From the NCBI GenBank assembly GCA_016218365.1, contig JACREF010000005.1, forward strand, positions 130 to 64,129: a stretch of DNA of 64,000 bases. The letters run 5' to 3'. Positions 1 to 64,000 of this stretch are shown here, piece by piece. The DNA is from Gammaproteobacteria bacterium (GTDB lineage: Bacteria; Pseudomonadota; Gammaproteobacteria; SZUA-140). Within the stretch, counting starts at the first letter, position 1. Every line of letters starts with the position of its first letter. Both the position numbers and the translations under genes were made by a program. The notes under the pieces were generated by a model. That model made no database searches. It was not told the origin of the DNA and saw only the letters and a program-made list of their open reading frames with translations.

Positions 1-831
1 AGTGACCTTGCGGGGTTCGGTATCCAGCGTCTCGACACCGATCACCACGGCCTTCCCGGTCCGGTCAGCGTATTCGAGCTCATCGAGCGCATGCGAGATC
101 ATGCCATCGGACCCCTGGGCGAAGTTACGGTAGTCCATGATCGCGACGTAATCATAGATATCCTGGGCATGGTCACTGAGCCGCTGCCGCTTGCCGCGCC
201 ACGTTATATTGTCGATACCGTCAAACCAGAACGGCATCGCCGGCCCGACTGCCAGAGCGTCCCCGGACTGACGTTTCAGACGCATGAATTCCGCTGCAAG
301 ATCTAGGTACTGAATAGCGCGCAGCGTGCGCTTTGTGCTCCAGTCATCGAGCAGGTAGGGCTCAATATCGACATTGACTCCGTCAAAGCGCTCAAGCTCG
401 ACGCTGCCGGCGTTATAGCGCAGCACATTCTTGAACATCGCTGTTGCAGTCGCACGCCGCCACGGCAGGATATACTCCTGGGTATTGAGGTATATCGAAC
501 CGAGCAGCGCATAGACCTTGAACCCCCGGCCGTGCAGCGCGGCAATCAGTCGCCGGTACTTGCCGGGTTCGTCGCGGATGATGTTGCGCTTCCGGGAACG
601 GTCTGCATACAGATAAACAGTGGTGATATTCTGATGAGCGAGAAATGAAAATGTCTCGTCCCACTGATCCTCCCGGTCCAGTAACTGGAAGGTATCATCC
701 TCCCAGACCCAGAGCGCGCGGGCAGCGGGCGTGGCGGCCACCGCGGCACACAGATCCGCAATGCCAAACTGGGCAATACATAGCAACACCCCCCACCATC
801 GCATACTGGACCGTACGAGACCAAACAGCAT
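1..831 (-). CDS. Partial (3' end beyond window edge) putative glycoside-hydrolase-like GHL10/DUF4015 family periplasmic protein; probable signal peptide at N-terminus
   Basis: Manual translation of minus strand in frame not reported by ORF track (runs off window): MLFGLVRSSMRWWGVLLCIAQFGIADLCAAVAATPAARALWVWEDD...YALLGSIYLNTQEYILPW...FDGIDNITWRGKRQRLSDHAQDIYDYVAIMDYRNFAQGSDGMISHALDELEYADRTGKAVVIGVETLDTEP; coherent protein-like sequence, start ATG ~829-831 (alt. ~802-804) 14 nt downstream of the preceding gene stop. Confidence 0.55.
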   Translation of the reverse strand, partial: MLFGLVRSSMRWWGVLLCIAQFGIADLCAAVAATPAARALWVWEDDTFQLLDREDQWDETFSFLAHQNITTVYLYADRSRKRNIIRDEPGKYRRLIAALHGRGFKVYALLGSIYLNTQEYILPWRRATATAMFKNVLRYNAGSVELERFDGVNVDIEPYLLDDWSTKRTLRAIQYLDLAAEFMRLKRQSGDALAVGPAMPFWFDGIDNITWRGKRQRLSDHAQDIYDYVAIMDYRNFAQGSDGMISHALDELEYADRTGKAVVIGVETLDTEPRKVT

Positions 832-844
832 GGAGCCGCCGGAA

Positions 845-2881
845 TCAGCGCTGCGAAAAATAGGCCGCATGCTCGTCGTCCGGCATCAGGGTTAAGTCAT
901 GCATAAACTTGCCATTACTCGCCTTGTAGCGGTCGAATTCCAGGCGCAGTTCCAGCCGTTTTCCATCGTCCTTGATCGGCTCCAGGTCCATGTTCTCACC
1001 GATCCTGAACAGTGTATCCTCGTTGAGAAAATACATCCCGGAGATATAATCAATCAGATTATTGATGGTGTGCTTCAGCGGATAGTGGTGGATATTGCGC
1101 AATGCAGGGCTCATATCCAGCCCCGAGCCGACCCAGGTGACCCGGTCCGGCGCCTTGATATGATAGTTTTTCTTCAGGAACGCCAGCAGCGATGGCGTGA
1201 TGTCCAGATGCGAGGAGATGGACTTGATCTGCGCCGTGCGCTTCAGCAACGGTGAATAGATGATCAGCGGCACGTGATAGCGATCAACCTTTGTCGCCAG
1301 CGGGATCTCCGGCAACCGGTGATCGCCGGTGATCACAAAGATGGTGTTGTTATAGGATGGCAGCCTCGCCTGCTCCTCGAAATAACGCCGCAGCGCGGCA
1401 TCGGTATAGAGGATGGTCGAATAAATCTTCTGATACTGGCGATATTTCTGTTTTTGATCCTCGGTGAAACCCAGCTGGCTCATGCGCTCCTCGAATAGCT
1501 GCAGATACTGCTGCTGACCGGTCACCGTATAAGGGGTATGCATGCTGATCGTCTGAATATAGTCCAGGTACGGTGTCCGCGCATCATCGCGTTCCGTCAC
1601 CAGCGCCTTGCGCAACACCTCGGCATCCGCGTAACCCCAGTAGGCGTCCGGCAGCCGCGGATAGCCGGGCCCATAATCGTCGGCGCCGATCATCAGATCG
1701 ATGTTCTGGTGTTGCAGAAAGCTGCGCTGGTTATCGAAGTCCAGACCATTACCGCAATAAAAGCGGGTCCGATAGCCGTTGCGCTTCAGGATACTCAGCA
1801 GCGTCAGATGTTTCGGCATCCGCGCCCCCAGGGCATTGAACCCCTCGTCACCAAACGGCAACGACCCCAGGATCGATGGCAACGACGCAAAGGTCCGTCC
1901 CTGGGAGGCCAGGAAGTTCTCCCAGTACAGACTGCTCCCGGCCAGTTCATCGAGAAAGGGCGTGAAGCTGCCGAGGTAGGCATCGGAACCACTGAAGGCC
2001 CGTCCCAGCCCCTCGACTGCGATGAACACGATGCTGGGTGGCGATGCCGGGTTGATTGTGAAATAACTGCCCAATACATCGGGGGTATCGTCGGCGCGCA
2101 GAAACGGGTACTGCGGGTCGAGGGGATCAACCCGAGCAGCCTGTGATGCCGTGTACGACACGGTTCCAGGCACAGCGGAGACGGCAGCGTGTTCACGCTT
2201 GATGAAATAGCGATAGGCGTCTGCAATAAAGAATGCCCCCTTGTTCAGGGCCAGACTGTTTGCAAACTCGTTCTTAAGCGCAGCCCGGGCGGACGGCGCA
2301 GAGATGCCTGAGACTGCCAGGACGATCCCGGAGATCAGGGCAACATACACCACCAGCGGTGTCAGCAGCACGCGCCTGTTGACATCCATCAGTACCATCC
2401 AAAAAACAGTAAATGGCACAACGAAGCTGAGCACAGACAGCATGGAGATCTGGTAACCGGCGCGCGCGGTAACCAGGATATCCGCCAGTGAATAGCCGAA
2501 CAGGTCGGCCCCCAGCGGCACCCGCGTCACGAAGAAGTAATTGACAAGGATCAGATAGCCGGCAAGGACCAGTGAGCCGACGATGCCATAACAGCGGAGA
2601 TCGGCACGCCTGCCACGGAAGACCTGGCGCAGCAGCAGAAACACCGGCAGCAGAAACACGAGCAGCTGCAGCAAGAACAGCAGGTCCGACCAGAACGCCC
2701 GGATGATCAGCGTCGCAAGATCGGCGGGAATCTCGCTCGTCATCGCAACCCCGGCCAGCTCCACACATCGTACCGCCAGGAAGGCAGGCAACAACGCCAA
2801 CGACAGGTTACCGAACTTCAGCAATCCTTCATGCAGCCATGCCAGGCGTGCCGCCGCCCCTGTCGGTATAAAGCTATCCAT
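845..2881 (-). CDS. LTA-synthase / sulfatase-family (alkaline phosphatase superfamily) membrane protein, MdoB/LtaS-like phosphoglycerol- or phosphoethanolamine-type transferase
   Basis: 678 aa; N-terminal multi-TM region followed by sulfatase-type domain with ...NTIFVITGDHRLPEIPLATKVDRYHVPLIIYSPLL... motif typical of the family. Confidence 0.8.
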   Translation of the reverse strand: MDSFIPTGAAARLAWLHEGLLKFGNLSLALLPAFLAVRCVELAGVAMTSEIPADLATLIIRAFWSDLLFLLQLLVFLLPVFLLLRQVFRGRRADLRCYGIVGSLVLAGYLILVNYFFVTRVPLGADLFGYSLADILVTARAGYQISMLSVLSFVVPFTVFWMVLMDVNRRVLLTPLVVYVALISGIVLAVSGISAPSARAALKNEFANSLALNKGAFFIADAYRYFIKREHAAVSAVPGTVSYTASQAARVDPLDPQYPFLRADDTPDVLGSYFTINPASPPSIVFIAVEGLGRAFSGSDAYLGSFTPFLDELAGSSLYWENFLASQGRTFASLPSILGSLPFGDEGFNALGARMPKHLTLLSILKRNGYRTRFYCGNGLDFDNQRSFLQHQNIDLMIGADDYGPGYPRLPDAYWGYADAEVLRKALVTERDDARTPYLDYIQTISMHTPYTVTGQQQYLQLFEERMSQLGFTEDQKQKYRQYQKIYSTILYTDAALRRYFEEQARLPSYNNTIFVITGDHRLPEIPLATKVDRYHVPLIIYSPLLKRTAQIKSISSHLDITPSLLAFLKKNYHIKAPDRVTWVGSGLDMSPALRNIHHYPLKHTINNLIDYISGMYFLNEDTLFRIGENMDLEPIKDDGKRLELRLEFDRYKASNGKFMHDLTLMPDDEHAAYFSQR

Positions 2882-2917
2882 CGCCTACATCAATACCGGG
2901 GCTGTCATCAGGCTGTT

Positions 2918-3700
2918 TCACCAGCGGAACAGCAGGCTGAGCGACAGGCTGCGCTCTGCGAAGGCATTCTTCTCGTCGCTGCTACTGGCCGCAAGCTTGA
3001 CGCCCCACTGCCGGCCATAGTATTTGCGGAACGCGACGCCGATGCTCCGGCTCTTCGTGATATCGAGCACCTGACTTTGATGGCGATATTCCCGGCCGTG
3101 ACTGAAACCACCATTCAGCTCGAGATAATCGTCGCCGTTCCCCGCGTAATAATAACGGGCGATCGCGCGGTGTGACACACCTGGCTCGGCGTCCGATGGA
3201 ATGAAGAGCGTCTTCCAGCGATAATACCAGTCGCCACGGTAGGCGCCGAGCCCGAGTCCGTACATATCAACACGGCTGCTGGTAAAATCCATGTGATCAT
3301 AACTGGCGGCAAGCTCCCACCCCTGCCCGGCCCCCTGGAACAGCTCCACCCGGTAAGCGTCGTCAGGGAAAAACACACTATCAGCTGTATATTGATATCT
3401 GACATTGGCATAGGCCCGGGACCACACATCGAGGTAGCCATCGAGTGCGATGGCTTCGTCGGTCAAGGCGAAACGGCTGGCCTGCAGATACTCGGCAGCG
3501 AGCGAGCCACGTTCCCAATGACGGCGCGCCGACGCACCGTACTCACGCCATTGATCGCGGGCAGGCGAGAAATTGCTGACACCGTAATCGATACTCGCCG
3601 ACCAGCGGGGATCTTCCGGTGTGGCGGCCGCCTCCGCGCTCTGCTCCAGGACGGCCAGCAGCATGCAGACCCCCGCCACCCGCAGCGTTCTTGATTTCAC
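2918..3700 (-). CDS. YaiO-family outer-membrane beta-barrel protein (signal peptide, C-terminal aromatic residue ...LLFRW)
   Basis: 260 aa, N-terminal signal peptide MKSRTLRVAGVCMLLAVLEQSAEAA, alternating hydrophobic/aromatic beta-strand pattern, terminal F-R-W; first gene of a 3-gene minus-strand operon. Confidence 0.5.
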   Translation of the reverse strand: MKSRTLRVAGVCMLLAVLEQSAEAAATPEDPRWSASIDYGVSNFSPARDQWREYGASARRHWERGSLAAEYLQASRFALTDEAIALDGYLDVWSRAYANVRYQYTADSVFFPDDAYRVELFQGAGQGWELAASYDHMDFTSSRVDMYGLGLGAYRGDWYYRWKTLFIPSDAEPGVSHRAIARYYYAGNGDDYLELNGGFSHGREYRHQSQVLDITKSRSIGVAFRKYYGRQWGVKLAASSSDEKNAFAERSLSLSLLFRW

Positions 3701-3829
3701 TATGATTGCATCCCCGAATCAACCGCCCAAGGATAACGGATCACTGACCGCGAATTCAACTGCAGCCGGGGCTGTAACTGAGCTGCCTCAGCAACAGACA
3801 GCGGATGATCCAGGATGTGATCGAGGGCA

Positions 3830-4480
3830 TCATCCTTCGTCAGTCTGTGTCGCGCCGGTCAGCGGCACAAAAATCACCGATAACACTTGCTGCGTATCAT
3901 AATGATCACCTTCGCCACGGGTGATCCGCTGCAGCGACTGGCTGCAATACGGATGACCGACCGGGATCACCAGCCGCCCGCCCGGCTTCAGCTGCTGCAG
4001 CAGCGCCGGCGGCACGGCCTGGGCCGCGGCGGTGACGATGATGCTGTCATACGGTGCATGCTCCGGCAACCCCAACCCGCCATCGCGCTTCTGGACATGG
4101 ACATTGTGATAACCGAGCCTGGACAAGGTCTCGCCGGCCTGCATGGCCAATGAGTCGATGATCTCGATGCTGTAGACGGTCTTGACCAGATGGGACAGCA
4201 CGGCGGCCTGGTAACCGGAACCGGTACCGACCTCCAGCACGGTGTGCCCAGGCTGCGGATCGAGCAGCTGGGTCATCAATGCCACAATGAACGGCTGCGA
4301 TATGGTCTGACCGGCTCCGATGGAGAGTGCGCGATCATCATAGGCATAGTCACGCTGATGCTCCGGCACAAACTCTGCGCGCGGCACGGCGCGCATTGCT
4401 TGCAAAACTCGCGCCGCCAATACTGGACAGCCTGTCAAACTGCCGCACAACGCCGCCTCATGCACGATGGTATCGATCAT
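3830..4480 (-). CDS. pcm: Protein-L-isoaspartate O-methyltransferase
   Basis: Motifs [56 protein letters not shown]; ORF-track start (4594, TTG) is an upstream extension, likely true start MIDTIV ~4480. Confidence 0.85.
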   Translation of the reverse strand: MIDTIVHEAALCGSLTGCPVLAARVLQAMRAVPRAEFVPEHQRDYAYDDRALSIGAGQTISQPFIVALMTQLLDPQPGHTVLEVGTGSGYQAAVLSHLVKTVYSIEIIDSLAMQAGETLSRLGYHNVHVQKRDGGLGLPEHAPYDSIIVTAAAQAVPPALLQQLKPGGRLVIPVGHPYCSQSLQRITRGEGDHYDTQQVLSVIFVPLTGATQTDEG

Positions 4481-4621
4481 CGTGTCCGTCGCTGACAACT
4501 TCTCTTTTCTCACCTGTTCCACTCTGCCATAATGGAAGCCTACAGTCCAATTGGGCACCTGTGCATCACTCACTGTGTTCCGCCGTTGATGCAATGCCGA
4601 TGCCCTGCGCAGGAGGTGCGT

Positions 4622-4918
4622 ATGGCAAGCGTATACCCGGAGATAGGCGTATGGTATCGCGACCTTGAGGGACGCCTGCTGTGCATCACCGCCGTCGATG
4701 ACGATGATCAGAGCATCGAGGTGCAGTATTTCGCCGGCGAGATCGAAGAGTTTGATCTCGAGGTCTGGCGACAGTCACTGATGATCGAGACGGCCCCGCC
4801 CAAGGACCTCAGCGGCTCCTTCGATGATCTGGAGGGAGACGAACGTGGCGATCCCGACAAGGTGTTCTGTCCCGAGGAATGGGGTGGGGCGTTGCGGATG
4901 CTGGAAAAGGCCTCTTGA
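4622..4918 (+). CDS. Small acidic hypothetical protein (~98 aa)
   Basis: ORF 4532..4918; plausible start MASVYPEIGVWYRDLEGRLL... at ~4622; no recognisable family from sequence alone. Confidence 0.35.
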   Translation: MASVYPEIGVWYRDLEGRLLCITAVDDDDQSIEVQYFAGEIEEFDLEVWRQSLMIETAPPKDLSGSFDDLEGDERGDPDKVFCPEEWGGALRMLEKAS

Positions 4919-4924
4919 TAGTGC

Positions 4925-5185
4925 GCCGCGATCCCCTATACGCCCTTCGATACGCGACTGTGTCGCTACTCAGGACAGGCCCTGATGTACCGATCGTGGT
5001 GAGTAGGCGCCCTTCGATACGCGGCTGGGGCCGCTACTCAGGACAGGCTCTAAATGCCGATCGTGGTGAGTAGGCGCCCTTCGATACGCGACTATGTCGC
5101 TACTCAGGACAGGCTCTTCGATATGCAGTCAGGGCTGCTACTCAGGGCAGGCTCAAGCGCCGTATCGAACCATGAACGGTACGGA
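4925..5185. repeat. REP/BIME-like array: ~6 clustered 35-40 nt palindromic units (consensus CCTTCGATACGCGAC-N3-GTCGCTACTCAGGACAGGC plus GCCTACTCACCACGA(A/T)CGG units)
   Basis: Direct reading; same units in both orientations recur at ~22040-22265, ~27890-28255, ~60195-60365. Confidence 0.75.
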
Positions 5186-5186
5186 A

Positions 5187-7616
5187 CTATGCAACCTCAT
5201 CGTCACCGTGGCCGCGTGGTGGCGCGGTATATTCATGCCGCAGGTCGGCCAGATATTGCAGGCGATCGGCCACCGCACGGTTGACCGATCCTTCCGGATA
5301 ATTTCCTGACTCATCGATGCTGCCGGCGCTGATGCCGGTCAGCATCTCCAGCGCCTCATCAACGGAGGAGATGGCATAGATGTGAAAGCGCCCGGCAGCC
5401 ACTGCAGCCACCACGTCGCTGCGCAGCATCAGGTTCAGCATATTGCTGCGCGGGATGATGACACCCTGCTGACCGGTAAGGCCACGGGTAATGCAGACAT
5501 CAAAATAGCCCTCGATCTTTTCATTGACACCACCGATCGGCTGTACCTCGCCGTGCTGGTTCATCGAACCGGTGATCGCCAGCGACTGCCGCACCGGGAT
5601 GCCGCATATCGCCGACAACAGCGCACAGCATTCGGCCAGTGATGCGCTGTCGCCCTCGACGATGCCATACGACTGCTCGAACACGATATTGCCGGTCAGC
5701 GACAACGGCCGCGCATAGGCATAACGTGAACCGATGAACGAGGCCAGGATCAGCACCCCCTTGGAGTGCAAGGCACCACCGAGCTCGACCTCACGCTCGA
5801 TATCGACGATCTCCCCTTCACCGAGCCGCGCCGTCGCCGTCACCCGCGCCGGCAGCGCGAAGCTGAACTCGTCCAGATCGACGACGAACAGGCCATTGAC
5901 GGTACCGGGCTGCATGCCATCGGTGCGGATCAGGATCTGGTCACGCTGGATGGCCTGATGCAGATTGCGGCGCATCCGGTCCTGGCGCTGGACCTGCATG
6001 TCGATGGCCTGCTGCACATCCGGCGCCTCGGCCTGGCTGGCCTTGCGCTCGCGCGCCCAGAAATCGGCCTCGCGCAACAGATCGGCCATACTCAGCCGAT
6101 GGGCCGTCAGCCGGTCGCGATCACCGGCCAGACGCATGCTGTGCTCAATGATCCGGGCCACGGCGCCGGCGCTAAACGGCAACAGCCCTTCACCCCGGAT
6201 CATCGCCGCCATCATCCGGGCATACAGCAGGGCATTGGCGCTGCTGAACTCCAGATGGTCCTCAAAATCGGCCGCCACCTTGAACAGCTCACGGAATTCC
6301 GGGTCATAACTCAATAGCAGGTAATACAACATCCGGTCACCGAGCAGCACCACCTTGATATCAAGCGGGATCGGCTCCGGCTCCAGTGACTGTGTCGCCA
6401 TCAGACCATAGATCTTGCCCAGCGATTCGATGGTCAGCGTCCGGGAACGCAAGGCCCGCTTCAACGCCTCCCAGGCATAGGGCATCGTCAGCACCTTGTG
6501 GGCATCCAGCACCAGGTAGCCGCCGTTGGCCTTATGCAAGGCACCGGCCTTGATCAGCAGGAAATCGGTGACCAGCGCGCCGAGCTGCGACAGGTATTCG
6601 ACGCTGCCCACCAGATTCTGGTGCAACGGGCTGTCTTCATAGCACACCGGCGCCCCATTCTGCTCATGGTGCGACACCAGCACGTTGACGCGGTAGCGGC
6701 GAAACGCCGCCTCGGCCGCGGCATCACCCTGCAACGACGGTGCGCCCTCATCCGGGATCAGGAATTCATTCAAATGGTCTATGACATCATCCTGCAGCGC
6801 GTTGAAATACACCTGCAGCTTGTCCTGGTCACGATAACGGTGGCGCAGCTCATCAATCAGATGCTTGACGGCAAACAGGCCGACATCATCATTGATGGTG
6901 CGGATGCCCTCGCGCATCTCGCGCTGCCATTGCGGGATCTGATGGATGACACTTTGCAGCTGCTCCTGCAGCGCCTTGATCTGCGCGGATATCTCGTCGC
7001 GGCGCTGCTCCGGCAGCGCCTCGAACTCATCGGGCTCGACGACCTTGCTGTCCTGCAACGGCGTGAAGGCGAAGCCCTCGGCCGTTTTCAGTAAAGCAAT
7101 GTCCTTGGTGGCGGCCTCATCGGCCAGGGCATGAAAGGCCTGCTCGCGCCGCTGCTTGTACCTTTCCTCTACCCCATGAATCCGCGCATGATATTCCTCG
7201 GTCTCGAAGGCCAGCGTGATGGCAGTGCGCAGATCCCCCACCAGCCGTTCCATGTCCTGACGGAGCCGGATAGCGGTGCCGGCAGGCAATGACAGCGCCA
7301 TCGGCTGATGCGGGGCGGAAAAGTTATACAGATAACACCAGTCGACGGGCTGCGGGTCCGCCGCTGCCTGCTGCTTGAGATAGCGCTCGACCAGCGTGTG
7401 TTTGCCAATGCCATTGGGGCCGAGCACAAACAGGTTGTAACCCTCGCGCCGGATACCGACGCCGAACCTCAGCGCATCAGTGGCGCGCTGCTGGCCGATG
7501 ATATCGGCGGCCGGCTCCAGTTCAAGGGTAGTGCGAAATGACAGCGTATCAGGATCACAGCGCCGGTACAGCTCCGCCGCAGACAACTCGGTGATTGACA
7601 CACTCGCCCCTCGCAT
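5187..7616 (-). CDS. Lon-protease-family protein (YcbZ/LonH-like): N-terminal AAA+ ATPase, C-terminal Lon S16 proteolytic domain
   Basis: 809 aa; Walker A LGPNGIGKHTL; C-terminal GVLILASFIGSRY...IVFEQSYGIVEGDSASLAECCALLSAICGIPVRQSLAITGSMNQHGEVQPIGGVNEKIEGYF matches Lon Ser-Lys dyad region. Confidence 0.8.
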   Translation of the reverse strand: MRGASVSITELSAAELYRRCDPDTLSFRTTLELEPAADIIGQQRATDALRFGVGIRREGYNLFVLGPNGIGKHTLVERYLKQQAAADPQPVDWCYLYNFSAPHQPMALSLPAGTAIRLRQDMERLVGDLRTAITLAFETEEYHARIHGVEERYKQRREQAFHALADEAATKDIALLKTAEGFAFTPLQDSKVVEPDEFEALPEQRRDEISAQIKALQEQLQSVIHQIPQWQREMREGIRTINDDVGLFAVKHLIDELRHRYRDQDKLQVYFNALQDDVIDHLNEFLIPDEGAPSLQGDAAAEAAFRRYRVNVLVSHHEQNGAPVCYEDSPLHQNLVGSVEYLSQLGALVTDFLLIKAGALHKANGGYLVLDAHKVLTMPYAWEALKRALRSRTLTIESLGKIYGLMATQSLEPEPIPLDIKVVLLGDRMLYYLLLSYDPEFRELFKVAADFEDHLEFSSANALLYARMMAAMIRGEGLLPFSAGAVARIIEHSMRLAGDRDRLTAHRLSMADLLREADFWARERKASQAEAPDVQQAIDMQVQRQDRMRRNLHQAIQRDQILIRTDGMQPGTVNGLFVVDLDEFSFALPARVTATARLGEGEIVDIEREVELGGALHSKGVLILASFIGSRYAYARPLSLTGNIVFEQSYGIVEGDSASLAECCALLSAICGIPVRQSLAITGSMNQHGEVQPIGGVNEKIEGYFDVCITRGLTGQQGVIIPRSNMLNLMLRSDVVAAVAAGRFHIYAISSVDEALEMLTGISAGSIDESGNYPEGSVNRAVADRLQYLADLRHEYTAPPRGHGDDEVA

Positions 7617-7801
7617 GAATGTATTGATACGGACAGCTCACGGCTGACGCCGCCGCCAACACACCGTAGCAAATTTGCACTGCAGCGACAAGCAATGCCA
7701 TGCGACGCCAGGCAGTTATTCCCTGATGGATAGTATGAAAAATAGAGTGGCGCGAACGCACCGCATCAGCTGACCGGGAGGATCCTGTACCGGGACGTGG
7801 C

Positions 7802-8389
7802 CTATCCGGCCAGGCGTTTCTCCAGCATCGCGATCTGCTTGTTGATCTCCTCGGAGATATTGATCAGCTCCTGGCGGGCGAACAGATTCTCGACCTGGAT
7901 CTGGATCAGCCGGGCCACACGCTCCAGCAGCTGCTTGTCCTGCTCATCAAAATGCAGACCGCGTTTCTTGTTCAACACCTCGACAGCCCCGGTGACCCGC
8001 TGGCGGCTGGCGCCAAAGATCGGGACGCAGATGGCCGTATAGGTGATGAAGCCGGTCTTGATTGCCACCGCATCGTGGGCACCAATCTGGTTATCGAGAT
8101 CGTTCTCGATGACCGCCTCCCCGCTGCTGATGACCCGCCCGACCAGTGAGGTGCGTACCGGGACCGTCAGCTCCTGGGCCTGCAGACCGGTGCCGGCATG
8201 CAGCCAGACATCGTTCTTGACCGGATCATGGATGAAGATGCCGCAACGCTCGGCATCCAGCAGCCTGGGAAGGATATCGACAAAAAAATCCAGCAGTTCG
8301 CGATTGACGGTCTTCTGCCAGGTCTTGTTGATCATCTGCTGACGGGCCTTCAGCTCGTCGATCCGTTTCAGTGCCTGTGCCTTATCCAT
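7802..8389 (-). CDS. GAF-domain protein
   Basis: 195 aa, GAF-like core (CGIFIHDPVKNDVWL...VPIFGASRQRVTGAVEVLNKK) flanked by coiled-coil-like N and C termini. Confidence 0.65.
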   Translation of the reverse strand: MDKAQALKRIDELKARQQMINKTWQKTVNRELLDFFVDILPRLLDAERCGIFIHDPVKNDVWLHAGTGLQAQELTVPVRTSLVGRVISSGEAVIENDLDNQIGAHDAVAIKTGFITYTAICVPIFGASRQRVTGAVEVLNKKRGLHFDEQDKQLLERVARLIQIQVENLFARQELINISEEINKQIAMLEKRLAG

Positions 8390-8452
8390 GACGCCGTCCT
8401 CATATGGGCTTACCTCCGCTGTAGCGGCAGCCCACGGCCAGACTTCAGTGGT

Positions 8453-9301
8453 TCAGGCGGCCTGTTGCACCTGCAGGATATCAAGCATTTGATCAAGATA
8501 TAGACAGGACTTGTAGTAGGCATTATGCAGCTGCTGTTCGGACAGGCCGGCAACGAGCATCACCGCTTCGAGCTGTGCGGTAACGGCCGGCGGGTCGACC
8601 TCGCCACCGCCGATCGGGTCGGCGACCAGGTCGGCAATGTTCAGCAGCGCCGCACCCAGCGGAAAATTGACCGCCGCCGCAGGCTGATGGTGGCAGCTGA
8701 CGATCTCCTGCAGAAACGGTGGCAAACGCCAGCTCAGCATCAGCTCGCGGCCGACATCGGCGTGGCTGAACCCCAGCTCCCGGGTCTCGATGTCATGCAG
8801 CGGGGTCTTCATGTTGTCAGCGCGCTGACGCAGTTCAGCGCTGATCTCCGGCAATTTTTCCGCAATCACCAGCTCACCAAGATGCGACATCAATCCGGCG
8901 ACAAACATCGGCTCGGTGTATAACAGGTTGCACTCGACCGCCAGCTCCCGGTTCATCGCCGCACACGCCAGGCTGCGACGCCAGAAGGCCCGGCCATCGA
9001 TGCCGGCGAGTTTCAGCGTGGAGAATTTACTGACAATGGCCGCGGACAGGACCATGTCACGCAGGCCTTTGGTGCCGACCAGCGTCACCGCACGGGAGAT
9101 CGAATCGATGCGGCCACTCATGCCGTATAACGGGCTGTTGGCAAGCTTCAGTACCTTGGCCGACAGCTCCAGGTCCAGCGCCATGGCGTCGGCAATCTGC
9201 TTGGCGGAGGCGGTGCGTTCGACGAGCTCATTGATCTGCAGCACATTCTCCGGCAATGAAAAGCTGCCCCGTGCACCGCGTACCATATCCTGTGGTGTCA
9301 T
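8453..9301 (-). CDS. HDOD-domain signalling protein
   Basis: 282 aa; LKLANSPLYGMSGRIDSISRAVTLVG, FWRRSLACAAMNRELA, HDIETRELGFSHADVGRELMLSWRLP are HDOD hallmarks. Confidence 0.8.
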   Translation of the reverse strand: MTPQDMVRGARGSFSLPENVLQINELVERTASAKQIADAMALDLELSAKVLKLANSPLYGMSGRIDSISRAVTLVGTKGLRDMVLSAAIVSKFSTLKLAGIDGRAFWRRSLACAAMNRELAVECNLLYTEPMFVAGLMSHLGELVIAEKLPEISAELRQRADNMKTPLHDIETRELGFSHADVGRELMLSWRLPPFLQEIVSCHHQPAAAVNFPLGAALLNIADLVADPIGGGEVDPPAVTAQLEAVMLVAGLSEQQLHNAYYKSCLYLDQMLDILQVQQAA

Positions 9302-9384
9302 GATCGCTACTCTTATGAAGGTTGACGGGCAATGCCTTAACGATTTATTAAGGATTTGTTCAAATGAATTATGATGTTACTTTA

Positions 9385-12300
9385 TTATCGTGACGGACTA
9401 CGAGAAACTTGAGAGGCGATGTCATCAAGTCGCCGCTGCAACCTGACCGCCGACACCGCCACCGAGGTCTTAACCCCTTGGGCAAACAGTGAAACTCGCC
9501 ATTCCTCGATCAGCCAGCGACATTCTGCCAACGCCTGGACGTCACCGTGCTGCCGCACCATGTCATCGTAACGTTGCAGGATGGGTATCAGTTCCCTCAT
9601 CCGCCGCCGATCCTGTTCCGGGTTCAGCAGGTAACGCTCCAGCCGGATCCGCGCCGCCGTCAGAAAACGCGGCAGCTGGGCCAGCCATGGCGGCGGGGTC
9701 GCGGTGACAAAACCGGGATAGACCAGCCCGTGCAGCTGGCTGGTCAGATCGGTGACCAACTCACCCCCGGCCACGGACCCCAGCCGACCGGTCACGTCGC
9801 GATAGGCCGCAAGGCACTCGCCCACCAGCGATGCATGCTGCAGCACGGCCAGGCCCCAACCCTGACGGGCGCGCATCACCGCCTGATCAAACGCCATGCG
9901 GTCTAGCGGGATCTCGCCGGCAACAAACAATACGCTGTCCAGCGCCACCGTCATCACCTCATCGAGCAATACCTGGCAATCGCCAACAGTACTGTAGAGC
10001 ATGCACAATCGGGCCGCATCAGGGATGCTGCGGCGCAGGTTCTTGGACAGTGCCGGCTGATCGAGCAAGAACAAACGGCGCACCCCGGCCCGGGTCGAGT
10101 GTTGCGCGGCCAGCGGGTCGGCGAGCAACTTCAGATCCACGCTGTCACCGCGATCGATCAGCGCCGGATAGGCCTTGATCGTGAAGGCGCCCTGCACGAT
10201 CCGGGTCACGGCCGGCAGTTCGGCAAAATCCCAGCGGCGCAGCCCGCTGCGCTCGATGGCCCCGCCCGGCAGCGTCTGCGCCGCTGGCGCACCCTGGGCC
10301 AAGGCCCGCTGCAGCTCCACCAGGTCATGTCCTGACTTGATGACATTGCCGGCGGCATCGATGATGGCAAACTTGCTGCGCAGATATTCCGGCAGATCAT
10401 CCAGCGCAAATTGGCTACGCCGGATGGGCTGTCCGGTGTGGCGGGACAGCCAGGCGGCCAGCACATCATGCAGATTGCCGTCACCATAGCGGACCTCGGC
10501 CATGAAGCGCCGGGCACACTCCGGCAACGGTTGCAGCTGTTTGCGCACCGCCTTGGGCAAGGAACGCAGCAGACACAGCACCGTCTCCGCCAGCAGGCCG
10601 GGCACCGGCCACGACAACACATCACTGGACAACTGCGGCAGTATCGGCAACGGCACGGTGACCGTCACCCCATCCTGTTCACTGCCCGGCTCGAAGCGAT
10701 AGTGCAACGGCAGCTGGTAATCCGGCAACGTCAGCTGCGCCGGGAACTCCGTGACCAGCTGTTCGATGGCCGGGTCGCGCAGCAACTGGCTGCGCTGCAG
10801 ATACAATACTGCCTGTGCATGCTCACCGCCGCGGCGCAGCCAGTCCTCAAGGCTGCGCTGATCGCAGACCTGCGCTGGCAGCTGGGCGGCGAAATGGTCC
10901 TCGATCTGTCGCTCATCGATCATCAGATCGCTGCGCCGCAGCCGCTGCTGCAGCTCATCAATCTCGGCCAGCACGGCCCGATTGTGGCCGACAAACCCGG
11001 CGGTGCTGTCGAGGTCGCAGGCCACCAGTGCATCCTGGATGAAGATCTGGCGTGCCGCCACCGGATCGATGCGTGAATAATTGACCGAACGCTTGGCCAC
11101 CACCGTCAGGCCATACAGGCTGACCTTTTCATAGGCCACGACATGACCGCGCGGCCGGCTCCAGTGCGGGGCCGAATAACTGCGGCGCAGGATATGTGGT
11201 ACCGTCTGTTCCAGCCAGCCAATATCGATCGCCGCCACGGTGCGGGCAAAGATCCGGCTGGTCTCGACGATCTCGGCCGCGACGATCGCCTTCGGCGGTT
11301 TGGCCGCCAGACCGGAGCCCGGAAAGATCGCCAGCTTCGCCCCGCGCGCGCCCTCATATTGACCGCTGTCATCACGCAGTGCCACATGGGATGGCAGGCC
11401 GGCCAGCAGTGACTTGTGGATCTCGTGGTACTGGGCATCGACCTGGTTAACCCGGACACCACGCTCCTTCAGCAAGGCATAGATCTGCTGGTGCAGGTCG
11501 CGCCATTCCTTCATCCGCATATAGTTCAGGTAATGCTGCCGGCAATATTTACGCAGCTTGTGCTGTGACAGCGTGTGATAGAGCTCATCAAAGCTGCCCC
11601 ACAGTTTCAGATAGCTGAGGAAATCAGAACGCTCATCGGCGTACTGGCGATGTTTTTCGTCGGCCTGCCGGGCCTGATCGCCCGGGCGCTCACGCGGGTC
11701 CTGCACCGCCAGCGCGGCGACGATGACCGTCAGTTCCTTCAGGCAGTGCTGCCGCCCCGCCTCGATCAACATCCGGGCCAGCCGGACATCCAGCGGGTAA
11801 CGCGCCAGATCACGGCCCAGCGGCAGCAGCGTGCGTTGCTCATCGACCGCACCAAGCTCATGCAACAATCGATACCCGTCACTGATGTAGCGGTTGTCCG
11901 GCGGATCGAGGAACGGAAAGTTCTCGATCTCGCCCAGCCCCAGCACCCGCATCTGCAGGATGACATTCGACAGGTTGCTGCGCTGGATCTCGGGCAAGGT
12001 AAACGGCGGCCGATTGGCGAAGTCCTCCGCGTCATAGAGGCGGATACACACCCCGGGGGCGATGCGTCCGCAGCGCCCGGCGCGCTGATTGGCCGAGGCC
12101 TGCGAGATCTTCTCGACCGGCAGGCGCTGAATCTTGCTGCGATAGCTGTACTGGCTGATACGTGCCAGGCCCTGATCGACGACATAATGAATGCCAGGCA
12201 CCGTCAACGAGGTCTCGGCGACATTGGTCGCCAGTATGATGCGCCGCCCGGCATGGGCGGCAAACACCTGCTGCTGCTCGGCGACGCTGAGCCGGGCATA

Positions 12301-13281
12301 CAGCGGCAGGATCTGGCAGTGCTCGGGATGATAGTGGCGCAACACCTTGGCGGCCTCGCGGATCTCGCGCTCGCCACTCAAAAATACCAGGATATCGCCG
12401 GGACCGTGACGCGACAGCTCAGCGACGGCATCGACGATCCCCTGCAGCTCATCGCGCCCCTGTTCAGCATCGTCGACCTGCAACGGCCGGTAGCGGATCT
12501 CGACCGGAAAGGCACGACCCGAGACCTCGATCACCGGTGCCTGATCGAAATGACTGGCGAAACGTTCGACATCGATGGTGGCGCTGGTGATGATCAGCTT
12601 CAGGTCCGGGCGACGCGGCAATAGCTGGCGCAGATAGCCGAGCAGAAAATCGATGTTCAGACTGCGCTCATGGGCCTCATCGATGATCAGCGTGTCGTAG
12701 TGGGTCAGCAAGCGGTCAGATTGCAGTTCGGCCAGCAACACGCCATCGGTCATCAGTTTGATGTAGCTGTCCTTGTGGGTCTGGTCACTGAAGCGGACCT
12801 TGTAGCCAACGGCACGCCCGAACGGCAGCTTCAGTTCGTCGGCGATGCGCTGTGCCACGTTGCGGGCGGCGATGCGCCGCGGCTGGGTGTGACCGATCAT
12901 GCCCTCGACACCACGCCCCAGCTCCAGGCAGATCTTGGCCAGCTGCGTGGTCTTGCCTGAACCGGTCTCGCCGCAGATCACGACGACCTGATGGCCGGCG
13001 ATCGCCGCGCTGATCTGCTGGCGCTGCTGTACTACCGGCAGATCGGCAGGGTATTCCGGCCGCGGCAGCCCGGCCAGGCGCTGGGCACGCTGCTGCTGCG
13101 AGGCCTGGATCTCATGTTCGATCCGGGCCAACGCCCGCTCCAGCGGCTGCTGGCGCTGCAGCCGCTGCCGCAACTCGGCGATCCGCGGCAGCAACAGATA
13201 GCGCTCCCTGAGCATGCAGCCCGGCAGGGTGTCCTGCAGCCGGGCAATACGCTCGGCATTCGTCACCGGTTCTCCCATCAC
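9385..13281 (-). CDS. hrpA: ATP-dependent RNA helicase HrpA
   Basis: 1298 aa; DEAH-box helicase motifs GETGSGKTTQ, DEAHERSLNIDFLLG, SATID, QRAGRCGR, plus HA2/OB and HrpA C-terminal region. Confidence 0.9.
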   Translation of the reverse strand: MMGEPVTNAERIARLQDTLPGCMLRERYLLLPRIAELRQRLQRQQPLERALARIEHEIQASQQQRAQRLAGLPRPEYPADLPVVQQRQQISAAIAGHQVVVICGETGSGKTTQLAKICLELGRGVEGMIGHTQPRRIAARNVAQRIADELKLPFGRAVGYKVRFSDQTHKDSYIKLMTDGVLLAELQSDRLLTHYDTLIIDEAHERSLNIDFLLGYLRQLLPRRPDLKLIITSATIDVERFASHFDQAPVIEVSGRAFPVEIRYRPLQVDDAEQGRDELQGIVDAVAELSRHGPGDILVFLSGEREIREAAKVLRHYHPEHCQILPLYARLSVAEQQQVFAAHAGRRIILATNVAETSLTVPGIHYVVDQGLARISQYSYRSKIQRLPVEKISQASANQRAGRCGRIAPGVCIRLYDAEDFANRPPFTLPEIQRSNLSNVILQMRVLGLGEIENFPFLDPPDNRYISDGYRLLHELGAVDEQRTLLPLGRDLARYPLDVRLARMLIEAGRQHCLKELTVIVAALAVQDPRERPGDQARQADEKHRQYADERSDFLSYLKLWGSFDELYHTLSQHKLRKYCRQHYLNYMRMKEWRDLHQQIYALLKERGVRVNQVDAQYHEIHKSLLAGLPSHVALRDDSGQYEGARGAKLAIFPGSGLAAKPPKAIVAAEIVETSRIFARTVAAIDIGWLEQTVPHILRRSYSAPHWSRPRGHVVAYEKVSLYGLTVVAKRSVNYSRIDPVAARQIFIQDALVACDLDSTAGFVGHNRAVLAEIDELQQRLRRSDLMIDERQIEDHFAAQLPAQVCDQRSLEDWLRRGGEHAQAVLYLQRSQLLRDPAIEQLVTEFPAQLTLPDYQLPLHYRFEPGSEQDGVTVTVPLPILPQLSSDVLSWPVPGLLAETVLCLLRSLPKAVRKQLQPLPECARRFMAEVRYGDGNLHDVLAAWLSRHTGQPIRRSQFALDDLPEYLRSKFAIIDAAGNVIKSGHDLVELQRALAQGAPAAQTLPGGAIERSGLRRWDFAELPAVTRIVQGAFTIKAYPALIDRGDSVDLKLLADPLAAQHSTRAGVRRLFLLDQPALSKNLRRSIPDAARLCMLYSTVGDCQVLLDEVMTVALDSVLFVAGEIPLDRMAFDQAVMRARQGWGLAVLQHASLVGECLAAYRDVTGRLGSVAGGELVTDLTSQLHGLVYPGFVTATPPPWLAQLPRFLTAARIRLERYLLNPEQDRRRMRELIPILQRYDDMVRQHGDVQALAECRWLIEEWRVSLFAQGVKTSVAVSAVRLQRRLDDIASQVSRSPSR

Positions 13282-14535
13282 TCAATGCCCGGCTGTGACA
13301 CGCGCCACCATGTCATCAAGGGTTGTCCGAACATCCTGGCCGCGACGGGCCGCGGCAAAGGCCTGCCGCAACGCCAGCGCCAGTTGTGGATACTGTGCCC
13401 CGCGCCGCCAATCGATCACCGTGCTCTGCGCCAGCCGCTGCAACCGCTGCAGATTCGGATCACTGGCCATCAGCTGTGAACTGGACACTGCGCTGCGGGT
13501 GACCGGCAACGTACCGCTGCTGTCGGTGATGCGCAGCATCTCGGCAGGCTGCAGCAGGAATTCGATGAAGCGGATCGCGGCCCGCGGATCCTTGCAGCGC
13601 GTGGACAGCGCCCAACCCCAGTTGTCATGGACGCTGCGTATGCCATGGCCGAAATCCGGCAACGGCAGCACCAATAGATCATCAGCAGCGGCGGCCCGGT
13701 AACGCAGATAATGCGATTGATCAGCTATCGAGACCGCCACCCGCCCGTTGACAAACGCAAGGTCATCCCCGTTGCCATCGACACTGCCCTGCCGCAGCCA
13801 ATGCTGCAGCTGCGTCAACACCCGCACTGCACCCTCGTCATTCAGCGCCCCGCGGCTGTGATCGGCCAGCGCGTCGGCATTGATGTCGACACCGGCCGAT
13901 TGCAGCAGCGGCATCAACAGCGAACTGATCCAGTCATCACTCCGGTTTAACTGCAGATCGAGCACCGCATGATCGGCATCGTGTTCCGCCAGCCGCGCCA
14001 GCACCCGCGAGAATTCAGCCGCGCTCCAGCCCTGCCCCGCCGCCGGTATCATCACCCCGGCCGCCTGCAGCTGACTGCGCCGCACATACATCGCGATCAC
14101 CGCATCATCGCTGGCCACCTGATACAGATGCCCCTGGGACATGCCTTGCTGCATCACCTCCGGCAACAGATCCACCTGGGTCCCCTCGGTCAGCTGCTTG
14201 TCGAGTCTCAACAAGCGCTCGCCGGAGATGGCGCGGGAAAACAATGCGGCATCGACCTCCAGGATATCCGGCAAGCGGCCATCTGCCAGCGCGGCATTGA
14301 CCTGGGCATGATAATTACCGGCCGGCAACACCACAACGTTGATACGCTGGCGGCGCTGGCTGGCATTAAAGCGGGCGACCTGTCCCTGCAGCGTCTGCAG
14401 TCTGGCAGCGCTGCCGCCGTGCATCCACACCTCCAGTTCGGTGACAGCATGTGGCGCCTGCCGGTCCTCGTCACAGGCGACCAACAGACCGAAGGTGATG
14501 ACCAGCAACGGCCACAGGCAATACATTCTGTTCAT
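13282..14535 (-). CDS. Extracellular solute-binding protein (ABC transporter substrate-binding, family 1), lipoprotein
   Basis: Probable true start MNRMYCLWPLLVITFGLLVAC (lipobox) ~14535; ORF-track start 14664 is an extension; no cognate permease/ATPase adjacent. Confidence 0.65.
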   Translation of the reverse strand: MNRMYCLWPLLVITFGLLVACDEDRQAPHAVTELEVWMHGGSAARLQTLQGQVARFNASQRRQRINVVVLPAGNYHAQVNAALADGRLPDILEVDAALFSRAISGERLLRLDKQLTEGTQVDLLPEVMQQGMSQGHLYQVASDDAVIAMYVRRSQLQAAGVMIPAAGQGWSAAEFSRVLARLAEHDADHAVLDLQLNRSDDWISSLLMPLLQSAGVDINADALADHSRGALNDEGAVRVLTQLQHWLRQGSVDGNGDDLAFVNGRVAVSIADQSHYLRYRAAAADDLLVLPLPDFGHGIRSVHDNWGWALSTRCKDPRAAIRFIEFLLQPAEMLRITDSSGTLPVTRSAVSSSQLMASDPNLQRLQRLAQSTVIDWRRGAQYPQLALALRQAFAAARRGQDVRTTLDDMVARVTAGH

Positions 14536-14642
14536 CGACCATCCAGTTGTCAGCAACGGCGCATATCCAGCGCAGTGCTGTTGTTTTATACTCATTGCAT
14601 AGGTTATACATTTTTCCCCGCCACCAGAAGCAGGTCCGTCCG

Positions 14643-15503
14643 ATGAATCAGCTCGATGCCGCACAGATCAAGCAGGGACAGCAGCGCGACTGGAACAGTG
14701 TGGCCGGCGGCTGGGAACGCTGGTGGCCGGCGCTGGAGGCGGGTGCCGCCCATGTCAGTCAGCGGCTGCTCGACGCGGCCGCGGTGCGCAGCGGCGGCCG
14801 GGTCCTCGATGTCGCCACCGGCATCGGAGAACCGGCGCTCTCTGCCGCGCGGCGGGTAGGCGACACCGGACATGTGCTGGCTATCGATCAGGCGGCTGAC
14901 ATGCTGGCCATCGCCCGCCGCCGCGCCGCGACGGCCGGCGTCACCAACGTGGAATTTCTGCACAGTGACGGTGAAGGACTGCCGCCAGGGCTGCCACCCT
15001 TCGATGCCATCGTCTGCCGCTGGGGCCTGATGTTCTTCCCCGATCCGGGACAGGCGCTGCGCTCACTGCACCCGCTGCTGTTGCCGGGCGGCCGGATCGC
15101 CGCCACGGTTTGGTCGACAGCCGATCGCGTGCCATCGATCAGCCTGCCGCTGCAGATCGTCTCGGCGGTACTGGACCTGCCACCGCCACCACCGGGCCGG
15201 CCGAATCCATTCAGCCTGGCGGATCACGGCCTTCTCCACACGCTGTTTGCTGACGCCGGCTTCACTGACATCATTATTGATACCCTGCCGGTGACCTTCA
15301 CCATGCCATCGGCCGCGGACTATACCCGGTTTACACTGGATATCTCGGCACCGCTGGTCGCACTGCTGGCCGGTTATGACGAGACCCGACGCCAGCAGGC
15401 CATCGCTGCGATCACCGCCCGCATCGCCGGGCTCGCCGCGGCCGATGGCGCGATCAGACTGCAGAGTGAAGCCATCCTCATCAGTGCGATGCGCCCTATC
15501 TGA
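14643..15503 (+). CDS. Class I SAM-dependent methyltransferase
   Basis: Motif VLDVATGIGEPALSAA (motif I), LLLPGGRIAATVW; likely start MNQLDAAQIKQ at ~14643. Confidence 0.7.
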   Translation: MNQLDAAQIKQGQQRDWNSVAGGWERWWPALEAGAAHVSQRLLDAAAVRSGGRVLDVATGIGEPALSAARRVGDTGHVLAIDQAADMLAIARRRAATAGVTNVEFLHSDGEGLPPGLPPFDAIVCRWGLMFFPDPGQALRSLHPLLLPGGRIAATVWSTADRVPSISLPLQIVSAVLDLPPPPPGRPNPFSLADHGLLHTLFADAGFTDIIIDTLPVTFTMPSAADYTRFTLDISAPLVALLAGYDETRRQQAIAAITARIAGLAAADGAIRLQSEAILISAMRPI

Positions 15504-15523
15504 GCAGCTACACCCGGCGGCCA

Positions 15524-17416
15524 TTACCGGGCCTGGGCCGCGGTCAACAGATTCACGATCTCCTTGTAACCATTGCGCGTGGCCACGGCGAGCGCACTGT
15601 CGCCATGGGCCGCGCCCAGCCCGACATCGGCACCATGGGCCAGCAGGCGCCGCACCACCTCGGCATGGCCACCACGCGCGGCATGGATCAAGGCCGTCCG
15701 GCCTCCTTCATTGTTCGCCTGTCCATAGGGGCGGCTCTGACCATCGATGGCATTGACATCGGCGCCGCGCTGCAGCAACAGTTCGACGACGGTATCGTGA
15801 CCATTCATTGCCGCCAGCATCAACGGTGTCCGGCCCTCATTGTCCCGGCTGTCCACCACGCTGTCCTGGTCCAGCAATGCCGTCACCGCATCCAGATTAC
15901 CGTTGGCCGCAGACCAGGACAACGCGACCCGGCCCTGCGGATCGCGCAGGCCGGCATGGGCGCCACGCTGCAGTAACACCCGTACCGTACCCGCGTTGTT
16001 ATTCATCGCGGCCTCGATCAGCAAGGTGCGGGACTGCTCCTGGCGCAATATGCTGGCGATAAAGAAATCATTGTATTCAGTGGCGATCGGCAGATCGGGA
16101 TCGAGACCATGATCAAGCAGCAGTGTCATGATCTCGCTGTGGCCCAGCCGCGCCGCCAGCAGGCCCGGTGTCTCGGCCTGGCGATTCGGCAGATTGACGT
16201 CGGCACCATGGGTCAGCAGCAGATCGACCACGGCGCTGTGGCCATTGCGCACCGCCGTCAGCAGCGGTGTATCACCACGTCCGGCCTCACGCTGCAGCAC
16301 CTTGCTGCGCTCCGGCAAGGCCGCGTTCGCCAGCCGCTGTTCCGAGACCCCGCGGCCGGCACGGTTGACGCCGGCCCCTTCCTTGATCAGCATCCCGGCG
16401 ATCGTCAGATAACCCCTGGTGGCCGCCATCAGCAAGGCCGACACCCCCTGTTCCATCGCATCGGGATCGACATGGTTGTTCTGGCGGTTAGCCAGCAACT
16501 CCTGCACCTTCGGCTGGTCATTAAATTCGACGGCGCGCAGCAAGGCCTGGTTATTGTCCAGGCCGGCATAACGCCGGCCATCCCGCGCCCCGGCCTGATC
16601 GAGCACGGCTGCGATATCCAGATAACCGCGATCACGTGCCAGCGACAAGGCCGTGTCGCCGTTGGCCCGCTCCACATTGGGATCGGCACCCGCCGCCAGC
16701 AGCGCACGCACCATCGGCAGCCACTGCGCCCCGTCCTCACCCTGCACACCGTGCTGGGCGGCAAACATCAGCGGGGTAAAGCCGCGATATTCCTGACGGC
16801 CGGTGCGCAACGACAGATTGGGGTTGGCACCACGTTCCAGCAATTTGCTGACGATCGCCAGCTGGCCATATTTGACCGCGTAAAACAACGCATGTTCACC
16901 ATCGGCATTCCTGACATTGACGTCGGCCTTCGCCTCAAGCAGCGCATCGGCAATCGCGGCATCGCCGCGGGTGCTGACCACCATCAGTGCGGTCGTGCCA
17001 TCACGTGACTGGGCATTGACGTTGGCCCGGTGCTGCAACAGATCGCGAACGATGGCACGGTGACCGGCCCCGACCGCGGCCAGCAAGGCCGTATTGCCCA
17101 GCGCATCGCGGCCCTCGGTATCAACCTGCTGTTCAAGCAACTGATGGACCATCTCCTGCTGACCATACCGGGCGGCCATCACGAGCCGGGTGTCGCCCGC
17201 ACCATCCTCTTTCTGGGCGCTGTCTCTGCCCGATATGGCATTAGCCGGTGCGGCCCGCGCCGGTAGCTCCTCCACCTTGCCGGCGCGGAGCGCCTCGCGT
17301 TTGGCCAGGGCCTCGGACTTGATCCGCTCGGCAACACGGTTGTCCACGGTGCTGCAGCCAGCCAGTGCCACGAGCACCAGCAGCACGATACAACGCAGTG
17401 GCAGGCGGCAGGTCAT
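15524..17416 (-). CDS. Ankyrin-repeat lipoprotein (>=14 ANK repeats)
   Basis: 630 aa; signal peptide + lipobox LAGCST; repeated G-TALM/L-AA--GH---V--LL--GADVN units throughout. Confidence 0.8.
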   Translation of the reverse strand: MTCRLPLRCIVLLVLVALAGCSTVDNRVAERIKSEALAKREALRAGKVEELPARAAPANAISGRDSAQKEDGAGDTRLVMAARYGQQEMVHQLLEQQVDTEGRDALGNTALLAAVGAGHRAIVRDLLQHRANVNAQSRDGTTALMVVSTRGDAAIADALLEAKADVNVRNADGEHALFYAVKYGQLAIVSKLLERGANPNLSLRTGRQEYRGFTPLMFAAQHGVQGEDGAQWLPMVRALLAAGADPNVERANGDTALSLARDRGYLDIAAVLDQAGARDGRRYAGLDNNQALLRAVEFNDQPKVQELLANRQNNHVDPDAMEQGVSALLMAATRGYLTIAGMLIKEGAGVNRAGRGVSEQRLANAALPERSKVLQREAGRGDTPLLTAVRNGHSAVVDLLLTHGADVNLPNRQAETPGLLAARLGHSEIMTLLLDHGLDPDLPIATEYNDFFIASILRQEQSRTLLIEAAMNNNAGTVRVLLQRGAHAGLRDPQGRVALSWSAANGNLDAVTALLDQDSVVDSRDNEGRTPLMLAAMNGHDTVVELLLQRGADVNAIDGQSRPYGQANNEGGRTALIHAARGGHAEVVRRLLAHGADVGLGAAHGDSALAVATRNGYKEIVNLLTAAQAR

Positions 17417-17422
17417 CGCGCC

Positions 17423-17743
17423 TCAGTACCTCGGCATGTCAGGATCGACACTGCACGCCCAGGCATCGACACCACCGCTCAGATTGAACACATTGGTGAA
17501 ACCCTGCTGCTCAAGAAACATTGCCACCCGCATGCTGCGCCCGCCATGGTGGCAGATCACCACCAGCTCCTGGTCGGCATCCAGTTCACTGACCCGTGAC
17601 GGCACCTCGCGCATCGGGATATTGACCGCGCCGATGATATGGCAGATCTCGAATTCAAAGGGCTCCCGGACATCGAGCAACAACGGCGGCCGGGCGGCCG
17701 CACTCAATGTCTGCTGCAACGCCGCTGGCGTCATTTCCTTCAT
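17423..17743 (-). CDS. Rhodanese-domain sulfurtransferase (GlpE-like, single domain)
   Basis: 106 aa; LLDVREPFEF, active-site loop VVICHHGGRS. Confidence 0.85.
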   Translation of the reverse strand: MKEMTPAALQQTLSAAARPPLLLDVREPFEFEICHIIGAVNIPMREVPSRVSELDADQELVVICHHGGRSMRVAMFLEQQGFTNVFNLSGGVDAWACSVDPDMPRY

Positions 17744-17834
17744 CTCTACCCTCCACGCTACAGACCCGCTACACTAAAATGGGGTAAGCTGGCCACTAAT
17801 CAACCGCGCACCATCAACCCACGGAAGCCACACC

Positions 17835-18110
17835 ATGATCCTAAATTATCAGGAAGACCTGGTAAAGCAGGCCTTGCAGGAGATGATCAGCAGCCTGGAC
17901 CTGTCGCTCGCCATCGACAGCATCGAAGACATCAGCTGCCTGGCGCTGAACAGGTTGCCGGCACGTTACATCCGCCATCGGGTCGACAATACCTTTTATA
18001 TGACGATCGGTGAACAGCAGCGTTTGCAACAGGCCGCCCGCCGTGCGGTGCTCGAGGCCTGGCAATTCATCAATCAGCCCGGCAGCCGCAAACCTGAATC
18101 GCAGACCTGA
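17835..18110 (+). CDS. Small protein, possibly ComFB-like (late competence development protein family)
   Basis: 91 aa; ...CLALNRLPARYIRH... resembles ComFB ALN-LPP-YV signature; weak. Confidence 0.4.
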   Translation: MILNYQEDLVKQALQEMISSLDLSLAIDSIEDISCLALNRLPARYIRHRVDNTFYMTIGEQQRLQQAARRAVLEAWQFINQPGSRKPESQT

Positions 18111-18114
18111 ACGC

Positions 18115-18777
18115 TCAGCGCTGAGCCGGCGCCAGCAGCCAGGCCGATTCCTGCAAGCGGGTCAAGCCACGTTCGCGAAAACGCGGCTGTTCCGCCAGCA
18201 CGTCGGCACAACACAACGGCATGACTGTTCGCCATGACCCATACAGCGCCGTCACCTCCTCGTCCGGCACCGCAAACGGCGGGCCCTCCATCTCGTGCTG
18301 CGGATAATTGATGGTCACCAGCAGGATCCGTGCCTGCGGCGGCAGGATCCGGCGCAGCTGTTCGACATAACGGGCACGCAGCGGCGGCGGCAGTGCAATC
18401 AGTGCTGCACGATCGAACACCGCCGTGACGCCGGCCAGGTCAGCGGCAGTCAATGAGAAGAAATCCCCGCACAGCAACTGAATGTCATCGTGCTGCCAGC
18501 AGGTGAAATGACCGTGTGACCGGCGCTGCGCCGCCAGCGCATGGTCAGTGAAGAATCCCTCGACCGCCTGCGGGCTGAGCTCAACACCCAGCACCGCATG
18601 TCCCAGCTGATACAGCCACAGCATATCGAGCGACTTGCCGCACAACGGCACAAACACCCGGCTGCCCGGGGCCAGCTGCAGCTGCGGCCAGTAGCGTTGC
18701 AGATAGGGATTGATGTCGGATTGATGAAAGCCGATCTCGCCCTTGCGCCAGCGTTCAAGCCAGAATTCCTGTTCCAT
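18115..18777 (-). CDS. tpm: Thiopurine S-methyltransferase
   Basis: 220 aa; N-terminus FWLERWRKGEIGFHQ, VFVPLCGKSLDM, overall TPMT-family signature. Confidence 0.85.
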   Translation of the reverse strand: MEQEFWLERWRKGEIGFHQSDINPYLQRYWPQLQLAPGSRVFVPLCGKSLDMLWLYQLGHAVLGVELSPQAVEGFFTDHALAAQRRSHGHFTCWQHDDIQLLCGDFFSLTAADLAGVTAVFDRAALIALPPPLRARYVEQLRRILPPQARILLVTINYPQHEMEGPPFAVPDEEVTALYGSWRTVMPLCCADVLAEQPRFRERGLTRLQESAWLLAPAQR

Positions 18778-18792
18778 GTCAGTTCCCCTCTG

Positions 18793-19554
18793 TCAGTTCC
18801 TGAGCTTATAACCGCTGGCCAGCAACCGGATCACCCAGGCCGACAGCAGCAGCCATGACAGCGTCACGACGCCCAGGCTCAACCCCACGCTGACATCGGA
18901 CTGGCCGAAGAAGCCATAACGGAAGCCGTCAATCATATAGAAGAACGGATTGAGGTGCGACAGCCGTTGCCAGAACGGCGGCAGCGAATGCAGCGAATAG
19001 AACACACCACTCAGAAAGGTCAGCGGCACGATGACAAAGTTCTGGAAACCGGCCAGCTGGTCGAACTTCTCGGCCCACATGCCGACCAGCAGGCGGAGCG
19101 TCGCCAGCATTGCGCTGCCGAGGAAGGCGAACAACAGCAGCACCGTCACGCTGTGCAGCGGCACCGTGATGAACAGCATCGCGACCAGGTAGACACCGCA
19201 ACCGACCAGCATACCGCGCACCACCGCCGCCAGCACAAAGGCCAGATAGACCTCAAGGTGCGACAGCGGCGCCAGCAGCATGAACACGATATTGCCGGTG
19301 ACCTTGGACTGGATCAGGCTCGATGAGCTGTTGGCGAAGGCGTTCTGGATCACCGTCATCATCACCAGCCCCGGCACCAGGAACGCGGTATAACTGACGC
19401 CGGGGAAGGCCTGCACGTGCTCGTCGAGCACCTGCGAGAACACCAGCAGATACAATAAGGATGTAATCACCGGGGCCAGCAGCGTCTGCAATGCCACCTT
19501 GTAGAAGCGCAGCATCTCCTTGTAGAACAGCGTCGCAAAGCCGCGCGGGTTCAT
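18793..19554 (-). CDS. ABC-2 type transporter permease
   Basis: True start MNPRGFATLFYKEMLRFYKV ~19554 (ATGA overlap with upstream ATPase gene); 6 TM ABC-2 pattern. Confidence 0.8.
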   Translation of the reverse strand: MNPRGFATLFYKEMLRFYKVALQTLLAPVITSLLYLLVFSQVLDEHVQAFPGVSYTAFLVPGLVMMTVIQNAFANSSSSLIQSKVTGNIVFMLLAPLSHLEVYLAFVLAAVVRGMLVGCGVYLVAMLFITVPLHSVTVLLLFAFLGSAMLATLRLLVGMWAEKFDQLAGFQNFVIVPLTFLSGVFYSLHSLPPFWQRLSHLNPFFYMIDGFRYGFFGQSDVSVGLSLGVVTLSWLLLSAWVIRLLASGYKLRN

Positions 19555-20480
19555 TATACCCCACCGTCCTGTTGCGTCAGCGCCATGAACACATCCTCGA
19601 GATCGGCGTGGCGGGTCTGCAGATCGCTGATGACGACACCGGCGGTGCGCAACGCGTCCAGCGCTGTGATGATCGCGTCCAGCGTGCGCGGCAGCTCCAG
19701 TTCCAGGCAATCACCATCATGACGTCTGATCAGCGCCGCCAGTGACGGCGGCAAGCTGTCCACCGCCGACCGGGTCATCACCAATAACCGTAGCGTGTTG
19801 CCGAGCTCGCGCTGCAACAGCGCCTGCTTGCTGTCGAGCGCGATCAGCCGGCCGTGATTGAGGATCGCGATCCGGTCACACAGCCGCTCGGCCTCTTCGA
19901 GATAATGCGTCGTCAGCACGATGGTGTGGCCACGGCGATGCAGGCCGCTGACGAATTCCCACAGCAAGCGGCGCAATTCGACATCGACACCGGCGGTCGG
20001 CTCATCGAGCACGACGACCTGCGGCTGGTGCACCAGCGCCTGCGCGATCAGCACCCGGCGCTTCATGCCGCCGGACAGCGATCGCATATTGCTGTTGGCC
20101 TTGTCCGACAGCTTCAAGGCCTCCAGCACCTCGTCGATCCACGGATCGATGGCGCGGCCGAGGCCGAAATAGCCGGCCTGGATCTGCAGCACCTCGCGCA
20201 CCGTGAAAAACGGGTCAAACACCAGCTCCTGCGGCACGATGCCGATCAGCCGCCGCGCCGCACGGTAATCACTGACCACATCATGGCCGAGCACCGCGAC
20301 CTGGCCGCGGCTGGCCCGTGTCAGCCCGGCGATGATATTGATCAACGTCGACTTGCCGGCACCGTTGGGGCCGAGCAGGCCAAAGAACTCACCCTGTTCG
20401 ATAGTCAGATCGATGCCGTCCAGCGCCCGGACCCGCGGGTAGTGCTTGTCGACCGCTGTGATGGTAATGGCTGCTGTCAT
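19554..20480 (-). CDS. ABC transporter ATP-binding protein (exporter, ABC-2 partner)
   Basis: Walker A GPNGAGKST, signature LSGGMKRR, Walker B VVVLDEPT; probable start MTAAITITAV ~20480. Confidence 0.85.
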   Translation of the reverse strand: MTAAITITAVDKHYPRVRALDGIDLTIEQGEFFGLLGPNGAGKSTLINIIAGLTRASRGQVAVLGHDVVSDYRAARRLIGIVPQELVFDPFFTVREVLQIQAGYFGLGRAIDPWIDEVLEALKLSDKANSNMRSLSGGMKRRVLIAQALVHQPQVVVLDEPTAGVDVELRRLLWEFVSGLHRRGHTIVLTTHYLEEAERLCDRIAILNHGRLIALDSKQALLQRELGNTLRLLVMTRSAVDSLPPSLAALIRRHDGDCLELELPRTLDAIITALDALRTAGVVISDLQTRHADLEDVFMALTQQDGGV

Positions 20481-20614
20481 CGGATAGCGTGTTGGCTGGG
20501 TAGGCCCATTGTACCTGAACCGCCCGCAACGGGTGCCGCCCTCTTCAGGCACGGCAGCGGATGGACGCTAATGGTATTGACCCGCCACTCTGCACGGAAC
20601 GTGGAGACCTGACC

Positions 20615-22039
20615 ATGACGACACCCCCGATCTGCGCCGGCAAGTTCTGCCATAACGTCGAGGCCATGGTCGACAAGGCCATCGCCGCCCTCGACATCGA
20701 CACCGGCGTCGCCGCGGCGATCAAGACCTGCCACTCGGTGTTACAGGTGAGGTTTCCGGTCAAAATCCGTGGAAAGATTGAAGTTTTCACCGGCTGGCGC
20801 GCGGTGCACAGCACCCATCGGCTGCCGGCCAAGGGCGGCATCCGTTATGCGCCGATCGCCGACCAGGACGAGGTCGAGGCGCTGGCGGCGCTGATGACCT
20901 TCAAATGCGCCGTGGTCGATGTGCCGTTCGGCGGCAGCAAGGGCGCGCTGCATATCGACCCGAAACACTATAACCGCGAGGAGATGGAGGCGATCACCCG
21001 CCGCTTTGCCGTCGAGCTGGCGCGCAAGGACTTCCTGAACCCGGCGACCAATGTACCGGCCCCGGACGTCGGCACCGGCCAGCGCGAGATGGCATGGATC
21101 GCCGACACCTACAAGCATCTGCACCCCGAGGACATCAATCATCTGGCCTGTGTGACCGGCAAACCGGTGCACCACGGTGGCATCCGTGGCCGCGTCGAGG
21201 CCACCGGCCGTGGCGTGCAATATGCGCTGCGCGAGTTCTTCCGCCACCCCGAGGACGTGGCCCGGGCCGGGCTGAGCGGCACGCTCGACGGCAAGCGCAT
21301 CGTCATCCAGGGTCTGGGCAACGTCGGCTATCATGCCGCGAAATTCCTGTCAGAGGAGGATGGCGCAGTCATCATTGCCGTCATCGAGCGCGACGGCGCC
21401 GTGATCAACGATGATGGTCTGAATATCGAAGAGCTGTACCGGCATATCGTCGAACACAAGACGATCCAGGGCTATCACGGCGGCCGCTTTGTCGCCGACG
21501 GCCTGCCGGTGCTGGAACTGCCCTGTGACCTGCTGATCCCGGCCGCACTCGAAGGCCAGATCACCGCCGCCAATGCCGGGCGCATCCAGGCCCGGATGGT
21601 CGTCGAGGCCGCCAACGGCCCGTGCACCTTCGAGGCCGACACCATCCTGAACCAGCGCGGCATCCTGGTACTGCCCGACATCTATATCAACGCCGGTGGC
21701 GTCGTGGTGTCGTATTTCGAATGGATACGCAACATCTCGCACATCCGCTTTGGCCGCATGCAGCGCCGCCTTGAAGAACAACAGGGTGACCGGCTGACGA
21801 CGGTGCTGGAGCAGGTCACCGGCACCCGTCTCGATGACACGATGCGGGCACAGATCAGCCGCGGCGCCGACGAGATCGACCTGGTGCGCTCCGGCCTCGA
21901 CGACACGATGCGGCTCGCCTACCAGGAGATGCGCCAGGTCTGGCATCACAACCCCAAGGTCCACGACCTGCGCACCGCCGCCTTCGTCATCGCCGTCGAA
22001 AAGATCGCCCGCTCCTACCTCGACGTCGGGCTGTTCTGA
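20615..22039 (+). CDS. gdh: Glu/Leu/Phe/Val-family glutamate dehydrogenase
   Basis: FGGSKGALHIDP catalytic-Lys motif, GLGNVGYHAAKFL Rossmann motif; start probably MTTPPICAG ~20615. Confidence 0.85.
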   Translation: MTTPPICAGKFCHNVEAMVDKAIAALDIDTGVAAAIKTCHSVLQVRFPVKIRGKIEVFTGWRAVHSTHRLPAKGGIRYAPIADQDEVEALAALMTFKCAVVDVPFGGSKGALHIDPKHYNREEMEAITRRFAVELARKDFLNPATNVPAPDVGTGQREMAWIADTYKHLHPEDINHLACVTGKPVHHGGIRGRVEATGRGVQYALREFFRHPEDVARAGLSGTLDGKRIVIQGLGNVGYHAAKFLSEEDGAVIIAVIERDGAVINDDGLNIEELYRHIVEHKTIQGYHGGRFVADGLPVLELPCDLLIPAALEGQITAANAGRIQARMVVEAANGPCTFEADTILNQRGILVLPDIYINAGGVVVSYFEWIRNISHIRFGRMQRRLEEQQGDRLTTVLEQVTGTRLDDTMRAQISRGADEIDLVRSGLDDTMRLAYQEMRQVWHHNPKVHDLRTAAFVIAVEKIARSYLDVGLF

Positions 22040-22265
22040 GCCTGTCCTGAGTAGCGACATAGTCGCGTATCGAAGAGCCTGTCCTGAGTAGCGACATAGT
22101 CGCGTATCGAAGGGCCTACTCACCACGAACGGCTCCATCTACCCGTTCATCCTGAGTAGCGCTGCGTAGCAGCGCGTATGGTTCGATACGGCGCTGCGCG
22201 CCTACTCACCATGATCGGTATATGTTAGGGCCTGAGTAGCGACATAGTCGCGTATCGAAGGACCC
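22040..22265. repeat. REP/BIME-like array (same family as 4925-5185, opposite orientation units CCTGTCCTGAGTAGCGACATAGTCGCGTATCGAAG)
   Basis: Direct reading; starts immediately after gdh stop. Confidence 0.75.
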
Positions 22266-22324
22266 ACCTTGACACCGTCCCGCCCCACCGCTATCATTCC
22301 AATACTCTTTGGAATGATAGCACC

Positions 22325-22984
22325 ATGAACACACGCGCCACCAAGGATCTGCTGTATCAACAGGTCGCCCGGATCGGCAAGGTCGTGTCCAGTCCGCGGC
22401 GGCTGGAGCTGATCGAGTTGCTGTGCCAGGGGGAGAAGAGCGTCGAACAGCTCGCCGGTGATGCGAACATGACGGTCAAGCTGGCCAGCGCGCACCTGAA
22501 GGAACTGAAGGCGGCGCGGCTGGTCGAGACGCAGCGCCGCGGCAAGCATATCTATTACCGTCTGGTGGACAGCGGAGTCGCTGACTTGTGGGTGATGTTG
22601 CGCCGCCTCGCCGGGCACCGGCTGCTGGAGCTGCAGGCGGCGCTGACGACGCTGACGAAACGGCCGGACGAGCTGCTGCCGGTCGGCAGTCGCCAGTTGC
22701 TGCAACAGGCACGGCGCGGCGACATCATCGTCATCGATGTGCGGCCGGCTGATGAGTATGCCGCCAACCACCTGCCCCATGCCCGTTCGCTGCCACTGGC
22801 AGAACTGAAACGGCGGCTACATGAATTACCGGCCGATCGTCCGGTAGTTGCCTACTGCCGCGGTCCGTTCTGCCTGATGGCGCACCAGGCGGTGGCGCTG
22901 CTGACAAAACACGGCTACCGCGCGCAACGTCTCGAAGACGGCGTCGCCGAGTGGCGGGCGCGCGGCCTGCCACTGGCAGCATAA
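22325..22984 (+). CDS. ArsR/SmtB-family transcriptional regulator fused to C-terminal rhodanese domain (candidate sulfide/persulfide sensor)
   Basis: N-terminal HTH (RRLELIELLCQGEKSVEQLA...KELKAARLVETQRRGKHIYYRL); C-terminal IIVIDVRPADEY...VVAYCRGPFCLMA rhodanese active-site Cys loop. Confidence 0.8.
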   Translation: MNTRATKDLLYQQVARIGKVVSSPRRLELIELLCQGEKSVEQLAGDANMTVKLASAHLKELKAARLVETQRRGKHIYYRLVDSGVADLWVMLRRLAGHRLLELQAALTTLTKRPDELLPVGSRQLLQQARRGDIIVIDVRPADEYAANHLPHARSLPLAELKRRLHELPADRPVVAYCRGPFCLMAHQAVALLTKHGYRAQRLEDGVAEWRARGLPLAA

Positions 22985-23134
22985 CAACGTGATGAAAAAC
23001 GCATCGGCGGATGCCAGACAAGGCGCAACAGGGCGAGGAAGCGGAGTTTACACACGAGTAAATGAGCATTTCGAGCACTGTTGCAACGCCGGATGGCGCC
23101 GCCCAGGTGTTTTTCAACAAGCTGTTAAGGAGAT

Positions 23135-23488
23135 TTGATGAAGACACTGCTGATACTGAATGAATCGCCGTACGGCAATGAGCGCAGCTACAATGCGCTG
23201 CGGCTGGCGAGCGCGCTGACCAAGGCTGCCGGTAACGAGGTCCGCGTCTTTCTGCTCGGCGACGCCGCAGCCTGCGCCAAGGCCGGCCAGCAGGTGCCGG
23301 CAGGCTTTTACAACATTCAATTGATGCTCGACAAGGTCATCCGCGCCCCGGCCGCCGTTGGCGTCTGCGGCACCTGTATGGACGCGCGTGGCATCAGCGA
23401 CGCCGAACTGCTTGATGGCGCACAGCGCAGCTCGATGGTCGAGCTGGCAACGTGGACGGCATGGGCGGACAAGGTCATGGTGTTCTAA
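23135..23488 (+). CDS. DsrE/DsrF-like family protein (YchN-like)
   Basis: 117 aa; collinear with E. coli YchN (…ESPYGNE…FLLGDAA…GYNIQLML…CGTCMDARGIS…ELATWTAWADKVMVF). Confidence 0.8.
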   Translation: MMKTLLILNESPYGNERSYNALRLASALTKAAGNEVRVFLLGDAAACAKAGQQVPAGFYNIQLMLDKVIRAPAAVGVCGTCMDARGISDAELLDGAQRSSMVELATWTAWADKVMVF

Positions 23489-23607
23489 GGCCTCTATTGA
23501 TGCGTCATTCCGGGCGCAGCCTGGCTGCGACCCGGAATCCAGCGTTTCACCGATCAGGGGCGGGAGTGACGCACAGGAATACATCGGCCCCACAGGGAGA
23601 GACAATC

Positions 23608-24342
23608 ATGTTTTTCAAACAACTGGCGACCAAAGAATCCACGCTGTCCTATTTCTTCGGCTGCGCCAGCCTCGGCAAGGCGGTGGCCGTCGATGTCGTC
23701 GCCGGCGATGAACCGTGGTTCATCGAACAGGCGCGGCAGGCTAATGTCACCATCACCCATGTCATCGACACCCATGTCCATGCCGACCATTATTCGGGCG
23801 GCCGCCGGCTGGCGGCACAAAGCGGCGGCGCCTATTGCCTGCATGAAAGCGACCGTGATCTGGTCCAGTTCGACTTTCAGCCGCTGCGCGATGATGAGAT
23901 CATCGAGGCCGGCAATGTCATCATCAAGGTGCTGCATACGCCGGGACACACGCCGGACAGCATCTGTCTATTGGTCACCGACCGCCGCCGCGGCAGCGAG
24001 CCGTGGTTCGTCATCACCGGCGACACGCTGTTCGTCGGCGCCATCGGCCGTCCCGATCTCGCCGGCCAGGAACAGCAGATGGCCGCAACCTTGTTCGACA
24101 GCCTGCAACACAAGCTACTGTCGCTGCCGGACGACATCGAGATCTATCCCGGCCATCAGGCCGGCAGCGTCTGCGGCGCCGGGCTGTCCGGCAAACCGTC
24201 ATCGACGCTGGGGTTTGAGAAACGCTGGAACCCGGCGCTGGCGATCCGCGACAAACAGGCCTTCGTCGAGCTGCTGACGCGCGACATCCCGCCGCGGCCG
24301 GCCGACATGGCGCAGATCGTCGCCGCCAACATCGCCGCATGA
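23608..24342 (+). CDS. MBL-fold metallo-hydrolase, persulfide-dioxygenase (ETHE1/Blh)-like
   Basis: HVIDTHVHADHYSGG metal-binding motif, HTPGHTPDS, ~245 aa; RBS GGGAGA upstream of ATG ~23608. Confidence 0.65.
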   Translation: MFFKQLATKESTLSYFFGCASLGKAVAVDVVAGDEPWFIEQARQANVTITHVIDTHVHADHYSGGRRLAAQSGGAYCLHESDRDLVQFDFQPLRDDEIIEAGNVIIKVLHTPGHTPDSICLLVTDRRRGSEPWFVITGDTLFVGAIGRPDLAGQEQQMAATLFDSLQHKLLSLPDDIEIYPGHQAGSVCGAGLSGKPSSTLGFEKRWNPALAIRDKQAFVELLTRDIPPRPADMAQIVAANIAA

Positions 24343-24352
24343 TACCGCGCCA

Positions 24353-25675
24353 TTGACGACCGCAACCGGGGACCGCATGACCATGCCACTCAGCGAACCG
24401 GTCCACGGCATCCGCGCCAACCTCGACCAGTTCCTGCATCAGCTGCTGCAGGTGTTCCTGGTCGGGCTGACCATCGGCATGATGCGCACCGTGATCCCGG
24501 CGCTGGCCGACAGCGAGTTCGGCGTGCCGCGCGGCTCGTTCATGCTGCTGATGGCCTTTGTCATCGCCTTCGGCTTCGTCAAGGGCACGCTGAACTTCGT
24601 CGCCGGCCATCTGGCGGAACGGATCGGCCGCAAGACCGTGCTGCTGCTCGGCTGGGCCGCTGCGCTGCCGATCCCGCTGCTGATCCTGCATGCCCCGAAC
24701 TGGAACTGGATCGTCGCGGCGACGGTGCTGCTCGGCATCAACCAGGGCCTGACCTGGTCGATGACGCAGACCGCCAAGCTCGACCTAACCCGGCCCGACC
24801 AGCGCGGCCTGACCATCGGCCTCAATGAATTCTCCGGCTACCTCGGCGTCGCGGTAGCCGGCATCGTCACCGGCTACTTGGCAACCATCCTCGGCCCGCG
24901 TCACGGCCTGCTGATCTTCGGCTCGATCGTCATCGTACTGGCGCTGCTGCTGACGGCGCTGTGGGTCAAGGAGACGCTGCGCTGGGCCCGCGCCGAGGGC
25001 GCGCGCCATGCGGCCGGCCAGAGCACCGGACCGCGGCCGCGTTTTCCGCACAATATCGCTGACCGGCCGACCACCTGGCAGGTGTTCACACTGATGACAT
25101 GGCGCGACCGGCGCATGGCGGCGCTGTGCCAGGCCGGGCTGGTCGAGAAATTCGTCGACGCGCTGGTGTGGGTGTTCTATCCGGTGTTCCTGTATCAGCA
25201 CGGCATCAGCCTGCCTGGCATCGGCTGGATCGTCGGCATCTATGGCCTGGTATGGGGCGGCTCGCAGTTCTTCACCGGCAAGCTGTCCGATCATGTCGGG
25301 CGGCACCGGCCGATCGTCGCCGGGATGTGGCTCTGCGGCGCCGGCGTCGGCATGATGCTGCTCGGCGAGGGTGTCGCGTGGTGGTCGCTGTCGGCGGCGA
25401 TCACCGGTTTCGGCATGGCACTGCTGTACCCGAACCTCAGCGCGGCGGTGGCCGACATCGCCCACCCGAACTGGCGCGGCGCGGCGATCGGCATCTACCG
25501 TTTCTGGCGCGACCTCGGCTATGGCATCGGCGGGCTGGCGCTGGGCATCGTCGCCCATGTCGGCGGCTCGATCAGCGCCGGTTTCTGGCTGGTCGCGATC
25601 GCGATGCTGCTGTCCGGCGCGCTGCTGCAGTGGTGGGGCGAGGAGACGCATCCGCGGCTCAATCCGCAGCGCTGA
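24353..25675 (+). CDS. MFS transporter
   Basis: 440 aa, 12 predicted TM, MFS loop motif ERIGRKTVLLLG. Confidence 0.8.
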   Translation: MTTATGDRMTMPLSEPVHGIRANLDQFLHQLLQVFLVGLTIGMMRTVIPALADSEFGVPRGSFMLLMAFVIAFGFVKGTLNFVAGHLAERIGRKTVLLLGWAAALPIPLLILHAPNWNWIVAATVLLGINQGLTWSMTQTAKLDLTRPDQRGLTIGLNEFSGYLGVAVAGIVTGYLATILGPRHGLLIFGSIVIVLALLLTALWVKETLRWARAEGARHAAGQSTGPRPRFPHNIADRPTTWQVFTLMTWRDRRMAALCQAGLVEKFVDALVWVFYPVFLYQHGISLPGIGWIVGIYGLVWGGSQFFTGKLSDHVGRHRPIVAGMWLCGAGVGMMLLGEGVAWWSLSAAITGFGMALLYPNLSAAVADIAHPNWRGAAIGIYRFWRDLGYGIGGLALGIVAHVGGSISAGFWLVAIAMLLSGALLQWWGEETHPRLNPQR

Positions 25676-25711
25676 GCAACAATCTTTTAACAGCAACACG
25701 GAGGTGTGGTT

Positions 25712-26866
25712 ATGAGTGACGGAAAAACCATATTGATCCTCGGCGGCGGCACCGGCGGCATCGTCGCGGCCAGTCGGCTGCGCAAGGGGCTGGGCCGCGA
25801 ACACCGGATAGTGCTGATCGAACGCGCGGCGGACTATCTGTTCGCACCATCGCTGCTGTGGCTGATGACGGGGCTGCGCAAACGCACCGCGATCTCGCGG
25901 CCGCTGACGCGGCTGGCGCACGGCATTGAGCGGGTCCATGGCAACATCGAGGCCATCGATCCGCTGCACCGCACCGTGCAGGTCAACGGCAGGAAGCTGA
26001 GCGGCGATTACCTGGTGGTGGCGCTGGGCGCGGAACTGGCGCCGCAGACCGTACCGGGGCTGGCCGAGGCCGGTCACAACCTGTACGAACTGGCCGGGGC
26101 CGAGGCCTTGCGCGATGCCCGGTTGAACTGGCGCGCGGGCCGGCTCATCGTGCTGGTCAGTGCCGTGCCGTTCAAGTGTCCGGCGGCGCCGTATGAGGCG
26201 GCGATGCTGCTGGAATACGATTGCCGCAAACGCCGGATCCGCGATCAGGTGACGATTGATTTATATACCCCGGAACCCGGGCCGATGCCGGTGGCCGGCG
26301 CCGAGGTCTCGCAACAGGTGCGCCAGATCGTCGAGGCCAAGGGCATCGGCTATCACCCCGGCCATGCGGTGAGCCGCGTCGATGCCGGCGCGCGCCGCAT
26401 CGAGTTCGCCAACGGCGCGGCCACCGGTTTTGATCTGCTGGTCTACGTGCCGCCGCACCGGGCGCCGCAGGTGGTGCAGGACGCGGGACTGTGCGGCGAA
26501 TCCGGCTGGATTGCGGTCGACCGCCAGACGCTGCAGACCCGCTTTCCGGGCGTCTACGCACTCGGCGATGTCACCGGCATCATGCTGGCGATGGGCCGGC
26601 CGCTGCCCAAGGCCGGGGTGTTCGCCCATGGCGAGGCCGAGGTGGTGGCGCACAATCTGGTCTGCGCGCTCACCGGCCGCGGCCAGCCGCGGCAGTTCGA
26701 TGGCCATGGCGAGTGTTTTGTCGAGACCGGCGACGGCAAGGCCGGCTTCGGCAGCGGCGATTTCTTCGCCGAGCCGCTGCCGCAGGTGCGGCTGCGCCCG
26801 CCCGGCCGCAGCCTGCACCTCGGCAAGATCGCCTTCGAGAAGTTCTGGCTGTTCGAATGGTTTTAG
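25712..26866 (+). CDS. Sulfide:quinone oxidoreductase-like FAD-dependent pyridine nucleotide-disulfide oxidoreductase
   Basis: N-terminal ILILGGGTGG FAD motif; FKCPAAPYEAAMLL cysteine motif typical of SQR-family; likely start MSDGKTIL. Confidence 0.7.
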   Translation: MSDGKTILILGGGTGGIVAASRLRKGLGREHRIVLIERAADYLFAPSLLWLMTGLRKRTAISRPLTRLAHGIERVHGNIEAIDPLHRTVQVNGRKLSGDYLVVALGAELAPQTVPGLAEAGHNLYELAGAEALRDARLNWRAGRLIVLVSAVPFKCPAAPYEAAMLLEYDCRKRRIRDQVTIDLYTPEPGPMPVAGAEVSQQVRQIVEAKGIGYHPGHAVSRVDAGARRIEFANGAATGFDLLVYVPPHRAPQVVQDAGLCGESGWIAVDRQTLQTRFPGVYALGDVTGIMLAMGRPLPKAGVFAHGEAEVVAHNLVCALTGRGQPRQFDGHGECFVETGDGKAGFGSGDFFAEPLPQVRLRPPGRSLHLGKIAFEKFWLFEWF

Positions 26867-26967
26867 GAACCTCTGATTAATCAGAGGTTCTCTGTGGCAC
26901 ACGGACGTGCTCTGAGAATTCCAGGATGGAATTATTCAGAGCTTCCTTTAGCAAGCGGAGCGGAACG

Positions 26968-27216
26968 ATGATCGACGCCATGCAGATGCACGACCCGTGG
27001 GCCGGCAGCATGTGGGCTGGCGGTATGTGGCTGTGGGCGGTGCTGTTCTGGGGGCTGGCGATCGCCGGGGCGGTGCTGGTCGTCAAGTCACTGCTCGGGC
27101 GCGGGCTGGAGCGCGATGCCGACCCGCTGGACATCCTCAAGCGCCGCTATGCGCGCGGCGACATCGACCGCGCGACCTTCGAGCAGATGAAAAAAGACCT
27201 CGAAGACAGCCGGTGA
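26968..27216 (+). CDS. Small membrane protein with C-terminal SHOCT domain
   Basis: TM segment WLWAVLFWGLAIAGAVLVV followed by ILKRRYARGDIDRATFEQMKKDL (SHOCT). Confidence 0.6.
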   Translation: MIDAMQMHDPWAGSMWAGGMWLWAVLFWGLAIAGAVLVVKSLLGRGLERDADPLDILKRRYARGDIDRATFEQMKKDLEDSR

Positions 27217-27223
27217 CACCGTG

Positions 27224-27880
27224 ATGACCGGTGTAGATCCCGCCGCCTATGAAGCCTGGTATCACACGCCACGTGGCCGCTGGATCGCCGAGTGTGAGTT
27301 TGCGCTGCTGCAACGCCTGCTGCGTCCGGCGGCCGGGGCCAGCCTGCTCGATGTCGGCTGCGGCAGCGGCCACTTCAGCCGCCGCTACGCCGCCGCCGGG
27401 CTGCGGGTGACCGGGCTGGACCGCGACACGGCGCTGCTGGCCTATGCCCGTTCCCGCGATGACCAGGTGACCTATCTGCACGGTGATGCGCTGGCACTGC
27501 CCTGCGCCGACGGCGCCTGCGATCACTGCGCCGCGATCACCAGCCTGTGTTTCATCTCTGAACCGGCACGGGCGCTGGCCGAGCTGTTGCGGGTCGCCCG
27601 CCGCAGCGTGGTGCTGGGCCTGCTGCACCGCCACAGCCTGCTGTATCGGCAGAAATGCGGCCAGGGTGGTTATCGCGGCGCACGCTGGGATACGGTGACC
27701 GATGTCCGGCGCTGGCTGGCGGCGACCGGCCATACCAGCACGACGACATTGCGCGCGGGCCATGCGCTGTGGCTGCCGTCCGGCAACACCGTGGCCCGGC
27801 TGACAGAGCGTCTGCTGCCCGCCGCATGTCCCGGCGGCGGTTTTCTCGCCATCGCGCTGCATCACAAAACGGCCGCATAG
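27224..27880 (+). CDS. Class I SAM-dependent methyltransferase (Methyltransf_11-like)
   Basis: LLDVGCGSGHFS motif I; ~218 aa. Confidence 0.75.
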   Translation: MTGVDPAAYEAWYHTPRGRWIAECEFALLQRLLRPAAGASLLDVGCGSGHFSRRYAAAGLRVTGLDRDTALLAYARSRDDQVTYLHGDALALPCADGACDHCAAITSLCFISEPARALAELLRVARRSVVLGLLHRHSLLYRQKCGQGGYRGARWDTVTDVRRWLAATGHTSTTTLRAGHALWLPSGNTVARLTERLLPAACPGGGFLAIALHHKTAA

Positions 27881-27889
27881 CGGCCTCGC

Positions 27890-28255
27890 CGTCGGGCTGT
27901 CCTGAGACGCCCCCGTTCGTCCTAACGGGTGTTCCTGTTCCATGGCAGGTGTGGGCCGTTCGTCCTGAGTAGTGCTGCGCAGCAGCACGTATCGAAGGGT
28001 CGCCCTGAGTAGCGGCAGCATGCCTGGTATCGAAGGGCAGTAGCGCCGTCCATGGTTCGATACGGCACTGCGTGCCTACTCACCACGAACGGTCTCCTCC
28101 TCCCCGCCCGTCCTGAGTAGCGACATAGTCGCGTATCGAAGGGCCTACTCACCACGAACGGGTGTTCCTGTTAGTTCCATGGCAGGTGTGGACCGTTCGC
28201 CCTGAGTAGCGGCCAACGGCCGCGTATCGAAGGACCGCATATCCCCCACCAAAAC
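27890..28255. repeat. REP/BIME-like array (largest copy cluster; mixed orientations)
   Basis: Direct reading: GTCCTGAGTAGCG...CGTATCGAAGG and GCCTACTCACCACGAACGG units repeated ~8 times. Confidence 0.75.
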
Positions 28256-28330
28256 ACCCGGTGCAGCAAGACCTTATTTATAGTATAATGTCGCGCCTTC
28301 GAAACCTTTAAAAACCTTCAGGATATCGCC

Positions 28331-30151
28331 GTGATCGAGAACCTACGCAACATCGCCATCATCGCCCACGTTGACCATGGCAAGACCACGCTGGTCGACA
28401 AGCTGCTGCAGCAGTCCGGTACCCTGGACACCCGCGGCGGCGTCACCGAACGCGTCATGGATTCCAACGACCTGGAAAAGGAACGCGGCATCACCATCCT
28501 GGCCAAGAACACCTCGATCCGCTGGAATGACTACCGGATCAACATCGTTGACACCCCGGGCCACGCCGATTTCGGCGGCGAGGTCGAGCGCGTGTTGTCG
28601 ATGGTCGACTCGGTACTGCTGCTGGTCGATGCCGTCGACGGCCCGATGCCGCAGACCCGCTTTGTGACCCAGAAGGCCTTTGCGCTGGGCCTGAAGCCGA
28701 TCGTCGTCATCAATAAGGTCGACCGCCCCGGCGCCCGCCCCGACTGGGTGCTGGACCAGACCTTTGACCTGTTCGACCGCCTCGGCGCCACCGATGACCA
28801 GCTCGACTTCAAGGTGGTGTATGCCTCGGCGCTGATGGGTTATGCGACGCTGGACCTGAGCCAGCCATCCACCGACATGACGCCGCTGTTCGAGACCATC
28901 ATCAAGGAAGTGAAGCCGCCCCAGGTCGACTTCGACGGCCCGTTCCAGATGCAAGTCAGCTCGCTCGATTACAACAGCTACGTCGGCGTCATCGGCATCG
29001 GCCGCATCGCCCGCGGCCGCATCAAGACCAATTCGCCAGTCGTCATCATCGACCGCGTCGGCCAGCGCCGCACCGGCCGCATCCTGCAGATCCTCGGCTT
29101 CCATGGCCTGCAGCGTGTCGAGGTCCCCGAGGCGCAGGCCGGCGACATCATCGCCTTCACCGGCGTCGAGACGCTGAACATCTCCGACACCTTGTGCTCA
29201 CCGGACAAGCCGGAGGCCCTGCCGCCGCTGACCGTCGATGAACCGACCGTCAGCATGACCTTCCAGGTCAATAACTCGCCGTTCGCCGGCAAGGAAGGCA
29301 AATACGTCACCTCGCGCCAGATCCGCGACCGGCTGCAGAAGGAACTGATCCACAACGTCGCCTTGCGCGTCGACGACACCGAAGACCCGGACCGCCTCAA
29401 GGTCTCAGGTCGTGGTGAACTGCATCTGTCGGTACTGATCGAGAACATGCGCCGCGAAGGGTTCGAGCTCGGCGTGTCACGCCCCGAGGTCATCATCCAC
29501 GAGATCAACGGCATCAAGGAAGAGCCGTATGAACAGGTCACCATCGACGTCGAGGACATCCATCAGGGCACTATCATGGAAAAGCTCGGGCTGCGCGGCG
29601 GCGAGCTGAAAAACATGATGCCCGATGGCCGGGGCCGGGTACGCCTTGATTACATCATGCCATCGCGCGGCCTGATCGGCTTCCGCACCGAATTCCTGAC
29701 CGCAACCCAGGGCACCGGGCTGATCTACAGCGTGTTCGACCACTACGGCCCGATCAAGAAGGGTTCATACGGCCAGCGCATCAACGGCGTGCTGATCTCC
29801 AACGGCACCGGCAAGATCCTCGGCTATTCCTTGTTCAACCTGCAGGAACGCGGCAAGCTGTTCGTCGGTCACGGTGAAGAGGCCTATGAAGGCATGGTCA
29901 TCGGCATCCATGCCCGTGACAACGACCTGGTCGTCAACCCGCTGAAGGGCAAGCAGCTGACCAACGTCCGCGCCTCGGGCTCCGATGAAAACATCATCCT
30001 GGTTCCACCGATCCGCTTCACCCTGGAACAGGCGCTGGAGTTCATCGATGACGACGAACTGGTTGAGGTCACGCCGCAGTCGATCCGCATCCGCAAAAAG
30101 AAGCTGAAGGAAAACGACCGCAAGCGCGCCTCCCGCTCCGACGAGGATTAG
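28331..30151 (+). CDS. typA: Translational GTPase TypA/BipA
   Basis: [38 protein letters not shown]; 606 aa collinear with BipA. Confidence 0.95.
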
Positions 30152-30298
30152 CAGCGTGTTCAAAAACGTAGCGAGGACGATCAGCAGCAAGGCGCACGGC
30201 GCACAGCGACCGAGACATATCACGGTAGATAGGCGAGGGAGCGAGCACCGCGCAACGCCGCTGCTGATCACCGCAGTAGTTTTTCAGCACGCTGCCCC

Positions 30299-32206
30299 AT
30301 GGCGTTGCTGACGCTGCGCAACGTCACGCTGTCGTTCGGCGGCGCGCCCTTGCTCAACGGCGTCAGCTTCAGCATCGAACGCGGCGAACGGGTGTGTCTG
30401 GTCGGCAGCAACGGCAGCGGTAAATCGACGCTGCTGCGGCTGATCAACGGTGAACACTATGCCGAGGACGGCGAGCTGATCATCGAATCCGGCGCCGTCA
30501 TTGCCTCGCTACCACAGGATGTGCCCGGCGACCTCGATGGCCCGGTGTTCGACATCGTCGCCAGCGGCCTCGGTGCCGCCGGCCAGCTGCTCGCCGACTA
30601 TGATCACGCAGTGCAGCGCCTGACTGAAAATCACGACGACCCGAAACGCATCGACGAACTGGCGCGCATCCAGCACCAGCTCGAGGCCTGCAACGGCTGG
30701 CAGCTGCAGCAGCGCGTCGACACCGTGTTGTCGAAACTGAAACTCGACGGTCACCAGCCGTTCTCCGGCCTGTCCGGCGGCATGAAGCGCCGCATCCTGC
30801 TGGCGCGCGCACTGGTCAACGAACCGGACCTGCTGCTGCTCGATGAACCGACCAACCACCTCGACATCGAGAACATCCTGTGGCTCGAGGAGTTCCTCAG
30901 CACCTTCACCCAGGCGCTGCTGTTCATCAGCCATGACCGCTCGTTCATCCGCCGGCTGGCGACCCGCGTGCTCGATCTCGACCGCGGCCGCGTCACCGAC
31001 TGGCGCGAGACCTTTGACCAGTATCTGGAACACAAACAGCAGGCGCTGGACAACGAGGCGGTGCAGCGCCGTGAATTCGACAAGCGGCTGGCGCAGGAAG
31101 AGGTGTGGATCCGTCAGGGCGTCAAGGCGCGCCGTACCCGCAACGAGGGCCGGGTGCGCGCACTGGAGCAGATGCGCGAGCAATACCGCGAACGCCAGGA
31201 ACGCAGCGGCAAGGCGACGATCGTGCTCGATGATGCGCAGCGCTCCGGCAAGCTGGTGGTCGAGGCCACCAATATCTCGCACGCCTTTGGCGGCAAGGTC
31301 ATCTGCCGCGGGTTCAGCACCACGATCCTGCGCGGTGACCGCATCGGCCTGATCGGCCCCAACGGCGTCGGCAAGTCGACCTTGATCAATATCCTGCTCG
31401 GCTATCTGACCCCGGACAGCGGCACGGTCAAACTCGGTACCAACCTCGAGATCGCCTATTTCGACCAGCTGCGCGCCCAGCTCGATGAAAATGCCACCGT
31501 CATCGACAATGTCGGTGGCGGCAGCACCTCGGTCACCATCAACGGCCAGCCCAAACACATCATCGGTTATCTGCAGGACTTTTTGTTCACGCCGGCGCGT
31601 GCCCGCACCCCGGTGCGCGCCCTGTCCGGCGGTGAACGCAACCGGCTGCTGCTGGCCAAGCTGTTCACCAAACCGGCCAACCTGCTGGTGATGGACGAGC
31701 CGACCAATGACCTCGACATCGAGACGCTGGAGTTGCTCGAAGAACTGCTGCTCGATTTCTCCGGCACGCTGCTGCTGGTCAGCCATGACCGCGCCTTCCT
31801 GAACAACGTCGTCACCAGCACACTGGCCTTCGAGGGCGACGGCGTGATCCGCGAATACGTCGGCAATCATGACGACTGGCTGCGCCAGCGCGCCGTCGCC
31901 AGCGTATCAGTGGCCAATAGCGCACCGGTCAGCACCGCCGCGGTGCCCGCAGCCAACAAGACCCCGGCGCCGGCCAAACGCGCCAAGCTCAGCTTCAAGG
32001 AACAACAGGAATTGACCACGCTGCCCAAGCAGCTCGAAGAACTGGAGTCGCAGTTGCAGACGCTGACCACGCGCATCAATGACCCGGCCTTCTACAAACA
32101 GCCGCAATCCGAGATCAGCCAGGCACAGCACCAGCTGAGCGAGCTGCAGCACACGCTGGCGCGCAGCTACCAGCGCTGGGAAGCACTGGAACAAAAGGCC
32201 GGTTAA
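30299..32206 (+). CDS. uup: ABC-F family ATPase (Uup-like), two ABC domains + C-terminal coiled coil
   Basis: Two Walker A (GSNGSGKST, GPNGVGKST), two signatures (LSGGMKRR, LSGGERNR), charged linker, 635 aa. Confidence 0.9.
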   Translation: MALLTLRNVTLSFGGAPLLNGVSFSIERGERVCLVGSNGSGKSTLLRLINGEHYAEDGELIIESGAVIASLPQDVPGDLDGPVFDIVASGLGAAGQLLADYDHAVQRLTENHDDPKRIDELARIQHQLEACNGWQLQQRVDTVLSKLKLDGHQPFSGLSGGMKRRILLARALVNEPDLLLLDEPTNHLDIENILWLEEFLSTFTQALLFISHDRSFIRRLATRVLDLDRGRVTDWRETFDQYLEHKQQALDNEAVQRREFDKRLAQEEVWIRQGVKARRTRNEGRVRALEQMREQYRERQERSGKATIVLDDAQRSGKLVVEATNISHAFGGKVICRGFSTTILRGDRIGLIGPNGVGKSTLINILLGYLTPDSGTVKLGTNLEIAYFDQLRAQLDENATVIDNVGGGSTSVTINGQPKHIIGYLQDFLFTPARARTPVRALSGGERNRLLLAKLFTKPANLLVMDEPTNDLDIETLELLEELLLDFSGTLLLVSHDRAFLNNVVTSTLAFEGDGVIREYVGNHDDWLRQRAVASVSVANSAPVSTAAVPAANKTPAPAKRAKLSFKEQQELTTLPKQLEELESQLQTLTTRINDPAFYKQPQSEISQAQHQLSELQHTLARSYQRWEALEQKAG

Positions 32207-32362
32207 TAACATAGTCCGTAGGTTGGGCCGAGGTACGAGGCCCAACGTTGCCGGATCACAACGAGCACATGATTTGTTGAGGTGTCGATTTCGATTTGAA
32301 AAAAATGTTGGGCTTCGCATAAACCGCTCAACCCAACCTACCAAATCGCCAATACTGTAACC

Positions 32363-33217
32363 ATGATCGACACCAAACACGACTGGACCCCCGACTTCCT
32401 GTCAGCATGCCCGAAGCTGTTCGCACCCATCACATCGGTAGCGGCGTTACTGACCGCCGCTCACCGCACACATTGGCCGACGCTCACCGACTATCAAACA
32501 CTGCTCGATCACTACGGCCAGGCACCCCACACCGCCTCTGGCGCCGCGATCCGCTTCGTCGCACAGGGCGCCAGACCAAGCAGCCTTGCCGATCACTACG
32601 AACCCCGCATCTTTCTGCGCGGCGAGGTGCAGACCCGCACAGACAACTGGCACGACTTGTTCCAGGTCTTGATCTGGACGCTGTTCCCGCAGACCAAGCT
32701 CATACTGAACGCACTGCACTACCACGCCGCGCATCAAAGACATCAGATAGATCTGGCCAACACCCGCCGCACGCCGCTGGAGAATGCATTAACCTTGTTC
32801 GATGAATGCGGCGCGATGATCCTGTCGTCCGACCCTGCGCTGCTGCAACTGATCCGCGACTTTCGCTGGAAAGAATTATTCTGGCACAGACGCCGCGATG
32901 TTCAGACACAGCTGCGCTGCATCGTCTTTGGTCATGCGCTGTATGAAAAGGCGCTGACTCCCTATCCCGGCATGACGGCGCAGGCGCTGCTGTTTGATGT
33001 CGATGAGCAGCGGATCACGGCGCCCATCGATGAGCAGATCGCGCTGAGCGATGCCCTCGCCCGCCAATTCCTGGATGACCGTCAGCACACGCTGACACCG
33101 CGCCGGCTGCAGCCATTCCCGCTGCTCGGCATGCCGGGCTGGACCGTGGACAATCATGAGGCCAGCTATTACGACGACACCCGCCACTTCCGGCCGGGCC
33201 GCACGCTCAAACCATAA
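32363..33217 (+). CDS. DUF3025-domain protein
   Basis: 284 aa; C-terminal FPLLGMPGW motif characteristic of DUF3025. Confidence 0.6.
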   Translation: MIDTKHDWTPDFLSACPKLFAPITSVAALLTAAHRTHWPTLTDYQTLLDHYGQAPHTASGAAIRFVAQGARPSSLADHYEPRIFLRGEVQTRTDNWHDLFQVLIWTLFPQTKLILNALHYHAAHQRHQIDLANTRRTPLENALTLFDECGAMILSSDPALLQLIRDFRWKELFWHRRRDVQTQLRCIVFGHALYEKALTPYPGMTAQALLFDVDEQRITAPIDEQIALSDALARQFLDDRQHTLTPRRLQPFPLLGMPGWTVDNHEASYYDDTRHFRPGRTLKP

Positions 33218-33707
33218 TCCGCCCCCCGCGTTTCATAGCAAATCCATATTAAAACAACATCGTGGCACAGGCTGCGTGGCAACCATGCCCCTGTCAGCCC
33301 AGCAGATGGATCCATCCTATCGAATGGCTGGCGAATGGCTGGCCAGGCCTGGAAACCAGCAGAAAAAATACCCCCAGTTACTTGATCCATATAGACATTA
33401 TGGGTTTTTAGCTGTATATTCCCTGTGGTAATTAAGCAGCACAGTCCTTCCGCAGCATGCAATCGCTACAGGTGGCTGGCCCCTGATTTCCGATACCTGC
33501 GGCAGGCGTTGCGCAAGAGGAGACATGCAAGCTGCGCGTCCAGACATCAGACGCGGCACATGTCGAGCTATATGCATAATTTATAAAACCTCCCTGTTTT
33601 ATAAACCGGTGCCCCTATAGTCCGCTCCACAACACCCGTGCTCACAGCGTGGCACCGGTCAGATTTTGTTTGATGAATTGTTAATAAGTTAAGAGGAGTA
33701 CACAGCA
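33218..33707 (+). promoter_or_regulatory. AT-rich ~490-bp leader upstream of cbbM (expected cbb promoter/operator region); RBS AAGAGGAG 8 nt before ATG
   Basis: Sharp GC drop, multiple A/T tracts (TATAATTTATAAAACC), strong SD; no LysR-type cbbR gene divergently adjacent. Confidence 0.4.
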
Positions 33708-35087
33708 ATGGATCAATCCAATCGTTATGCCAATCTGGACCTGAAAGAGGCCGATCTGATCAAGGGCGGCAAGCATATCCTGGTCGCCTACAAAATGAAG
33801 CCCAAGGCCGGCTATGGCTATCTGGAAGCCGCCGCCCACTTCGCCGCCGAATCCTCCACCGGCACCAATGTGGAAGTGAGCACCACCGATGACTTCACCA
33901 AGGGCGTGGACGCGCTGGTGTATCACATCGATGAAGCCACCGAAGACATGCGCATCGCCTATCCGATTGAGCTGTTCGACCGCAACCTGACCGATGGCCG
34001 CTTCATGCTGGTATCGTTCCTGACGCTGGCGATCGGCAACAACCAGGGCATGGGTGATATCGAGCACGCCAAGATGATCGACTTCTACGTGCCTGAGCGC
34101 GCGATCCAGATGTTCGATGGCCCGGCCACCGACATCTCCAACCTGTGGCGCATCCTGGGTCGTCCGGTCAAGGACGGCGGCTATATCTCCGGCACCATCA
34201 TCAAGCCCAAGCTGGGCCTGCGTCCCGAGCCGTTCGCCAAGGCCGCCTACCAGTTCTGGCTCGGTGGCGATTTCATCAAGAACGACGAACCCCAGGGTAA
34301 CCAGGTGTTCTGCCCGCTGAAGAAAGTGCTGCCGCTGGTTTATGATGCCATGAAGCGCGCCCAGGACGAAACCGGCCAGGCCAAACTGTTCTCGCTGAAC
34401 ATCACCGCGGATGACCACTACGAGATGTGCGCCCGCGCCGACTACGGTCTCGAAGTCTTCGGGCCCGATGCCGACAAGCTGGCGTTCCTGGTAGACGGTT
34501 ATGTAGGCGGCCCCGGCATGGTGACCACCGCCCGCCGTCAATACCCCGGCCAGTACCTGCATTATCATCGCGCCGGCCACGGTGCCGTGACCTCGCCTTC
34601 GGCCAAGCGCGGCTACACCGCATTCGTGCTGTCGAAGATGAGCCGTCTGCAAGGTGCCTCCGGTATCCATGTTGGCACCATGGGCTTCGGCAAGATGGAA
34701 GGTGAAGGCGATGACCGCAACATCGCGTACATGATTGAGCGCGACGAGTGCCAGGGTCCGGTGTATTTCCAGAAGTGGTATGGCATGAAGCCGACCACCC
34801 CGATCATCTCCGGCGGCATGAATGCACTGCGCCTGCCAGGCTTCTTCGAAAACCTGGGCCACGGCAACGTGATCAACACCGCCGGCGGTGGTTCCTATGG
34901 CCATATCGACAGCCCGGCGGCCGGTGCGATCTCGCTGCGCCAGGCCTATGAATGCTGGAAGTCCGGTGCCGATCCGATCAAGTTCGCGAAGGAACACCGG
35001 GAATTTGCCCGTGCGTTCGAATCCTTCCCGAAAGATGCGGATATGCTGTTCCCGGGCTGGCGTGAAAAGCTGGGCGTACACAAGTAA
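33708..35087 (+). CDS. cbbM: Ribulose-1,5-bisphosphate carboxylase/oxygenase form II large subunit
   Basis: 459 aa; near-canonical form II sequence ([14 protein letters not shown]..., [14 protein letters not shown], active-site Lys region). Confidence 0.97.
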
Positions 35088-35107
35088 GCCCAGGCTGTAT
35101 CCAGGCA

Positions 35108-35146
35108 GTAACGACACGCCCCCACCCTGCTGGGGGCGTTTTTTTC
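35108..35146 (+). terminator. Rho-independent terminator after cbbM (ACGCCCCCACCCTGCTGGGGGCGTTTTTTT)
   Basis: 8-bp GC stem + T7 run directly downstream of cbbM stop. Confidence 0.7.
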
Positions 35147-35200
35147 CAGGCATGGCGCGGTCACGCAACCGCAGACAAAAGCCGGACGAAGGAGTCAACA

Positions 35201-36004
35201 ATGGACAATACAGACCAGTACAAGGTTCACAAGGAACCGTTCTATCAGGCGCAGGGTGATGAGGTGGCCTTGTACCAGGCAGCCTACAAGGCGCGTTTGC
35301 CAGTGATGGTCAAGGGCCCGACCGGTTGCGGCAAATCGCGCTTCATAGAATACATGGCCTGGAAACTCGGCAAGCCGCTGATCACCGTGGCCTGCAATGA
35401 AGACATGACCGCCAGCGATCTGGTCGGACGCTATTTACTCGATGCCGGTGGCACCCGCTGGCTGGACGGCCCGCTGACCACCGCGGCGCGCATTGGCGCG
35501 ATCTGTTATCTGGATGAAGTGGTCGAGGCGCGGCAGGATACCACCGTGGTCATCCATCCGCTGACCGATCATCGTCGCACCCTGCCGCTGGACAAGAAGG
35601 GCGAGCTGATCACCGCCCATCCCGATTTTCAGCTGGTGATCTCCTACAACCCGGGTTACCAAAACCTGATGAAGGAGCTGAAGCAATCCACCAAGCAACG
35701 CTTCACCGCGCTGGATTTCGATTATCCCGCGGCCAGTGTCGAGGCCGAGATCCTCAGCAAGGAGGCCGGCATCGAGCCCGGTCTGGCGGCGCAACTGGTC
35801 AAGATCGGTCAGGCCGCCCGCAACCTCAAGGGACACGGCCTCGATGAAGGGATCTCGACCCGGCTGCTGGTCTATGCCGCCACGCTGATTCAACAGGGTG
35901 TTTCCCCCAAGGCGGCCTGCCGCATGGCGCTGGTGCGCCCGATCACCGATGACGCGGACATCCGCGACACCCTCGACCACACCATTGACGTGACCTTTGC
36001 CTAG
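35201..36004 (+). CDS. cbbQ: RuBisCO activase CbbQ (AAA+ MoxR-class ATPase)
   Basis: 267 aa; Walker A GPTGCGKS, typical CbbQ/NirQ/NorQ collinearity; RBS AAGGAG. Confidence 0.95.
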   Translation: MDNTDQYKVHKEPFYQAQGDEVALYQAAYKARLPVMVKGPTGCGKSRFIEYMAWKLGKPLITVACNEDMTASDLVGRYLLDAGGTRWLDGPLTTAARIGAICYLDEVVEARQDTTVVIHPLTDHRRTLPLDKKGELITAHPDFQLVISYNPGYQNLMKELKQSTKQRFTALDFDYPAASVEAEILSKEAGIEPGLAAQLVKIGQAARNLKGHGLDEGISTRLLVYAATLIQQGVSPKAACRMALVRPITDDADIRDTLDHTIDVTFA

Positions 36005-36006
36005 GC

Positions 36007-38271
36007 ATGACCACAGCGACTGTCGCCATGCCGGAAGCGCTGCAATCCCACTGGGAGGCATTGGGCTGCGGCTTTCCGCGAGTGGCCGAGGTGTTCCCGG
36101 ACTGCATGCGCGCCGCACAGACAGCACTCTCCGCCGAGGGCGTGACGGCCTACATCGAGCAGGCACGTTTTCTGGGCAAGATGGGACGCGGCGCCGAACC
36201 GATTCTGATCTTTCTCGAGGAATGGCCGGAGATTGCCCGGCTGGTGGGCGAACAGGTGCTGCCCGACATCATGAACTTCATCCGCCGGATGTCGAAGTCG
36301 CCCAATGGCAAGGCGATCACGCCCTTTCTGCAATCCCTGCCCGCCACCGCACGCCGGCTGCATTCACATGAACAGCTACGGGATTATCTCGCCATCGCCT
36401 TGGATTTGATGGAGCGCACCACCAGCTCGGTGCACGGCATCCATCAGACCTTTGCCAGCCCCGGCCTGCCGGAACTGTTCAAAAAGACGCCGGAATTGCT
36501 GGCGCAGCTGTCATTGGGCGGCCTGAAAAAATGGATGGAGTACGGGGCGCGCTATTACCACGACCATCCGGAGCGTCAGATCGATTATTTCAGCCTGCAA
36601 TCGGCCGACAGCCGCGCAGTACTGCAGCGTGAACGCCACGGCACCCTGCTGGCGGACAATGAACGCAGCTTGAGCCTGTACCTGCGTGGCCTGTGGCAGG
36701 ACGAGGACATGCTGATCCCGTATTCCAGCGCCTTCGATGAACTGCGCAAGCCGGTGCCCTATTACGACAAGCTCGGCATCCGCCTGCCGGATGTCTATGA
36801 TGACGCCCACGGCGTGACTGGACTGGATCGTTACCGCGCCACGCTGGCACACATGGTCGGTCATCGGCGCTGGACCACGGCCATCATTGCCGACAATCTG
36901 AGCCCGTTTCAACGCATGGCGGCGGAGTTCTTCGAGGACAGTCGCGTCGAGCATCTGGCAATGCGGGAGTATCCGGGCCTGCGCCGCCTGTTCATGGCGC
37001 TGCATCCGCTCCCGGCTGAAGATGCCTGCGATCCCGAAAAGGAATCCGGCGTGCGCCACCGCCTCACCATGGCGTCGCGGGCGATACTTGACCCCGGCCA
37101 TCCCTACCGGAACCCGCATATCATCGAGTTTGCACAACGCTTTCACCAGCTCATGGCCCAGGGTGATGCCAGCACCCAGGAGATCTGCGATCTGGCGGTC
37201 TCCTTTGTCGCACGCACCCGCCGCCAAAGCGATCAACTGGCCAGCATCCATTTCAAGGACACGGTCATCGACTACCGGGATGACAACCGCCAGATGTGGA
37301 AATTCATCGAACAGGGTGACGAGGAAGAGGCCTTCGATGAACCGCGCAAGATCGAACCTGGCGAGGAACTCAAAGGGCTGCCGCCACGGCATTATCATGA
37401 ATGGGATTACCATGCCCGGAGCTACCGCCCGGACTGGGTCAGCGTGTATGAAGGGCTGCACCCCTCGGGTGACCCGGCATATATCGACCGATTGTTGGCC
37501 AAACACGCCGCGCTGGCGAAGCACCTGAAAAAGATGCTGGACCTGCTCAAGCCGCAGGACAAGGTGCGTATCCGCTACCAGGAGGACGGCAGCGATCTCG
37601 ATCTGGATGTGGCGCTGCGTTCGCTGATCGACTACAAGAGCGGCGCCCAGCCCGACCCGCGCATCAACATGAGCCACTGCAATAACGGCCGCAATATCGC
37701 GGTGATGCTGCTGCTGGACCTGTCAGAATCGCTGAACGAACAGGCGGCCGGCTGTGACCAGACCATCCTGGAGCTGAGCCAGGAGGCGGTATCGCTGCTG
37801 GCCTGGGCGATAGAAAAGCTGGGTGATCCCTTTGCCATCGCCGGCTTTCATTCCAACACCCGCCATGATGTGCGCTACCTGCATATCAAGGGCTACAGTG
37901 AACACTGGGGCGACGAGACCAAGGGGCGGCTGGCAGCCATGCAGGCCAGTTACTCCACGCGCATGGGCGCGGCGATGCGCCACGCTGCGCATTATCTGGC
38001 GAGACAGCAGACCGATAAAAAACTGATGCTGATCCTCACCGATGGCGAACCGGCGGACATCGACAGCAAGGACGGCCGCATCCTGATCGAGGATGCACGC
38101 CAGGCGGTCACGGAACTGGATCAACAGGGCATATACTCATTCTGCATCAACCTCGACCCCAAGGCCGATGAGTATGTCGCGGACATCTTCGGCAATCACT
38201 ATGCCGTCATCGATCACGTGGCATCACTGCCGGAAAAGTTACCGCAACTCTTCATATCACTGACGAAATAA
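36007..38271 (+). CDS. cbbO: RuBisCO activation protein CbbO (C-terminal von Willebrand factor A domain)
   Basis: 754 aa; C-terminal VWA with MIDAS (LLLDLSESL... TDGEP), immediately downstream of cbbQ. Confidence 0.9.
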   Translation: MTTATVAMPEALQSHWEALGCGFPRVAEVFPDCMRAAQTALSAEGVTAYIEQARFLGKMGRGAEPILIFLEEWPEIARLVGEQVLPDIMNFIRRMSKSPNGKAITPFLQSLPATARRLHSHEQLRDYLAIALDLMERTTSSVHGIHQTFASPGLPELFKKTPELLAQLSLGGLKKWMEYGARYYHDHPERQIDYFSLQSADSRAVLQRERHGTLLADNERSLSLYLRGLWQDEDMLIPYSSAFDELRKPVPYYDKLGIRLPDVYDDAHGVTGLDRYRATLAHMVGHRRWTTAIIADNLSPFQRMAAEFFEDSRVEHLAMREYPGLRRLFMALHPLPAEDACDPEKESGVRHRLTMASRAILDPGHPYRNPHIIEFAQRFHQLMAQGDASTQEICDLAVSFVARTRRQSDQLASIHFKDTVIDYRDDNRQMWKFIEQGDEEEAFDEPRKIEPGEELKGLPPRHYHEWDYHARSYRPDWVSVYEGLHPSGDPAYIDRLLAKHAALAKHLKKMLDLLKPQDKVRIRYQEDGSDLDLDVALRSLIDYKSGAQPDPRINMSHCNNGRNIAVMLLLDLSESLNEQAAGCDQTILELSQEAVSLLAWAIEKLGDPFAIAGFHSNTRHDVRYLHIKGYSEHWGDETKGRLAAMQASYSTRMGAAMRHAAHYLARQQTDKKLMLILTDGEPADIDSKDGRILIEDARQAVTELDQQGIYSFCINLDPKADEYVADIFGNHYAVIDHVASLPEKLPQLFISLTK

Positions 38272-38274
38272 TTC

Positions 38275-38525
38275 TAATTGGGGTCAGAGTAAAAACTCTC
38301 TGGCTACTAATTTTGGTCAGAGTAGCGGGTAGCCTGGGTTGAGCGACAGCGAAACCCGGGTTTCACTCCGTTCAACCCAGGCTACCTCCTATCAAAAACA
38401 CTTAAGTAAGTACCATTCGGGTCAGAGTAAAAACTCTCTATACTATTCCGTTAGCGGAGGCGATGTTAGAAAAGTTTTTACTCCAATTTAACCCCAATTT
38501 ACCATTTACAATTTACCAATTTACG
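38275..38525. mobile_element. MITE-like element, family 1 (copy 1): terminal inverted repeats GGGGTCAGAGTAAAAACTCT.../...AGAGTTTTTACTC, internal long hairpin GGTAGCCTGGGTTGAGCGACAGCGAAACCCGGGTTTCACTCCGTTCAACCCAGGCTACC
   Basis: Direct reading; near-identical copies at ~42555-42745 and ~54140-54400; related short form ~52545-52650. Confidence 0.7.
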
Positions 38526-39165
38526 CCCTGGCGATGACGACATGCATGGCCAGCTGTGACGGGACATGTTCGACGCATGTATAACCCAGCTTGTTCAAAT
38601 CAATCCCGGTCAGCAGATGTTCACCTTTGCCTAGGATGACTGGGGAGATCGCCAGGTGCATTTCATCGACCAGCCCAAGCGTCAGGTATTGCCGGATCGT
38701 CGCGACGCCGCCGCCCACGCGGACATCCTTGCCCTGTGCAGCTGCCCTGGCCTGTGTCAGTGCCGATTCAATGCCAGCGGTGACGAAATGAAAGGTCGTA
38801 CCCCCCTTCATCTCGATAGAGGGACGAGCGTGATGCGTTAACACATACACTGGACAATGATACGGCGGGTTATCGCCCCACCAGCCCTTCCAGCTGTCAT
38901 CCGGCCACGGACCGCGCACCGGCCCGAACATATTGCGGCCCAGGATCCAGGCGCCGATATTGTCAAAACCGCGGGCGGCAAAGTCTTCATCGACACCGTC
39001 CGCTCCGCCGCCATTGCCAAACATCTGCTGGATGGTCCTGGTGCTAAAGGCCCATTGATGCAGCGCCATGCCGCCGACACCCAAGGGATTATTGATATCC
39101 TGATCAGGCCCTGCCCCGTAGCCATCTATCGAGATGCTAAAGCTTGAGACGCGCAATCTGCCCAT
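38521..39165 (-). CDS. Dihydrofolate-reductase-family protein (RibD C-terminal domain-like)
   Basis: True start MGRLRVSSFSISIDGYGAG ~39165 with RBS AGGAGA; ORF-track 5' extension (to 39627) is non-coding-like and overlaps next gene. Confidence 0.7.
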   Translation of the reverse strand: MGRLRVSSFSISIDGYGAGPDQDINNPLGVGGMALHQWAFSTRTIQQMFGNGGGADGVDEDFAARGFDNIGAWILGRNMFGPVRGPWPDDSWKGWWGDNPPYHCPVYVLTHHARPSIEMKGGTTFHFVTAGIESALTQARAAAQGKDVRVGGGVATIRQYLTLGLVDEMHLAISPVILGKGEHLLTGIDLNKLGYTCVEHVPSQLAMHVVIARA

Positions 39166-39208
39166 AGTGATTCTCCTGTGTATCAACGGGAGACAAGACG
39201 CCCGCTGG

Positions 39209-39655
39209 TCACTCCGGGATCTCTGCCTCGACGAGCTGCGCCAGCAATAGCAGCGATTCCTGCCAGCCGAGGTAACAGGCCTCAGCCGGGATGACCGCAG
39301 GGATGCCTTCCTGCACGATGTCGAGCTCGGTTCCGCACGACACCTGCCTGATCGAGATCGTGGTCCGCATCTCCCCGGGCAGATTCGGGTCATCGAAGCT
39401 GTCGGTGTGGCGGATGCGCTCATTTGGCACCAGCTCAAGATATTCGCCGCCAAACGAGTGTCTGTGACCGGTGGAGAAGTTCGTGAACGACATCTTGTAG
39501 CTGCCGCCGACCCTGGCATCGATATGGTGAACCTTGCCGGTGAAGCCATGCGGCGGCAGCCATTTGGCCATGGCATCGGCATCGAGAAATGCCCGATAGA
39601 CCCGTGCGGGCGTCGCACGCAGAACACGGTGTAGCCTGACAGTGTTTGTGGACAT
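39209..39655 (-). CDS. SRPBCC-superfamily protein (AHSA1/Activator-of-Hsp90-ATPase-like)
   Basis: ~148 aa, ...VYRAFLDADAMAKWLPP...GGSYKMSF... pattern typical of AHSA1-like SRPBCC. Confidence 0.75.
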   Translation of the reverse strand: MSTNTVRLHRVLRATPARVYRAFLDADAMAKWLPPHGFTGKVHHIDARVGGSYKMSFTNFSTGHRHSFGGEYLELVPNERIRHTDSFDDPNLPGEMRTTISIRQVSCGTELDIVQEGIPAVIPAEACYLGWQESLLLLAQLVEAEIPE

Positions 39656-39699
39656 GATCATCCCCTTTGCGCTGTGTGAGGTGGAGAAATTTGAATCTC

Positions 39700-39870
39700 T
39701 AGGGAAGCTCCGATCAATTCAAAAATTACCACAGCCGTCATTCCCGCGAAAGCGGGAATCCAGGTGTTCCAAGTATTTATGGATGCCCGCTGGAGCCTGC
39801 CCTCGACCTCGATCGGGGGCGGGCATGACGACAATTCGAATTAATTCAGAGCTTCCCTGCATTAACACGA
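39700..39870. mobile_element. MITE-like element, family 2 (copy a): TIRs ...CTCTGATTAATTCAAAAATTACCACAG / ...ATTCGAATTAATTCAGAG; internal hairpins GTCATTCCCGCGAAAGCGGGAATCC and GCCCGC-N-GCGGGC
   Basis: Direct reading; copies at ~51775-51900 (truncated), ~63660-63811 (perfect TIRs), fragment ~48478-48548, TIR-only palindromes ~26866-26893 and ~40548-40600. Confidence 0.7.
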
Positions 39871-40001
39871 TCATTTTATTGAATGCAGTGACGCCCAATA
39901 CCGCCGATCAGCTGCGCCGTTATCTTGGCAGCGGCCGACTGGATGTGTTCGACGTTGATGCCAAGGCGTACATATTACGCTGTGCGCGACAGATGGCGTG
40001 C

Positions 40002-40427
40002 CTACTTCTGCGCCGCAGACGTGTTGCGCAGGCGCTCTTCCTGCGCACGAAGCTCCGGCGTCAGCGCGGCGCCAAAATCATCCGCTTCAAACACCTGGCG
40101 AAGTTCAATCTCCGAATCACCGCGCATTGGATTGGGGCAGCGCTTGAGCCATTCGATGGCTTCTTCCCTGGACTTCACCTGCCAGAGCCAGAAGCCGGCC
40201 ACCAGCTCCGTGGTCTCGCTGAAGGGTCCATCAATCACTGTACGCGTGCTCCCGGAGAAACGGACGCGCACGCCCCTGGAACTGGGATGGAGCCCTTCAC
40301 CGGCGAGCAGGATGCCGGCCTTGACGAGCTCCTCATTGTACTTGCCCATCTCGGTGAGGAGTTTGGTGTCCGGCATGATGCCCGCCTCAGAATCCTTGCT
40401 TGCCTTCACGATCACCATGAATCTCAT
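40002..40427 (-). CDS. YciI-family protein
   Basis: ~141 aa MRFMVIVKASKDSEAG... typical YCII-related fold signature. Confidence 0.75.
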   Translation of the reverse strand: MRFMVIVKASKDSEAGIMPDTKLLTEMGKYNEELVKAGILLAGEGLHPSSRGVRVRFSGSTRTVIDGPFSETTELVAGFWLWQVKSREEAIEWLKRCPNPMRGDSEIELRQVFEADDFGAALTPELRAQEERLRNTSAAQK

Positions 40428-40661
40428 GTGCATCTCCTTGTGATAGCGCTGCGCTGAAGCGTAGCGAATTCCATATACAGGCGCAAGCCGGCCGGCCGCT
40501 CCAGAGATCCTGGTCAGAGATCAAATATTACTAAGAAGGCACTGATTAATTCGTATTGTCGTGGTAATTTTTGAATTAATCAGCGTTTCCCTGATATTTA
40601 GAATCAATTCCACTCTGACCCGGTTTTACTTCATGGATTGCCACACTGAGCGTAATGCTGC

Positions 40662-41162
40662 ATGAACCAGACCGCTGACGTTGCCCGCCCGCGCTTTCTG
40701 TGCGATGTGATGCTCGCCGACCTGTGCCGTTATCTGCGCGCCGCAGGTTACGACACATTGCTCGCTGAAGCCGGTCGTCCCGATCGCGAGCTGCTGGCCC
40801 AGTGTCACGCGCAGCGTCGTTATTTGCTGACGCTCGACCGGCTGATCAACGACCACAAGGCCGCGAACAATGTTGCGGTGCTGCTGCCGCGTGGCGATCT
40901 CGACAACTATGCAGCGCTGCTGAGCGAACGCTTTGCCATCGACTGGCTTAAAGATGCCTTCAGCCGCTGCCTGCTCGACAACACGCCATTGATCGCGGCC
41001 GATGGCTCGGCGCTGGCACGCATGCCCGCGGATGCACGGCGAGCCGATGAGCCGGTCTATCAGTGCCCCCACTGTGGCCGGGTCTATTGGCAGGGCTCGC
41101 ACACCAAGCGGATGCGGACACGGCTGGCGCGCTGGCAGGCACATCCCCCCGATAATAATTAA
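40662..41162 (+). CDS. Mut7-C RNase domain protein (PIN-like N-terminus + C-terminal zinc ribbon)
   Basis: 166 aa; FLCDVMLADLCRYLRAAGYDT (PIN-like), C-terminal YQCPHCGRVYWQGSH zinc ribbon. Confidence 0.6.
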   Translation: MNQTADVARPRFLCDVMLADLCRYLRAAGYDTLLAEAGRPDRELLAQCHAQRRYLLTLDRLINDHKAANNVAVLLPRGDLDNYAALLSERFAIDWLKDAFSRCLLDNTPLIAADGSALARMPADARRADEPVYQCPHCGRVYWQGSHTKRMRTRLARWQAHPPDNN

Positions 41163-41253
41163 TCCCTATATGGTTAGCAGCAATCGTTCGTTGCCGGGCA
41201 AGATAAAATCATTACCATCGGAGGATTAATCCTTAACCTATGAGTGGAGTATC

Positions 41254-42462
41254 ATGAAGTCCAGGTTAGTGTTGTCCCTGCTGGCCACCGCCGGCGTCAT
41301 CGTCTCCGGCCCGGCCGCGGCCACCAACGGTTACTTCTCCCACGGCTATGGCATCAAGGCCAAGGGCATGGCCGGGGTCGGCATCGCACTGCCGCAGGAT
41401 GCGCTGGCGGCCGCGACCAATCCGGCCGGCATGGTGCTGGTCGGTGACCGCATCGATGTCGGTGCCGACTGGTTTGCACCGAACCGTGGCGCCACCGCAC
41501 CCCCGCTCGGCGCCATCGAAGGCAATGGTGTCAGCGGTTTCCTGATTCCTGAATTCGGTTACAACCGGGCGCTGAATGCGGACTCATCACTCGGCGTGTC
41601 GGTGTACGGCAATGGCGGCATGAACACCGAATATGCCATCACACCGTTTGGTCCTCCAGGCAGCGGCAAGGGTGGCATGAACATGTCACAGCTGTTCATC
41701 GCCCCGACCTATGCGCTGCAGCTCAATGACCAGCATGCGGTCGGTGTGGCGCTGAACCTCGCCTATCAACAGTTCAAGGCCTATGGCCTGCAGGGCTTCA
41801 TGGGCATGTCAGCTACACCGAGCGCGGTCACCAACAATAGCTATGACACCTCGACCGGCTGGGGGCTGCGGGTCGGCTGGACCGGCCAGCTGACGCCGGA
41901 TCTCACCGTCGGCGCGACCTATCAATCCATCACCCAGATGAGCACGTTCGACAAATATGCCGGGCTGTTTGCCGAACAGGGCGGCTTCGACATCCCGAGC
42001 AACTACGGGCTCGGCGTGAGCTACAAGATCAATGCCGCGACGACAGTGGCTGCCGATGTCCAGGCCATCCAGTACAGCGACGTGGCGTCGGTCAACAACC
42101 CGATGATCAGTCCGGGACAACTCGGCGATGCCAACGGCCCGGGCTTTGGCTGGCAGGACATGACAGTGATCAAGCTGGCACTGACCCATCAATATGACAA
42201 TGGCCTACTGCTGCGCGCCGGTTACAGCACCAACGAGCAGCCGATCCCCAGCGATGAAACGATGTTCAACGTCATCGCCCCGGGCGTGGTGCAGGATCAC
42301 CTGACCTTGGGCGCGACCTGGACGCTGGCCAACCAGGCCGAGCTGTCGGTCAGCTATATGCATGCCTTCGAACATAAGGTGACCGGCAGCGGCGCGGCCG
42401 CCGGTTATGATCTGCATATGTACGAAGACTCGATCGGCGTCGCCTACGGCTGGAAATTGTAA
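41254..42462 (+). CDS. FadL/OmpP1/TodX-family outer-membrane hydrophobic-compound transport protein
   Basis: 402 aa, signal peptide, N-terminal NGYFSHGYGIKAKGMAGVG hatch motif, beta-barrel periodicity. Confidence 0.85.
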   Translation: MKSRLVLSLLATAGVIVSGPAAATNGYFSHGYGIKAKGMAGVGIALPQDALAAATNPAGMVLVGDRIDVGADWFAPNRGATAPPLGAIEGNGVSGFLIPEFGYNRALNADSSLGVSVYGNGGMNTEYAITPFGPPGSGKGGMNMSQLFIAPTYALQLNDQHAVGVALNLAYQQFKAYGLQGFMGMSATPSAVTNNSYDTSTGWGLRVGWTGQLTPDLTVGATYQSITQMSTFDKYAGLFAEQGGFDIPSNYGLGVSYKINAATTVAADVQAIQYSDVASVNNPMISPGQLGDANGPGFGWQDMTVIKLALTHQYDNGLLLRAGYSTNEQPIPSDETMFNVIAPGVVQDHLTLGATWTLANQAELSVSYMHAFEHKVTGSGAAAGYDLHMYEDSIGVAYGWKL

Positions 42463-42554
42463 GCAAACTGCAGGATCAGCCTGTGATCAGCGATGCCTGT
42501 AACCGATCAGACCAAGCAGCGGCTGCTCACATCAATCACCATCGTACCGATCAT

Positions 42555-42745
42555 CAGCAGTAAAAACTCTTCTCTATACTGGTGAGATAGAGTTTTTACT
42601 CTGACCAGAATGGCACTTACTTAAGGAGGTAGCCGGCGGGTAGCCTGGGTTGAGCGACAGTGAAACCCGGGTTTCACTCCGTTCAACCCAGGCTACCTCC
42701 TATCAAAAACGCTTAAGTAAGTACCATTCTACTCTGATCACAAAC
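42555..42745. mobile_element. MITE-like element family 1 (copy 2), with full ~120-nt palindrome GAATGGCACTTACTTAAGGAGGTAGCC...GGCTACCTCC...CTTAAGTAAGTACCATTC
   Basis: Direct reading. Confidence 0.7.
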
Positions 42746-42747
42746 AA

Positions 42748-43074
42748 CTACGCCCCGGGCGGCTGGTAGGCGATCGCCTGCGCGCGGCCAAGCGCGCTTA
42801 AGGTCTCCTCGACTGTCAGCAGCGGCGTCGTCTCGAATTTCGACAATGCGCCACCGCCTCCGATCGAGATTGCGACTGCGGCCATCGAGACATTGTCAGG
42901 CGCTTCCCAGAGGGTGTAGCCATCGTAGGTGCCGAATGCGTACCAGAAGCCGTGCAGCTTTCCGCCGACCGACTCGATGTACGTGCGTGCCGCCGCGCGG
43001 CGGTCTTCGGGTTTCTTCGTCAAACGGCTCCAGGTCTCAGGGGTATAGCTGAAGCGAGTTAAATAGAAAGCCAT
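42748..43074 (-). CDS. GYD-domain protein
   Basis: 108 aa; MAFYLTRFSYTPETWSRL...GGKLHGFWYAFGTYDGYTLWEAPD is the GYD family signature. Confidence 0.85.
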   Translation of the reverse strand: MAFYLTRFSYTPETWSRLTKKPEDRRAAARTYIESVGGKLHGFWYAFGTYDGYTLWEAPDNVSMAAVAISIGGGGALSKFETTPLLTVEETLSALGRAQAIAYQPPGA

Positions 43075-43189
43075 GGCAGCAATCCTCCTTCCGGTGTGCG
43101 CGATGTTTGCGCTATGGTGTTATCCATTACTCTGCCAGCGCAGACATGATGCAGAGCGGCTTGAGTTTCAAATTCATGCGGCGGCGACA

Positions 43190-43978
43190 TCAATCCTTCG
43201 TCGCAACCAGTGAGATGCTCTTCACGCCATATTTTCGCGCCGCACCCTGGGCGTTCTCTGAAATGAACAGGTACTGCGGGTTGTCCCTCAATTTCGTCAC
43301 GCGCAACCCCGCCGCCTCGATCGCCGAGGTGTAATCACCGATCTGCATCGCGCCCCCGATGCACGCGGCCCACAGCGTCGCGTCGCAGGTGATGCCTTCA
43401 GGCAGCGGCGCTTCAGTGACGATGTCGGCGAGGGCAAGCCGCCCGCCCGGCTTGAGCAGGCGCGCGGCCTCGCGGAAGACCGTCCTTTTGTCCGGTACGA
43501 GATTAATCACGCCGTTGCTGATGACCGCATCGCACGACGCGTCAGCAAGCCCGGTCGCGTCGATGTAGCCCTTGCGGTAGGTGATGTTGCCGAGTCCCGC
43601 GGCGGCACGCAGGCGTTCCGATTTGGCGAGCTGTTCATCGGTCATGTCGACGCCGATTACGGTGCCCGTCTTGCCGACCTTGCCGGCGGCGATGAAGCTG
43701 TCCGTCCCCGACCCGCTGCCCAGATCGACCACCGTCTCGCCCGGCTTCAGATGAGCGAGGTCAAAGTAATAGCCCACACCCGCAAACGAGGCGATGGCTG
43801 CACTCGGGATGGCATCGAGGTCGGCGGGCACATAGCCAAGCCGCTCCGCGAGCGCACGGCCCATTTCGAAGTGGAACTCGCCAAGCGGATCGAGGGCCAC
43901 ATCGCGATACATCGCCTTGACCTTCTGCTCGAGCGCGGCTGTGTCGACGCGCTTTGCGTGTACTGTTGCAGTATCCAT
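43190..43978 (-). CDS. ArsM-like class I SAM-dependent methyltransferase (Methyltransf_31)
   Basis: [13 protein letters not shown] motif I, conserved Cys residues (ASCD, TCD) as in arsenite methyltransferases; probable start MDTATV. Confidence 0.7.
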
Positions 43979-44239
43979 TTTGATTCCTCCCATCGGTGGT
44001 GGAGCCCGTAAGAGATTATAGTGCGAGCATCGGCTCCGATACGCTCACCGAACATTGCGCTTGAGGCAGGCGTGTTGCAACGCACCACACGTCACTCTCG
44101 AAGCGCTTGATAGGCGCCTGCATAGGCTTACAGATGTGAAAGTGCATTTTGCACAACCTGAGCCACAGATTCTTCACGTAAAACCTTCCGCTTGCAATAC
44201 CTTGACTGAAGCCACTCTTTTGGTTACTTAGAATCAAAA

Positions 44240-44318
44240 GATATCAAAAGGGGCGGATTCTATTGAAATGATAGATACTCACCAGCCCTGGGTATACGAT
44301 TTCAATCGAATCTGACCC
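44240..44318. repeat. 78-bp direct repeat copy A (AAGATATCAAAAGGGGCGGATTCTATTGAAATGATAGATACTCACCAGCCCTGGGTATACGATTTCAATCGAATCTGACCC), left boundary of low-GC island
   Basis: ~95% identical copy at ~49340-49416; internal 14-bp inverted arms GATTCTATTGAAAT / ATTTCAATCGAATC. Confidence 0.8.
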
Positions 44319-44319
44319 T

Positions 44320-44405
44320 TTTGCTCTTTTCGTCCTGACCCTTTTGCTCTTTTCGTCCCGATTATTCGTCTCCCGATTACGCGTCCCGATTACGCCCGCC
44401 GCGAT
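44320..44405. repeat. Short tandem repeats: 2x CCCTTTTGCTCTTTTCGTCC then ~4x CCCGATTACGC(G) units
   Basis: Direct reading immediately inside island boundary. Confidence 0.7.
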
Positions 44406-44418
44406 TACGCCGCGTTCC

Positions 44419-44862
44419 TTAATAAATACTCTTGGCAGCCTTCTTCTTTGGCGACTCAATATTCGCACGCGAAGGATCATGGAAAAAGTGCTGGCAGTGC
44501 ATGCATCGCCAACCGGTAATTTCATTCTTGAGCGGAGTAACGATCTTTGTTGCTCGGCACTTTGCACAGTATCTGAGCGCAGTGAAGTGACTTACCCATG
44601 TTCCTGTCGGTTCATCCCATTGGAGCCAAGGGCGCTGAAGGAACAAGAATGCAAATAGAACCAAGCACAGCGACAGCAATAGTGCCAATAGTTTTAGGAC
44701 TGTCGTTGGCTGTTGTGCTTCCAGGGATGCCAATCGTGGCGCCAGGCTATCTTGGAGAAGCAGCACAATTCCTGGCGGTGTCGTGGCTAATAGAATCAGC
44801 GCTAGTGGCAACCACCACTTTTTTAGAAATTCACCAAGGGGCATCATTTGGGACCCTAACAC
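44419..44862 (-). CDS. Hypothetical membrane protein with C-terminal CxxC...CxxC zinc-ribbon (island cargo)
   Basis: 147 aa; two hydrophobic helices then ...YCAKCRATKIV...WRCMHCQHFFHD; low-GC codon usage distinct from flanks. Confidence 0.4.
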   Translation of the reverse strand: MLGSQMMPLGEFLKKWWLPLALILLATTPPGIVLLLQDSLAPRLASLEAQQPTTVLKLLALLLSLCLVLFAFLFLQRPWLQWDEPTGTWVSHFTALRYCAKCRATKIVTPLKNEITGWRCMHCQHFFHDPSRANIESPKKKAAKSIY

Positions 44863-44925
44863 GTTTGAGTTCAGCGGCGCGCCGCTTTTTGGCGCGTCCG
44901 CTGGAACGATTTGTTAGCGGCATTT

Positions 44926-45663
44926 TCACCGAAGTCTCGCGGCCTCTGCGGCAACGTGGCCAGCCAGAGCCGTGACAAATGTTCTGAGTCCTGTCATCGC
45001 CGACATCTCTGAAAACTCACCACTCTCAGCAGAACTGCGGGGCGACGTGATGAGGGCGGCAGTGGTGTAAAGCTGTTCCTTTACCAATTTCTGACAGAGT
45101 AAGTCATACCGGATGAGGTACGACGCCCCCTTAAACTCCTTGAAAACAGGAAAGTGCGGTGACGAATCCCTAACCGCACATCTGGATTTTGGGGCATCCT
45201 CAACCATCATCAACCAGCCAACGAAAGGGCGTGGTTGTTTGCCAAATGCCTCTTCACGGTAGGCTGTCCAGAGATCGTGCGCGGTGCCAATGGCTTCCTC
45301 GGTTCGATTGTTGAAGTTGTTCCCGAACGAGCCAACTTGGCTTTTCAGCTCGATGGCCGCGATCAACTCGCCTTTGTAGATGACAAGAAGATCCCAGAGC
45401 TTTGTCGGCCTGAAGTAGCCGGGCAGTGTCAGCATCGCCCTGTTCCGATGAATCTCGGCATGGGCAAGTCCATTGGCCCGCACGATGTCGAGTACCAAAG
45501 CCAGGAATCCGTCCATGTTCTTGCCAGCGGTAACACCAGCGCGCTCACCTTGGTCAGCCTTCCCGGACTCAATCTGCTTTTGTCTCGCTGCTTCCCGGTT
45601 TCCCCAGAAGGCTTTTACAGCCTCATGTGCCTTCTGTTCGTAATCGACAAGATCAAGCGCCAT
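44926..45663 (-). CDS. Type II restriction endonuclease, XhoI/PaeR7I-like
   Basis: 245 aa (R.PaeR7I is 246 aa), start overlaps stop of upstream N6A-MTase gene as in the PaeR7I R-M operon (M then R); family assignment by recollection of fold/size, not by alignment. Confidence 0.5.
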
Positions 45664-47403
45664 TTATTCTCCGTTGCCTCCAAGGGAGGATCGTTCTTCG
45701 TTGCTAAGTCCAAATAGTTTAAATACTGCGCGATTGCAGGCTTGCAAATCTCTCTTTTTTGCAGCGTCCGCTAGCTCCGTCCGCAACTTTGTCGAGACAT
45801 CCGCCCATTGCGGAATGCGGATGCGACGTAGGTATTGCGCCTGAAACCGGAGGAATCCGCCGCGCATTTTGGTTGAGTAGGTCGTCATGAATAGACGTGT
45901 AACGGCTGAAAGCATCACAGCTTGTAATGCCCTCAAGTCCCACTCGTCGGACGTGACATAGTAAAGGTTGTGGTGCGGGTACAGCTCCCCACCCTCAAAA
46001 ACTATATGGGCCTCGCCCTTGATGTCGGGAATCAGGAGCTTCGGCCTCGATGCCAGCTCTGGAGTAATACGGTCGATCGTGCGATACCAGTTGGCCGGGG
46101 TCTTCTGGGCGCAGTGACGACCCACGATAACCTCTCGTCGCACCTCCAAATAGCGGAGCAGGCGCGGATAGTTCCGTAACTCGACAAGACCGCCACCCTC
46201 GGCAAATGGATTGATTACGCCTTGGCCGTGCCATTGCACCTCGCCGGACATAATGTCTTTCGTTGTAACCAGCGGCAGTTTGCGATCAGACTCCACGTCG
46301 AGTGCGTCAAAGTCGCCGATATATGCCTTATCCGCGCCAGTTGCTACGCCGATACCCACCTTGCAGCCCACCTCTTCCAATCTAGGGAATTGTTTTTCAA
46401 GGCGGCGAATCAGCGCCATCTGATCCGACGATTCAAGCAACCACGGCTCCGACCCATTGGTGACTCGTGCCAGTTCGCGCACCGGCCCGGGTTCTTTCGG
46501 CAGGCTCCGCGCACGTAGCGTGTCGGCCAAGATCGCCAGCGTGGCCTGGTCGATGGTAGGGCGATGAGCAATGCGCGTCGCACCGGGTGTATCCCTGCTG
46601 ATGACGGTGATGGCCGGATAGGCGATCACCTCGGAGTGGAACGCTGGGGTGTCCATCATATCGACGTAGATTTTCAGGTGGAACTGCTCAGCCACGAGAC
46701 TGCGAAGCGGACCACCGTAACGGTTTTTCATCCAGCGATCTGCGCAAATAAAGCCCAAGCTGCCGCCTTGTTTGAGCACCATTAACGACCGCTCGATGAA
46801 CGGAATGTAGATGTCGGCCCGGTCATACATCGTCTGGTAGCGGCTACGGTACTCGGCCAGCAACGGTGTTGGAATCAGCTCTTGGCGAACATAGGGAGGG
46901 TTCCCTACAACAAAGTCGAATTGCCCTTCAAGTGGTGCAAGAAGGAAATCCCCCTGCACAAGCCAACGATCAGCAAGAGCTACTGCGGATTGATCCCCTA
47001 TCTCATCTTGCTTGAGCCGCTCGATCACGGCTGCGCGGGTGGTAGAAAAGGTCTTGCGATGCAGTTCAACAGCGCGAATTGCGTCGCCTAACTCTTCAAC
47101 TACAGTTCCTGCGTGTTGCGATGACCTCCATGCTGCCAGCAGTCGCCCGATTGCTGGTAATAGAAAGTCACCCCCACCGAATGAAGGTTCTAAAAGTCGT
47201 TTTTCATGGAGCGGTTGATCCTCCGTGTAGCCAGCCAAATCGAGGATGAAATCCACCACCTCGGTGCGTGTAAAGATTGCCCCGCGAGATTCGGCTCCTG
47301 CTGCTGTAGACAATTTTTCAATCGCAGCAGCGACCATAGGCGAATGTGTGCAAACCGAATCACCAAATAAATCAAAATTAAGCTGCCTTGATGCCAAGTT
47401 CAT
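45664..47403 (-). CDS. Type II N6-adenine DNA methyltransferase (gamma class, Eco57I/PaeR7I-M-like)
   Basis: 579 aa; catalytic motif [13 protein letters not shown], motif I region [12 protein letters not shown]; upstream partner of the endonuclease. Confidence 0.8.
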
Positions 47404-47458
47404 ATTCCTATTTGATCTGTGCTTATTGCTCGACTAGCCGCTAACGTAAATTAGCTGG

Positions 47459-47857
47459 CTACGCACCATCTACGGCTTTCTTTATTGCGTCAAAGGTGAA
47501 GGACATGGCCCATTTCGCGCCGACATTTAGCAAACCTGAAGGTGTGGTATTTTGAGAATCCGTTTTTACAGCAACGATCTTCCTCTTGAGTTCGACAGCC
47601 TTGCTAATCTCCCAGGCAACCCATTTACTTATATTGGTTTTTTTCCCAACGATACACAGAAAATACGTCGCATTATTTATCTTCGCGGAGATGGCCCGCT
47701 TTATTGCAGCAGCATCCGTGCTGTCAATCGAAACGTCTGCTGAATGATCGGTGAAACCAAAGTCAAACTCTTTGTTGGCATCCCATGCCAGCAGCATGTT
47801 TTTGTAGTTCCGGTCGTTATCGTAATCGTAGCTAATGAATATCGTTTTCTTAGCCAT
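47459..47857 (-). CDS. TIR-like domain protein (DUF1863/MTH538-type)
   Basis: 132 aa; MAKKTIFISYDYDND...AIKRAISAKINNATYFLCIVGKKTNISKWVAWEI pattern of DUF1863 TIR-like domains; overlaps preceding SLATT gene by ~8 nt. Confidence 0.6.
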   Translation of the reverse strand: MAKKTIFISYDYDNDRNYKNMLLAWDANKEFDFGFTDHSADVSIDSTDAAAIKRAISAKINNATYFLCIVGKKTNISKWVAWEISKAVELKRKIVAVKTDSQNTTPSGLLNVGAKWAMSFTFDAIKKAVDGA

Positions 47858-48341
47858 GTTGTTTCTCTTTTTCGTTAGTGATATGTGCCCAAGTTGTGTT
47901 TTCTTTCGAAATTACGCCTTCCACGCGCTCGACGAGCGCGTGGAAGGCGTCATCTTCGTTATATGGCGATGTCTTTGTCATATAGAGGAATTTCTCGTGC
48001 TTGAGCGTTTCCGCCACCGTTCGGTACTCAATCCAGTTCTCTTGGAATTTATATAAGGTCACCAGACCGGAGATCACAGCAACGCAAACCGCTATTACGC
48101 CAACAATACCCTTGAGGTAATGCGTGTCGTTAGTGATTTCACTTACAAAAAACGGGATGCTCATTGCAAACACAATCTCAAGTACGCGGAGCCCTCTAAA
48201 CCATTTCTGGTTCCATTGACTCTTCTGTCCGTACCAGGCAATTTGATCATCGAGCCGATCTCGAATGTACTCTTCTGGTGACATGCGTACTCCTGTTGTT
48301 TTGCCGCTAACAGTATTTAGACGGCCGCCGCCTAGCATCAA
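47850..48341 (-). CDS. SLATT-domain protein (DUF4231, predicted 2-TM membrane effector)
   Basis: 163 aa; MSPEEYIRDRLDDQIAWYGQKSQWNQKWF, two TM helices (VLEIVFAMSIPFFV / IVGVIAVCVAVISGLV), ...YRTVAETLKHEKFLYMT; start may be internal M (MSPEEY). Confidence 0.6.
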   Translation of the reverse strand: MMLGGGRLNTVSGKTTGVRMSPEEYIRDRLDDQIAWYGQKSQWNQKWFRGLRVLEIVFAMSIPFFVSEITNDTHYLKGIVGVIAVCVAVISGLVTLYKFQENWIEYRTVAETLKHEKFLYMTKTSPYNEDDAFHALVERVEGVISKENTTWAHITNEKEKQHG

Positions 48342-48577
48342 CCGATTTGTTGTTGATCACTTATATGTCCAGCGTATAGAAGAGCGCAGTATGGCGCAAG
48401 ATCCCGGAGGAACATGGCATCTTCGCAGCGGGACATTGAGCGGCGTCACGACATGATAGGCCGCCAGCATGGCATAAACCTGCCAACTGGACTCCCGCTG
48501 CAGCCTGCCCTCGACCTCGATCGGGGGCGGGAATGACTCCTGGAGAGCGAGGCAATAACGGCAACGGGCTAATCCCT

Positions 48578-49340
48578 TTATCGGTCACGGCGCAGCCGGC
48601 CCAGCCCTTCCAGCAGCCGGTCGATACGGCCCCACAGCTGTTCACGCAACCGCGCAGCCAGCCCGCGCTGATGCCAGTCTGGATAGCGGATCTCGATGCA
48701 GTCACGCAGATCACCGTCGATGACCGCACAAACTTGGTCGGCGAACGGCTGATCATCGATCTCCTGATTGGCCTCCAGATTCCAGTGCAAGTTCCAGCGG
48801 TCGAAGTTGCTGGAGCCGATCGACACCCAGTCATCGCAGATCACCGCCTTGGCATGCATGAAGCGCGGCTGATATTCAAACACCCGCACGCCGGCACGCA
48901 GCAGCGGGCTGTAGAAGCGCCGCCCGGCATGGGCGATTGCTGGGTGGTCGCTGACCGGGCCGGGCAGCAGCAACCGGACATCGACACCGCGCTGCGCCGC
49001 CTGCCGCAATGCGCGCAGCGTGCGCCGGGATGGCACGAAATAGGCGGTCATCAGCCAGATGCGGCGCTCCGCGCCTTGCAGCCGGTAGTACAATGAACGG
49101 CGGATGTCCTGCACCCGCAACGCGACCGTTGACGCCATCGGTGACGGTTGCATCTGTGATATTGATACTTGAGTCAATCGGCGTGATCGGGCTGCGGTGC
49201 TGCTCGCGCCACACCTGCATGAACAGCGCCTGCCAGTCGACCAGCACTGCGCCTTCGATGCTGAGCATGTGCTCGCGCCAGCTGCGTTGCGGCCGGCGCG
49301 GGTGGTCAAAGTCATCGCTGAGGCCGGCGCCGCCGACAAG
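48578..49340 (-). pseudogene. 3' fragment of cardiolipin-synthase-like phospholipase D gene (second HKD domain intact, upstream part frameshifted, N-terminus missing)
   Basis: C-terminal FMHAKAVICDDWVSIGSSNFDRWNLHWNLEAN HKD motif in ORF 48578..49369; preceding cls-like segment IEGAVLVDWQALFMQVWREQ lies in a different frame (ORF 48876..49268); no first HKD; abuts repeat B. Confidence 0.6.
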
Positions 49341-49416
49341 ATATCAAAAGGGGCGGATTCTATTGACATGAGAGATACTCACCAGCCCTGGGTACGATTT
49401 CAATCGAATCTGACCC
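49340..49416. repeat. 78-bp direct repeat copy B, right boundary of low-GC island
   Basis: AAGATATCAAAAGGGGCGGATTCTATTGACATGAGAGATACTCACCAGCCCTGGGTACGATTTCAATCGAATCTGACCC. Confidence 0.8.
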
Positions 49417-49569
49417 ACTGCTGCCTCGGCATCGACGATAGGCGATTCCTTGCGACCAAGCATCGCGACCTTTTCAGGTATGATATCAAGGGCGACTACT
49501 TCATTGTGCTACGCAAGCAGCATGGCATTGGATAAACCGACATAGCCGGTGCCAGCGATGGCAATTTTC
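49417..49569 (-). pseudogene. ugd: 5' stump of UDP-glucose 6-dehydrogenase gene (ugd), ~50 codons, with in-frame TAG at codon ~21, truncated at repeat B
   Basis: Manual minus-strand translation [48 protein letters not shown] then reads into repeat B; matches Ugd N-terminus (E. coli [39 protein letters not shown]...SPIVD). Confidence 0.7.
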
Positions 49570-49629
49570 ATATCCTGCCTTTTTTGTGACTGAGCATCTG
49601 CCCTACCTGTGTATCACAATCGTGCCGGG

Positions 49630-50643
49630 TTACCTTGCTTGGGTTTTTGCCCGGTACTCTGTGTAAACTTTATTTAAACCGGCCTTCAAGGCTACACGAG
49701 CCTGCCAGCCCAGCCCCGATAAACGGGTGACATCCAGCAGTTTGCGTGGCGTGCCGTCCGGCTTGCTGGTATCAAACACCAGCTTGCCTGAGAAACCAAC
49801 GACCTCCTTGATCTGCTCGGCCAGCTCGCGGATCGTCAGGTCCTCGCCGCAGCCGACATTGACCAGTGGCAGCGTTGCAGGATTAACTTGTGAACTGAAC
49901 TGATCATCCGGCAGGTTCATCAGATAGACGCAGGCATCGGCCATGTCGTCGCTGTACAGGAACTCGCGGCGCGGTGTGCCGCTGCCCCACACCACAACCT
50001 CGTTGTCACCGCGCTGTTTGGCCTCATGCATCTTGCGGATCAGTGCCGGCAATACATGGGAGGTATTCAAATCAAAATTGTCGCCGGGCCCGTACAGGTT
50101 GGTCGGCATCACCGCCAGGTATTGGGTGCCATACTGGCGGTTATACGACCAGCACATCTCGATGCCGGCGATCTTGGCGATCGCATACGGCCGGTTGGTA
50201 GTCTCCAGCGGTCCGGTCAGCAGATACTCTTCCCTGATCGGTTGCGGGCAGTCACGCGGGTAGATGCACGAGGAGCCGAGAAACAGCAGCCGCTTGACGC
50301 CAACCCGCCATGCCTCATGGATGACATTGGTCTGGATTACCAAGTTCTGGTGGATGAACTCGGCCGGATAGGTGTTATTGGCGAGGATGCCGCCGACCTT
50401 GGCGGCGGCCAGGAACACGTAGTCCGGCCGCTGCGTTTCAAAAAATGCCCGCACCGCCTGCTGGTCGGTCAAGTCGAGTTCGGCGTGGCTGCGGGTGATG
50501 ATGTGGGTGTAGGGTGCCGTCCCCTCTCCCCGGCCCTCCCCCCGCAGGGGGGAGGGGGACGTAGCGGATGCCAGACGACGCAGCAAGGCCGAACCGACCA
50601 GGCCGCGGTGACCGGCGACATAGATGCGTGCATCCGGATTCAT
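49630..50643 (-). CDS. fcl: GDP-L-fucose synthase
   Basis: 337 aa collinear with E. coli Fcl ([41 protein letters not shown]); contains a ~17-aa in-frame low-complexity insertion near N-terminus. Confidence 0.9.
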
Positions 50644-50659
50644 CAGATGAGCCTACCCT

Positions 50660-51745
50660 TCACTCATGGTAATCAAACGCCTTGTAGCCGTGCTGTTTTA
50701 TCAAATCATCGCGCTCGGCGGCCTTCAGGTCGGCGCGCACCATCTCGGCGACCAGCTCCTTGAAGGTGATCTTCGGTGTCCAGCCCAGCTTGTCACGCGC
50801 CTTGCTCGGATCACCGAGCAGCGTCTCGACCTCGGTGGGGCGGAAATAGCGCGGATCGACCTCGACGATGCAGGCGCCGGTCTCGGCATCATAACCCTTC
50901 TCATCGACGCCGCTGCCCTGCCAGCGCATCTGGATGCCCAGTTCATGGGCGGCGGCATTGACAAAATCACGCACCGAATACTGCACGCCGGTGGCGATGA
51001 CAAAATCCTCGGGCTGGTCCTGCTGCAGCATCAGCCACTGCATCTCGACATAGTCACGGGCATGGCCCCAGTCGCGCAAGGAATCGAGGTTGCCGAGAAA
51101 CAACTTGTCCTGCAGTCCGAGCTTGATGCGCGCCATCGCCCGGGTGATCTTGCGGGTGACGAAGGTCTCGCCGCGCACCGGGCTCTCGTGGTTGAACAGG
51201 ATGCCGTTGCAAGCATAGATGCCGTAGGCCTCGCGGTAATTGACGGTGATCCAGTAGGCATACAGCTTGGCGACCGCATACGGCGAGCGCGGATAGAATG
51301 GCGTGGTCTCCTTCTGCGGGATCTCCTGCACCAGACCATACAGCTCCGAGGTCGAGGCCTGATAGAAGCGGGTCTTGTCCTCCAGGCCGAGGATGCGGAT
51401 CGCCTCGAGGATACGCAGCGCGCCGATGCCGTCGGCATTGGCGGTGTATTCCGGCTCCTCGAACGACACCGCAACATGGCTCTGCGCCGCCAGGTTGTAG
51501 ATCTCGTCGGGCTGCACCTGCTGGATGATGCGGATCAGATTGGTCGAATCGGTCAGGTCACCGTGATGCAGGATGAAGCGCCGGCCCTTGACGTGCGGAT
51601 CCTGGTATAGATGATCGATACGGTCGGTGTTGAACAGCGAGGCCCGGCGCTTGATGCCGTGGACCTCATACCCTTTTTCCAGCAGGAATTCGGCCAGATA
51701 GGCGCCGTCCTGGCCGGTGACACCGGTGATCAATGCCCGCTTCAT
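50660..51745 (-). CDS. gmd: GDP-mannose 4,6-dehydratase
   Basis: [30 protein letters not shown]..., canonical Gmd throughout. Confidence 0.95.
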
Positions 51746-51774
51746 GATGCCTGCTTCCAATTTGTTGTTACGGA

Positions 51775-51900
51775 TAATGTATGGGAAACTCTGATTAATT
51801 CAAAATTACCACAGCTGTCATTCCCGCGAAAGCGGGAATCCAGGTATTACAGGACGTTGTGGATGCCCGCTTCATGATGCCTGCTTCCAATTTGTGATTA
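51775..51900. mobile_element. MITE-like family 2, truncated copy b, flanked by ~35-bp direct duplication of the gmd start/leader (GCCCGCTTCATGATGCCTGCTTCCAATTTGT)
   Basis: Direct reading: left TIR and CATTCCCGCGAAAGCGGGAATCC hairpin present, right end replaced by repeat of 51740-51775. Confidence 0.65.
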
Positions 51901-51931
51901 CGAAGAATATATGCATTATAGCGCCAGTCTG

Positions 51932-52534
51932 TTACAGAATACCGCGTTGACGCAAACACTCCATGACCTGTTCAACGCACTGCTCTAACGTTGTCGAGGT
52001 ATCAACAACCAGCTCCGGATTCAACGGCTCTTCATACGGTGACGAGATGCCGGTGAACACCGGGATCTGTCCGGCACGGGCTTTTTTGTACAGCCCCTTG
52101 ACGTCGCGCTGCTCACAAAGCTCAAGGGTACATTTGCAATACACCTCGATGAAATCGCCGTGCAGCACCAGGCTGCGGACCCGCTCGCGGTCGGCACGAA
52201 ACGGCGAGATAAAGGCCGTCAGCGAGATGATCCCGGCCTCGAGAAACAGCTTGGCGACCTCGCCGATGCGGCGGATATTCTCCTGCCGGTCGGCATCGGA
52301 AAATCCGAGATCACCACACAACCCATGACGGACATTGTCGCCATCAAGCACGAAGGTCCGGCAATTGGTCGCGTGCAGCCGTTCCTCGACGGCATGGGCC
52401 AATGTCGATTTACCGGCACCGGACAGGCCGGTGAACCACAGGATGACACTCTTGTGGCCGTTCTGCTGCTCGCGCAAACGGCGGTCGATGACGGCCTGAT
52501 GCCAGACGACGTTGCTGCTCTTTTTATCCGTCAT
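51932..52534 (-). CDS. cysC: Adenylyl-sulfate (APS) kinase
   Basis: 200 aa; Walker [24 protein letters not shown]; stand-alone (no cysD/N nearby). Confidence 0.9.
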
Positions 52535-52544
52535 AGTCCCTCGG

Positions 52545-52650
52545 GAAAATTGGGGTCAGAGACCAATTTTTGCTAATCCACGACACCCGATCATTATATC
52601 GATAAAAAATTGGTCTCTGACCCCAATTTTGCCAATTTTAAATTAATCTG
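52545..52650. mobile_element. Short MITE-like element with ~25-bp perfect TIRs (AAATTGGGGTCAGAGACCAATTTTT ... AAAAATTGGTCTCTGACCCCAATTTT), related to family 1 ends
   Basis: Direct reading. Confidence 0.6.
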
Positions 52651-52657
52651 AGTTTTC

Positions 52658-54121
52658 CTAATCTTTCCTGCCGTACATGTCATCGAAACGGACGATGTCA
52701 TCCTCGCCGAGGTAGCTGCCCGATTGCACCTCGATGATCTCCAGCGCCACGGTGCCGGGGTTCTCTAATCGGTGGGTCTCGCCGACCGGGATGTAGGTCG
52801 ACTGGTTCTCGGTCAGCAGGAACACCTCGCTACCGCGCGTGACGCGGGCCGTGCCGCGCACCACCACCCAGTGTTCGGCGCGGTGATGATGCATCTGCAA
52901 TGACAACCGGCTGCCGGGATGGACGGTGATGCGCTTGACCTGGAAGCCCGGACCGCTGTCGACGCCTTCGTAATAACCCCAGGGCCGAAACACCCGGCGG
53001 TGGGTCTGGTGCTCGGTACGGGCATCGTTCTTGATGCGCTCGACGATCTTCTTGACGTCCTGGGCGTGATCCTTGTGCACCACCAGCACCGCATCGGCGG
53101 TCTCGATGACGATGGTATCCTGTATCCCGATCGCCGCCAGCAACCGGCTGTCAGCCAGCAACAGACTGTTGCGGCTGTCGTGGGCATAGACATCGCCGCG
53201 CGTGACATTGCCCTGGGCATCGGCCGCGCCGACCTCCCACAAGGCCGGAAAGGAGCCGATGTCCGACCAGCCGGCCGCGAGCGGAATCACACAGCTGCGT
53301 AACCCGGCACCGGAACCCGCGCTGATCTTCTCCATCACGGCATAATCGATCGAGTCACTGTGGCAGGCGCGGAACTGTTCATTATCCAGCCGATAGAAAT
53401 CCCGATCCGGACTGCCATGTTGATAGCTGTGCAGACAGGCCTGATACATCGCTGGTTGCAGCTGCTGCATCGCCTGCAGCCACAGCGAGGCCTGCATCAT
53501 GAACATGCCACTGTTCCACAGATAGTCGCCGGACTGCAGATACTGCGTCGCGGTCGCGGCATCGGGCTTTTCGACAAAACGCTCGAGGGCAAAACCTGTC
53601 GAACCCGGCAGCGCCTGCCCTTTTCTGATATAACCATAACCGGTCTCGGCCCGCCGCGGCACGATGCCAAAGGTCACCAGATAGCCCTGCCCGGCCAGCG
53701 TCAGCGCCTGACACACGGCATCATGAAAGGCCGGCTGCTGCGTGATGACATGATCGGCCGGCATCACCATCATCACACTGTCGTGACCGGCCGCGGTGAT
53801 GTGCAGGGCGGCCAGCGTCAAGGCTGGGGCGGTGTTGCGGCCGACCGGTTCGAGGATGATTGCGGAGACTGCACTGCCCACCTGGCGAGCCTGCTCGGCC
53901 ACCAGGAAACGGTGTTCTTCATTGCACACGATCAGCGCCGGCAACACTGCCAGGCCCTGCGCGCAGCAGCTGTCGATGCCATTGAGCCGGGTCAGCGTGT
54001 CCTGCAGCAGACTGTTGTCGCCGGACAAGGTCAGCAACTGTTTCGGATAATACTCCCGCGACAGCGGCCACAGCCGGGTGCCGGCACCGCCGGACAGGAT
54101 GACAGGTTGGATCGGTTTCAT
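52658..54121 (-). CDS. manC: Mannose-1-phosphate guanylyltransferase / mannose-6-phosphate isomerase (bifunctional, cupin C-terminus)
   Basis: 487 aa; N-terminal ILSGGAGTRLWPLSR nucleotidyltransferase motif, C-terminal cupin (HHHRAEHWVVVRGTARV). Confidence 0.9.
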   Translation of the reverse strand: MKPIQPVILSGGAGTRLWPLSREYYPKQLLTLSGDNSLLQDTLTRLNGIDSCCAQGLAVLPALIVCNEEHRFLVAEQARQVGSAVSAIILEPVGRNTAPALTLAALHITAAGHDSVMMVMPADHVITQQPAFHDAVCQALTLAGQGYLVTFGIVPRRAETGYGYIRKGQALPGSTGFALERFVEKPDAATATQYLQSGDYLWNSGMFMMQASLWLQAMQQLQPAMYQACLHSYQHGSPDRDFYRLDNEQFRACHSDSIDYAVMEKISAGSGAGLRSCVIPLAAGWSDIGSFPALWEVGAADAQGNVTRGDVYAHDSRNSLLLADSRLLAAIGIQDTIVIETADAVLVVHKDHAQDVKKIVERIKNDARTEHQTHRRVFRPWGYYEGVDSGPGFQVKRITVHPGSRLSLQMHHHRAEHWVVVRGTARVTRGSEVFLLTENQSTYIPVGETHRLENPGTVALEIIEVQSGSYLGEDDIVRFDDMYGRKD

Positions 54122-54139
54122 AGTTCAGCTTCAGGCGTC

Positions 54140-54400
54140 AGTAAAAAATAAATTGGGGTCAGTAAATTGGGGTCAGAGTAGAATGGCACTTACTTAAGGA
54201 GGTAGCCGGCGGGTAGCCTGGGTTGAGCGACAGCGAAACCCGGGTTTCACTCCGTTCAACCCAGGCTACCTCCTATCAAAAACGCTTAAGTAAGTGCCAT
54301 TCGGGTCAGAGTAAAAACTCTCATCTCAAATATTCCTGACACAAATATGCCGCTAGAGTTTTTACTCTGACCCCAATTTTCCCCAATTTTCCAATTTTTT
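54140..54400. mobile_element. MITE-like family 1 (copy 4, full length with both TIRs and ~120-nt palindrome)
   Basis: Direct reading. Confidence 0.7.
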
Positions 54401-54479
54401 CATTTCTCCAACCTTACAAACAACAGGCCCCTGGCCGCGATCGGCCAGGGGCCTGTGGCTACATCTCTCTATCAGCGTG

Positions 54480-54809
54480 TCACTGACGTGGCGAGACCGG
54501 CACCTTGTCGTCGCTTGCCGCTGCCGTGTCAGCACGGTCCTTCTTCACCGTCAGCCGGGTCCGGTTCTGCTCCAGCATCACCTCACCAATGCCCTTGACG
54601 TTTTTCAGCTCGGCCACATCCTTGAACGGCCCGTTGGCCTTGCGGTAGGCGATGATCGCCTCGGCGCGTTTCTCACCCACACCGGCCAGTGTCGCCAAGG
54701 TGGCGGCATCGGCGGTATTGATGTCGATGACACGCTGATCAGCGGCGGCCCATAACGGGGTCACCGTCATGCACCACACCAGACTGCATACATACACTAA
54801 TTTATTCAT
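54480..54809 (-). CDS. comEA: ComEA-family helix-hairpin-helix DNA-binding protein (signal peptide)
   Basis: 109 aa; IDINTADAATLATLAGVGEKRAEAIIAYRKANGPFKDVAELKNVKGIGEVMLEQN. Confidence 0.8.
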   Translation of the reverse strand: MNKLVYVCSLVWCMTVTPLWAAADQRVIDINTADAATLATLAGVGEKRAEAIIAYRKANGPFKDVAELKNVKGIGEVMLEQNRTRLTVKKDRADTAAASDDKVPVSPRQ

Positions 54810-54875
54810 CGGCAGCTCCTTCTGCTAGGTTTATCCATGTTTCCCACCGGCCTGTACCAGACCGGCCAGGGCATT

Positions 54876-55610
54876 CTAGCCTATCACAGCACCGCTTGCC
54901 GCCCCAAGTGCCTGCATGACCTCGCGCTGGATACCCTCCAGTGCCGTCAGCGGCGCGGCCGCGCCGGTGATCGGCCGGCCGATGACCAGATAATCCGCAC
55001 CCGCGATGATCGCCTGCTGCGGCGTCACGATCCGCCGCTGGTCATCAGCCGCAGCGCCGGCCGGCCGGATACCCGGCGTCACCAGCAGAAAATCGCGGCG
55101 GCGTTCCGCACGCAGCTGCACCGCCTCCTGGGCCGAACAGACCACCCCGTCCAGGGCGCAGTCCTCGGTCAGTGCCGCCAGATGGCGCGCGGTATCAACC
55201 ACGGATCCCGCATAACCGGCCTCGGCCAGCTCGCCGTCGGTGTAACTGGTCAACACTGTCACCGCGATCAGCCACGGCCGCTGCCGGGCCGCTTCAACGG
55301 CCTCGCGGGCTGCCACCATCATCCGCCGCCCGCCGCTGGCGTGGACATTGACCATCCACACGCCGAGATCGGCCGCTGCCCGGCAGGCCCGCGCCACGGT
55401 GTTCGGGATATCATGAAACTTCAGATCAAGAAAGATCTCAAAGCCATTGTTCTGCAAGCGCTCCACCAGCGCCGGACCACTGCGGGTAAACAGCTCCTTG
55501 CCGATCTTCAGCCGGCAGAGCGCGGGGTCAAGCTGGCTGGCCAGCTCGATGGCGGACCCGGCTTCAGCAAAATCCAGCGCCACAATGATGCGCTTGTGCT
55601 CAGTGGTCAT
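54876..55610 (-). CDS. pyrF: Orotidine-5'-phosphate decarboxylase
   Basis: [28 protein letters not shown]; start MTTEHKRI ~55610 (ORF-track start is an upstream extension). Confidence 0.9.
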
Positions 55611-56782
55611 GACCTCATCTCCTGGCGACGGCTTTCCGGATTCAGACGGACAGTGTTCCAGCGTCGGCACCCCGGACACTGCCAGCGCATCATATTACTG
55701 CTCAAACCGCATTCTGAACAAACATATAGAAATGTTTTTTCGACCACTGCCGAAAGTTGCAGACGGACGAACTGCTGCTCATCACTGAGCATCGACTGTC
55801 CGGCCGACCACTGCAGATAACGTAACATGCCGTAGGGTGACGGATGCTGCAACAGGTACTGCCGCAGCTCGGTGAGCCCATGTGTCAGACCGTCGACACC
55901 AATACGGTATTCGATATAGTCGAGCACCGGTTTCACCGCCGGCTGGGCCATCAGCAGCCTGATCATCGGGTCATCGGCCTCGACCCGCCGCCCGCGCTGT
56001 TGATGAAAGGCCAGCCACGGGGCGATGATCTCGGACAGCTGCTGCGGCGACTGCAGTGCGGCACGGCGATAGCCACGCACTGCCGCCCGCTCCCGCCCTG
56101 ACAGCTCGGCCAGCTGCACACCGAGCAAGCGGGCGCGCAGACAATGCCGATCATGACGCAGCGCGCGCCGCAACAACCGCCGGGCCCATATCAGGTCCCC
56201 GGCCGGCAGCTGCAGCACAGCCTGCTCACAATAATAATGCGCGATGACCTGTCCCTGGCCCTCACCATTGACCCCTTCGATCTTCTTCAAGACCGCAATC
56301 GCGGCCTCCCATTCCTTTTCCTGCTCATAGATCGAGTGCAAAAAACGCAAGGCCTGGACATTGCGCGGGTCCCGCTCCAGCAATTCGTTGAACAGACCTT
56401 CGGCGCGATCCAGCAGACCGGATTGCATATAGTCCTGGGCCAGTTCCTGCAGCGCCAGGTTACGCTGTTCACCCGTCAGTGATGGCCGCGCCAACAGGTT
56501 CTGATGGATGCGGATCGACCGGTCGACCTCACCGCGGCGGCGAAACAGGCTGCCCAGTGCAAAATGAGGCTCAATAACCGTGGTGTCAGCGTCTAGGGCG
56601 CGGACAAAGACATCGATGGCCTTGTCAGGTTGTTCATTGAGGAAATAGTTGATACCACGGATATAGTCGCGGGCCAGATCATAGCGTTGCAGGGCGCTGT
56701 CGCGCGGGATGACGCGCCGCGCCAGCCACCAGCTGCTCGCCGCGGCGAGCGGCAATAACAGCAGCCACCAGACGCTGATCAT
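55607..56782 (-). CDS. lapB: Lipopolysaccharide assembly protein LapB (TPR repeats + C-terminal rubredoxin-like metal site)
   Basis: 391 aa; N-terminal TM, TPR repeats, C-terminal [24 protein letters not shown]. Confidence 0.85.
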
Positions 56783-57078
56783 TGGCGTTCCGTCCCGGGC
56801 CGGTCAGCTGCTGTGTTGTTAGCACCTGCATCCGGCACGTCGCGCAACTGCCGCCGCAGGCCGCGCAGTTGCAACTGCAGCCGGATCACCCGCAGCAGGC
56901 CCAACAGTACGCCGATCATCATGCCCGCCACCAGCGTCAGCAACAACAGCCATGACAAGGGCAGCTGCCACTGTCCCCAGTAATAATCGAGCGTCACCGT
57001 GCCGGCATTCAGCAGCCCGAACAGCAGCGCCACCATGACGATGAACAGCACCAACAGCACCGCAATCATTCGCATCAT
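56779..57078 (-). CDS. lapA: Lipopolysaccharide assembly protein LapA (DUF1049)
   Basis: Start likely MMRMIAVLLVLFIVMVALLFG; two TM helices; precedes lapB with overlap. Confidence 0.7.
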   Translation of the reverse strand: MMRMIAVLLVLFIVMVALLFGLLNAGTVTLDYYWGQWQLPLSWLLLLTLVAGMMIGVLLGLLRVIRLQLQLRGLRRQLRDVPDAGANNTAADRPGTERQ

Positions 57079-57117
57079 GGATGAATCCGCGCAAGGTAGT
57101 GGTGGTATGGACTGATA

Positions 57118-57152
57118 ACAAAACAGCCCTTTTCGTAGCAACGAAAAGGGCT
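57118..57152 (-). terminator. Rho-independent terminator downstream of ihfB (CAGCCCTTTTCG-loop-CGAAAAGGGCTG + U-run on minus strand)
   Basis: 12-bp perfect stem followed by TTTTGTT on transcript strand. Confidence 0.7.
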
Positions 57153-57188
57153 GTAATTGTTACACACAACCAGACAGGGTGCGCAGGA

Positions 57189-57518
57189 TCAGTCGGTCAG
57201 ATCTGAATCCCGATCATCGATCTGCTGGATCGGGGCGGTACTGCTGTTGACCCGCTCCCGCAGCTCCTTGCCCGGCTTGAAATGGGGTACATACTTTCCG
57301 GTCAGCGGCACCGACTCGCCGGTCTTCGGGTTGCGTCCGACCCGCGGCGGCCGGTAGTGCAGCGAAAAGCTGCCGAAACCGCGGATCTCGATCCGCTCGC
57401 CGCTGGCCAGCGATTGCGCCATCTGCTCAATCATCGTCTTGATAGCAAACTCCACATCCTTGTACGACAGATGCTGCTGCTTCTGGGAAATGATCTCTAT
57501 CAATTCAGACTTGGTCAT
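57189..57518 (-). CDS. ihfB: Integration host factor subunit beta
   Basis: [68 protein letters not shown]. Confidence 0.95.
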
Positions 57519-57583
57519 CCATCTAGCCTCAAATGAACGAATGATCGCACCGCCTGCCCCCACCCTGCCGGAACAGAAACCCC

Positions 57584-59269
57584 TTATTTATCGTTCGCAC
57601 CCATCTGTTGCTTTAACAGATCGCCGAGTCGGGTCGTTGACACCCCGCCATCGGATGCCCGACCGTAATCCTTGACGGCCTGCGCCTCTTCATATTCATC
57701 CTTGGCCTTGATCGACAATACAATGGAATGGCCCTTGCGATCCACCCCCATGACCCGCGCCTCGATGCTGCTGCCGACGGTCAATGCAGTGCGGGCGTCC
57801 TCGATGCGTTCGCGGTTGATATCGCCGACCTTGACGTAGCCTTCGACATTTTCAGCCAGCGTGACCACCGCGCCCTTGGCGTCGACGTCCTTGACGGTAC
57901 CGGTGACGATGCTGCCCTTCGGATGCTCACCGACATAGCTTGAGAATGGATCCTGCTCGATCTGCTTGATACCCAGCGAGATGCGCTCGCGCTCGGCATC
58001 GATGCTGAGGATCACGGCGTCGATCTCGTCACCCTTCTTGTATTTCTGTACCAGCTCCTCGCCGCCGCCTTCGTTCCATGACAGGTCCGACAGGTGCAAC
58101 AGGCCGTCAATACCACCGTTCAGACCGACGAAGATACCGAAATCGGTGATCGACTTGATGACGCCCGACACCTTGTCACCCTTGGTATGGGTGGCGGCAA
58201 ATTCCTGCCACGGGTTGCTCTGGCACTGCTTGATGCCCAGCGAGATGCGACGCCGCTCCTCATCGATATCCAGGATCATCACCTCCACCTCGTCACCGAG
58301 GCTGACCACCTTGGAGGGGTGGATGTTCTTGTTGGTCCAGTCCATCTCGGAGACGTGCACCAGCCCTTCGACACCATCCTCAATCTCGACAAAGCAACCG
58401 TAGTCCGCGATGTTGGTGATCTTGCCGAACACCCGGGTGTTGACCGGATAACGACGCTTGATGTTGGCCCATGGATCCTCGCCCAGCTGCTTCAGGCCCA
58501 GCGACACACGGTTGCGCTCCTTGTCGAACTTCAGCACCTTGACATCGATCTCGTCGCCGATATTGACGATATCCGATGGCTGCTTGACGCGCTTCCATGC
58601 CATATCGGTGATATGCAGCAGACCATCGACACCGCCGAGGTCAATGAAGGCGCCGTAGTCGGTGAGGTTCTTGACCACACCCTTGATGACCTGGCCTTCC
58701 TGCAGATTCGTCAACAGCGCTTCGCGTTCGGCGCTGGATTCCTTCTCGACCACGGCACGGCGCGACACCACCACGTTGTTGCGCTGGCGGTCCAGTTTGA
58801 CAATCTTGAAATCGAGGGTCTTGCCTTCGAGGAAGCTGACATCGCGGACCGGACGGACATCGACCAGCGAACCGGGCAGGAAGGCACGGATATCGCCGAG
58901 TTCGACGGTGAAACCACCCTTGACCTTGCCGGTCAGGATGCCCTGGATGGTGACGTTCTTTTCCATCGCCTTTTCCAGTTCCACCCATTTCTGGGCACGT
59001 TTTGCCTTTTCACGCGACAACCGGGTGCCGCCGAAACCGTCTTCCAGCGCCTCCAGTGCCACTTCGATATCATCACCGACGCTGACCGTCAGCTCACCAG
59101 CCTCGTTCTTGAATTCTGCGACCGGAATCACGCTCTCGGATTTCAGTCCGGCATGGACGATGACAAAGTCATCACGGATCGCAACCACGGTGCCGGTGAT
59201 GATGGCACCATGCTTCATCTGCTGTTTGCTGAAGCTCTCTTCCAGTAATTGTGCAAAACTTTCGCTCAT
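57584..59269 (-). CDS. rpsA: 30S ribosomal protein S1
   Basis: 561 aa, six S1 domains, canonical sequence. Confidence 0.97.
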
Positions 59270-59289
59270 GTTAGTCCCCAGATCCGTCG

Positions 59290-59480
59290 CGGATCCGCTG
59301 TGCTGAATACTCAGCGGTTGATTGATATCTGCCTGAACATGTTATTCAGGCACCTCATGAAGCTCTGATCAATACGTCATTCCGGGCGCCGCCAGACGGC
59401 GACCCGGAATCCAGCACTTGCCGATCAGCAGGTTACTGGATGCCCGCATACGCGGGAATGACTACACAAATCAGCTCATC
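59290..59480. repeat. Cluster of GC-rich hairpins including variant family-2 modules (GTCATTCCGGGCGCCGCCAGACGGCGACCCGGAATCC; GATGCCCGCATACGCGGGAATGAC)
   Basis: Direct reading; similar variant at ~23495-23580. Confidence 0.55.
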
Positions 59481-59481
59481 C

Positions 59482-60183
59482 CTAACTACTGTGATGTCCT
59501 GCTAGACCACTGCGTTGCCATAGTTCGAGGATGCGGTCCACCACCTGTTCGACAGGGATTACCGTGCTGTCGAGCAGGATTGCATCATCGGCCATGCGTA
59601 ACGGAGCGGCCTGACGTGCGCCATCACGTGCGTCACGTCGTTCGATCTCGTCTAAAAGGGTGACTAGGTTAACATCGATCCCCTTTTCTTTCAACTGTTT
59701 ATACCGGCGCAGGGCACGTTCCTGCTGGCTGGCGGTAAGAAAAATCTTCAATTGTGCGCCGGGGAAGACCACCGTCCCCATGTCACGGCCATCGGCCACC
59801 AGACCCGGCGCCCGGCAAAACCCCCGCTGCCGGCCGAGCAGGGCGTCACGCACCGCCGGCAAGGCCGCGACCCGGGATGCCGCTGCCGCGACCTGTTCGC
59901 TGCGGATCTCGGCGCTGACCTCGACGCCCTCGAGCATGATCCGCCCCTCGTCGACGCCCCCGTCACTCTCGAAACGGACATCGAGCTGCCCGGCCAGCTG
60001 GCCGAGCGGCTGCTCATCTTCGAGGCTGATGCCATGCTGCAGCGCCGCCAGTCCGACCAGCCGGTACAAGGCGCCGCTGTCGAGAAAATGCCAGCCCAGC
60101 CGCCAGGCCACGAGGCGGCTGACGGTCCCTTTACCGGAACCGCTGGGTCCATCAACGGTGATCACTGGTGCCTGTGTGCCCAT
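59482..60183 (-). CDS. cmk: Cytidylate kinase
   Basis: True start [26 protein letters not shown] ~60183; ORF-track 5' extension runs through REP array and is spurious. Confidence 0.95.
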
Positions 60184-60194
60184 AGAGTCCCTAC

Positions 60195-60365
60195 CCCTGT
60201 CATTAACCGCCGTCCATGGTTCGATACGGCGCTCGAGCCTGCCCTGAGTAGCGGCACAGCCGCGTATGGTTCGATACGGCGCTGCGCGCCTACTCACCAC
60301 GATCGGCCTCATCCTCCCCGTTCGCCCTGAGTAGCGATGCGTAGCATCGCGTATCGAAGGGCGAC
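60195..60365. repeat. REP/BIME-like array (4th locus)
   Basis: CCTGAGTAGCG...CGTATGGTTCGATACGGCGCTGCGCGCCTACTCACCACGATCGG units. Confidence 0.75.
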
Positions 60366-60371
60366 ACCCGA

Positions 60372-61688
60372 TCACCCGGCCAGCGCGATGCGCAGGCCCG
60401 CCCGCTGCGCCAGCTCGACAAACCCCGGGAACGAGGTCGCGACATTGGCACAATCTTGGATCTCGATCATCCCACTCGCGCGCAAGGCCGCCATCGCAAA
60501 CGCCATCGCGATGCGGTGATCACCGTGGCTGTCGACGACGCCACGGCCGATGCTTCCACCCTCAATAACAATGCCATCCGGCGTCGGCATCGCGGTAACA
60601 CCGACGACCTGCAGGCCATCGGCCATGACCTGGATCCGGTCGCTCTCCTTAACGCGCAGCTCCTCGGCCCCGGTCAACCGGGTCGTACCACGGGCGCAGG
60701 CCGCGGCGATGAACAAGGCCGGGAATTCGTCGATCGCCAGCGGCACCTGGTCCTCGGGGATGTCGATACCGTGCAGCGCCGCGGCGCGCACCCGGATGTC
60801 GGCCACCGGCTCGCCACCGACTGTGCGTTCATTGAGCAATGTGATGTCGCCGCCCATCAGCCGCAGAATATTGATGACGCCGATCCGCGTCGGGTTGATG
60901 CCGACATGGCTCAGCGTGACATCGGAGCCGGCGGCGATGCTGGCGCCGACCATGAAAAAGGCCGCTGACGAGATGTCGGCCGGCACATCGATCGCCGTCG
61001 CGGTCAGCCGCCCGCCGCCCGTGACGCAGGCGGTGCTGCCCTGACGTTCAACGCTATAGCCAAAACCCTGCAGCATCCGTTCGGTGTGGTCGCGGGTCGG
61101 CGCCGGTTCGCTGACACAGGTCCGGCCTTGGGCATACAACCCGGCCAGCAGCAGCGAGGATTTGACCTGCGCGCTGGCCATCGGCATCTGATACGAGATT
61201 CCATGCAGCAGCTGGCCGCCGTGGACCTGCAACGGCGGCGTGCCGGTTGCGGTCGCAGTGATGCGCGCACCCATCGTGGACAGCGGTTCGGTGACGCGGC
61301 GCATCGGCCGGCGCGACAGCGAGGCATCACCGGTCATCTGGACATCAAAGGACTGGCCGGCCAGCAGACCGGCCAGCAGCCGCATCGAGGTGCCGGAGTT
61401 GCCCAGATCCAGCGGTTTGTCCGGGGCACGCAGGCCATGCAGGCCGACGCCGTGAATGACCACCTGACCATGATCCGGGCCGTCGATCCGCACCCCCATG
61501 TCGCGAAAGGCCTGCAGCGTCGCCAGGCTGTCCTCGCCCTCGAGAAAGCCGCTGACCCGGGTCACGCCGTCGGCCAGCGCACCGAGCATGATCGAACGGT
61601 GCGAGATCGACTTGTCACCCGGCACCCGGACCGTCCCGGACAACTGGCCGCCGGCCTCTATGCTAAACTCCAGACTCGAGCCGCTCAT
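60372..61688 (-). CDS. aroA: 3-phosphoshikimate 1-carboxyvinyltransferase (EPSP synthase)
   Basis: [29 protein letters not shown]; start MSGSSLEF ~61688. Confidence 0.95.
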
Positions 61689-61695
61689 CGCCGCA

Positions 61696-62589
61696 TTATT
61701 CCTCACCCTTCAGACCGACGATATGGCGGTCACGCAACTGTTTGGCGCCGGCAAACAGCTGCTGCAGGCCGGCGCCATCTTCATGTTCAATCAAGGCCTG
61801 CAACGCGGACAGCCGCCCGCTGTAGGCGGCCAGCACCGCCTGGATCGCCGCGCGGTTGGCCAGGCAGATGTCACGCCACATCACCGGGTCACTGGAGGCG
61901 ACCCGCGACACGTCACGAAAACCGCCGGCCGCATAACGAAAGATCTCCGCCGTCGGATCGATTCTGCCCAAGGTATCCACCAGCGTATAGGCCAGCAGGT
62001 GTGGCAGGTGACTGGTTGCGGCCAGTGCTGCATCGTGCTGTTCAACGGTGGTCTGTACCAGCTGGGCGCCCGTGCTGCGCCACATCTGTTGCACGGTCTG
62101 CAAGGCCGCGGCGGCGGTCTCCGGCAGCGGCGTCAGCATCACGCTGTGATTGGCAAACAATTCGGCGAACGAGGCCTCAACCCCGCTGTGTTCGGTGCCG
62201 GCGATCGGGTGACCGGGGACAAATGAGGCGATCCGCTCACCGAGGGCCTGCCGGGCGGCGCTGACGACACTGCCCTTGGCGCTGCCGACATCGGTGATAA
62301 CGGCCTGTGGCGGCACGGCCACGGCGAGCTGGCGGAACAGCTCCGGCAGCGCGCCCAATGGCACGGCCAGCACCACCAGGTCGGCGCCGGCCACGGCGCT
62401 GGCGACATCGGTCGCATAGCGGTCGATGACACCGAGCTGCTGCGCCCGCACCAGGCCCGCGCTGTCCGGCTGACAGCCGACGATCTGATCGACGACAGCG
62501 GCGCGGCGCAGCGCCCGGGCCAATGACCCGCCGATCAGACCGACGCCGATGACGGTCAGTTGGCGGATGTGCCAGGCCGTAGCCACCAA
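61696..62589 (-). CDS. tyrA: Prephenate/arogenate dehydrogenase
   Basis: 297 aa; N-terminal VIGVGLIGGSLARAL Rossmann, HPIAGTEHSG. Confidence 0.85.
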   Translation of the reverse strand: MVATAWHIRQLTVIGVGLIGGSLARALRRAAVVDQIVGCQPDSAGLVRAQQLGVIDRYATDVASAVAGADLVVLAVPLGALPELFRQLAVAVPPQAVITDVGSAKGSVVSAARQALGERIASFVPGHPIAGTEHSGVEASFAELFANHSVMLTPLPETAAAALQTVQQMWRSTGAQLVQTTVEQHDAALAATSHLPHLLAYTLVDTLGRIDPTAEIFRYAAGGFRDVSRVASSDPVMWRDICLANRAAIQAVLAAYSGRLSALQALIEHEDGAGLQQLFAGAKQLRDRHIVGLKGEE

Positions 62590-62606
62590 CTATCCCGCCA
62601 CCACGA

Positions 62607-63623
62607 TCACAGCTCGCGGCCCAGCACGGCGGCGATGCCGCGCAGTTCGCCCATCAGGGTGACCAGCTCCTGCGGGTTCAAGGCCTGATCGGCATCACAC
62701 CAGGCCTCGGACGGACAGGGGTGGGCCTCGACCAGCAGGCCGTCGGCACCGGCGGCGATTGCCGCCCGCGCCAGCGCCGGCACCATCCACGCCTTGCCGC
62801 CGGCATGGCTGGGGTCGATGATCACTGGCAGATGGGTCTCGCGTTTCAGCACCGGCACCGCGGTGACATCCAGCATGTTGCGGTAGGCGGTCTCGAAGCT
62901 GCGCACGCCGCGCTCGCAGAAGATGATATTGTGGTTGCCGCCGGCGGCGATGTATTCGGCCGACATCAGCCATTCGGAGATCGTCGCCGCCATGCCACGC
63001 TTTAATATCACCGGGGTATGGGTCCGTCCGACCTCTTTCAACAAATCGAAATTCTGCATATTGCGGGTACCGATCTGGATCACATCGACCCCGTATTTGA
63101 GAAAGGTGTCGAGCATCCGTACATCCATCAGCTCGGTGACGATCGGCAGGCCGTGCCGGTCGGCGGCCTTGCGAAACATCTCCAGCCCTTCAACACCGGC
63201 GCCCTGGAAGGCATACGGGCTGGTGCGCGGCTTGAAGGCACCGCCACGCATCAAGCGGCAACCGGCGGCCTTGACCGCGGCGGCCGAGCTGTCCATCTGC
63301 GGCTGGGTCTCGACCGAACACGGACCAGCGATGACCTGCACGGTGTTGCCACCGATCGGGATGCCGCGCACATTGACCACGGTACGCGATGGATGGGTCT
63401 CGCGGGCGACGATCTTGTACGGCTTCATGACCCGGACGACGCGGTCGACACCGGGCAGCGCCTCAAAGGCCTCCTGATCGAGCTTGACCTCGTCGCCGAT
63501 CGCGCCGATCACCGTGCGTTCGATGCCGCGTGACACATTGCAGCGCATGCCCAGCGACTGGAGTCTGTGCTCGACCTGGCTGATCTCGGTGTCACCGGCG
63601 CTGGCATTCATGATGATGATCAT
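62607..63623 (-). CDS. 3-deoxy-7-phosphoheptulonate (DAHP) synthase, class I-beta with N-terminal regulatory domain
   Basis: 338 aa; KdsA/AroG-Ibeta-like core (GPCSVE, KPRTSPY, IDPSHAGG), N-terminal ~70-aa extension. Confidence 0.85.
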   Translation of the reverse strand: MIIIMNASAGDTEISQVEHRLQSLGMRCNVSRGIERTVIGAIGDEVKLDQEAFEALPGVDRVVRVMKPYKIVARETHPSRTVVNVRGIPIGGNTVQVIAGPCSVETQPQMDSSAAAVKAAGCRLMRGGAFKPRTSPYAFQGAGVEGLEMFRKAADRHGLPIVTELMDVRMLDTFLKYGVDVIQIGTRNMQNFDLLKEVGRTHTPVILKRGMAATISEWLMSAEYIAAGGNHNIIFCERGVRSFETAYRNMLDVTAVPVLKRETHLPVIIDPSHAGGKAWMVPALARAAIAAGADGLLVEAHPCPSEAWCDADQALNPQELVTLMGELRGIAAVLGREL

Positions 63624-63659
63624 TGCGTATTCCTGCTATAACTAAATGACTGCAATTTA

Positions 63660-63811
63660 AGAACCTCTGATTAATTCAAAAATTACCACAGCCGTCATTC
63701 CCGCGAAAGCGGGAATCCAGGTATTACAGGCCTTTATGGATGCCCGCTGGAGGCCTGCCCTCGACCCGATCGGGGCGGGCATGACGACAATTCGATTAAT
63801 CAGAACCTCTC
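63660..63811. mobile_element. MITE-like family 2 (copy c) with perfect TIRs GAACCTCTGATTAAT / ATTAATCAGAACCTCTC, inserted between pheA stop and DAHP-synthase start
   Basis: Direct reading. Confidence 0.7.
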
Positions 63812-64000
63812 TAAACGACTGCCCGGGGATAAGAACCGAGCACCTTGACCATCGAGGCCTGCTGTTCCAGCTCGCGCAGCGCACCGGCCACGGCCGGCTC
63901 CTGGACATGCCCTTCGACATCGACGAAAAACACATACTCCCACACCGCACGCCGCGACGGCCGCGATTCGATCCGCGTCAGCGTGATGCCCTGACGCGAG
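63811..64000 (-). CDS. pheA: Partial (5' end beyond window) chorismate mutase/prephenate dehydratase, C-terminal ACT domain
   Basis: Manual minus-strand translation ...SRQGITLTRIESRPSRRAVWEYVFFVDVEGHVQEPAVAGALRELEQQASMVKVLGSYPRAVV* (ESRP / ACT signature). Confidence 0.8.
   Translation of the reverse strand, partial: SRQGITLTRIESRPSRRAVWEYVFFVDVEGHVQEPAVAGALRELEQQASMVKVLGSYPRAVV

Follow-up and report, generated by a model that had tools for sequence, protein, structure and literature searches.

Two small genes overlap on the minus strand of a 64,000-nucleotide stretch of Gammaproteobacteria bacterium DNA (contig JACREF010000005.1; this whole stretch is called the window below), one encoding a small membrane protein and the other a short TIR-like protein. 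A sequence-only reading had put them forward as a candidate defence module of SLATT (DUF4231) and TIR-like (DUF1863) proteins. The question is therefore what this pair is: a system of a kind without precedent, a copy of one that is already known, or a passenger of the island in which it sits.

The two genes and their products

The following features define the pair itself.

48284..47850, minus strand: thsH, 144-aa SLATT_1/DUF4231 membrane effector (profile matches, AF2, homology)
47857..47459, minus strand: thsB, 132-aa minimal TIR protein, predicted cADPR synthase (Pfam, PADLOC, homology, AF2)
47857-47850, minus strand: overlap of the thsH stop and the thsB start, 8 nt (ATGGCTAA), read directly from the sequence
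48290..48294, minus strand: ribosome-binding site AGGAG (sequence; the segment from GTTAGC to AGGAG is kept in the related cassette L078)

Both open reading frames are present as the sequence-only reading had described them, including the overlap of about 8 nt, and the identical 8-nt overlap is found in many homologous loci (e.g. L003, L004, L015, L016, L020, L033, L039 and L078). The mechanical ORF of thsH extends from a TTG start at 48341 to 47850 on the minus strand. Since the SLATT homologues of 144-146 aa all start with MSPEEY or MTPEEY, and since AGGAG is read at 48294-48290, 5 nt ahead of an ATG, we place the true start of thsH at ATG 48284 and not at TTG 48341.

That the upstream gene encodes a SLATT/DUF4231 protein with two TM segments is borne out by profile matches (Pfam DUF4231 1.8e-24 and SLATT_1 4.7e-15; NCBIfam SLATT_1 2.2e-40) and by two hydrophobic helices at residues ~30-48 and ~57-77. 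The AF2 model (pLDDT 85.6) has helices at 3-48, 55-78, 80-102 and 113-142, and ThsH is accordingly modelled as two TM helices with a predicted cytoplasmic helical bundle. When the family alignments are read together with the AF2 model, nearly all invariant residues (Y6, R10, Q14, W17, Y18 and S22; E82, Y87, R88, E92 and H96; V118, E122, S126, E128 and W132) fall in three cytoplasmic helices, while the TM helices are variable; the lysines K21, K95 and K98 are near-invariant. The pattern would be compatible with a ligand or oligomerisation site on the cytoplasmic side. The SLATT sequence had no match in the PDB and a fold search with its model returned nothing meaningful (best E 0.098, designed helical bundles), so that by both PDB searches no SLATT structure has been solved. 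A 17-bp perfect hairpin within thsH was considered as a conserved regulatory element and rejected, as it is absent even in the closest relative encoding the same peptide.

The downstream 132-aa product matches Pfam PF08937 (1.2e-20), formerly DUF1863 and now named ThsB_TIR, and the PADLOC model ThsB1 (3.4e-19), and the profile searches thus uphold the TIR-like assignment as well as the SLATT one. Its predicted catalytic residue, Glu83, sits in the motif WVAWEI, aligns with the Glu of WVRYEI in ThsB 6LHY/9B7D and is invariant in both ThsB family alignments (A1 and A4). The AF2 model (pLDDT 81.4) fits ThsB structures best, with EcThsB2 (8v6t, TMq 0.75) as its top PDB fold match; the TIR domains of SPARTA TIR-APAZ proteins are also among its matches. 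Both ORFs are intact, and ThsB and ThsH each retain every family-invariant residue.

Identity of the pair and comparison with known systems

The sequence-only reading held that such a TIR plus SLATT pair had no experimentally demonstrated function, a claim that is contradicted by Yirmiya et al. (Dec 2025, bioRxiv 10.64898/2025.12.03.692087), in which TIR+SLATT operons are named "type VII Thoeris" (ThsB + ThsH). This work is an unreviewed preprint and the key source for a type VII assignment. Six TIR+SLATT operons were cloned there as two-gene constructs, and three of the six protected against phages while the other three failed to do so in B. subtilis; among these three, the operons of Bacillus sp. 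P003 and B. nitratireducens BM02 belong to the TIR cluster of the window. The TIRs of the three defending systems, which represent three different clusters, produce canonical cADPR and do so only after infection, and the growth of system-bearing cells is arrested by cADPR but not by 2'cADPR or 3'cADPR (10.64898/2025.12.03.692087). Because operons of this composition have been validated, the pair can no longer be called uncharacterised. A second, follow-up preprint employs the type VII system as a cADPR biosensor/reporter, and a conserved TIR-SLATT neighbourhood in Firmicute phages had been flagged computationally in 2022 (PMC9503650).

Among the validated systems, the closest counterpart is found in B. 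licheniformis SCCB 37. The two TIRs (~132-134 aa) are 55% identical (E 2e-41), belong to the same cluster and have the motifs FISYDYDND and W.WEI in common, and in both loci a single SLATT_1 protein of ~145-150 aa is encoded upstream by an overlapping gene. For the effector we used locus L196 as a proxy for the B. licheniformis ThsH, its TIR being 98% identical to the validated domain and an overlapping gene for a 150-aa SLATT lying upstream; the window SLATT is 43% identical to that of L196 over 140/144 residues (E 2e-42). The B. altitudinis locus L055 gives the same picture for both proteins. The differences are that the window derives from a high-GC, Gram-negative-like host rather than from Bacillus, that its TIR lacks a 3-residue insertion of the B. 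licheniformis ThsB, and that its genes overlap by 8 nt as opposed to 4 nt at the B. licheniformis-type locus (L196).

The pairing is also conserved, as would be expected of partners. Across 62 genomes carrying the TIR clade, a short SLATT gene is adjacent upstream in 22, a long SLATT gene is adjacent in seven, and a ~417-aa TPR-S protein, a pairing like that of type VIII, is adjacent in 25; a SLATT or TPR-S protein lies within 8 kb of the TIR in 59 of the 62. Seen from the other partner, related SLATT_1 genes on viral or prophage contigs have a TIR directly downstream in 73 of 80 cases. With a ThsB-type TIR that carries the catalytic Glu, a SLATT TM protein in the same operon, homology to a validated system and a conserved pairing, we assign the pair, with a probability of about 85%, to type VII Thoeris and within it to the Bacillus type, in which a single-SLATT_1 thsH immediately precedes a minimal thsB and overlaps it. 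It is thus an ordinary new copy of an already described system.

The other type VII system to be compared is that of an Alteromonadales scaffold, a comparison made through loci with 95%-identical TIRs. It likewise combines a ThsB-type TIR with a SLATT-family membrane effector, and in that effector the C-terminal half, a SLATT_1 domain, shares 28% identity with the window protein. However, a SLATT_3+SLATT_1 tandem of 290 aa, with about four TM helices, serves as the effector there and is encoded downstream of the TIR, and the TIR belongs to another cluster, with ~30% identity to the window TIR over a 71-residue local match. It is this copy that was used to assay cADPR toxicity and to model the AF3 hexamer (10.64898/2025.12.03.692087) and, given the different effector architecture, the hexamer and its pocket may not transfer to a single-SLATT ThsH.

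Type VIII (ThsB + ThsI, with a CMP-hydrolase/TPR effector) has the window's TIR clade and the reported cADPR signal in common with the pair, and Table S1 of the preprint lists TIR cluster 2727267812 (B. licheniformis) with both 'SLATT - Type VII' and 'CMP hydrolase - Type VIII' partners (10.64898/2025.12.03.692087). Its effector, however, is soluble and enzymatic whereas that of the window is a membrane protein, and the window has no TPR-S gene next to the pair. CBASS operons with 2-TM/SLATT effectors, thought to be activated by nucleotide second messengers, have been described (Burroughs et al. 2015, cited in 10.64898/2025.12.03.692087), and the window SLATT has marginal PADLOC matches to the CBASS '2TM' effector (E 0.0036) and, over 52 residues, to RTasSLATT (E 0.0099). 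The SLATT-family effector is shared, but the signal generator here is a TIR and not a CD-NTase/SMODS protein; no CD-NTase was found among the genes adjacent to the pair, and no reverse-transcriptase domain near it, as reverse transcriptase-SLATT defence (DRT) would have. As regards type II Thoeris, no Macro-domain match was obtained in the adjacent proteins scanned, and the effector is a SLATT_1 protein.

Type I Thoeris (ThsB + ThsA; Bacillus cereus MSX-D12) has the same ThsB-type TIR fold with a catalytic Glu and likewise couples an enzyme that makes a signal to an effector that the signal activates, although its ThsB is longer (~190 aa vs 132 aa in the window). In type I the signal is 3'cADPR, and the effector is a SIR2-SLOG protein that degrades NAD+. 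No SIR2 or SLOG match was found at our locus, where the neighbours of the pair are the methyltransferase, the XhoI endonuclease and a PLD fragment.

A mobile cassette in a defence island

The surroundings of the pair contain the following features.

47451..48313, minus strand: extent of the transferable two-gene cassette (DNA identity to L078/L079)
47403..45664, minus strand: N6-adenine type II methyltransferase of the Eco57I/TaqI_C type, a neighbour outside the system (Pfam Eco57I 2.6e-24; PADLOC MTase_II 2.9e-272)
45663..44926, minus strand: XhoI-family type II endonuclease, a neighbour outside the system (Pfam XhoI 8e-104; PADLOC REase_II 1.3e-126)
44238..44318, no strand assigned: left copy of an ~80-nt direct repeat (repeat search)
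49338..49416, no strand assigned: right copy of the repeat (repeat search), abutting a truncated ugd 5' fragment

The defence-island setting proposed from sequence inspection was confirmed in each of its parts. Intact methyltransferase and XhoI endonuclease genes lie directly downstream of the pair on the same strand, the GC content across the pair is 0.43-0.47 against ~0.60 in the window, and a 5.1-kb low-GC segment is bounded by the direct repeats, which occur in only two copies in the whole window. Each repeat is made of a 57-nt part (96% identity between copies) and a 24-nt part (100%), with a 2-nt indel between them. We do not take the repeats for an obvious tRNA-type attachment site; the segment between them has no integrase, the tRNA/tmRNA search found none in the window, and Rfam had no match within 43900-49700. 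The XhoI endonuclease recurs on a 1.76-kb Logan contig (SRR12113407), which equals window 46039-44280 at 100% identity; exact look-ups of the TIR and Gmd protein sequences of the window gave no match.

Two metagenomic loci (L078/L079) show 85% DNA identity to the window over 864 nt, which is exactly the span of the cassette, and their flanks are unrelated. These comparisons indicate that the pair moves horizontally as an 864-bp cassette, here into a defence island beside an R-M system. Hairpin-like repeats of 23 nt bracket the cassette, and only half of each element is kept in related cassettes; the pattern was derived from the two copies themselves, so that the 'expected 0' obtained for it is circular, and as a genuine cassette feature these elements are unproven.

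Could the SLATT-TIR pair and the neighbouring XhoI-type R-M genes depend on each other as a single system of four genes? All four are on one strand, with just 55 nt separating thsB from the methyltransferase gene and no predicted terminator-like site in this interval. The homology to related cassettes nevertheless ends exactly at the limits of the two genes, the relatives stand beside unrelated neighbours (a type I R-M system with an AlbA_2 protein, toxin-antitoxin genes, prophage ends and plasmids), and the operons cloned for the validated systems comprised two genes each, all of which makes a four-gene unit hardly credible and supports the earlier proposal of an autonomous two-gene defence module.

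Relative to L078, the nearest relative, the TIR has a dN/dS of 0.07 and the SLATT one of 0.15, and in comparisons with more distant loci dS is saturated, yet the TIRs are still 70-78% and the SLATTs 44-52% identical. Both genes are under purifying selection. This selection, together with the recurrence of the gene order across many unrelated genomes, makes the pair more than a chance association. It also bears on whether the pair might be an inert passenger, newly acquired or decaying and silent or non-functional in this host. A frameshifted cls fragment lies inside the 5.1-kb segment and a ugd stub with an in-frame stop just outside the right repeat, the promoter/terminator scan, which carried little information, scored one promoter-like site where 3.9 were expected and no sigma-70-like promoter upstream of thsH, and of the type VII operons tested in a heterologous host half showed no activity. 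Against these points stand the low dN/dS values, the intact ORFs with all their family-invariant residues, a good ribosome-binding site and the intact R-M genes next door, and we therefore regard an inert pair as very unlikely.

Signal, effector and the role of the ThsB clade

If the pair works as its homologues in the preprint do, from which anti-phage protection, phage-dependent cADPR synthesis and cADPR-specific toxicity would be carried over by analogy, phage infection would switch on the 132-aa ThsB, which would cyclise NAD+ through Glu83 to canonical (N1-linked) cADPR. The cADPR would bind ThsH, the 2-TM protein, at its conserved helical bundle on the cytoplasmic side, and ThsH would then oligomerise in the inner membrane and breach it, so that growth of the infected cell would stop before phage progeny are released (abortive infection). 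The sensing step, the cADPR-binding site, the oligomerisation and the pore formation by ThsH are steps that we infer; the proposal of an oligomer or pore goes back to AF3 models (10.64898/2025.12.03.692087).

The identity of the signal would be transferred across 55% sequence identity, that being the relation of the window TIR to the sole member of its cluster with a measured product. Between Thoeris types, TIRs with a common fold differ in the isomer that they produce, and the same Thoeris logic could thus operate here with another NAD-derived molecule (2'cADPR, 3'cADPR or an ADPR conjugate) to which ThsH is tuned. We think this improbable, since all three assayed type VII TIRs, from three clusters, make canonical cADPR, the TIR clade of the window partners only SLATT and TPR-S proteins, and the validated effectors of both type VII and type VIII respond to cADPR (10.64898/2025.12.03.692087). 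A homologue with a 95%-identical TIR adjoins TPR-S effectors, which points in the same direction. Canonical cADPR is therefore the signal that we would expect.

The mechanism suggested by the sequence-only reading, a TIR-like sensor or NADase gating a 2-TM pore, holds in part. A TIR acting upstream of a 2-TM membrane effector fits the type VII systems, but by analogy with the preprint the TIR would synthesise a diffusible signal by which the effector is activated, neither depleting NAD+ as an NADase nor gating the membrane protein directly. One could still imagine that the TIR itself kills by NAD+ depletion, as in SPARTA or TIR-CBASS, with the SLATT protein as an anchor, a sensor or an unrelated neighbour: the NADase option was raised in that reading, and the TIR model resembles the TIR domains of SPARTA TIR-APAZ proteins. 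However, externally supplied cADPR is toxic in the preprint, so that something other than the TIR must respond to the signal as effector, the best Pfam and PADLOC matches are ThsB signalling TIRs, and the linkage between SLATT and TIR is very tight while the clade swaps SLATT for other effectors, the pattern of a signal generator. Killing by the TIR itself is accordingly a highly improbable reading, and we retain that of a cADPR synthase with ThsH as its effector.

The exchange of effectors is a property of the whole clade. Near-identical TIR copies are paired with SLATT, with TPR-S (the CMP hydrolase of the preprint) or with TPR-S/trypsin proteins, and over many phyla the TIRs keep 70-95% identity despite saturation at synonymous sites, evolving two to three times more slowly than their own effectors. 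Sensors in phage defence usually evolve fast, and such conservation runs contrary to that pattern. Slow evolution combined with exchanged effectors would fit the sensing of a conserved, host-derived consequence of infection instead of a phage protein, and it is conceivable, though we regard it as doubtful, that the 132-aa ThsB clade is a 'universal' infection sensor. If this were true, the single-SLATT ThsH would be the smallest known cADPR-gated membrane effector.

The main value of the locus lies in correcting its annotation, for which we propose the label type VII Thoeris (thsH-thsB). Of the two proteins, the 2023 PADLOC models pick up just the TIR, as ThsB; they include no good model for the SLATT partner, and similar copies may consequently go unassigned. 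The pair also provides a Gram-negative, high-GC example of the single-SLATT architecture of the Bacillus type.

The gene pair and its relation to type VII Thoeris

The two overlapping minus-strand ORFs proposed in the sequence-only reading were recovered, with an overlap of 8 nt (ATGGCTAA). In a mechanical call the SLATT ORF opens at TTG 48341. Since the SLATT homologues of 144-146 aa all begin at the equivalent of ATG 48284 (MSPEEY), and AGGAG lies 5 nt 5' of this ATG, the genes are delimited as follows:

48284..47850, minus strand: thsH, 144 aa, SLATT_1/DUF4231
47857..47459, minus strand: thsB, 132 aa, TIR

Profile searches agree with the SLATT (DUF4231) and TIR-like (DUF1863) domains first read: the thsH product matches DUF4231 (1.8e-24), SLATT_1 (4.7e-15) and the NCBIfam SLATT_1 model (2.2e-40), and the thsB product matches PF08937, formerly DUF1863 and now named ThsB_TIR (1.2e-20), and PADLOC ThsB1 (3.4e-19). 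AlphaFold2 models the SLATT protein confidently (pLDDT 85.6): a long helix at 3-48, its C-terminal part forming TM1, leads through a short acidic loop into TM2 at 55-78, and two more cytoplasmic helices follow (80-102 and 113-142). Almost all residues that are invariant in the family map to the three cytoplasmic helices, and the TM helices are variable. Neither sequence search nor fold search returned a solved structure resembling this protein. The TIR model (pLDDT 81.4) is closest in fold to EcThsB2 (8v6t, TMq 0.75), followed by ThsB (9b7d, 6lhy), a B. cereus TIR and SPARTA TIR domains. The catalytic glutamate is intact: Glu83, in the motif WVAWEI, falls at the position of the WVRYEI glutamate of ThsB and is invariant across all alignments made.

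Six TIR+SLATT operons have been cloned, of which three, from an Alteromonadales metagenomic scaffold, Pseudohongiella nitratireducens and Bacillus licheniformis SCCB 37, protected against phage; the configuration was named type VII Thoeris and its SLATT effector ThsH (10.64898/2025.12.03.692087). The suggestion that a TIR-like + SLATT pair is without demonstrated function has thereby been overtaken; the first interpretation holds for domains, role and setting and fails in calling the module uncharacterised. A conserved TIR-SLATT neighbourhood in Firmicute phages had been noted earlier by authors of the Iyer, Burroughs and Aravind group, who predicted a membrane effector regulated by an ADPR derivative (PMC9503650).

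Using the reference TIR domains of the preprint's Table S1, we found the window TIR to be 55% identical to the validated B. licheniformis ThsB (E 2e-41) and 57% to that of Bacillus sp. P003, which falls in the same cluster (2727267812); with the Alteromonadales and Pseudohongiella TIRs, members of other clusters, local alignments gave only ~25-30% identity. As Table S1 holds no ThsH sequence, the SLATT partner was compared by proxy, through a search with the validated TIR domain. A protein 98% identical to that domain (P0241) is preceded on its contig by an overlapping gene for a 150-aa SLATT_1 protein, which shares 43% identity with the window SLATT across 140 residues (E 2e-42); homology thus extends to the TIR of a validated member and to a near-validated SLATT partner. 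In Bacillus altitudinis (L055) the TIR is 75% identical to the validated one and the SLATT 42% identical to that of the window. The Alteromonadales type VII system, in contrast, as seen in loci with 95%-identical TIRs, carries 3' of the TIR a 290-aa SLATT_3+SLATT_1 tandem effector, which in its SLATT_1 half shares 28% identity with the window SLATT. By sequence comparison, a B. licheniformis-like TIR with a single SLATT places the pair in the Bacillus-type, single-SLATT sub-architecture of type VII.

Comparison with the closest relative (L078) gave dN/dS ratios of 0.07 (TIR) and 0.15 (SLATT). In comparisons with distant loci dS was saturated, and dN was 0.16-0.25 for the TIR and 0.38-0.55 for the SLATT. 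These values indicate purifying selection on both genes, and that the pair is an inert passenger in this host seems very unlikely.

Within thsH, the stretch encoding AFHALVERVEG contains a hairpin of 17 perfectly paired bp and a 3-nt loop (47914-47950). Its 51-nt segment folds as RNA at -35.6 kcal/mol, against -7.6 kcal/mol for the L078 counterpart, where the peptide is retained and the palindrome degraded; the hairpin is therefore specific to the window copy, and may have arisen when template switching "corrected" a quasi-palindrome.

Partners of the TIR and effector exchange

A TIR-alignment scan with one genome per species gave 76 loci from many phyla, of which the 62 with a TIR at least 49% identical to the window TIR were counted. 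In 22/62 a short SLATT gene immediately precedes the TIR gene, in most cases overlapping it by 8 nt as in the window; a long tandem SLATT was present in seven and an adjoining TPR-S protein of ~417 aa in 25. Only three loci had neither SLATT nor TPR-S within 8 kb. Conversely, 73 of 80 IMG/VR viral contigs with a related SLATT_1 had a TIR directly downstream, these TIRs belonging to several different clades. The pair is thus co-conserved in other genomes. Phages and satellites of Staphylococcus, Streptococcus and Enterococcus carry relatives too, as do plasmids, those of Acinetobacter among them.

A TIR 95% identical to that of the window lies on a Tn7-like element (L077, JGI 3300082211 contig, 564-9277) with TnsB-like and TniQ/TnsD genes and without SLATT, beside TPR-S, trypsin-TPR-S and metallophosphatase proteins, so near-identical TIRs have been rewired to different effectors. 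Upstream on this contig is a second TIR operon with TIR-TGT fusion, OGG and QueC genes (Cap9/10/11-like). A larger operon variant surrounds the window's TIR clade in six further loci (L002, L006, L007, L009, L011 and L018), with a ~320-aa SLATT_3+SLATT_1 tandem, a 132-aa TIR, a protein of ~330 aa whose C-terminus is TGT-like and, ~2.2-2.3 kb further downstream, a second ThsB-type TIR.

One locus (L080) departs from all others, in which the TIR is the more conserved of the two: relative to window 47459-48284, its SLATT has 76% identity and its TIR only 69%. This discordance suggests recombination between thsH and thsB, and the L077 homology breakpoint at window 47883, within the 3' end of thsH, agrees with it.

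Cassette edges and the surrounding island

DNA similarity to the closest cassette (L078/L079; 85%) extends over window 48313..47451, a span made up of just the two genes with ~30 nt upstream and 8 nt downstream; the flanks are unrelated. The neighbours differ as well: L078 has type I R-M and AlbA_2 there, and L080 has toxin-antitoxin genes. With homology so confined and neighbours so different, thsH-thsB is an autonomous mobile cassette.

In the window the pair is followed on the same strand by an Eco57I/N6-type methyltransferase and an XhoI-family endonuclease, the type II R-M adjacency already recognised. Membership of the pair in this XhoI system was rejected, as homology ends at the cassette and other neighbours occur in L078 and L080; functional fusion of the two is hardly credible.

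Two 23-nt hairpin-like elements (GCCGCTAAC-N6-TTAGNNGGC, 17/23 positions identical) lie at 48303-48325 and 47437-47459, just outside both cassette ends and close to where the DNA homology with related cassettes stops. They are conserved only in part among relatives, and may be due to chance or mark the cassette boundaries.

The low-GC island (0.43-0.47 across the pair versus ~0.60 for the window) and its flanking direct repeats were likewise found as described:

44238-44318 and 49338-49416: ~80-nt direct repeat, 96-100% identical with a 2-nt indel, bracketing a 5.1-kb segment
44419-44862, minus strand: 147-aa ORF downstream of the XhoI endonuclease, with hydrophobic segments and a C-terminal CxxC...CxxC
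48578-49369, minus strand: PLD/cardiolipin-synthase (cls) fragment, frameshifted, C-terminal, with host-like GC (0.63-0.66)
49417-49571, minus strand: ugd (UDP-glucose/GDP-mannose dehydrogenase) stub, 48 N-terminal codons with an in-frame TAG

The segment holds the 147-aa ORF, the R-M genes, the Thoeris pair and the cls fragment. The ugd stub, just outside the right repeat, adjoins intact fcl and gmd genes; the remainder of ugd was not found beyond the left repeat, and no integrase, transposase or tRNA lies between or beside the repeats. The arrangement suggests that a defence island entered a polysaccharide-synthesis locus and that deletions accompanied its insertion. The 147-aa ORF had no Pfam, NCBIfam or PADLOC match and may be an unannotated island gene.

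Between this ORF and the left repeat (44312-44410) are short tandem repeats, a perfect 23-nt unit in two copies followed by several CGTCCCGATTACG-related units at 13-15-nt spacing. At ~39700-39800 and 51780-51900, translations of both strands repeat SFPRKRESR...LWMPA and IPAFAGMT, which indicates intergenic copies of a short interspersed palindromic, REP-like repeat. A 1,760-nt Logan contig of SRR12113407 is 100% identical to window 44280-46039, placing the window's strain or island in that sample.

Proposed mechanism and meaning

In the cloned systems the three TIRs made canonical cADPR strictly after infection, cADPR in the medium arrested growth of system-bearing cells, 2'cADPR and 3'cADPR did not, and AF3 predicted ThsH as a membrane-spanning oligomer with positively charged inter-protomer pockets (10.64898/2025.12.03.692087). 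Type VII Thoeris is also in use as a cADPR reporter (10.64898/2026.04.20.719644). By analogy with these homologues, in which phage protection, infection-dependent cADPR synthesis and cADPR-specific toxicity were observed, phage infection would lead the 132-aa TIR to make cADPR, which would bind the conserved cytoplasmic bundle of ThsH, and ThsH would then oligomerise and breach the membrane. Our confidence in the pair as a type VII Thoeris acting in this way is about 0.85.

We are somewhat less confident that the signal is specifically canonical cADPR. Members of the window TIR's cluster are labelled either "SLATT - Type VII" or "CMP hydrolase - Type VIII" in Table S1, and both types are cADPR-responsive (10.64898/2025.12.03.692087), which supports transferring the signal identity to the window TIR; a different TIR product is unlikely. 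It is highly improbable that the TIR is itself an NAD+-depleting effector.

The broader idea that this minimal TIR, conserved to an unusual degree and combined with changing effectors, detects some universal infection cue is doubtful. What the pair adds is one copy of the already described type VII Thoeris.

Follow-up and report, generated by a model that had tools for sequence, protein, structure and literature searches.

Remnants of ugd and a cls-like gene at a small palindromic repeat bordering a low-GC defense segment

We analyzed a 64-kb stretch of DNA (hereafter the window) from a metagenome-assembled contig, centering on a junction where an earlier sequence-only reading had described two unrelated genes truncated at the same repeat element. 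The features that bear on the junction are, in coordinate order:

44238–44318, plus strand: repeat A, 81 nt; the full extended palindrome spans ~44236–44331
44312–44409, plus strand: short tandem repeats next to repeat A
44419–44862, minus strand: ORF of 147 aa, possibly the last cargo gene; no match in Pfam, PADLOC or NCBIfam
44926–47403, minus strand: type II restriction-modification (R-M) pair (Pfam XhoI, E = 8e-104, and Eco57I, E = 2.6e-24; PADLOC REase_II and MTase_II)
44926–45663, minus strand: XhoI-family endonuclease of the R-M pair
45664–47403, minus strand: Eco57I/N6 methyltransferase of the R-M pair
47459–47857, minus strand: ThsB-type TIR-like gene (Pfam ThsB_TIR, E = 1.2e-20; PADLOC ThsB, E = 3.4e-19)
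47850–48341, minus strand: SLATT/DUF4231 two-TM effector gene (Pfam DUF4231, E = 2.5e-24, and SLATT_1, E = 7e-15; NCBIfam SLATT_1, E = 3e-40)
48488–48537, plus strand: host-type dispersed repeat module just 3′ of the cls stop, with further copies at 39780–39829 and 63737–63786
48578–49337, minus strand: ClsB-type PLD pseudogene fragment, codons 131–386 of a 386-aa protein (Pfam PLDc_2, tblastn and three-frame translation)
49338–49416, plus strand: repeat B, 79 nt, its right arm without the outer part; it ends ...CTGACCC where repeat A continues TTTTGCTCTTTT
49417–49424, no strand assigned: junction filler of 8 nt (minus-strand sequence GCAGCAGT) that separates repeat B from the last recognizable ugd codon
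49425–49571, minus strand: ugd pseudogene stump, codons 1–49 of a 388-aa UDP-glucose 6-dehydrogenase (translation, Pfam PF03721 and relatives)
49630–50643, minus strand: intact fcl, GDP-L-fucose synthase (Pfam Epimerase, E = 1.6e-67), upstream of the ugd stump

The ugd stump, which is unannotated, begins with an ATG at 49571 on the minus strand, 58 nt 3′ of fcl. The sequence-only reading had recognized the start of a UDP-glucose 6-dehydrogenase just outside repeat B, with an in-frame TAG where Ugd proteins have glutamine, and both observations proved sound. With Q replacing the stop, the translation matches positions 1–50 of UDPG_MGDP_dh_N (PF03721; E = 3.6e-9) and contains the N-terminal, NAD-binding Rossmann start with its GxGxxG motif. 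Alignment to the full-length 388-aa Ugd proteins of relatives revealed significant similarity (71–86% identity, E down to 9e-23), with only residues 1–49 aligning. Minus-strand translation places the TAG at codon 21 (49509–49511), which is CAA or CAG in six relatives. Intact Ugd relatives carry all three domains (PF03721, PF00984 and PF03720); the stump has no uninterrupted frame with the central, catalytic domain and the C-terminal UDP-binding domain. Because of the TAG at codon 21 and the end of homology after codon 49, we regard the stump as a pseudogene remnant and not as a Ugd. A tblastn search with six Ugd proteins found no further ugd pieces in the whole 64 kb, and a protein search for an intact paralogue with the 49-aa stump as the query gave a candidate list taken up by short partial proteins, with none from the source MAG among those listed. 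The likely loss of UDP-glucuronate synthesis proposed by the sequence-only reading is therefore best put as a possibility. The gene had been described as cut after ~50 codons exactly where the repeat begins. The length holds, at 49 codons, but the cut is not exactly at repeat B: after Glu49, where the relatives read ATT GAA GAC, the window reads GCA GCA GT and then enters the repeat. The earlier coordinates likewise hold except at their end, as the ugd start codon lies two bases beyond it.

The neighboring fcl, whose product is identical to MBI5449885.1 (annotated GDP-L-fucose synthase), is the last intact gene of manC-cysC-gmd-fcl. Comparison of this neighborhood among relatives showed fcl and ugd adjacent in some of them. 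In some Gallionellaceae-like MAGs a 388-aa ugd comes right after fcl as the first gene of a polysaccharide cluster. One contig (L048) has the full 388-aa ugd directly 3′ of fcl, and downstream of it an SDR epimerase, a Wzx-type flippase, methyltransferases and a glycosyltransferase. Two others have a ugd start directly after fcl, with a copy that exits the contig (L049) or ends at 77 aa (L031); in a further contig (L033) a 266-aa Wzz-domain ORF separates the two genes. The relative with the best Fcl match outside the source (78% identical) has methyltransferases, not ugd, after fcl. Our searches found no same-species relatives (best Fcl match 78%, best cls match 69%) and, in relatives, no left-flank synteny. 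At the window's locus, ugd formerly stood 3′ of fcl, as it does in some relatives. The window carries none of the polysaccharide genes that follow ugd in L048; left of repeat A there is an ArsM-like gene and no glycan gene.

The cls-like fragment, the 3′ two-thirds of its gene, adjoins repeat B at the edge away from ugd. Its ORF (48578–49369, minus strand) matches PLDc_2 with E = 1.7e-30. When an intact 386-aa homologue (P0001, accession MBI5450712.1) was used as the tblastn query, residues 131–202 were placed at 49337–49116 and residues 201–377 at 49138–48608 (E = 7e-128), in different frames; the ORF of the second frame continues to a stop codon at 48578. This mapping shows that the frameshift is real and that the gene is cut off precisely where the repeat begins, in agreement with the earlier description of a cls 3′ fragment with a frameshift abutting repeat B. 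The frameshift lies at ~49116–49138 and would fit a 17-nt deletion between GTCGCGTTGCG direct repeats, a deletion deduced from protein comparison only. The first HKD motif of P0001 spans residues 114–136 and the fragment begins at residue 131; instead of two HKD motifs (HxKx4D) in one polypeptide, it has only the second motif and the second PLDc_2 domain. P0001 itself scores 222.8 bits against NF008427 (ClsB), below the cut-off of 281, so we name it no more precisely than a ClsB-like PLD-family protein. The annotated 263-aa "hypothetical protein" HY940_00850 is this frameshifted fragment fused to repeat-derived codons.

A search for a cls paralogue bears on what the fragment is a remnant of. 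P0001 is 90% identical to the fragment and is encoded on a different contig, almost certainly of the same MAG. The fragment ORF (MBI5449884.1) and fcl (MBI5449885.1) have consecutive numbers, so the accessions follow gene order, and P0001 comes 828 proteins further in the series. The next-best homologue among 5.8 billion proteins is 69% identical. The GC content of the fragment (62–65%) is host-like, unlike that of the low-GC cargo. Since an intact, 90%-identical protein is apparently present in the same genome, the piece is best described as a redundant, dead partial copy. Thus, the gene is truncated, as the sequence-only reading had it, but it is not the wreck of the genome's own cls.

Between the two repeats lies a segment of defense genes. 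The TIR and SLATT genes are on the same strand and overlap by 8 nt in a two-gene operon, which would qualify as type VII Thoeris (a ThsB TIR with ThsH), as this pairing has been described (bioRxiv 10.64898/2025.12.03.692087). Mobilizable plasmids of Aeromonas, Klebsiella and Pseudomonas carry R-M modules to which the pair is 76% identical at the nucleotide level. GC content is 44–56% across 44.0–48.3 kb and ~60% in the flanks. As in genomic islands, direct repeats bound both ends of the segment (79 and 81 nt, 96% identical); it has neither an integrase nor a tRNA, and no recombinase or transposase domain was found in any cargo or neighboring ORF. Gene content, composition and plasmid matches support the view that the repeat-bounded segment is a horizontally acquired, low-GC defense cassette. 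Support from an independent assembly comes from a single 1.76-kb Logan contig (SRR12113407), which is 100% identical over window positions 44280–46039; it runs from the interior of the island into the inner side of repeat A and ends inside that repeat. Exact-protein look-ups of Fcl, ManC, Gmd, the TIR protein and P0001 yielded no independent assembly of the junction.

Copies A and B lie 5.1 kb apart in direct orientation and differ by two substitutions and a 2-nt indel. The element previously put at 78 bp is real and measures 79–81 nt. It matched twice in the window versus not at all in 100 shuffles, and there is no third copy in the 64 kb. Overall the element is ~80–100 nt long, with inverted arms of ~22–30 nt and a loop of ~28 nt; its arms, GGGGCGGATTCTATTGAAAT and GGGTCAGATTCGATTGAAAT, are terminal inverted repeats like those of MITEs. 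The extended fold of copy A gave z = -4.7, and none of 200 shuffles folded as well. Copy B, whose right arm, facing ugd, is missing its outer 5–16 nt, gave z = -1.1 in its flanking context, where the long hairpin was not recovered, and z = -2.4 as the 79-nt copy alone. Beside copy A, a 23-nt unit that begins with the element's last 7 nt (CTGACCC) occurs twice in tandem, followed by three 28-nt copies with offsets of 13 and 15 nt and a common CCCGATTACG-like core. On the minus strand, the long hairpin and a T-rich tail (TTTTGATATCTT) may terminate the manC-cysC-gmd-fcl transcript. Such a passive, terminator-like role is the sole plausible present-day activity of the element.

The repeat does not correspond to a described element. 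A tRNA or tmRNA target was rejected, as the window contains no tRNA, and so was a known RNA family, as Rfam gave no match. An attC site was also rejected: the RYYYAAC and GTTRRRY cores are absent, as neither GTT nor AAC occurs anywhere in the element. Searches found no plasmid-borne homologue of the repeat region and no similarity to any described repeat family; among viral contigs a single match to the repeat arm was found, and it duplicates a metagenome match. Relatives with the arm CAAAAGGGTCAGATTCGATTGAAAT and adjoining short tandem repeats do occur, in unrelated metagenome contigs. As with REP sequences and REPINs, the arms form inverted doublets (in the window, L087 and L094) and also occur singly between ORFs (L086 and L088); L097 has a pair of arms in the same orientation. 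The tandem repeats just outside the right arm recur in the window, L087 and L094. A full-length IS between paired arms in L086 was considered and rejected because the intervening ORF is not a transposase. The element represents a repeat family that had no name before, and other environmental bacteria carry relatives of it. It resembles Neisseria Correia MITEs, REP doublets/REPINs and ERIC in its size of ~80–100 nt, its inverted arms, its position between ORFs elsewhere, its occurrence as single arms and inverted doublets, its presence at rearrangement junctions and its terminator-like hairpin with a T-tract. It differs from them in having no sequence similarity, no target-site duplication, no identified cognate transposase or RAYT, and short tandem repeats outside the right arm.

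That the contig comes from a MAG raises the question of whether the junction exists in any one genome. An assembler could have merged two loci or two strains across a common repeat copy: the largest k-mers that assemblers commonly use exceed the repeat in length, the sole independent contig stops inside repeat A, and strain mixing could account for the presence in one bin of two cls sequences that are ~90% identical. The two copies of the repeat differ at three sites, however, so they would not be expected to collapse in a de Bruijn graph, and the Logan contig is an exact match to the interior of the island and to repeat A on its inner side. Even with a mis-join, each gene would still stop at the edge of the element, and each remnant bears an inactivating lesion of its own (the TAG in one, the frameshift in the other), as fragments that died long ago should. 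We therefore judge an assembly or binning artifact to be very improbable.

The terminal inverted repeats of ~22–30 nt suggest another origin for the truncations, in which an active or recent MITE independently hit ugd (at ~codon 50) and a second copy of cls (at codon 131), after which homologous recombination between those two direct copies, or a transposase-driven adjacent deletion, fused the 5′ end of ugd to the 3′ end of cls with loss of all intervening DNA. Consistent with such a history, ugd and cls are on the same strand and one element copy marks the cut in both, relatives of the element occur in other metagenomes as doublets and single arms, and other dispersed repeat families are plentiful in this genome. 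Several features of the window argue the other way. Neither copy has a target-site duplication, and the flanks of A and B have no duplicated bases in common. A clean insertion would have kept the outer 5–16 nt that copy B is missing. Host repeat families have copies dispersed along the window, whereas this element has only two in 64 kb, both exactly at the borders of the foreign segment. The window also lacks a transposase, and the element sits between ORFs in those other metagenome contigs that we examined. We consider independent MITE insertions unlikely. The arrangement of two direct copies bracketing a few kilobases of cargo also recalls MITE-flanked composite units, such as integron mobilization units and MITE-bounded resistance regions, from which the window differs in the absence of a flanking target duplication and in the truncated outer side of copy B. 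Simple insertion of a composite transposon into ugd is excluded because the 3′ part of the gene was not found beyond repeat A or elsewhere in the window.

A different possibility arises from one of the metagenome contigs. In L087 a truncated 3′ HerA_C-like fragment (921–1189) is followed by the element (1196–1285), short tandem repeats, a cargo ORF and a second element copy (1816–1904), and from position 1907 onward by a fuller, 93.7%-identical copy of the HerA_C-like gene that exits the contig end. If the window segment were circularized, it would read cargo, tandem repeats, element and cls 3′ fragment, which is the order in L087. The hairpin with an adjoining 3′ gene fragment might then define small integrative cassettes that use a piece of a host gene as a homology arm for a single crossover. 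The cls fragment would be either the targeting arm or the displaced end of the target, and insertion on the ugd side would have been off-target, at a resident hairpin copy. The fragment's nearest relative by far is the intact copy of the same MAG, as this would predict. The geometry is that of Campbell-type integration of circular DNA, in which a truncated 3′ fragment abuts the insert and an intact copy persists. The likeness is clear in L087, but the window has no intact cls beside the fragment, whose neighbor is the unrelated ugd stump. Moreover, L087 is the one outside example on which the idea is based, nothing similar to ugd or cls occurs in the 245 nt past repeat A, and neither cargo, in the window or in L087, includes a recombinase, replication or transfer gene. 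Ordinary homologous recombination accounts for L087 with no need for a dedicated system. We accordingly think it very unlikely that the window holds such a cassette, and we give similarly little credence to the broader proposal that hairpin, tandem repeats and abutting 3′ fragment constitute an undescribed family of recombinase-less integrative cassettes.

The reading that we favor, and hold to be probably correct, is that the region is a non-functional scar in which two pseudogene remnants were joined via one small palindromic repeat at the right edge of a 5.1-kb segment, bounded by repeats, that carries imported defense genes. The segment would have entered by recombination at the hairpin element, leaving one hybrid copy at each end and bringing in the cls 3′ fragment, the host-type repeat, the TIR and SLATT genes, the XhoI-type R-M pair, the 147-aa ORF and the short tandem repeats. 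A deletion that ended where the right arm of the hairpin has its base, before or after this acquisition, would have removed ugd from about codon 50 on, together with any polysaccharide genes beyond it. The right arm of copy B is itself interrupted, which makes the junction look like a deletion endpoint at the hairpin and not like a clean insertion. The stump's TAG and the 17-nt deletion of the cls piece would then represent later decay under no selection.

This history resembles that of junction pseudogenes at islands and variable polysaccharide loci, where a low-GC, horizontally acquired defense cassette has on its flanks truncated genes that have also gained nonsense and frameshift lesions; as there, the window's cassette is bounded by direct repeats beside a nucleotide-sugar operon. 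The window differs in having no integrase and no tRNA target. It also differs in that its cls remnant is redundant, with an intact counterpart elsewhere, and is host-like in composition yet lies inside the repeat-bounded segment. The sequence-only reading had the element mediate these events. Both genes are indeed cut at one copy of it, and the repeat is a plausible cause of the ugd and cls truncations; the window offers no recombinase, target-site duplication or additional copies that would raise mediation above plausible.

The junction is ordinary genome scarring and not a new system. Its main value lies in annotation, where a stump and a hypothetical protein can be named for what they are, and in reading the history of this genome: the nucleotide-sugar operon manC-cysC-gmd-fcl has lost its downstream partners where the defense cassette now sits. 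Loss of surface glycans paired with gain of phage defense is commonly seen. If small cassettes did use a host-gene piece or the hairpin as a handle for integration by recombination, and carried defense or other cargo between loci, the element would be of wider interest, although the evidence for this is thin.

Read on the minus strand from an ATG at 49571, the DNA downstream of fcl (GDP-L-fucose synthase) encodes a start resembling UDP-glucose 6-dehydrogenase (Ugd) and then passes into repeat-derived codons. With Gln put for the stop, this ugd stump matched the first 50 positions of Pfam UDPG_MGDP_dh_N (E=3.6e-9), and it aligned to the full-length 388-aa Ugd of related loci over residues 1-49 only, at 71-86% identity. 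Codon 21 is TAG (49509-49511); the codon is CAA or CAG in six relatives, and CAG to TAG is one C-to-T transition. These results agree with the sequence-only reading, which had described a ugd start carrying TAG at a Gln position and cut off after ~50 codons. Eight nucleotides of uncertain origin (49417-49424) lie between Glu49 and repeat B, one of two palindromic elements ~5.1 kb apart, and Ugd proteins of related loci found no further ugd segments in the whole 64 kb. The remnant lacks 87% of its length and carries a nonsense codon, and the conclusion that it is dead is robust.

We found no close relative of the source lineage in the collections, the best outside Fcl match being 77-78% identical. 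Among the best 80 fcl loci, a ugd start comes directly downstream of fcl in L048, L049 and L031 (MAGs of Gallionellaceae and Nitrosomonadales), confirming the fcl-ugd adjacency for some relatives. The order in L048 is gmd-fcl-ugd, SDR epimerase, Wzx-type flippase, methyltransferases and glycosyltransferase; in L049 the contig ends within ugd. In L033 (Sideroxydans), fcl and ugd have a 266-aa Wzz-domain ORF between them, and the closest Fcl relative has methyltransferases after fcl; what follows fcl therefore varies. The ugd of L031 (1369-1600 of a Gallionellaceae MAG contig) stops early at 77 aa and diverges from Ugd sequence past about residue 55; this may be a second case of ugd decay at that position, or an error of sequencing or assembly. 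No glycan-related genes lie beyond the stump in the window, and the stump thus shows where a nucleotide-sugar/polysaccharide cluster was broken off; the loss probably went beyond ugd. Beyond repeat A, the other element copy, come an ArsM-like gene and then a FadL-type porin.

The window's Fcl, annotated by NCBI as GDP-L-fucose synthase, has a 16-aa in-frame insertion relative to its relatives (50520-50562, minus). A perfect, GC-rich hairpin (CCCTCCCCCCTGCGGGGGGAGGG) codes for these residues, which fall in the loop that follows the N-terminal Rossmann motif. The gene is otherwise intact, and the insertion has the look of a REP-type repeat that landed in frame. Short dispersed palindromic repeats of several unrelated families crowd the window, mostly between genes; they include CCTGAGTAGCGACATAGTCGCGTATCGAAGG-type units and two families of 146 nt and ~125 nt, the second with CGTCATTCCCGCGAAAGCGGGAATCCAGG inside.

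Example sites of dispersed palindromic repeats
4939-5180, 22035-22280, 27956-28233, 60210-60361
38289-38434, 42600-42745, 54173-54318
39704-39829, 51784-51898, 63661-63786

On the other side of repeat B, the cls piece (ORF 48578-49369, minus) has a single PLDc_2 domain (E=1.7e-30). A search of 5.8 billion proteins with the conceptually repaired fragment gave two key matches, after which the best was just 69% identical. One is the window's own 263-aa ORF (MBI5449884.1, HY940_00850), on a 128,809-nt contig labeled 'MAG: Gammaproteobacteria bacterium'. The other, P0001 (MBI5450712.1), shares 90% identity and is intact: a PLD-family protein of 386 aa, encoded on a 272,597-nt contig with the same organism label. 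The accession of the window's Fcl (MBI5449885.1) directly follows that of the fragment ORF, and the numbering therefore reflects gene order; P0001 stands 828 proteins further along the series. This intact paralogue almost certainly belongs to the same assembly.

tblastn with P0001 placed residues 131-202 at 49337-49116 and residues 201-377 at 49138-48608 in another frame, open to a stop codon at 48578. This mapping and the PLDc_2 match bear out the earlier description of a frameshifted C-terminal HKD half abutting the repeat. The fragment starts exactly at the repeat edge, within the first HKD motif region (P0001 residues 114-136), and therefore retains the second catalytic motif only. At the frame switch, the two frames of GGCGTCAACGGTCGCGTTGCGGGTGCAGGAC give GVNGRVA and VALRVQD, where P0001 has GVNGRVAPAVALRVQD; judged from the protein sequence, this would fit a 17-nt loss between two copies of GTCGCGTTGCG. 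The GC content of the fragment (62-65%) is similar to that of the host flanks, and a host-type dispersed repeat follows it, with other copies at 39780 and 63737. Missing one catalytic motif, frameshifted and redundant with an intact copy, the piece is robustly a dead remnant, and 'redundant partial copy' fits it better than 'destroyed gene'. An assembly chimera is a very improbable source of the junction, since neither gene would be restored and it conflicts with the independent decay lesions in both remnants.

Copies of the repeat in the window
44238-44318, repeat copy A
49338-49416, repeat copy B

Two substitutions and one 2-nt indel distinguish the copies. The element is palindromic, with arms GGGGCGGATTCTATTGAAAT and GGGTCAGATTCGATTGAAAT around a ~28-nt loop, and contains no attC-type core; no Rfam match to it and no tRNA were found. 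The stem of copy A reaches outward to about 44236-44331 (fold z=-4.7). Copy B ends in ...CTGACCC, where copy A goes on TTTTGCTCTTTT; its right arm is therefore incomplete on the outer side, and its long hairpin fold is lost in context. This puts the junction with ugd within the element and not at its tip. That two MITEs inserted here and then recombined is unlikely, as target-site duplications are absent at both copies, the arm of copy B is truncated, and the window holds no other copies, even with five mismatches per arm. Just inside repeat A, short tandem repeats (44312-44409) start with the element's last seven bases (CTGACCC): a perfect 23-nt tandem duplication (CTGACCCTTTTGCTCTTTTCGTC x2) adjoins the repeat, followed by three overlapping 28-nt copies at offsets of 13 and 15 nt with a common CCCGATTACG-like core.

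Genes between the repeats, with family profile matches except where stated
47850-48341, minus, SLATT/DUF4231 gene
47459-47857, minus, ThsB-type TIR gene
45664-47403, minus, Eco57I/N6 methyltransferase
44926-45663, minus, XhoI-family endonuclease
44419-44862, minus, 147-aa ORF without family match

GC content between the repeats is 44-56%, compared to about 60% outside, and neither the segment nor the neighboring genes include a recombinase or transposase. The R-M pair (44933-47288) has 76% nucleotide identity over 2.36 kb to R-M modules on some 100 plasmids, most of them in the mobilizable class, with Aeromonas, Klebsiella, Enterobacter, Citrobacter and Pseudomonas as the main hosts. The plasmid match ends at the two R-M genes, and the cargo is therefore a mosaic. 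The TIR and SLATT genes (47459-48341, minus) overlap by 8 nt. Their predicted domain pairing is that of type VII Thoeris, a cADPR-producing TIR with the SLATT effector ThsH, named in a 2025 preprint (bioRxiv 10.64898/2025.12.03.692087); PADLOC 2.0 detects the TIR half only. A Logan contig (SRR12113407) is 100% identical to 44280-46039 and ends within repeat A. Near its 3' end, the SLATT gene contains a perfect-centre palindrome (47911-47953) with 21-nt arms 95% complementary (ATTACGCCTTCCACGCGCTCG/CGAGCGCGTGGAAGGCGTCAT), listed on the plus strand by a terminator scan. The 147-aa ORF, unmatched in Pfam, PADLOC and NCBIfam, is hydrophobic over its N-terminal half and carries a CxxC...CxxC motif in its C-terminal part.

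Scanning metagenomes with the arm consensus yielded 18 contigs, several of them true relatives in which the arm match extends to 26 nt (CAAAAGGGTCAGATTCGATTGAAATC). L086 and L088 carry single arms between ORFs, while L087 and L094 have inverted doublets with 28-31-bp stems (z about -7). As at copy A, short tandem repeats lie just outside the right arm of related elements, at the same element end in L087 (GGTTCCTGGTG, about three copies) and L094 (CTTTTGGTTCG x2).

Features of metagenome contig L087
921-1189, truncated 3' fragment of a HerA_C-like gene
1196-1285, first element copy
between the element copies, tandem repeats, then a 161-aa cargo ORF
1816-1904, second element copy
1907 onward, fuller HerA_C-like gene copy, 93.7% identical, off the contig end

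Within L087 900-2357, the element pair and its cargo stand between direct duplicates, 269 nt long and 93.7% identical, of the HerA_C-like gene's 3' end, the pattern of Campbell-type, single-crossover integration of a circle with a partial gene. L087 and the window share the local order cargo, tandem repeats, element, gene 3' fragment. This analogue favors a dedicated cassette mechanism, but it is the only one, and we consider such a mechanism distinctly improbable. The most economical history for the junction has two steps, segment acquisition and a hairpin-end deletion. Recombination at the hairpin element would have brought in the repeat-bounded segment, comprising low-GC defence cargo and a host-lineage cls fragment; a deletion ending at the hairpin base, palindromes being known hotspots of deletion endpoints, would then have taken ugd from about codon 50 onward.

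Collectively, the sequence-only reading described the locus accurately and was right to see wreckage at an island junction, both pieces being dead remnants; the repeat is a plausible cause of the junction events, and UDP-glucuronate synthesis, which that reading took as likely lost, may have gone with ugd. The locus is an ordinary genome scar with an unnamed representative of the small palindromic repeats, and holds little of interest beyond the cassette idea, to which L087 lends weak support.
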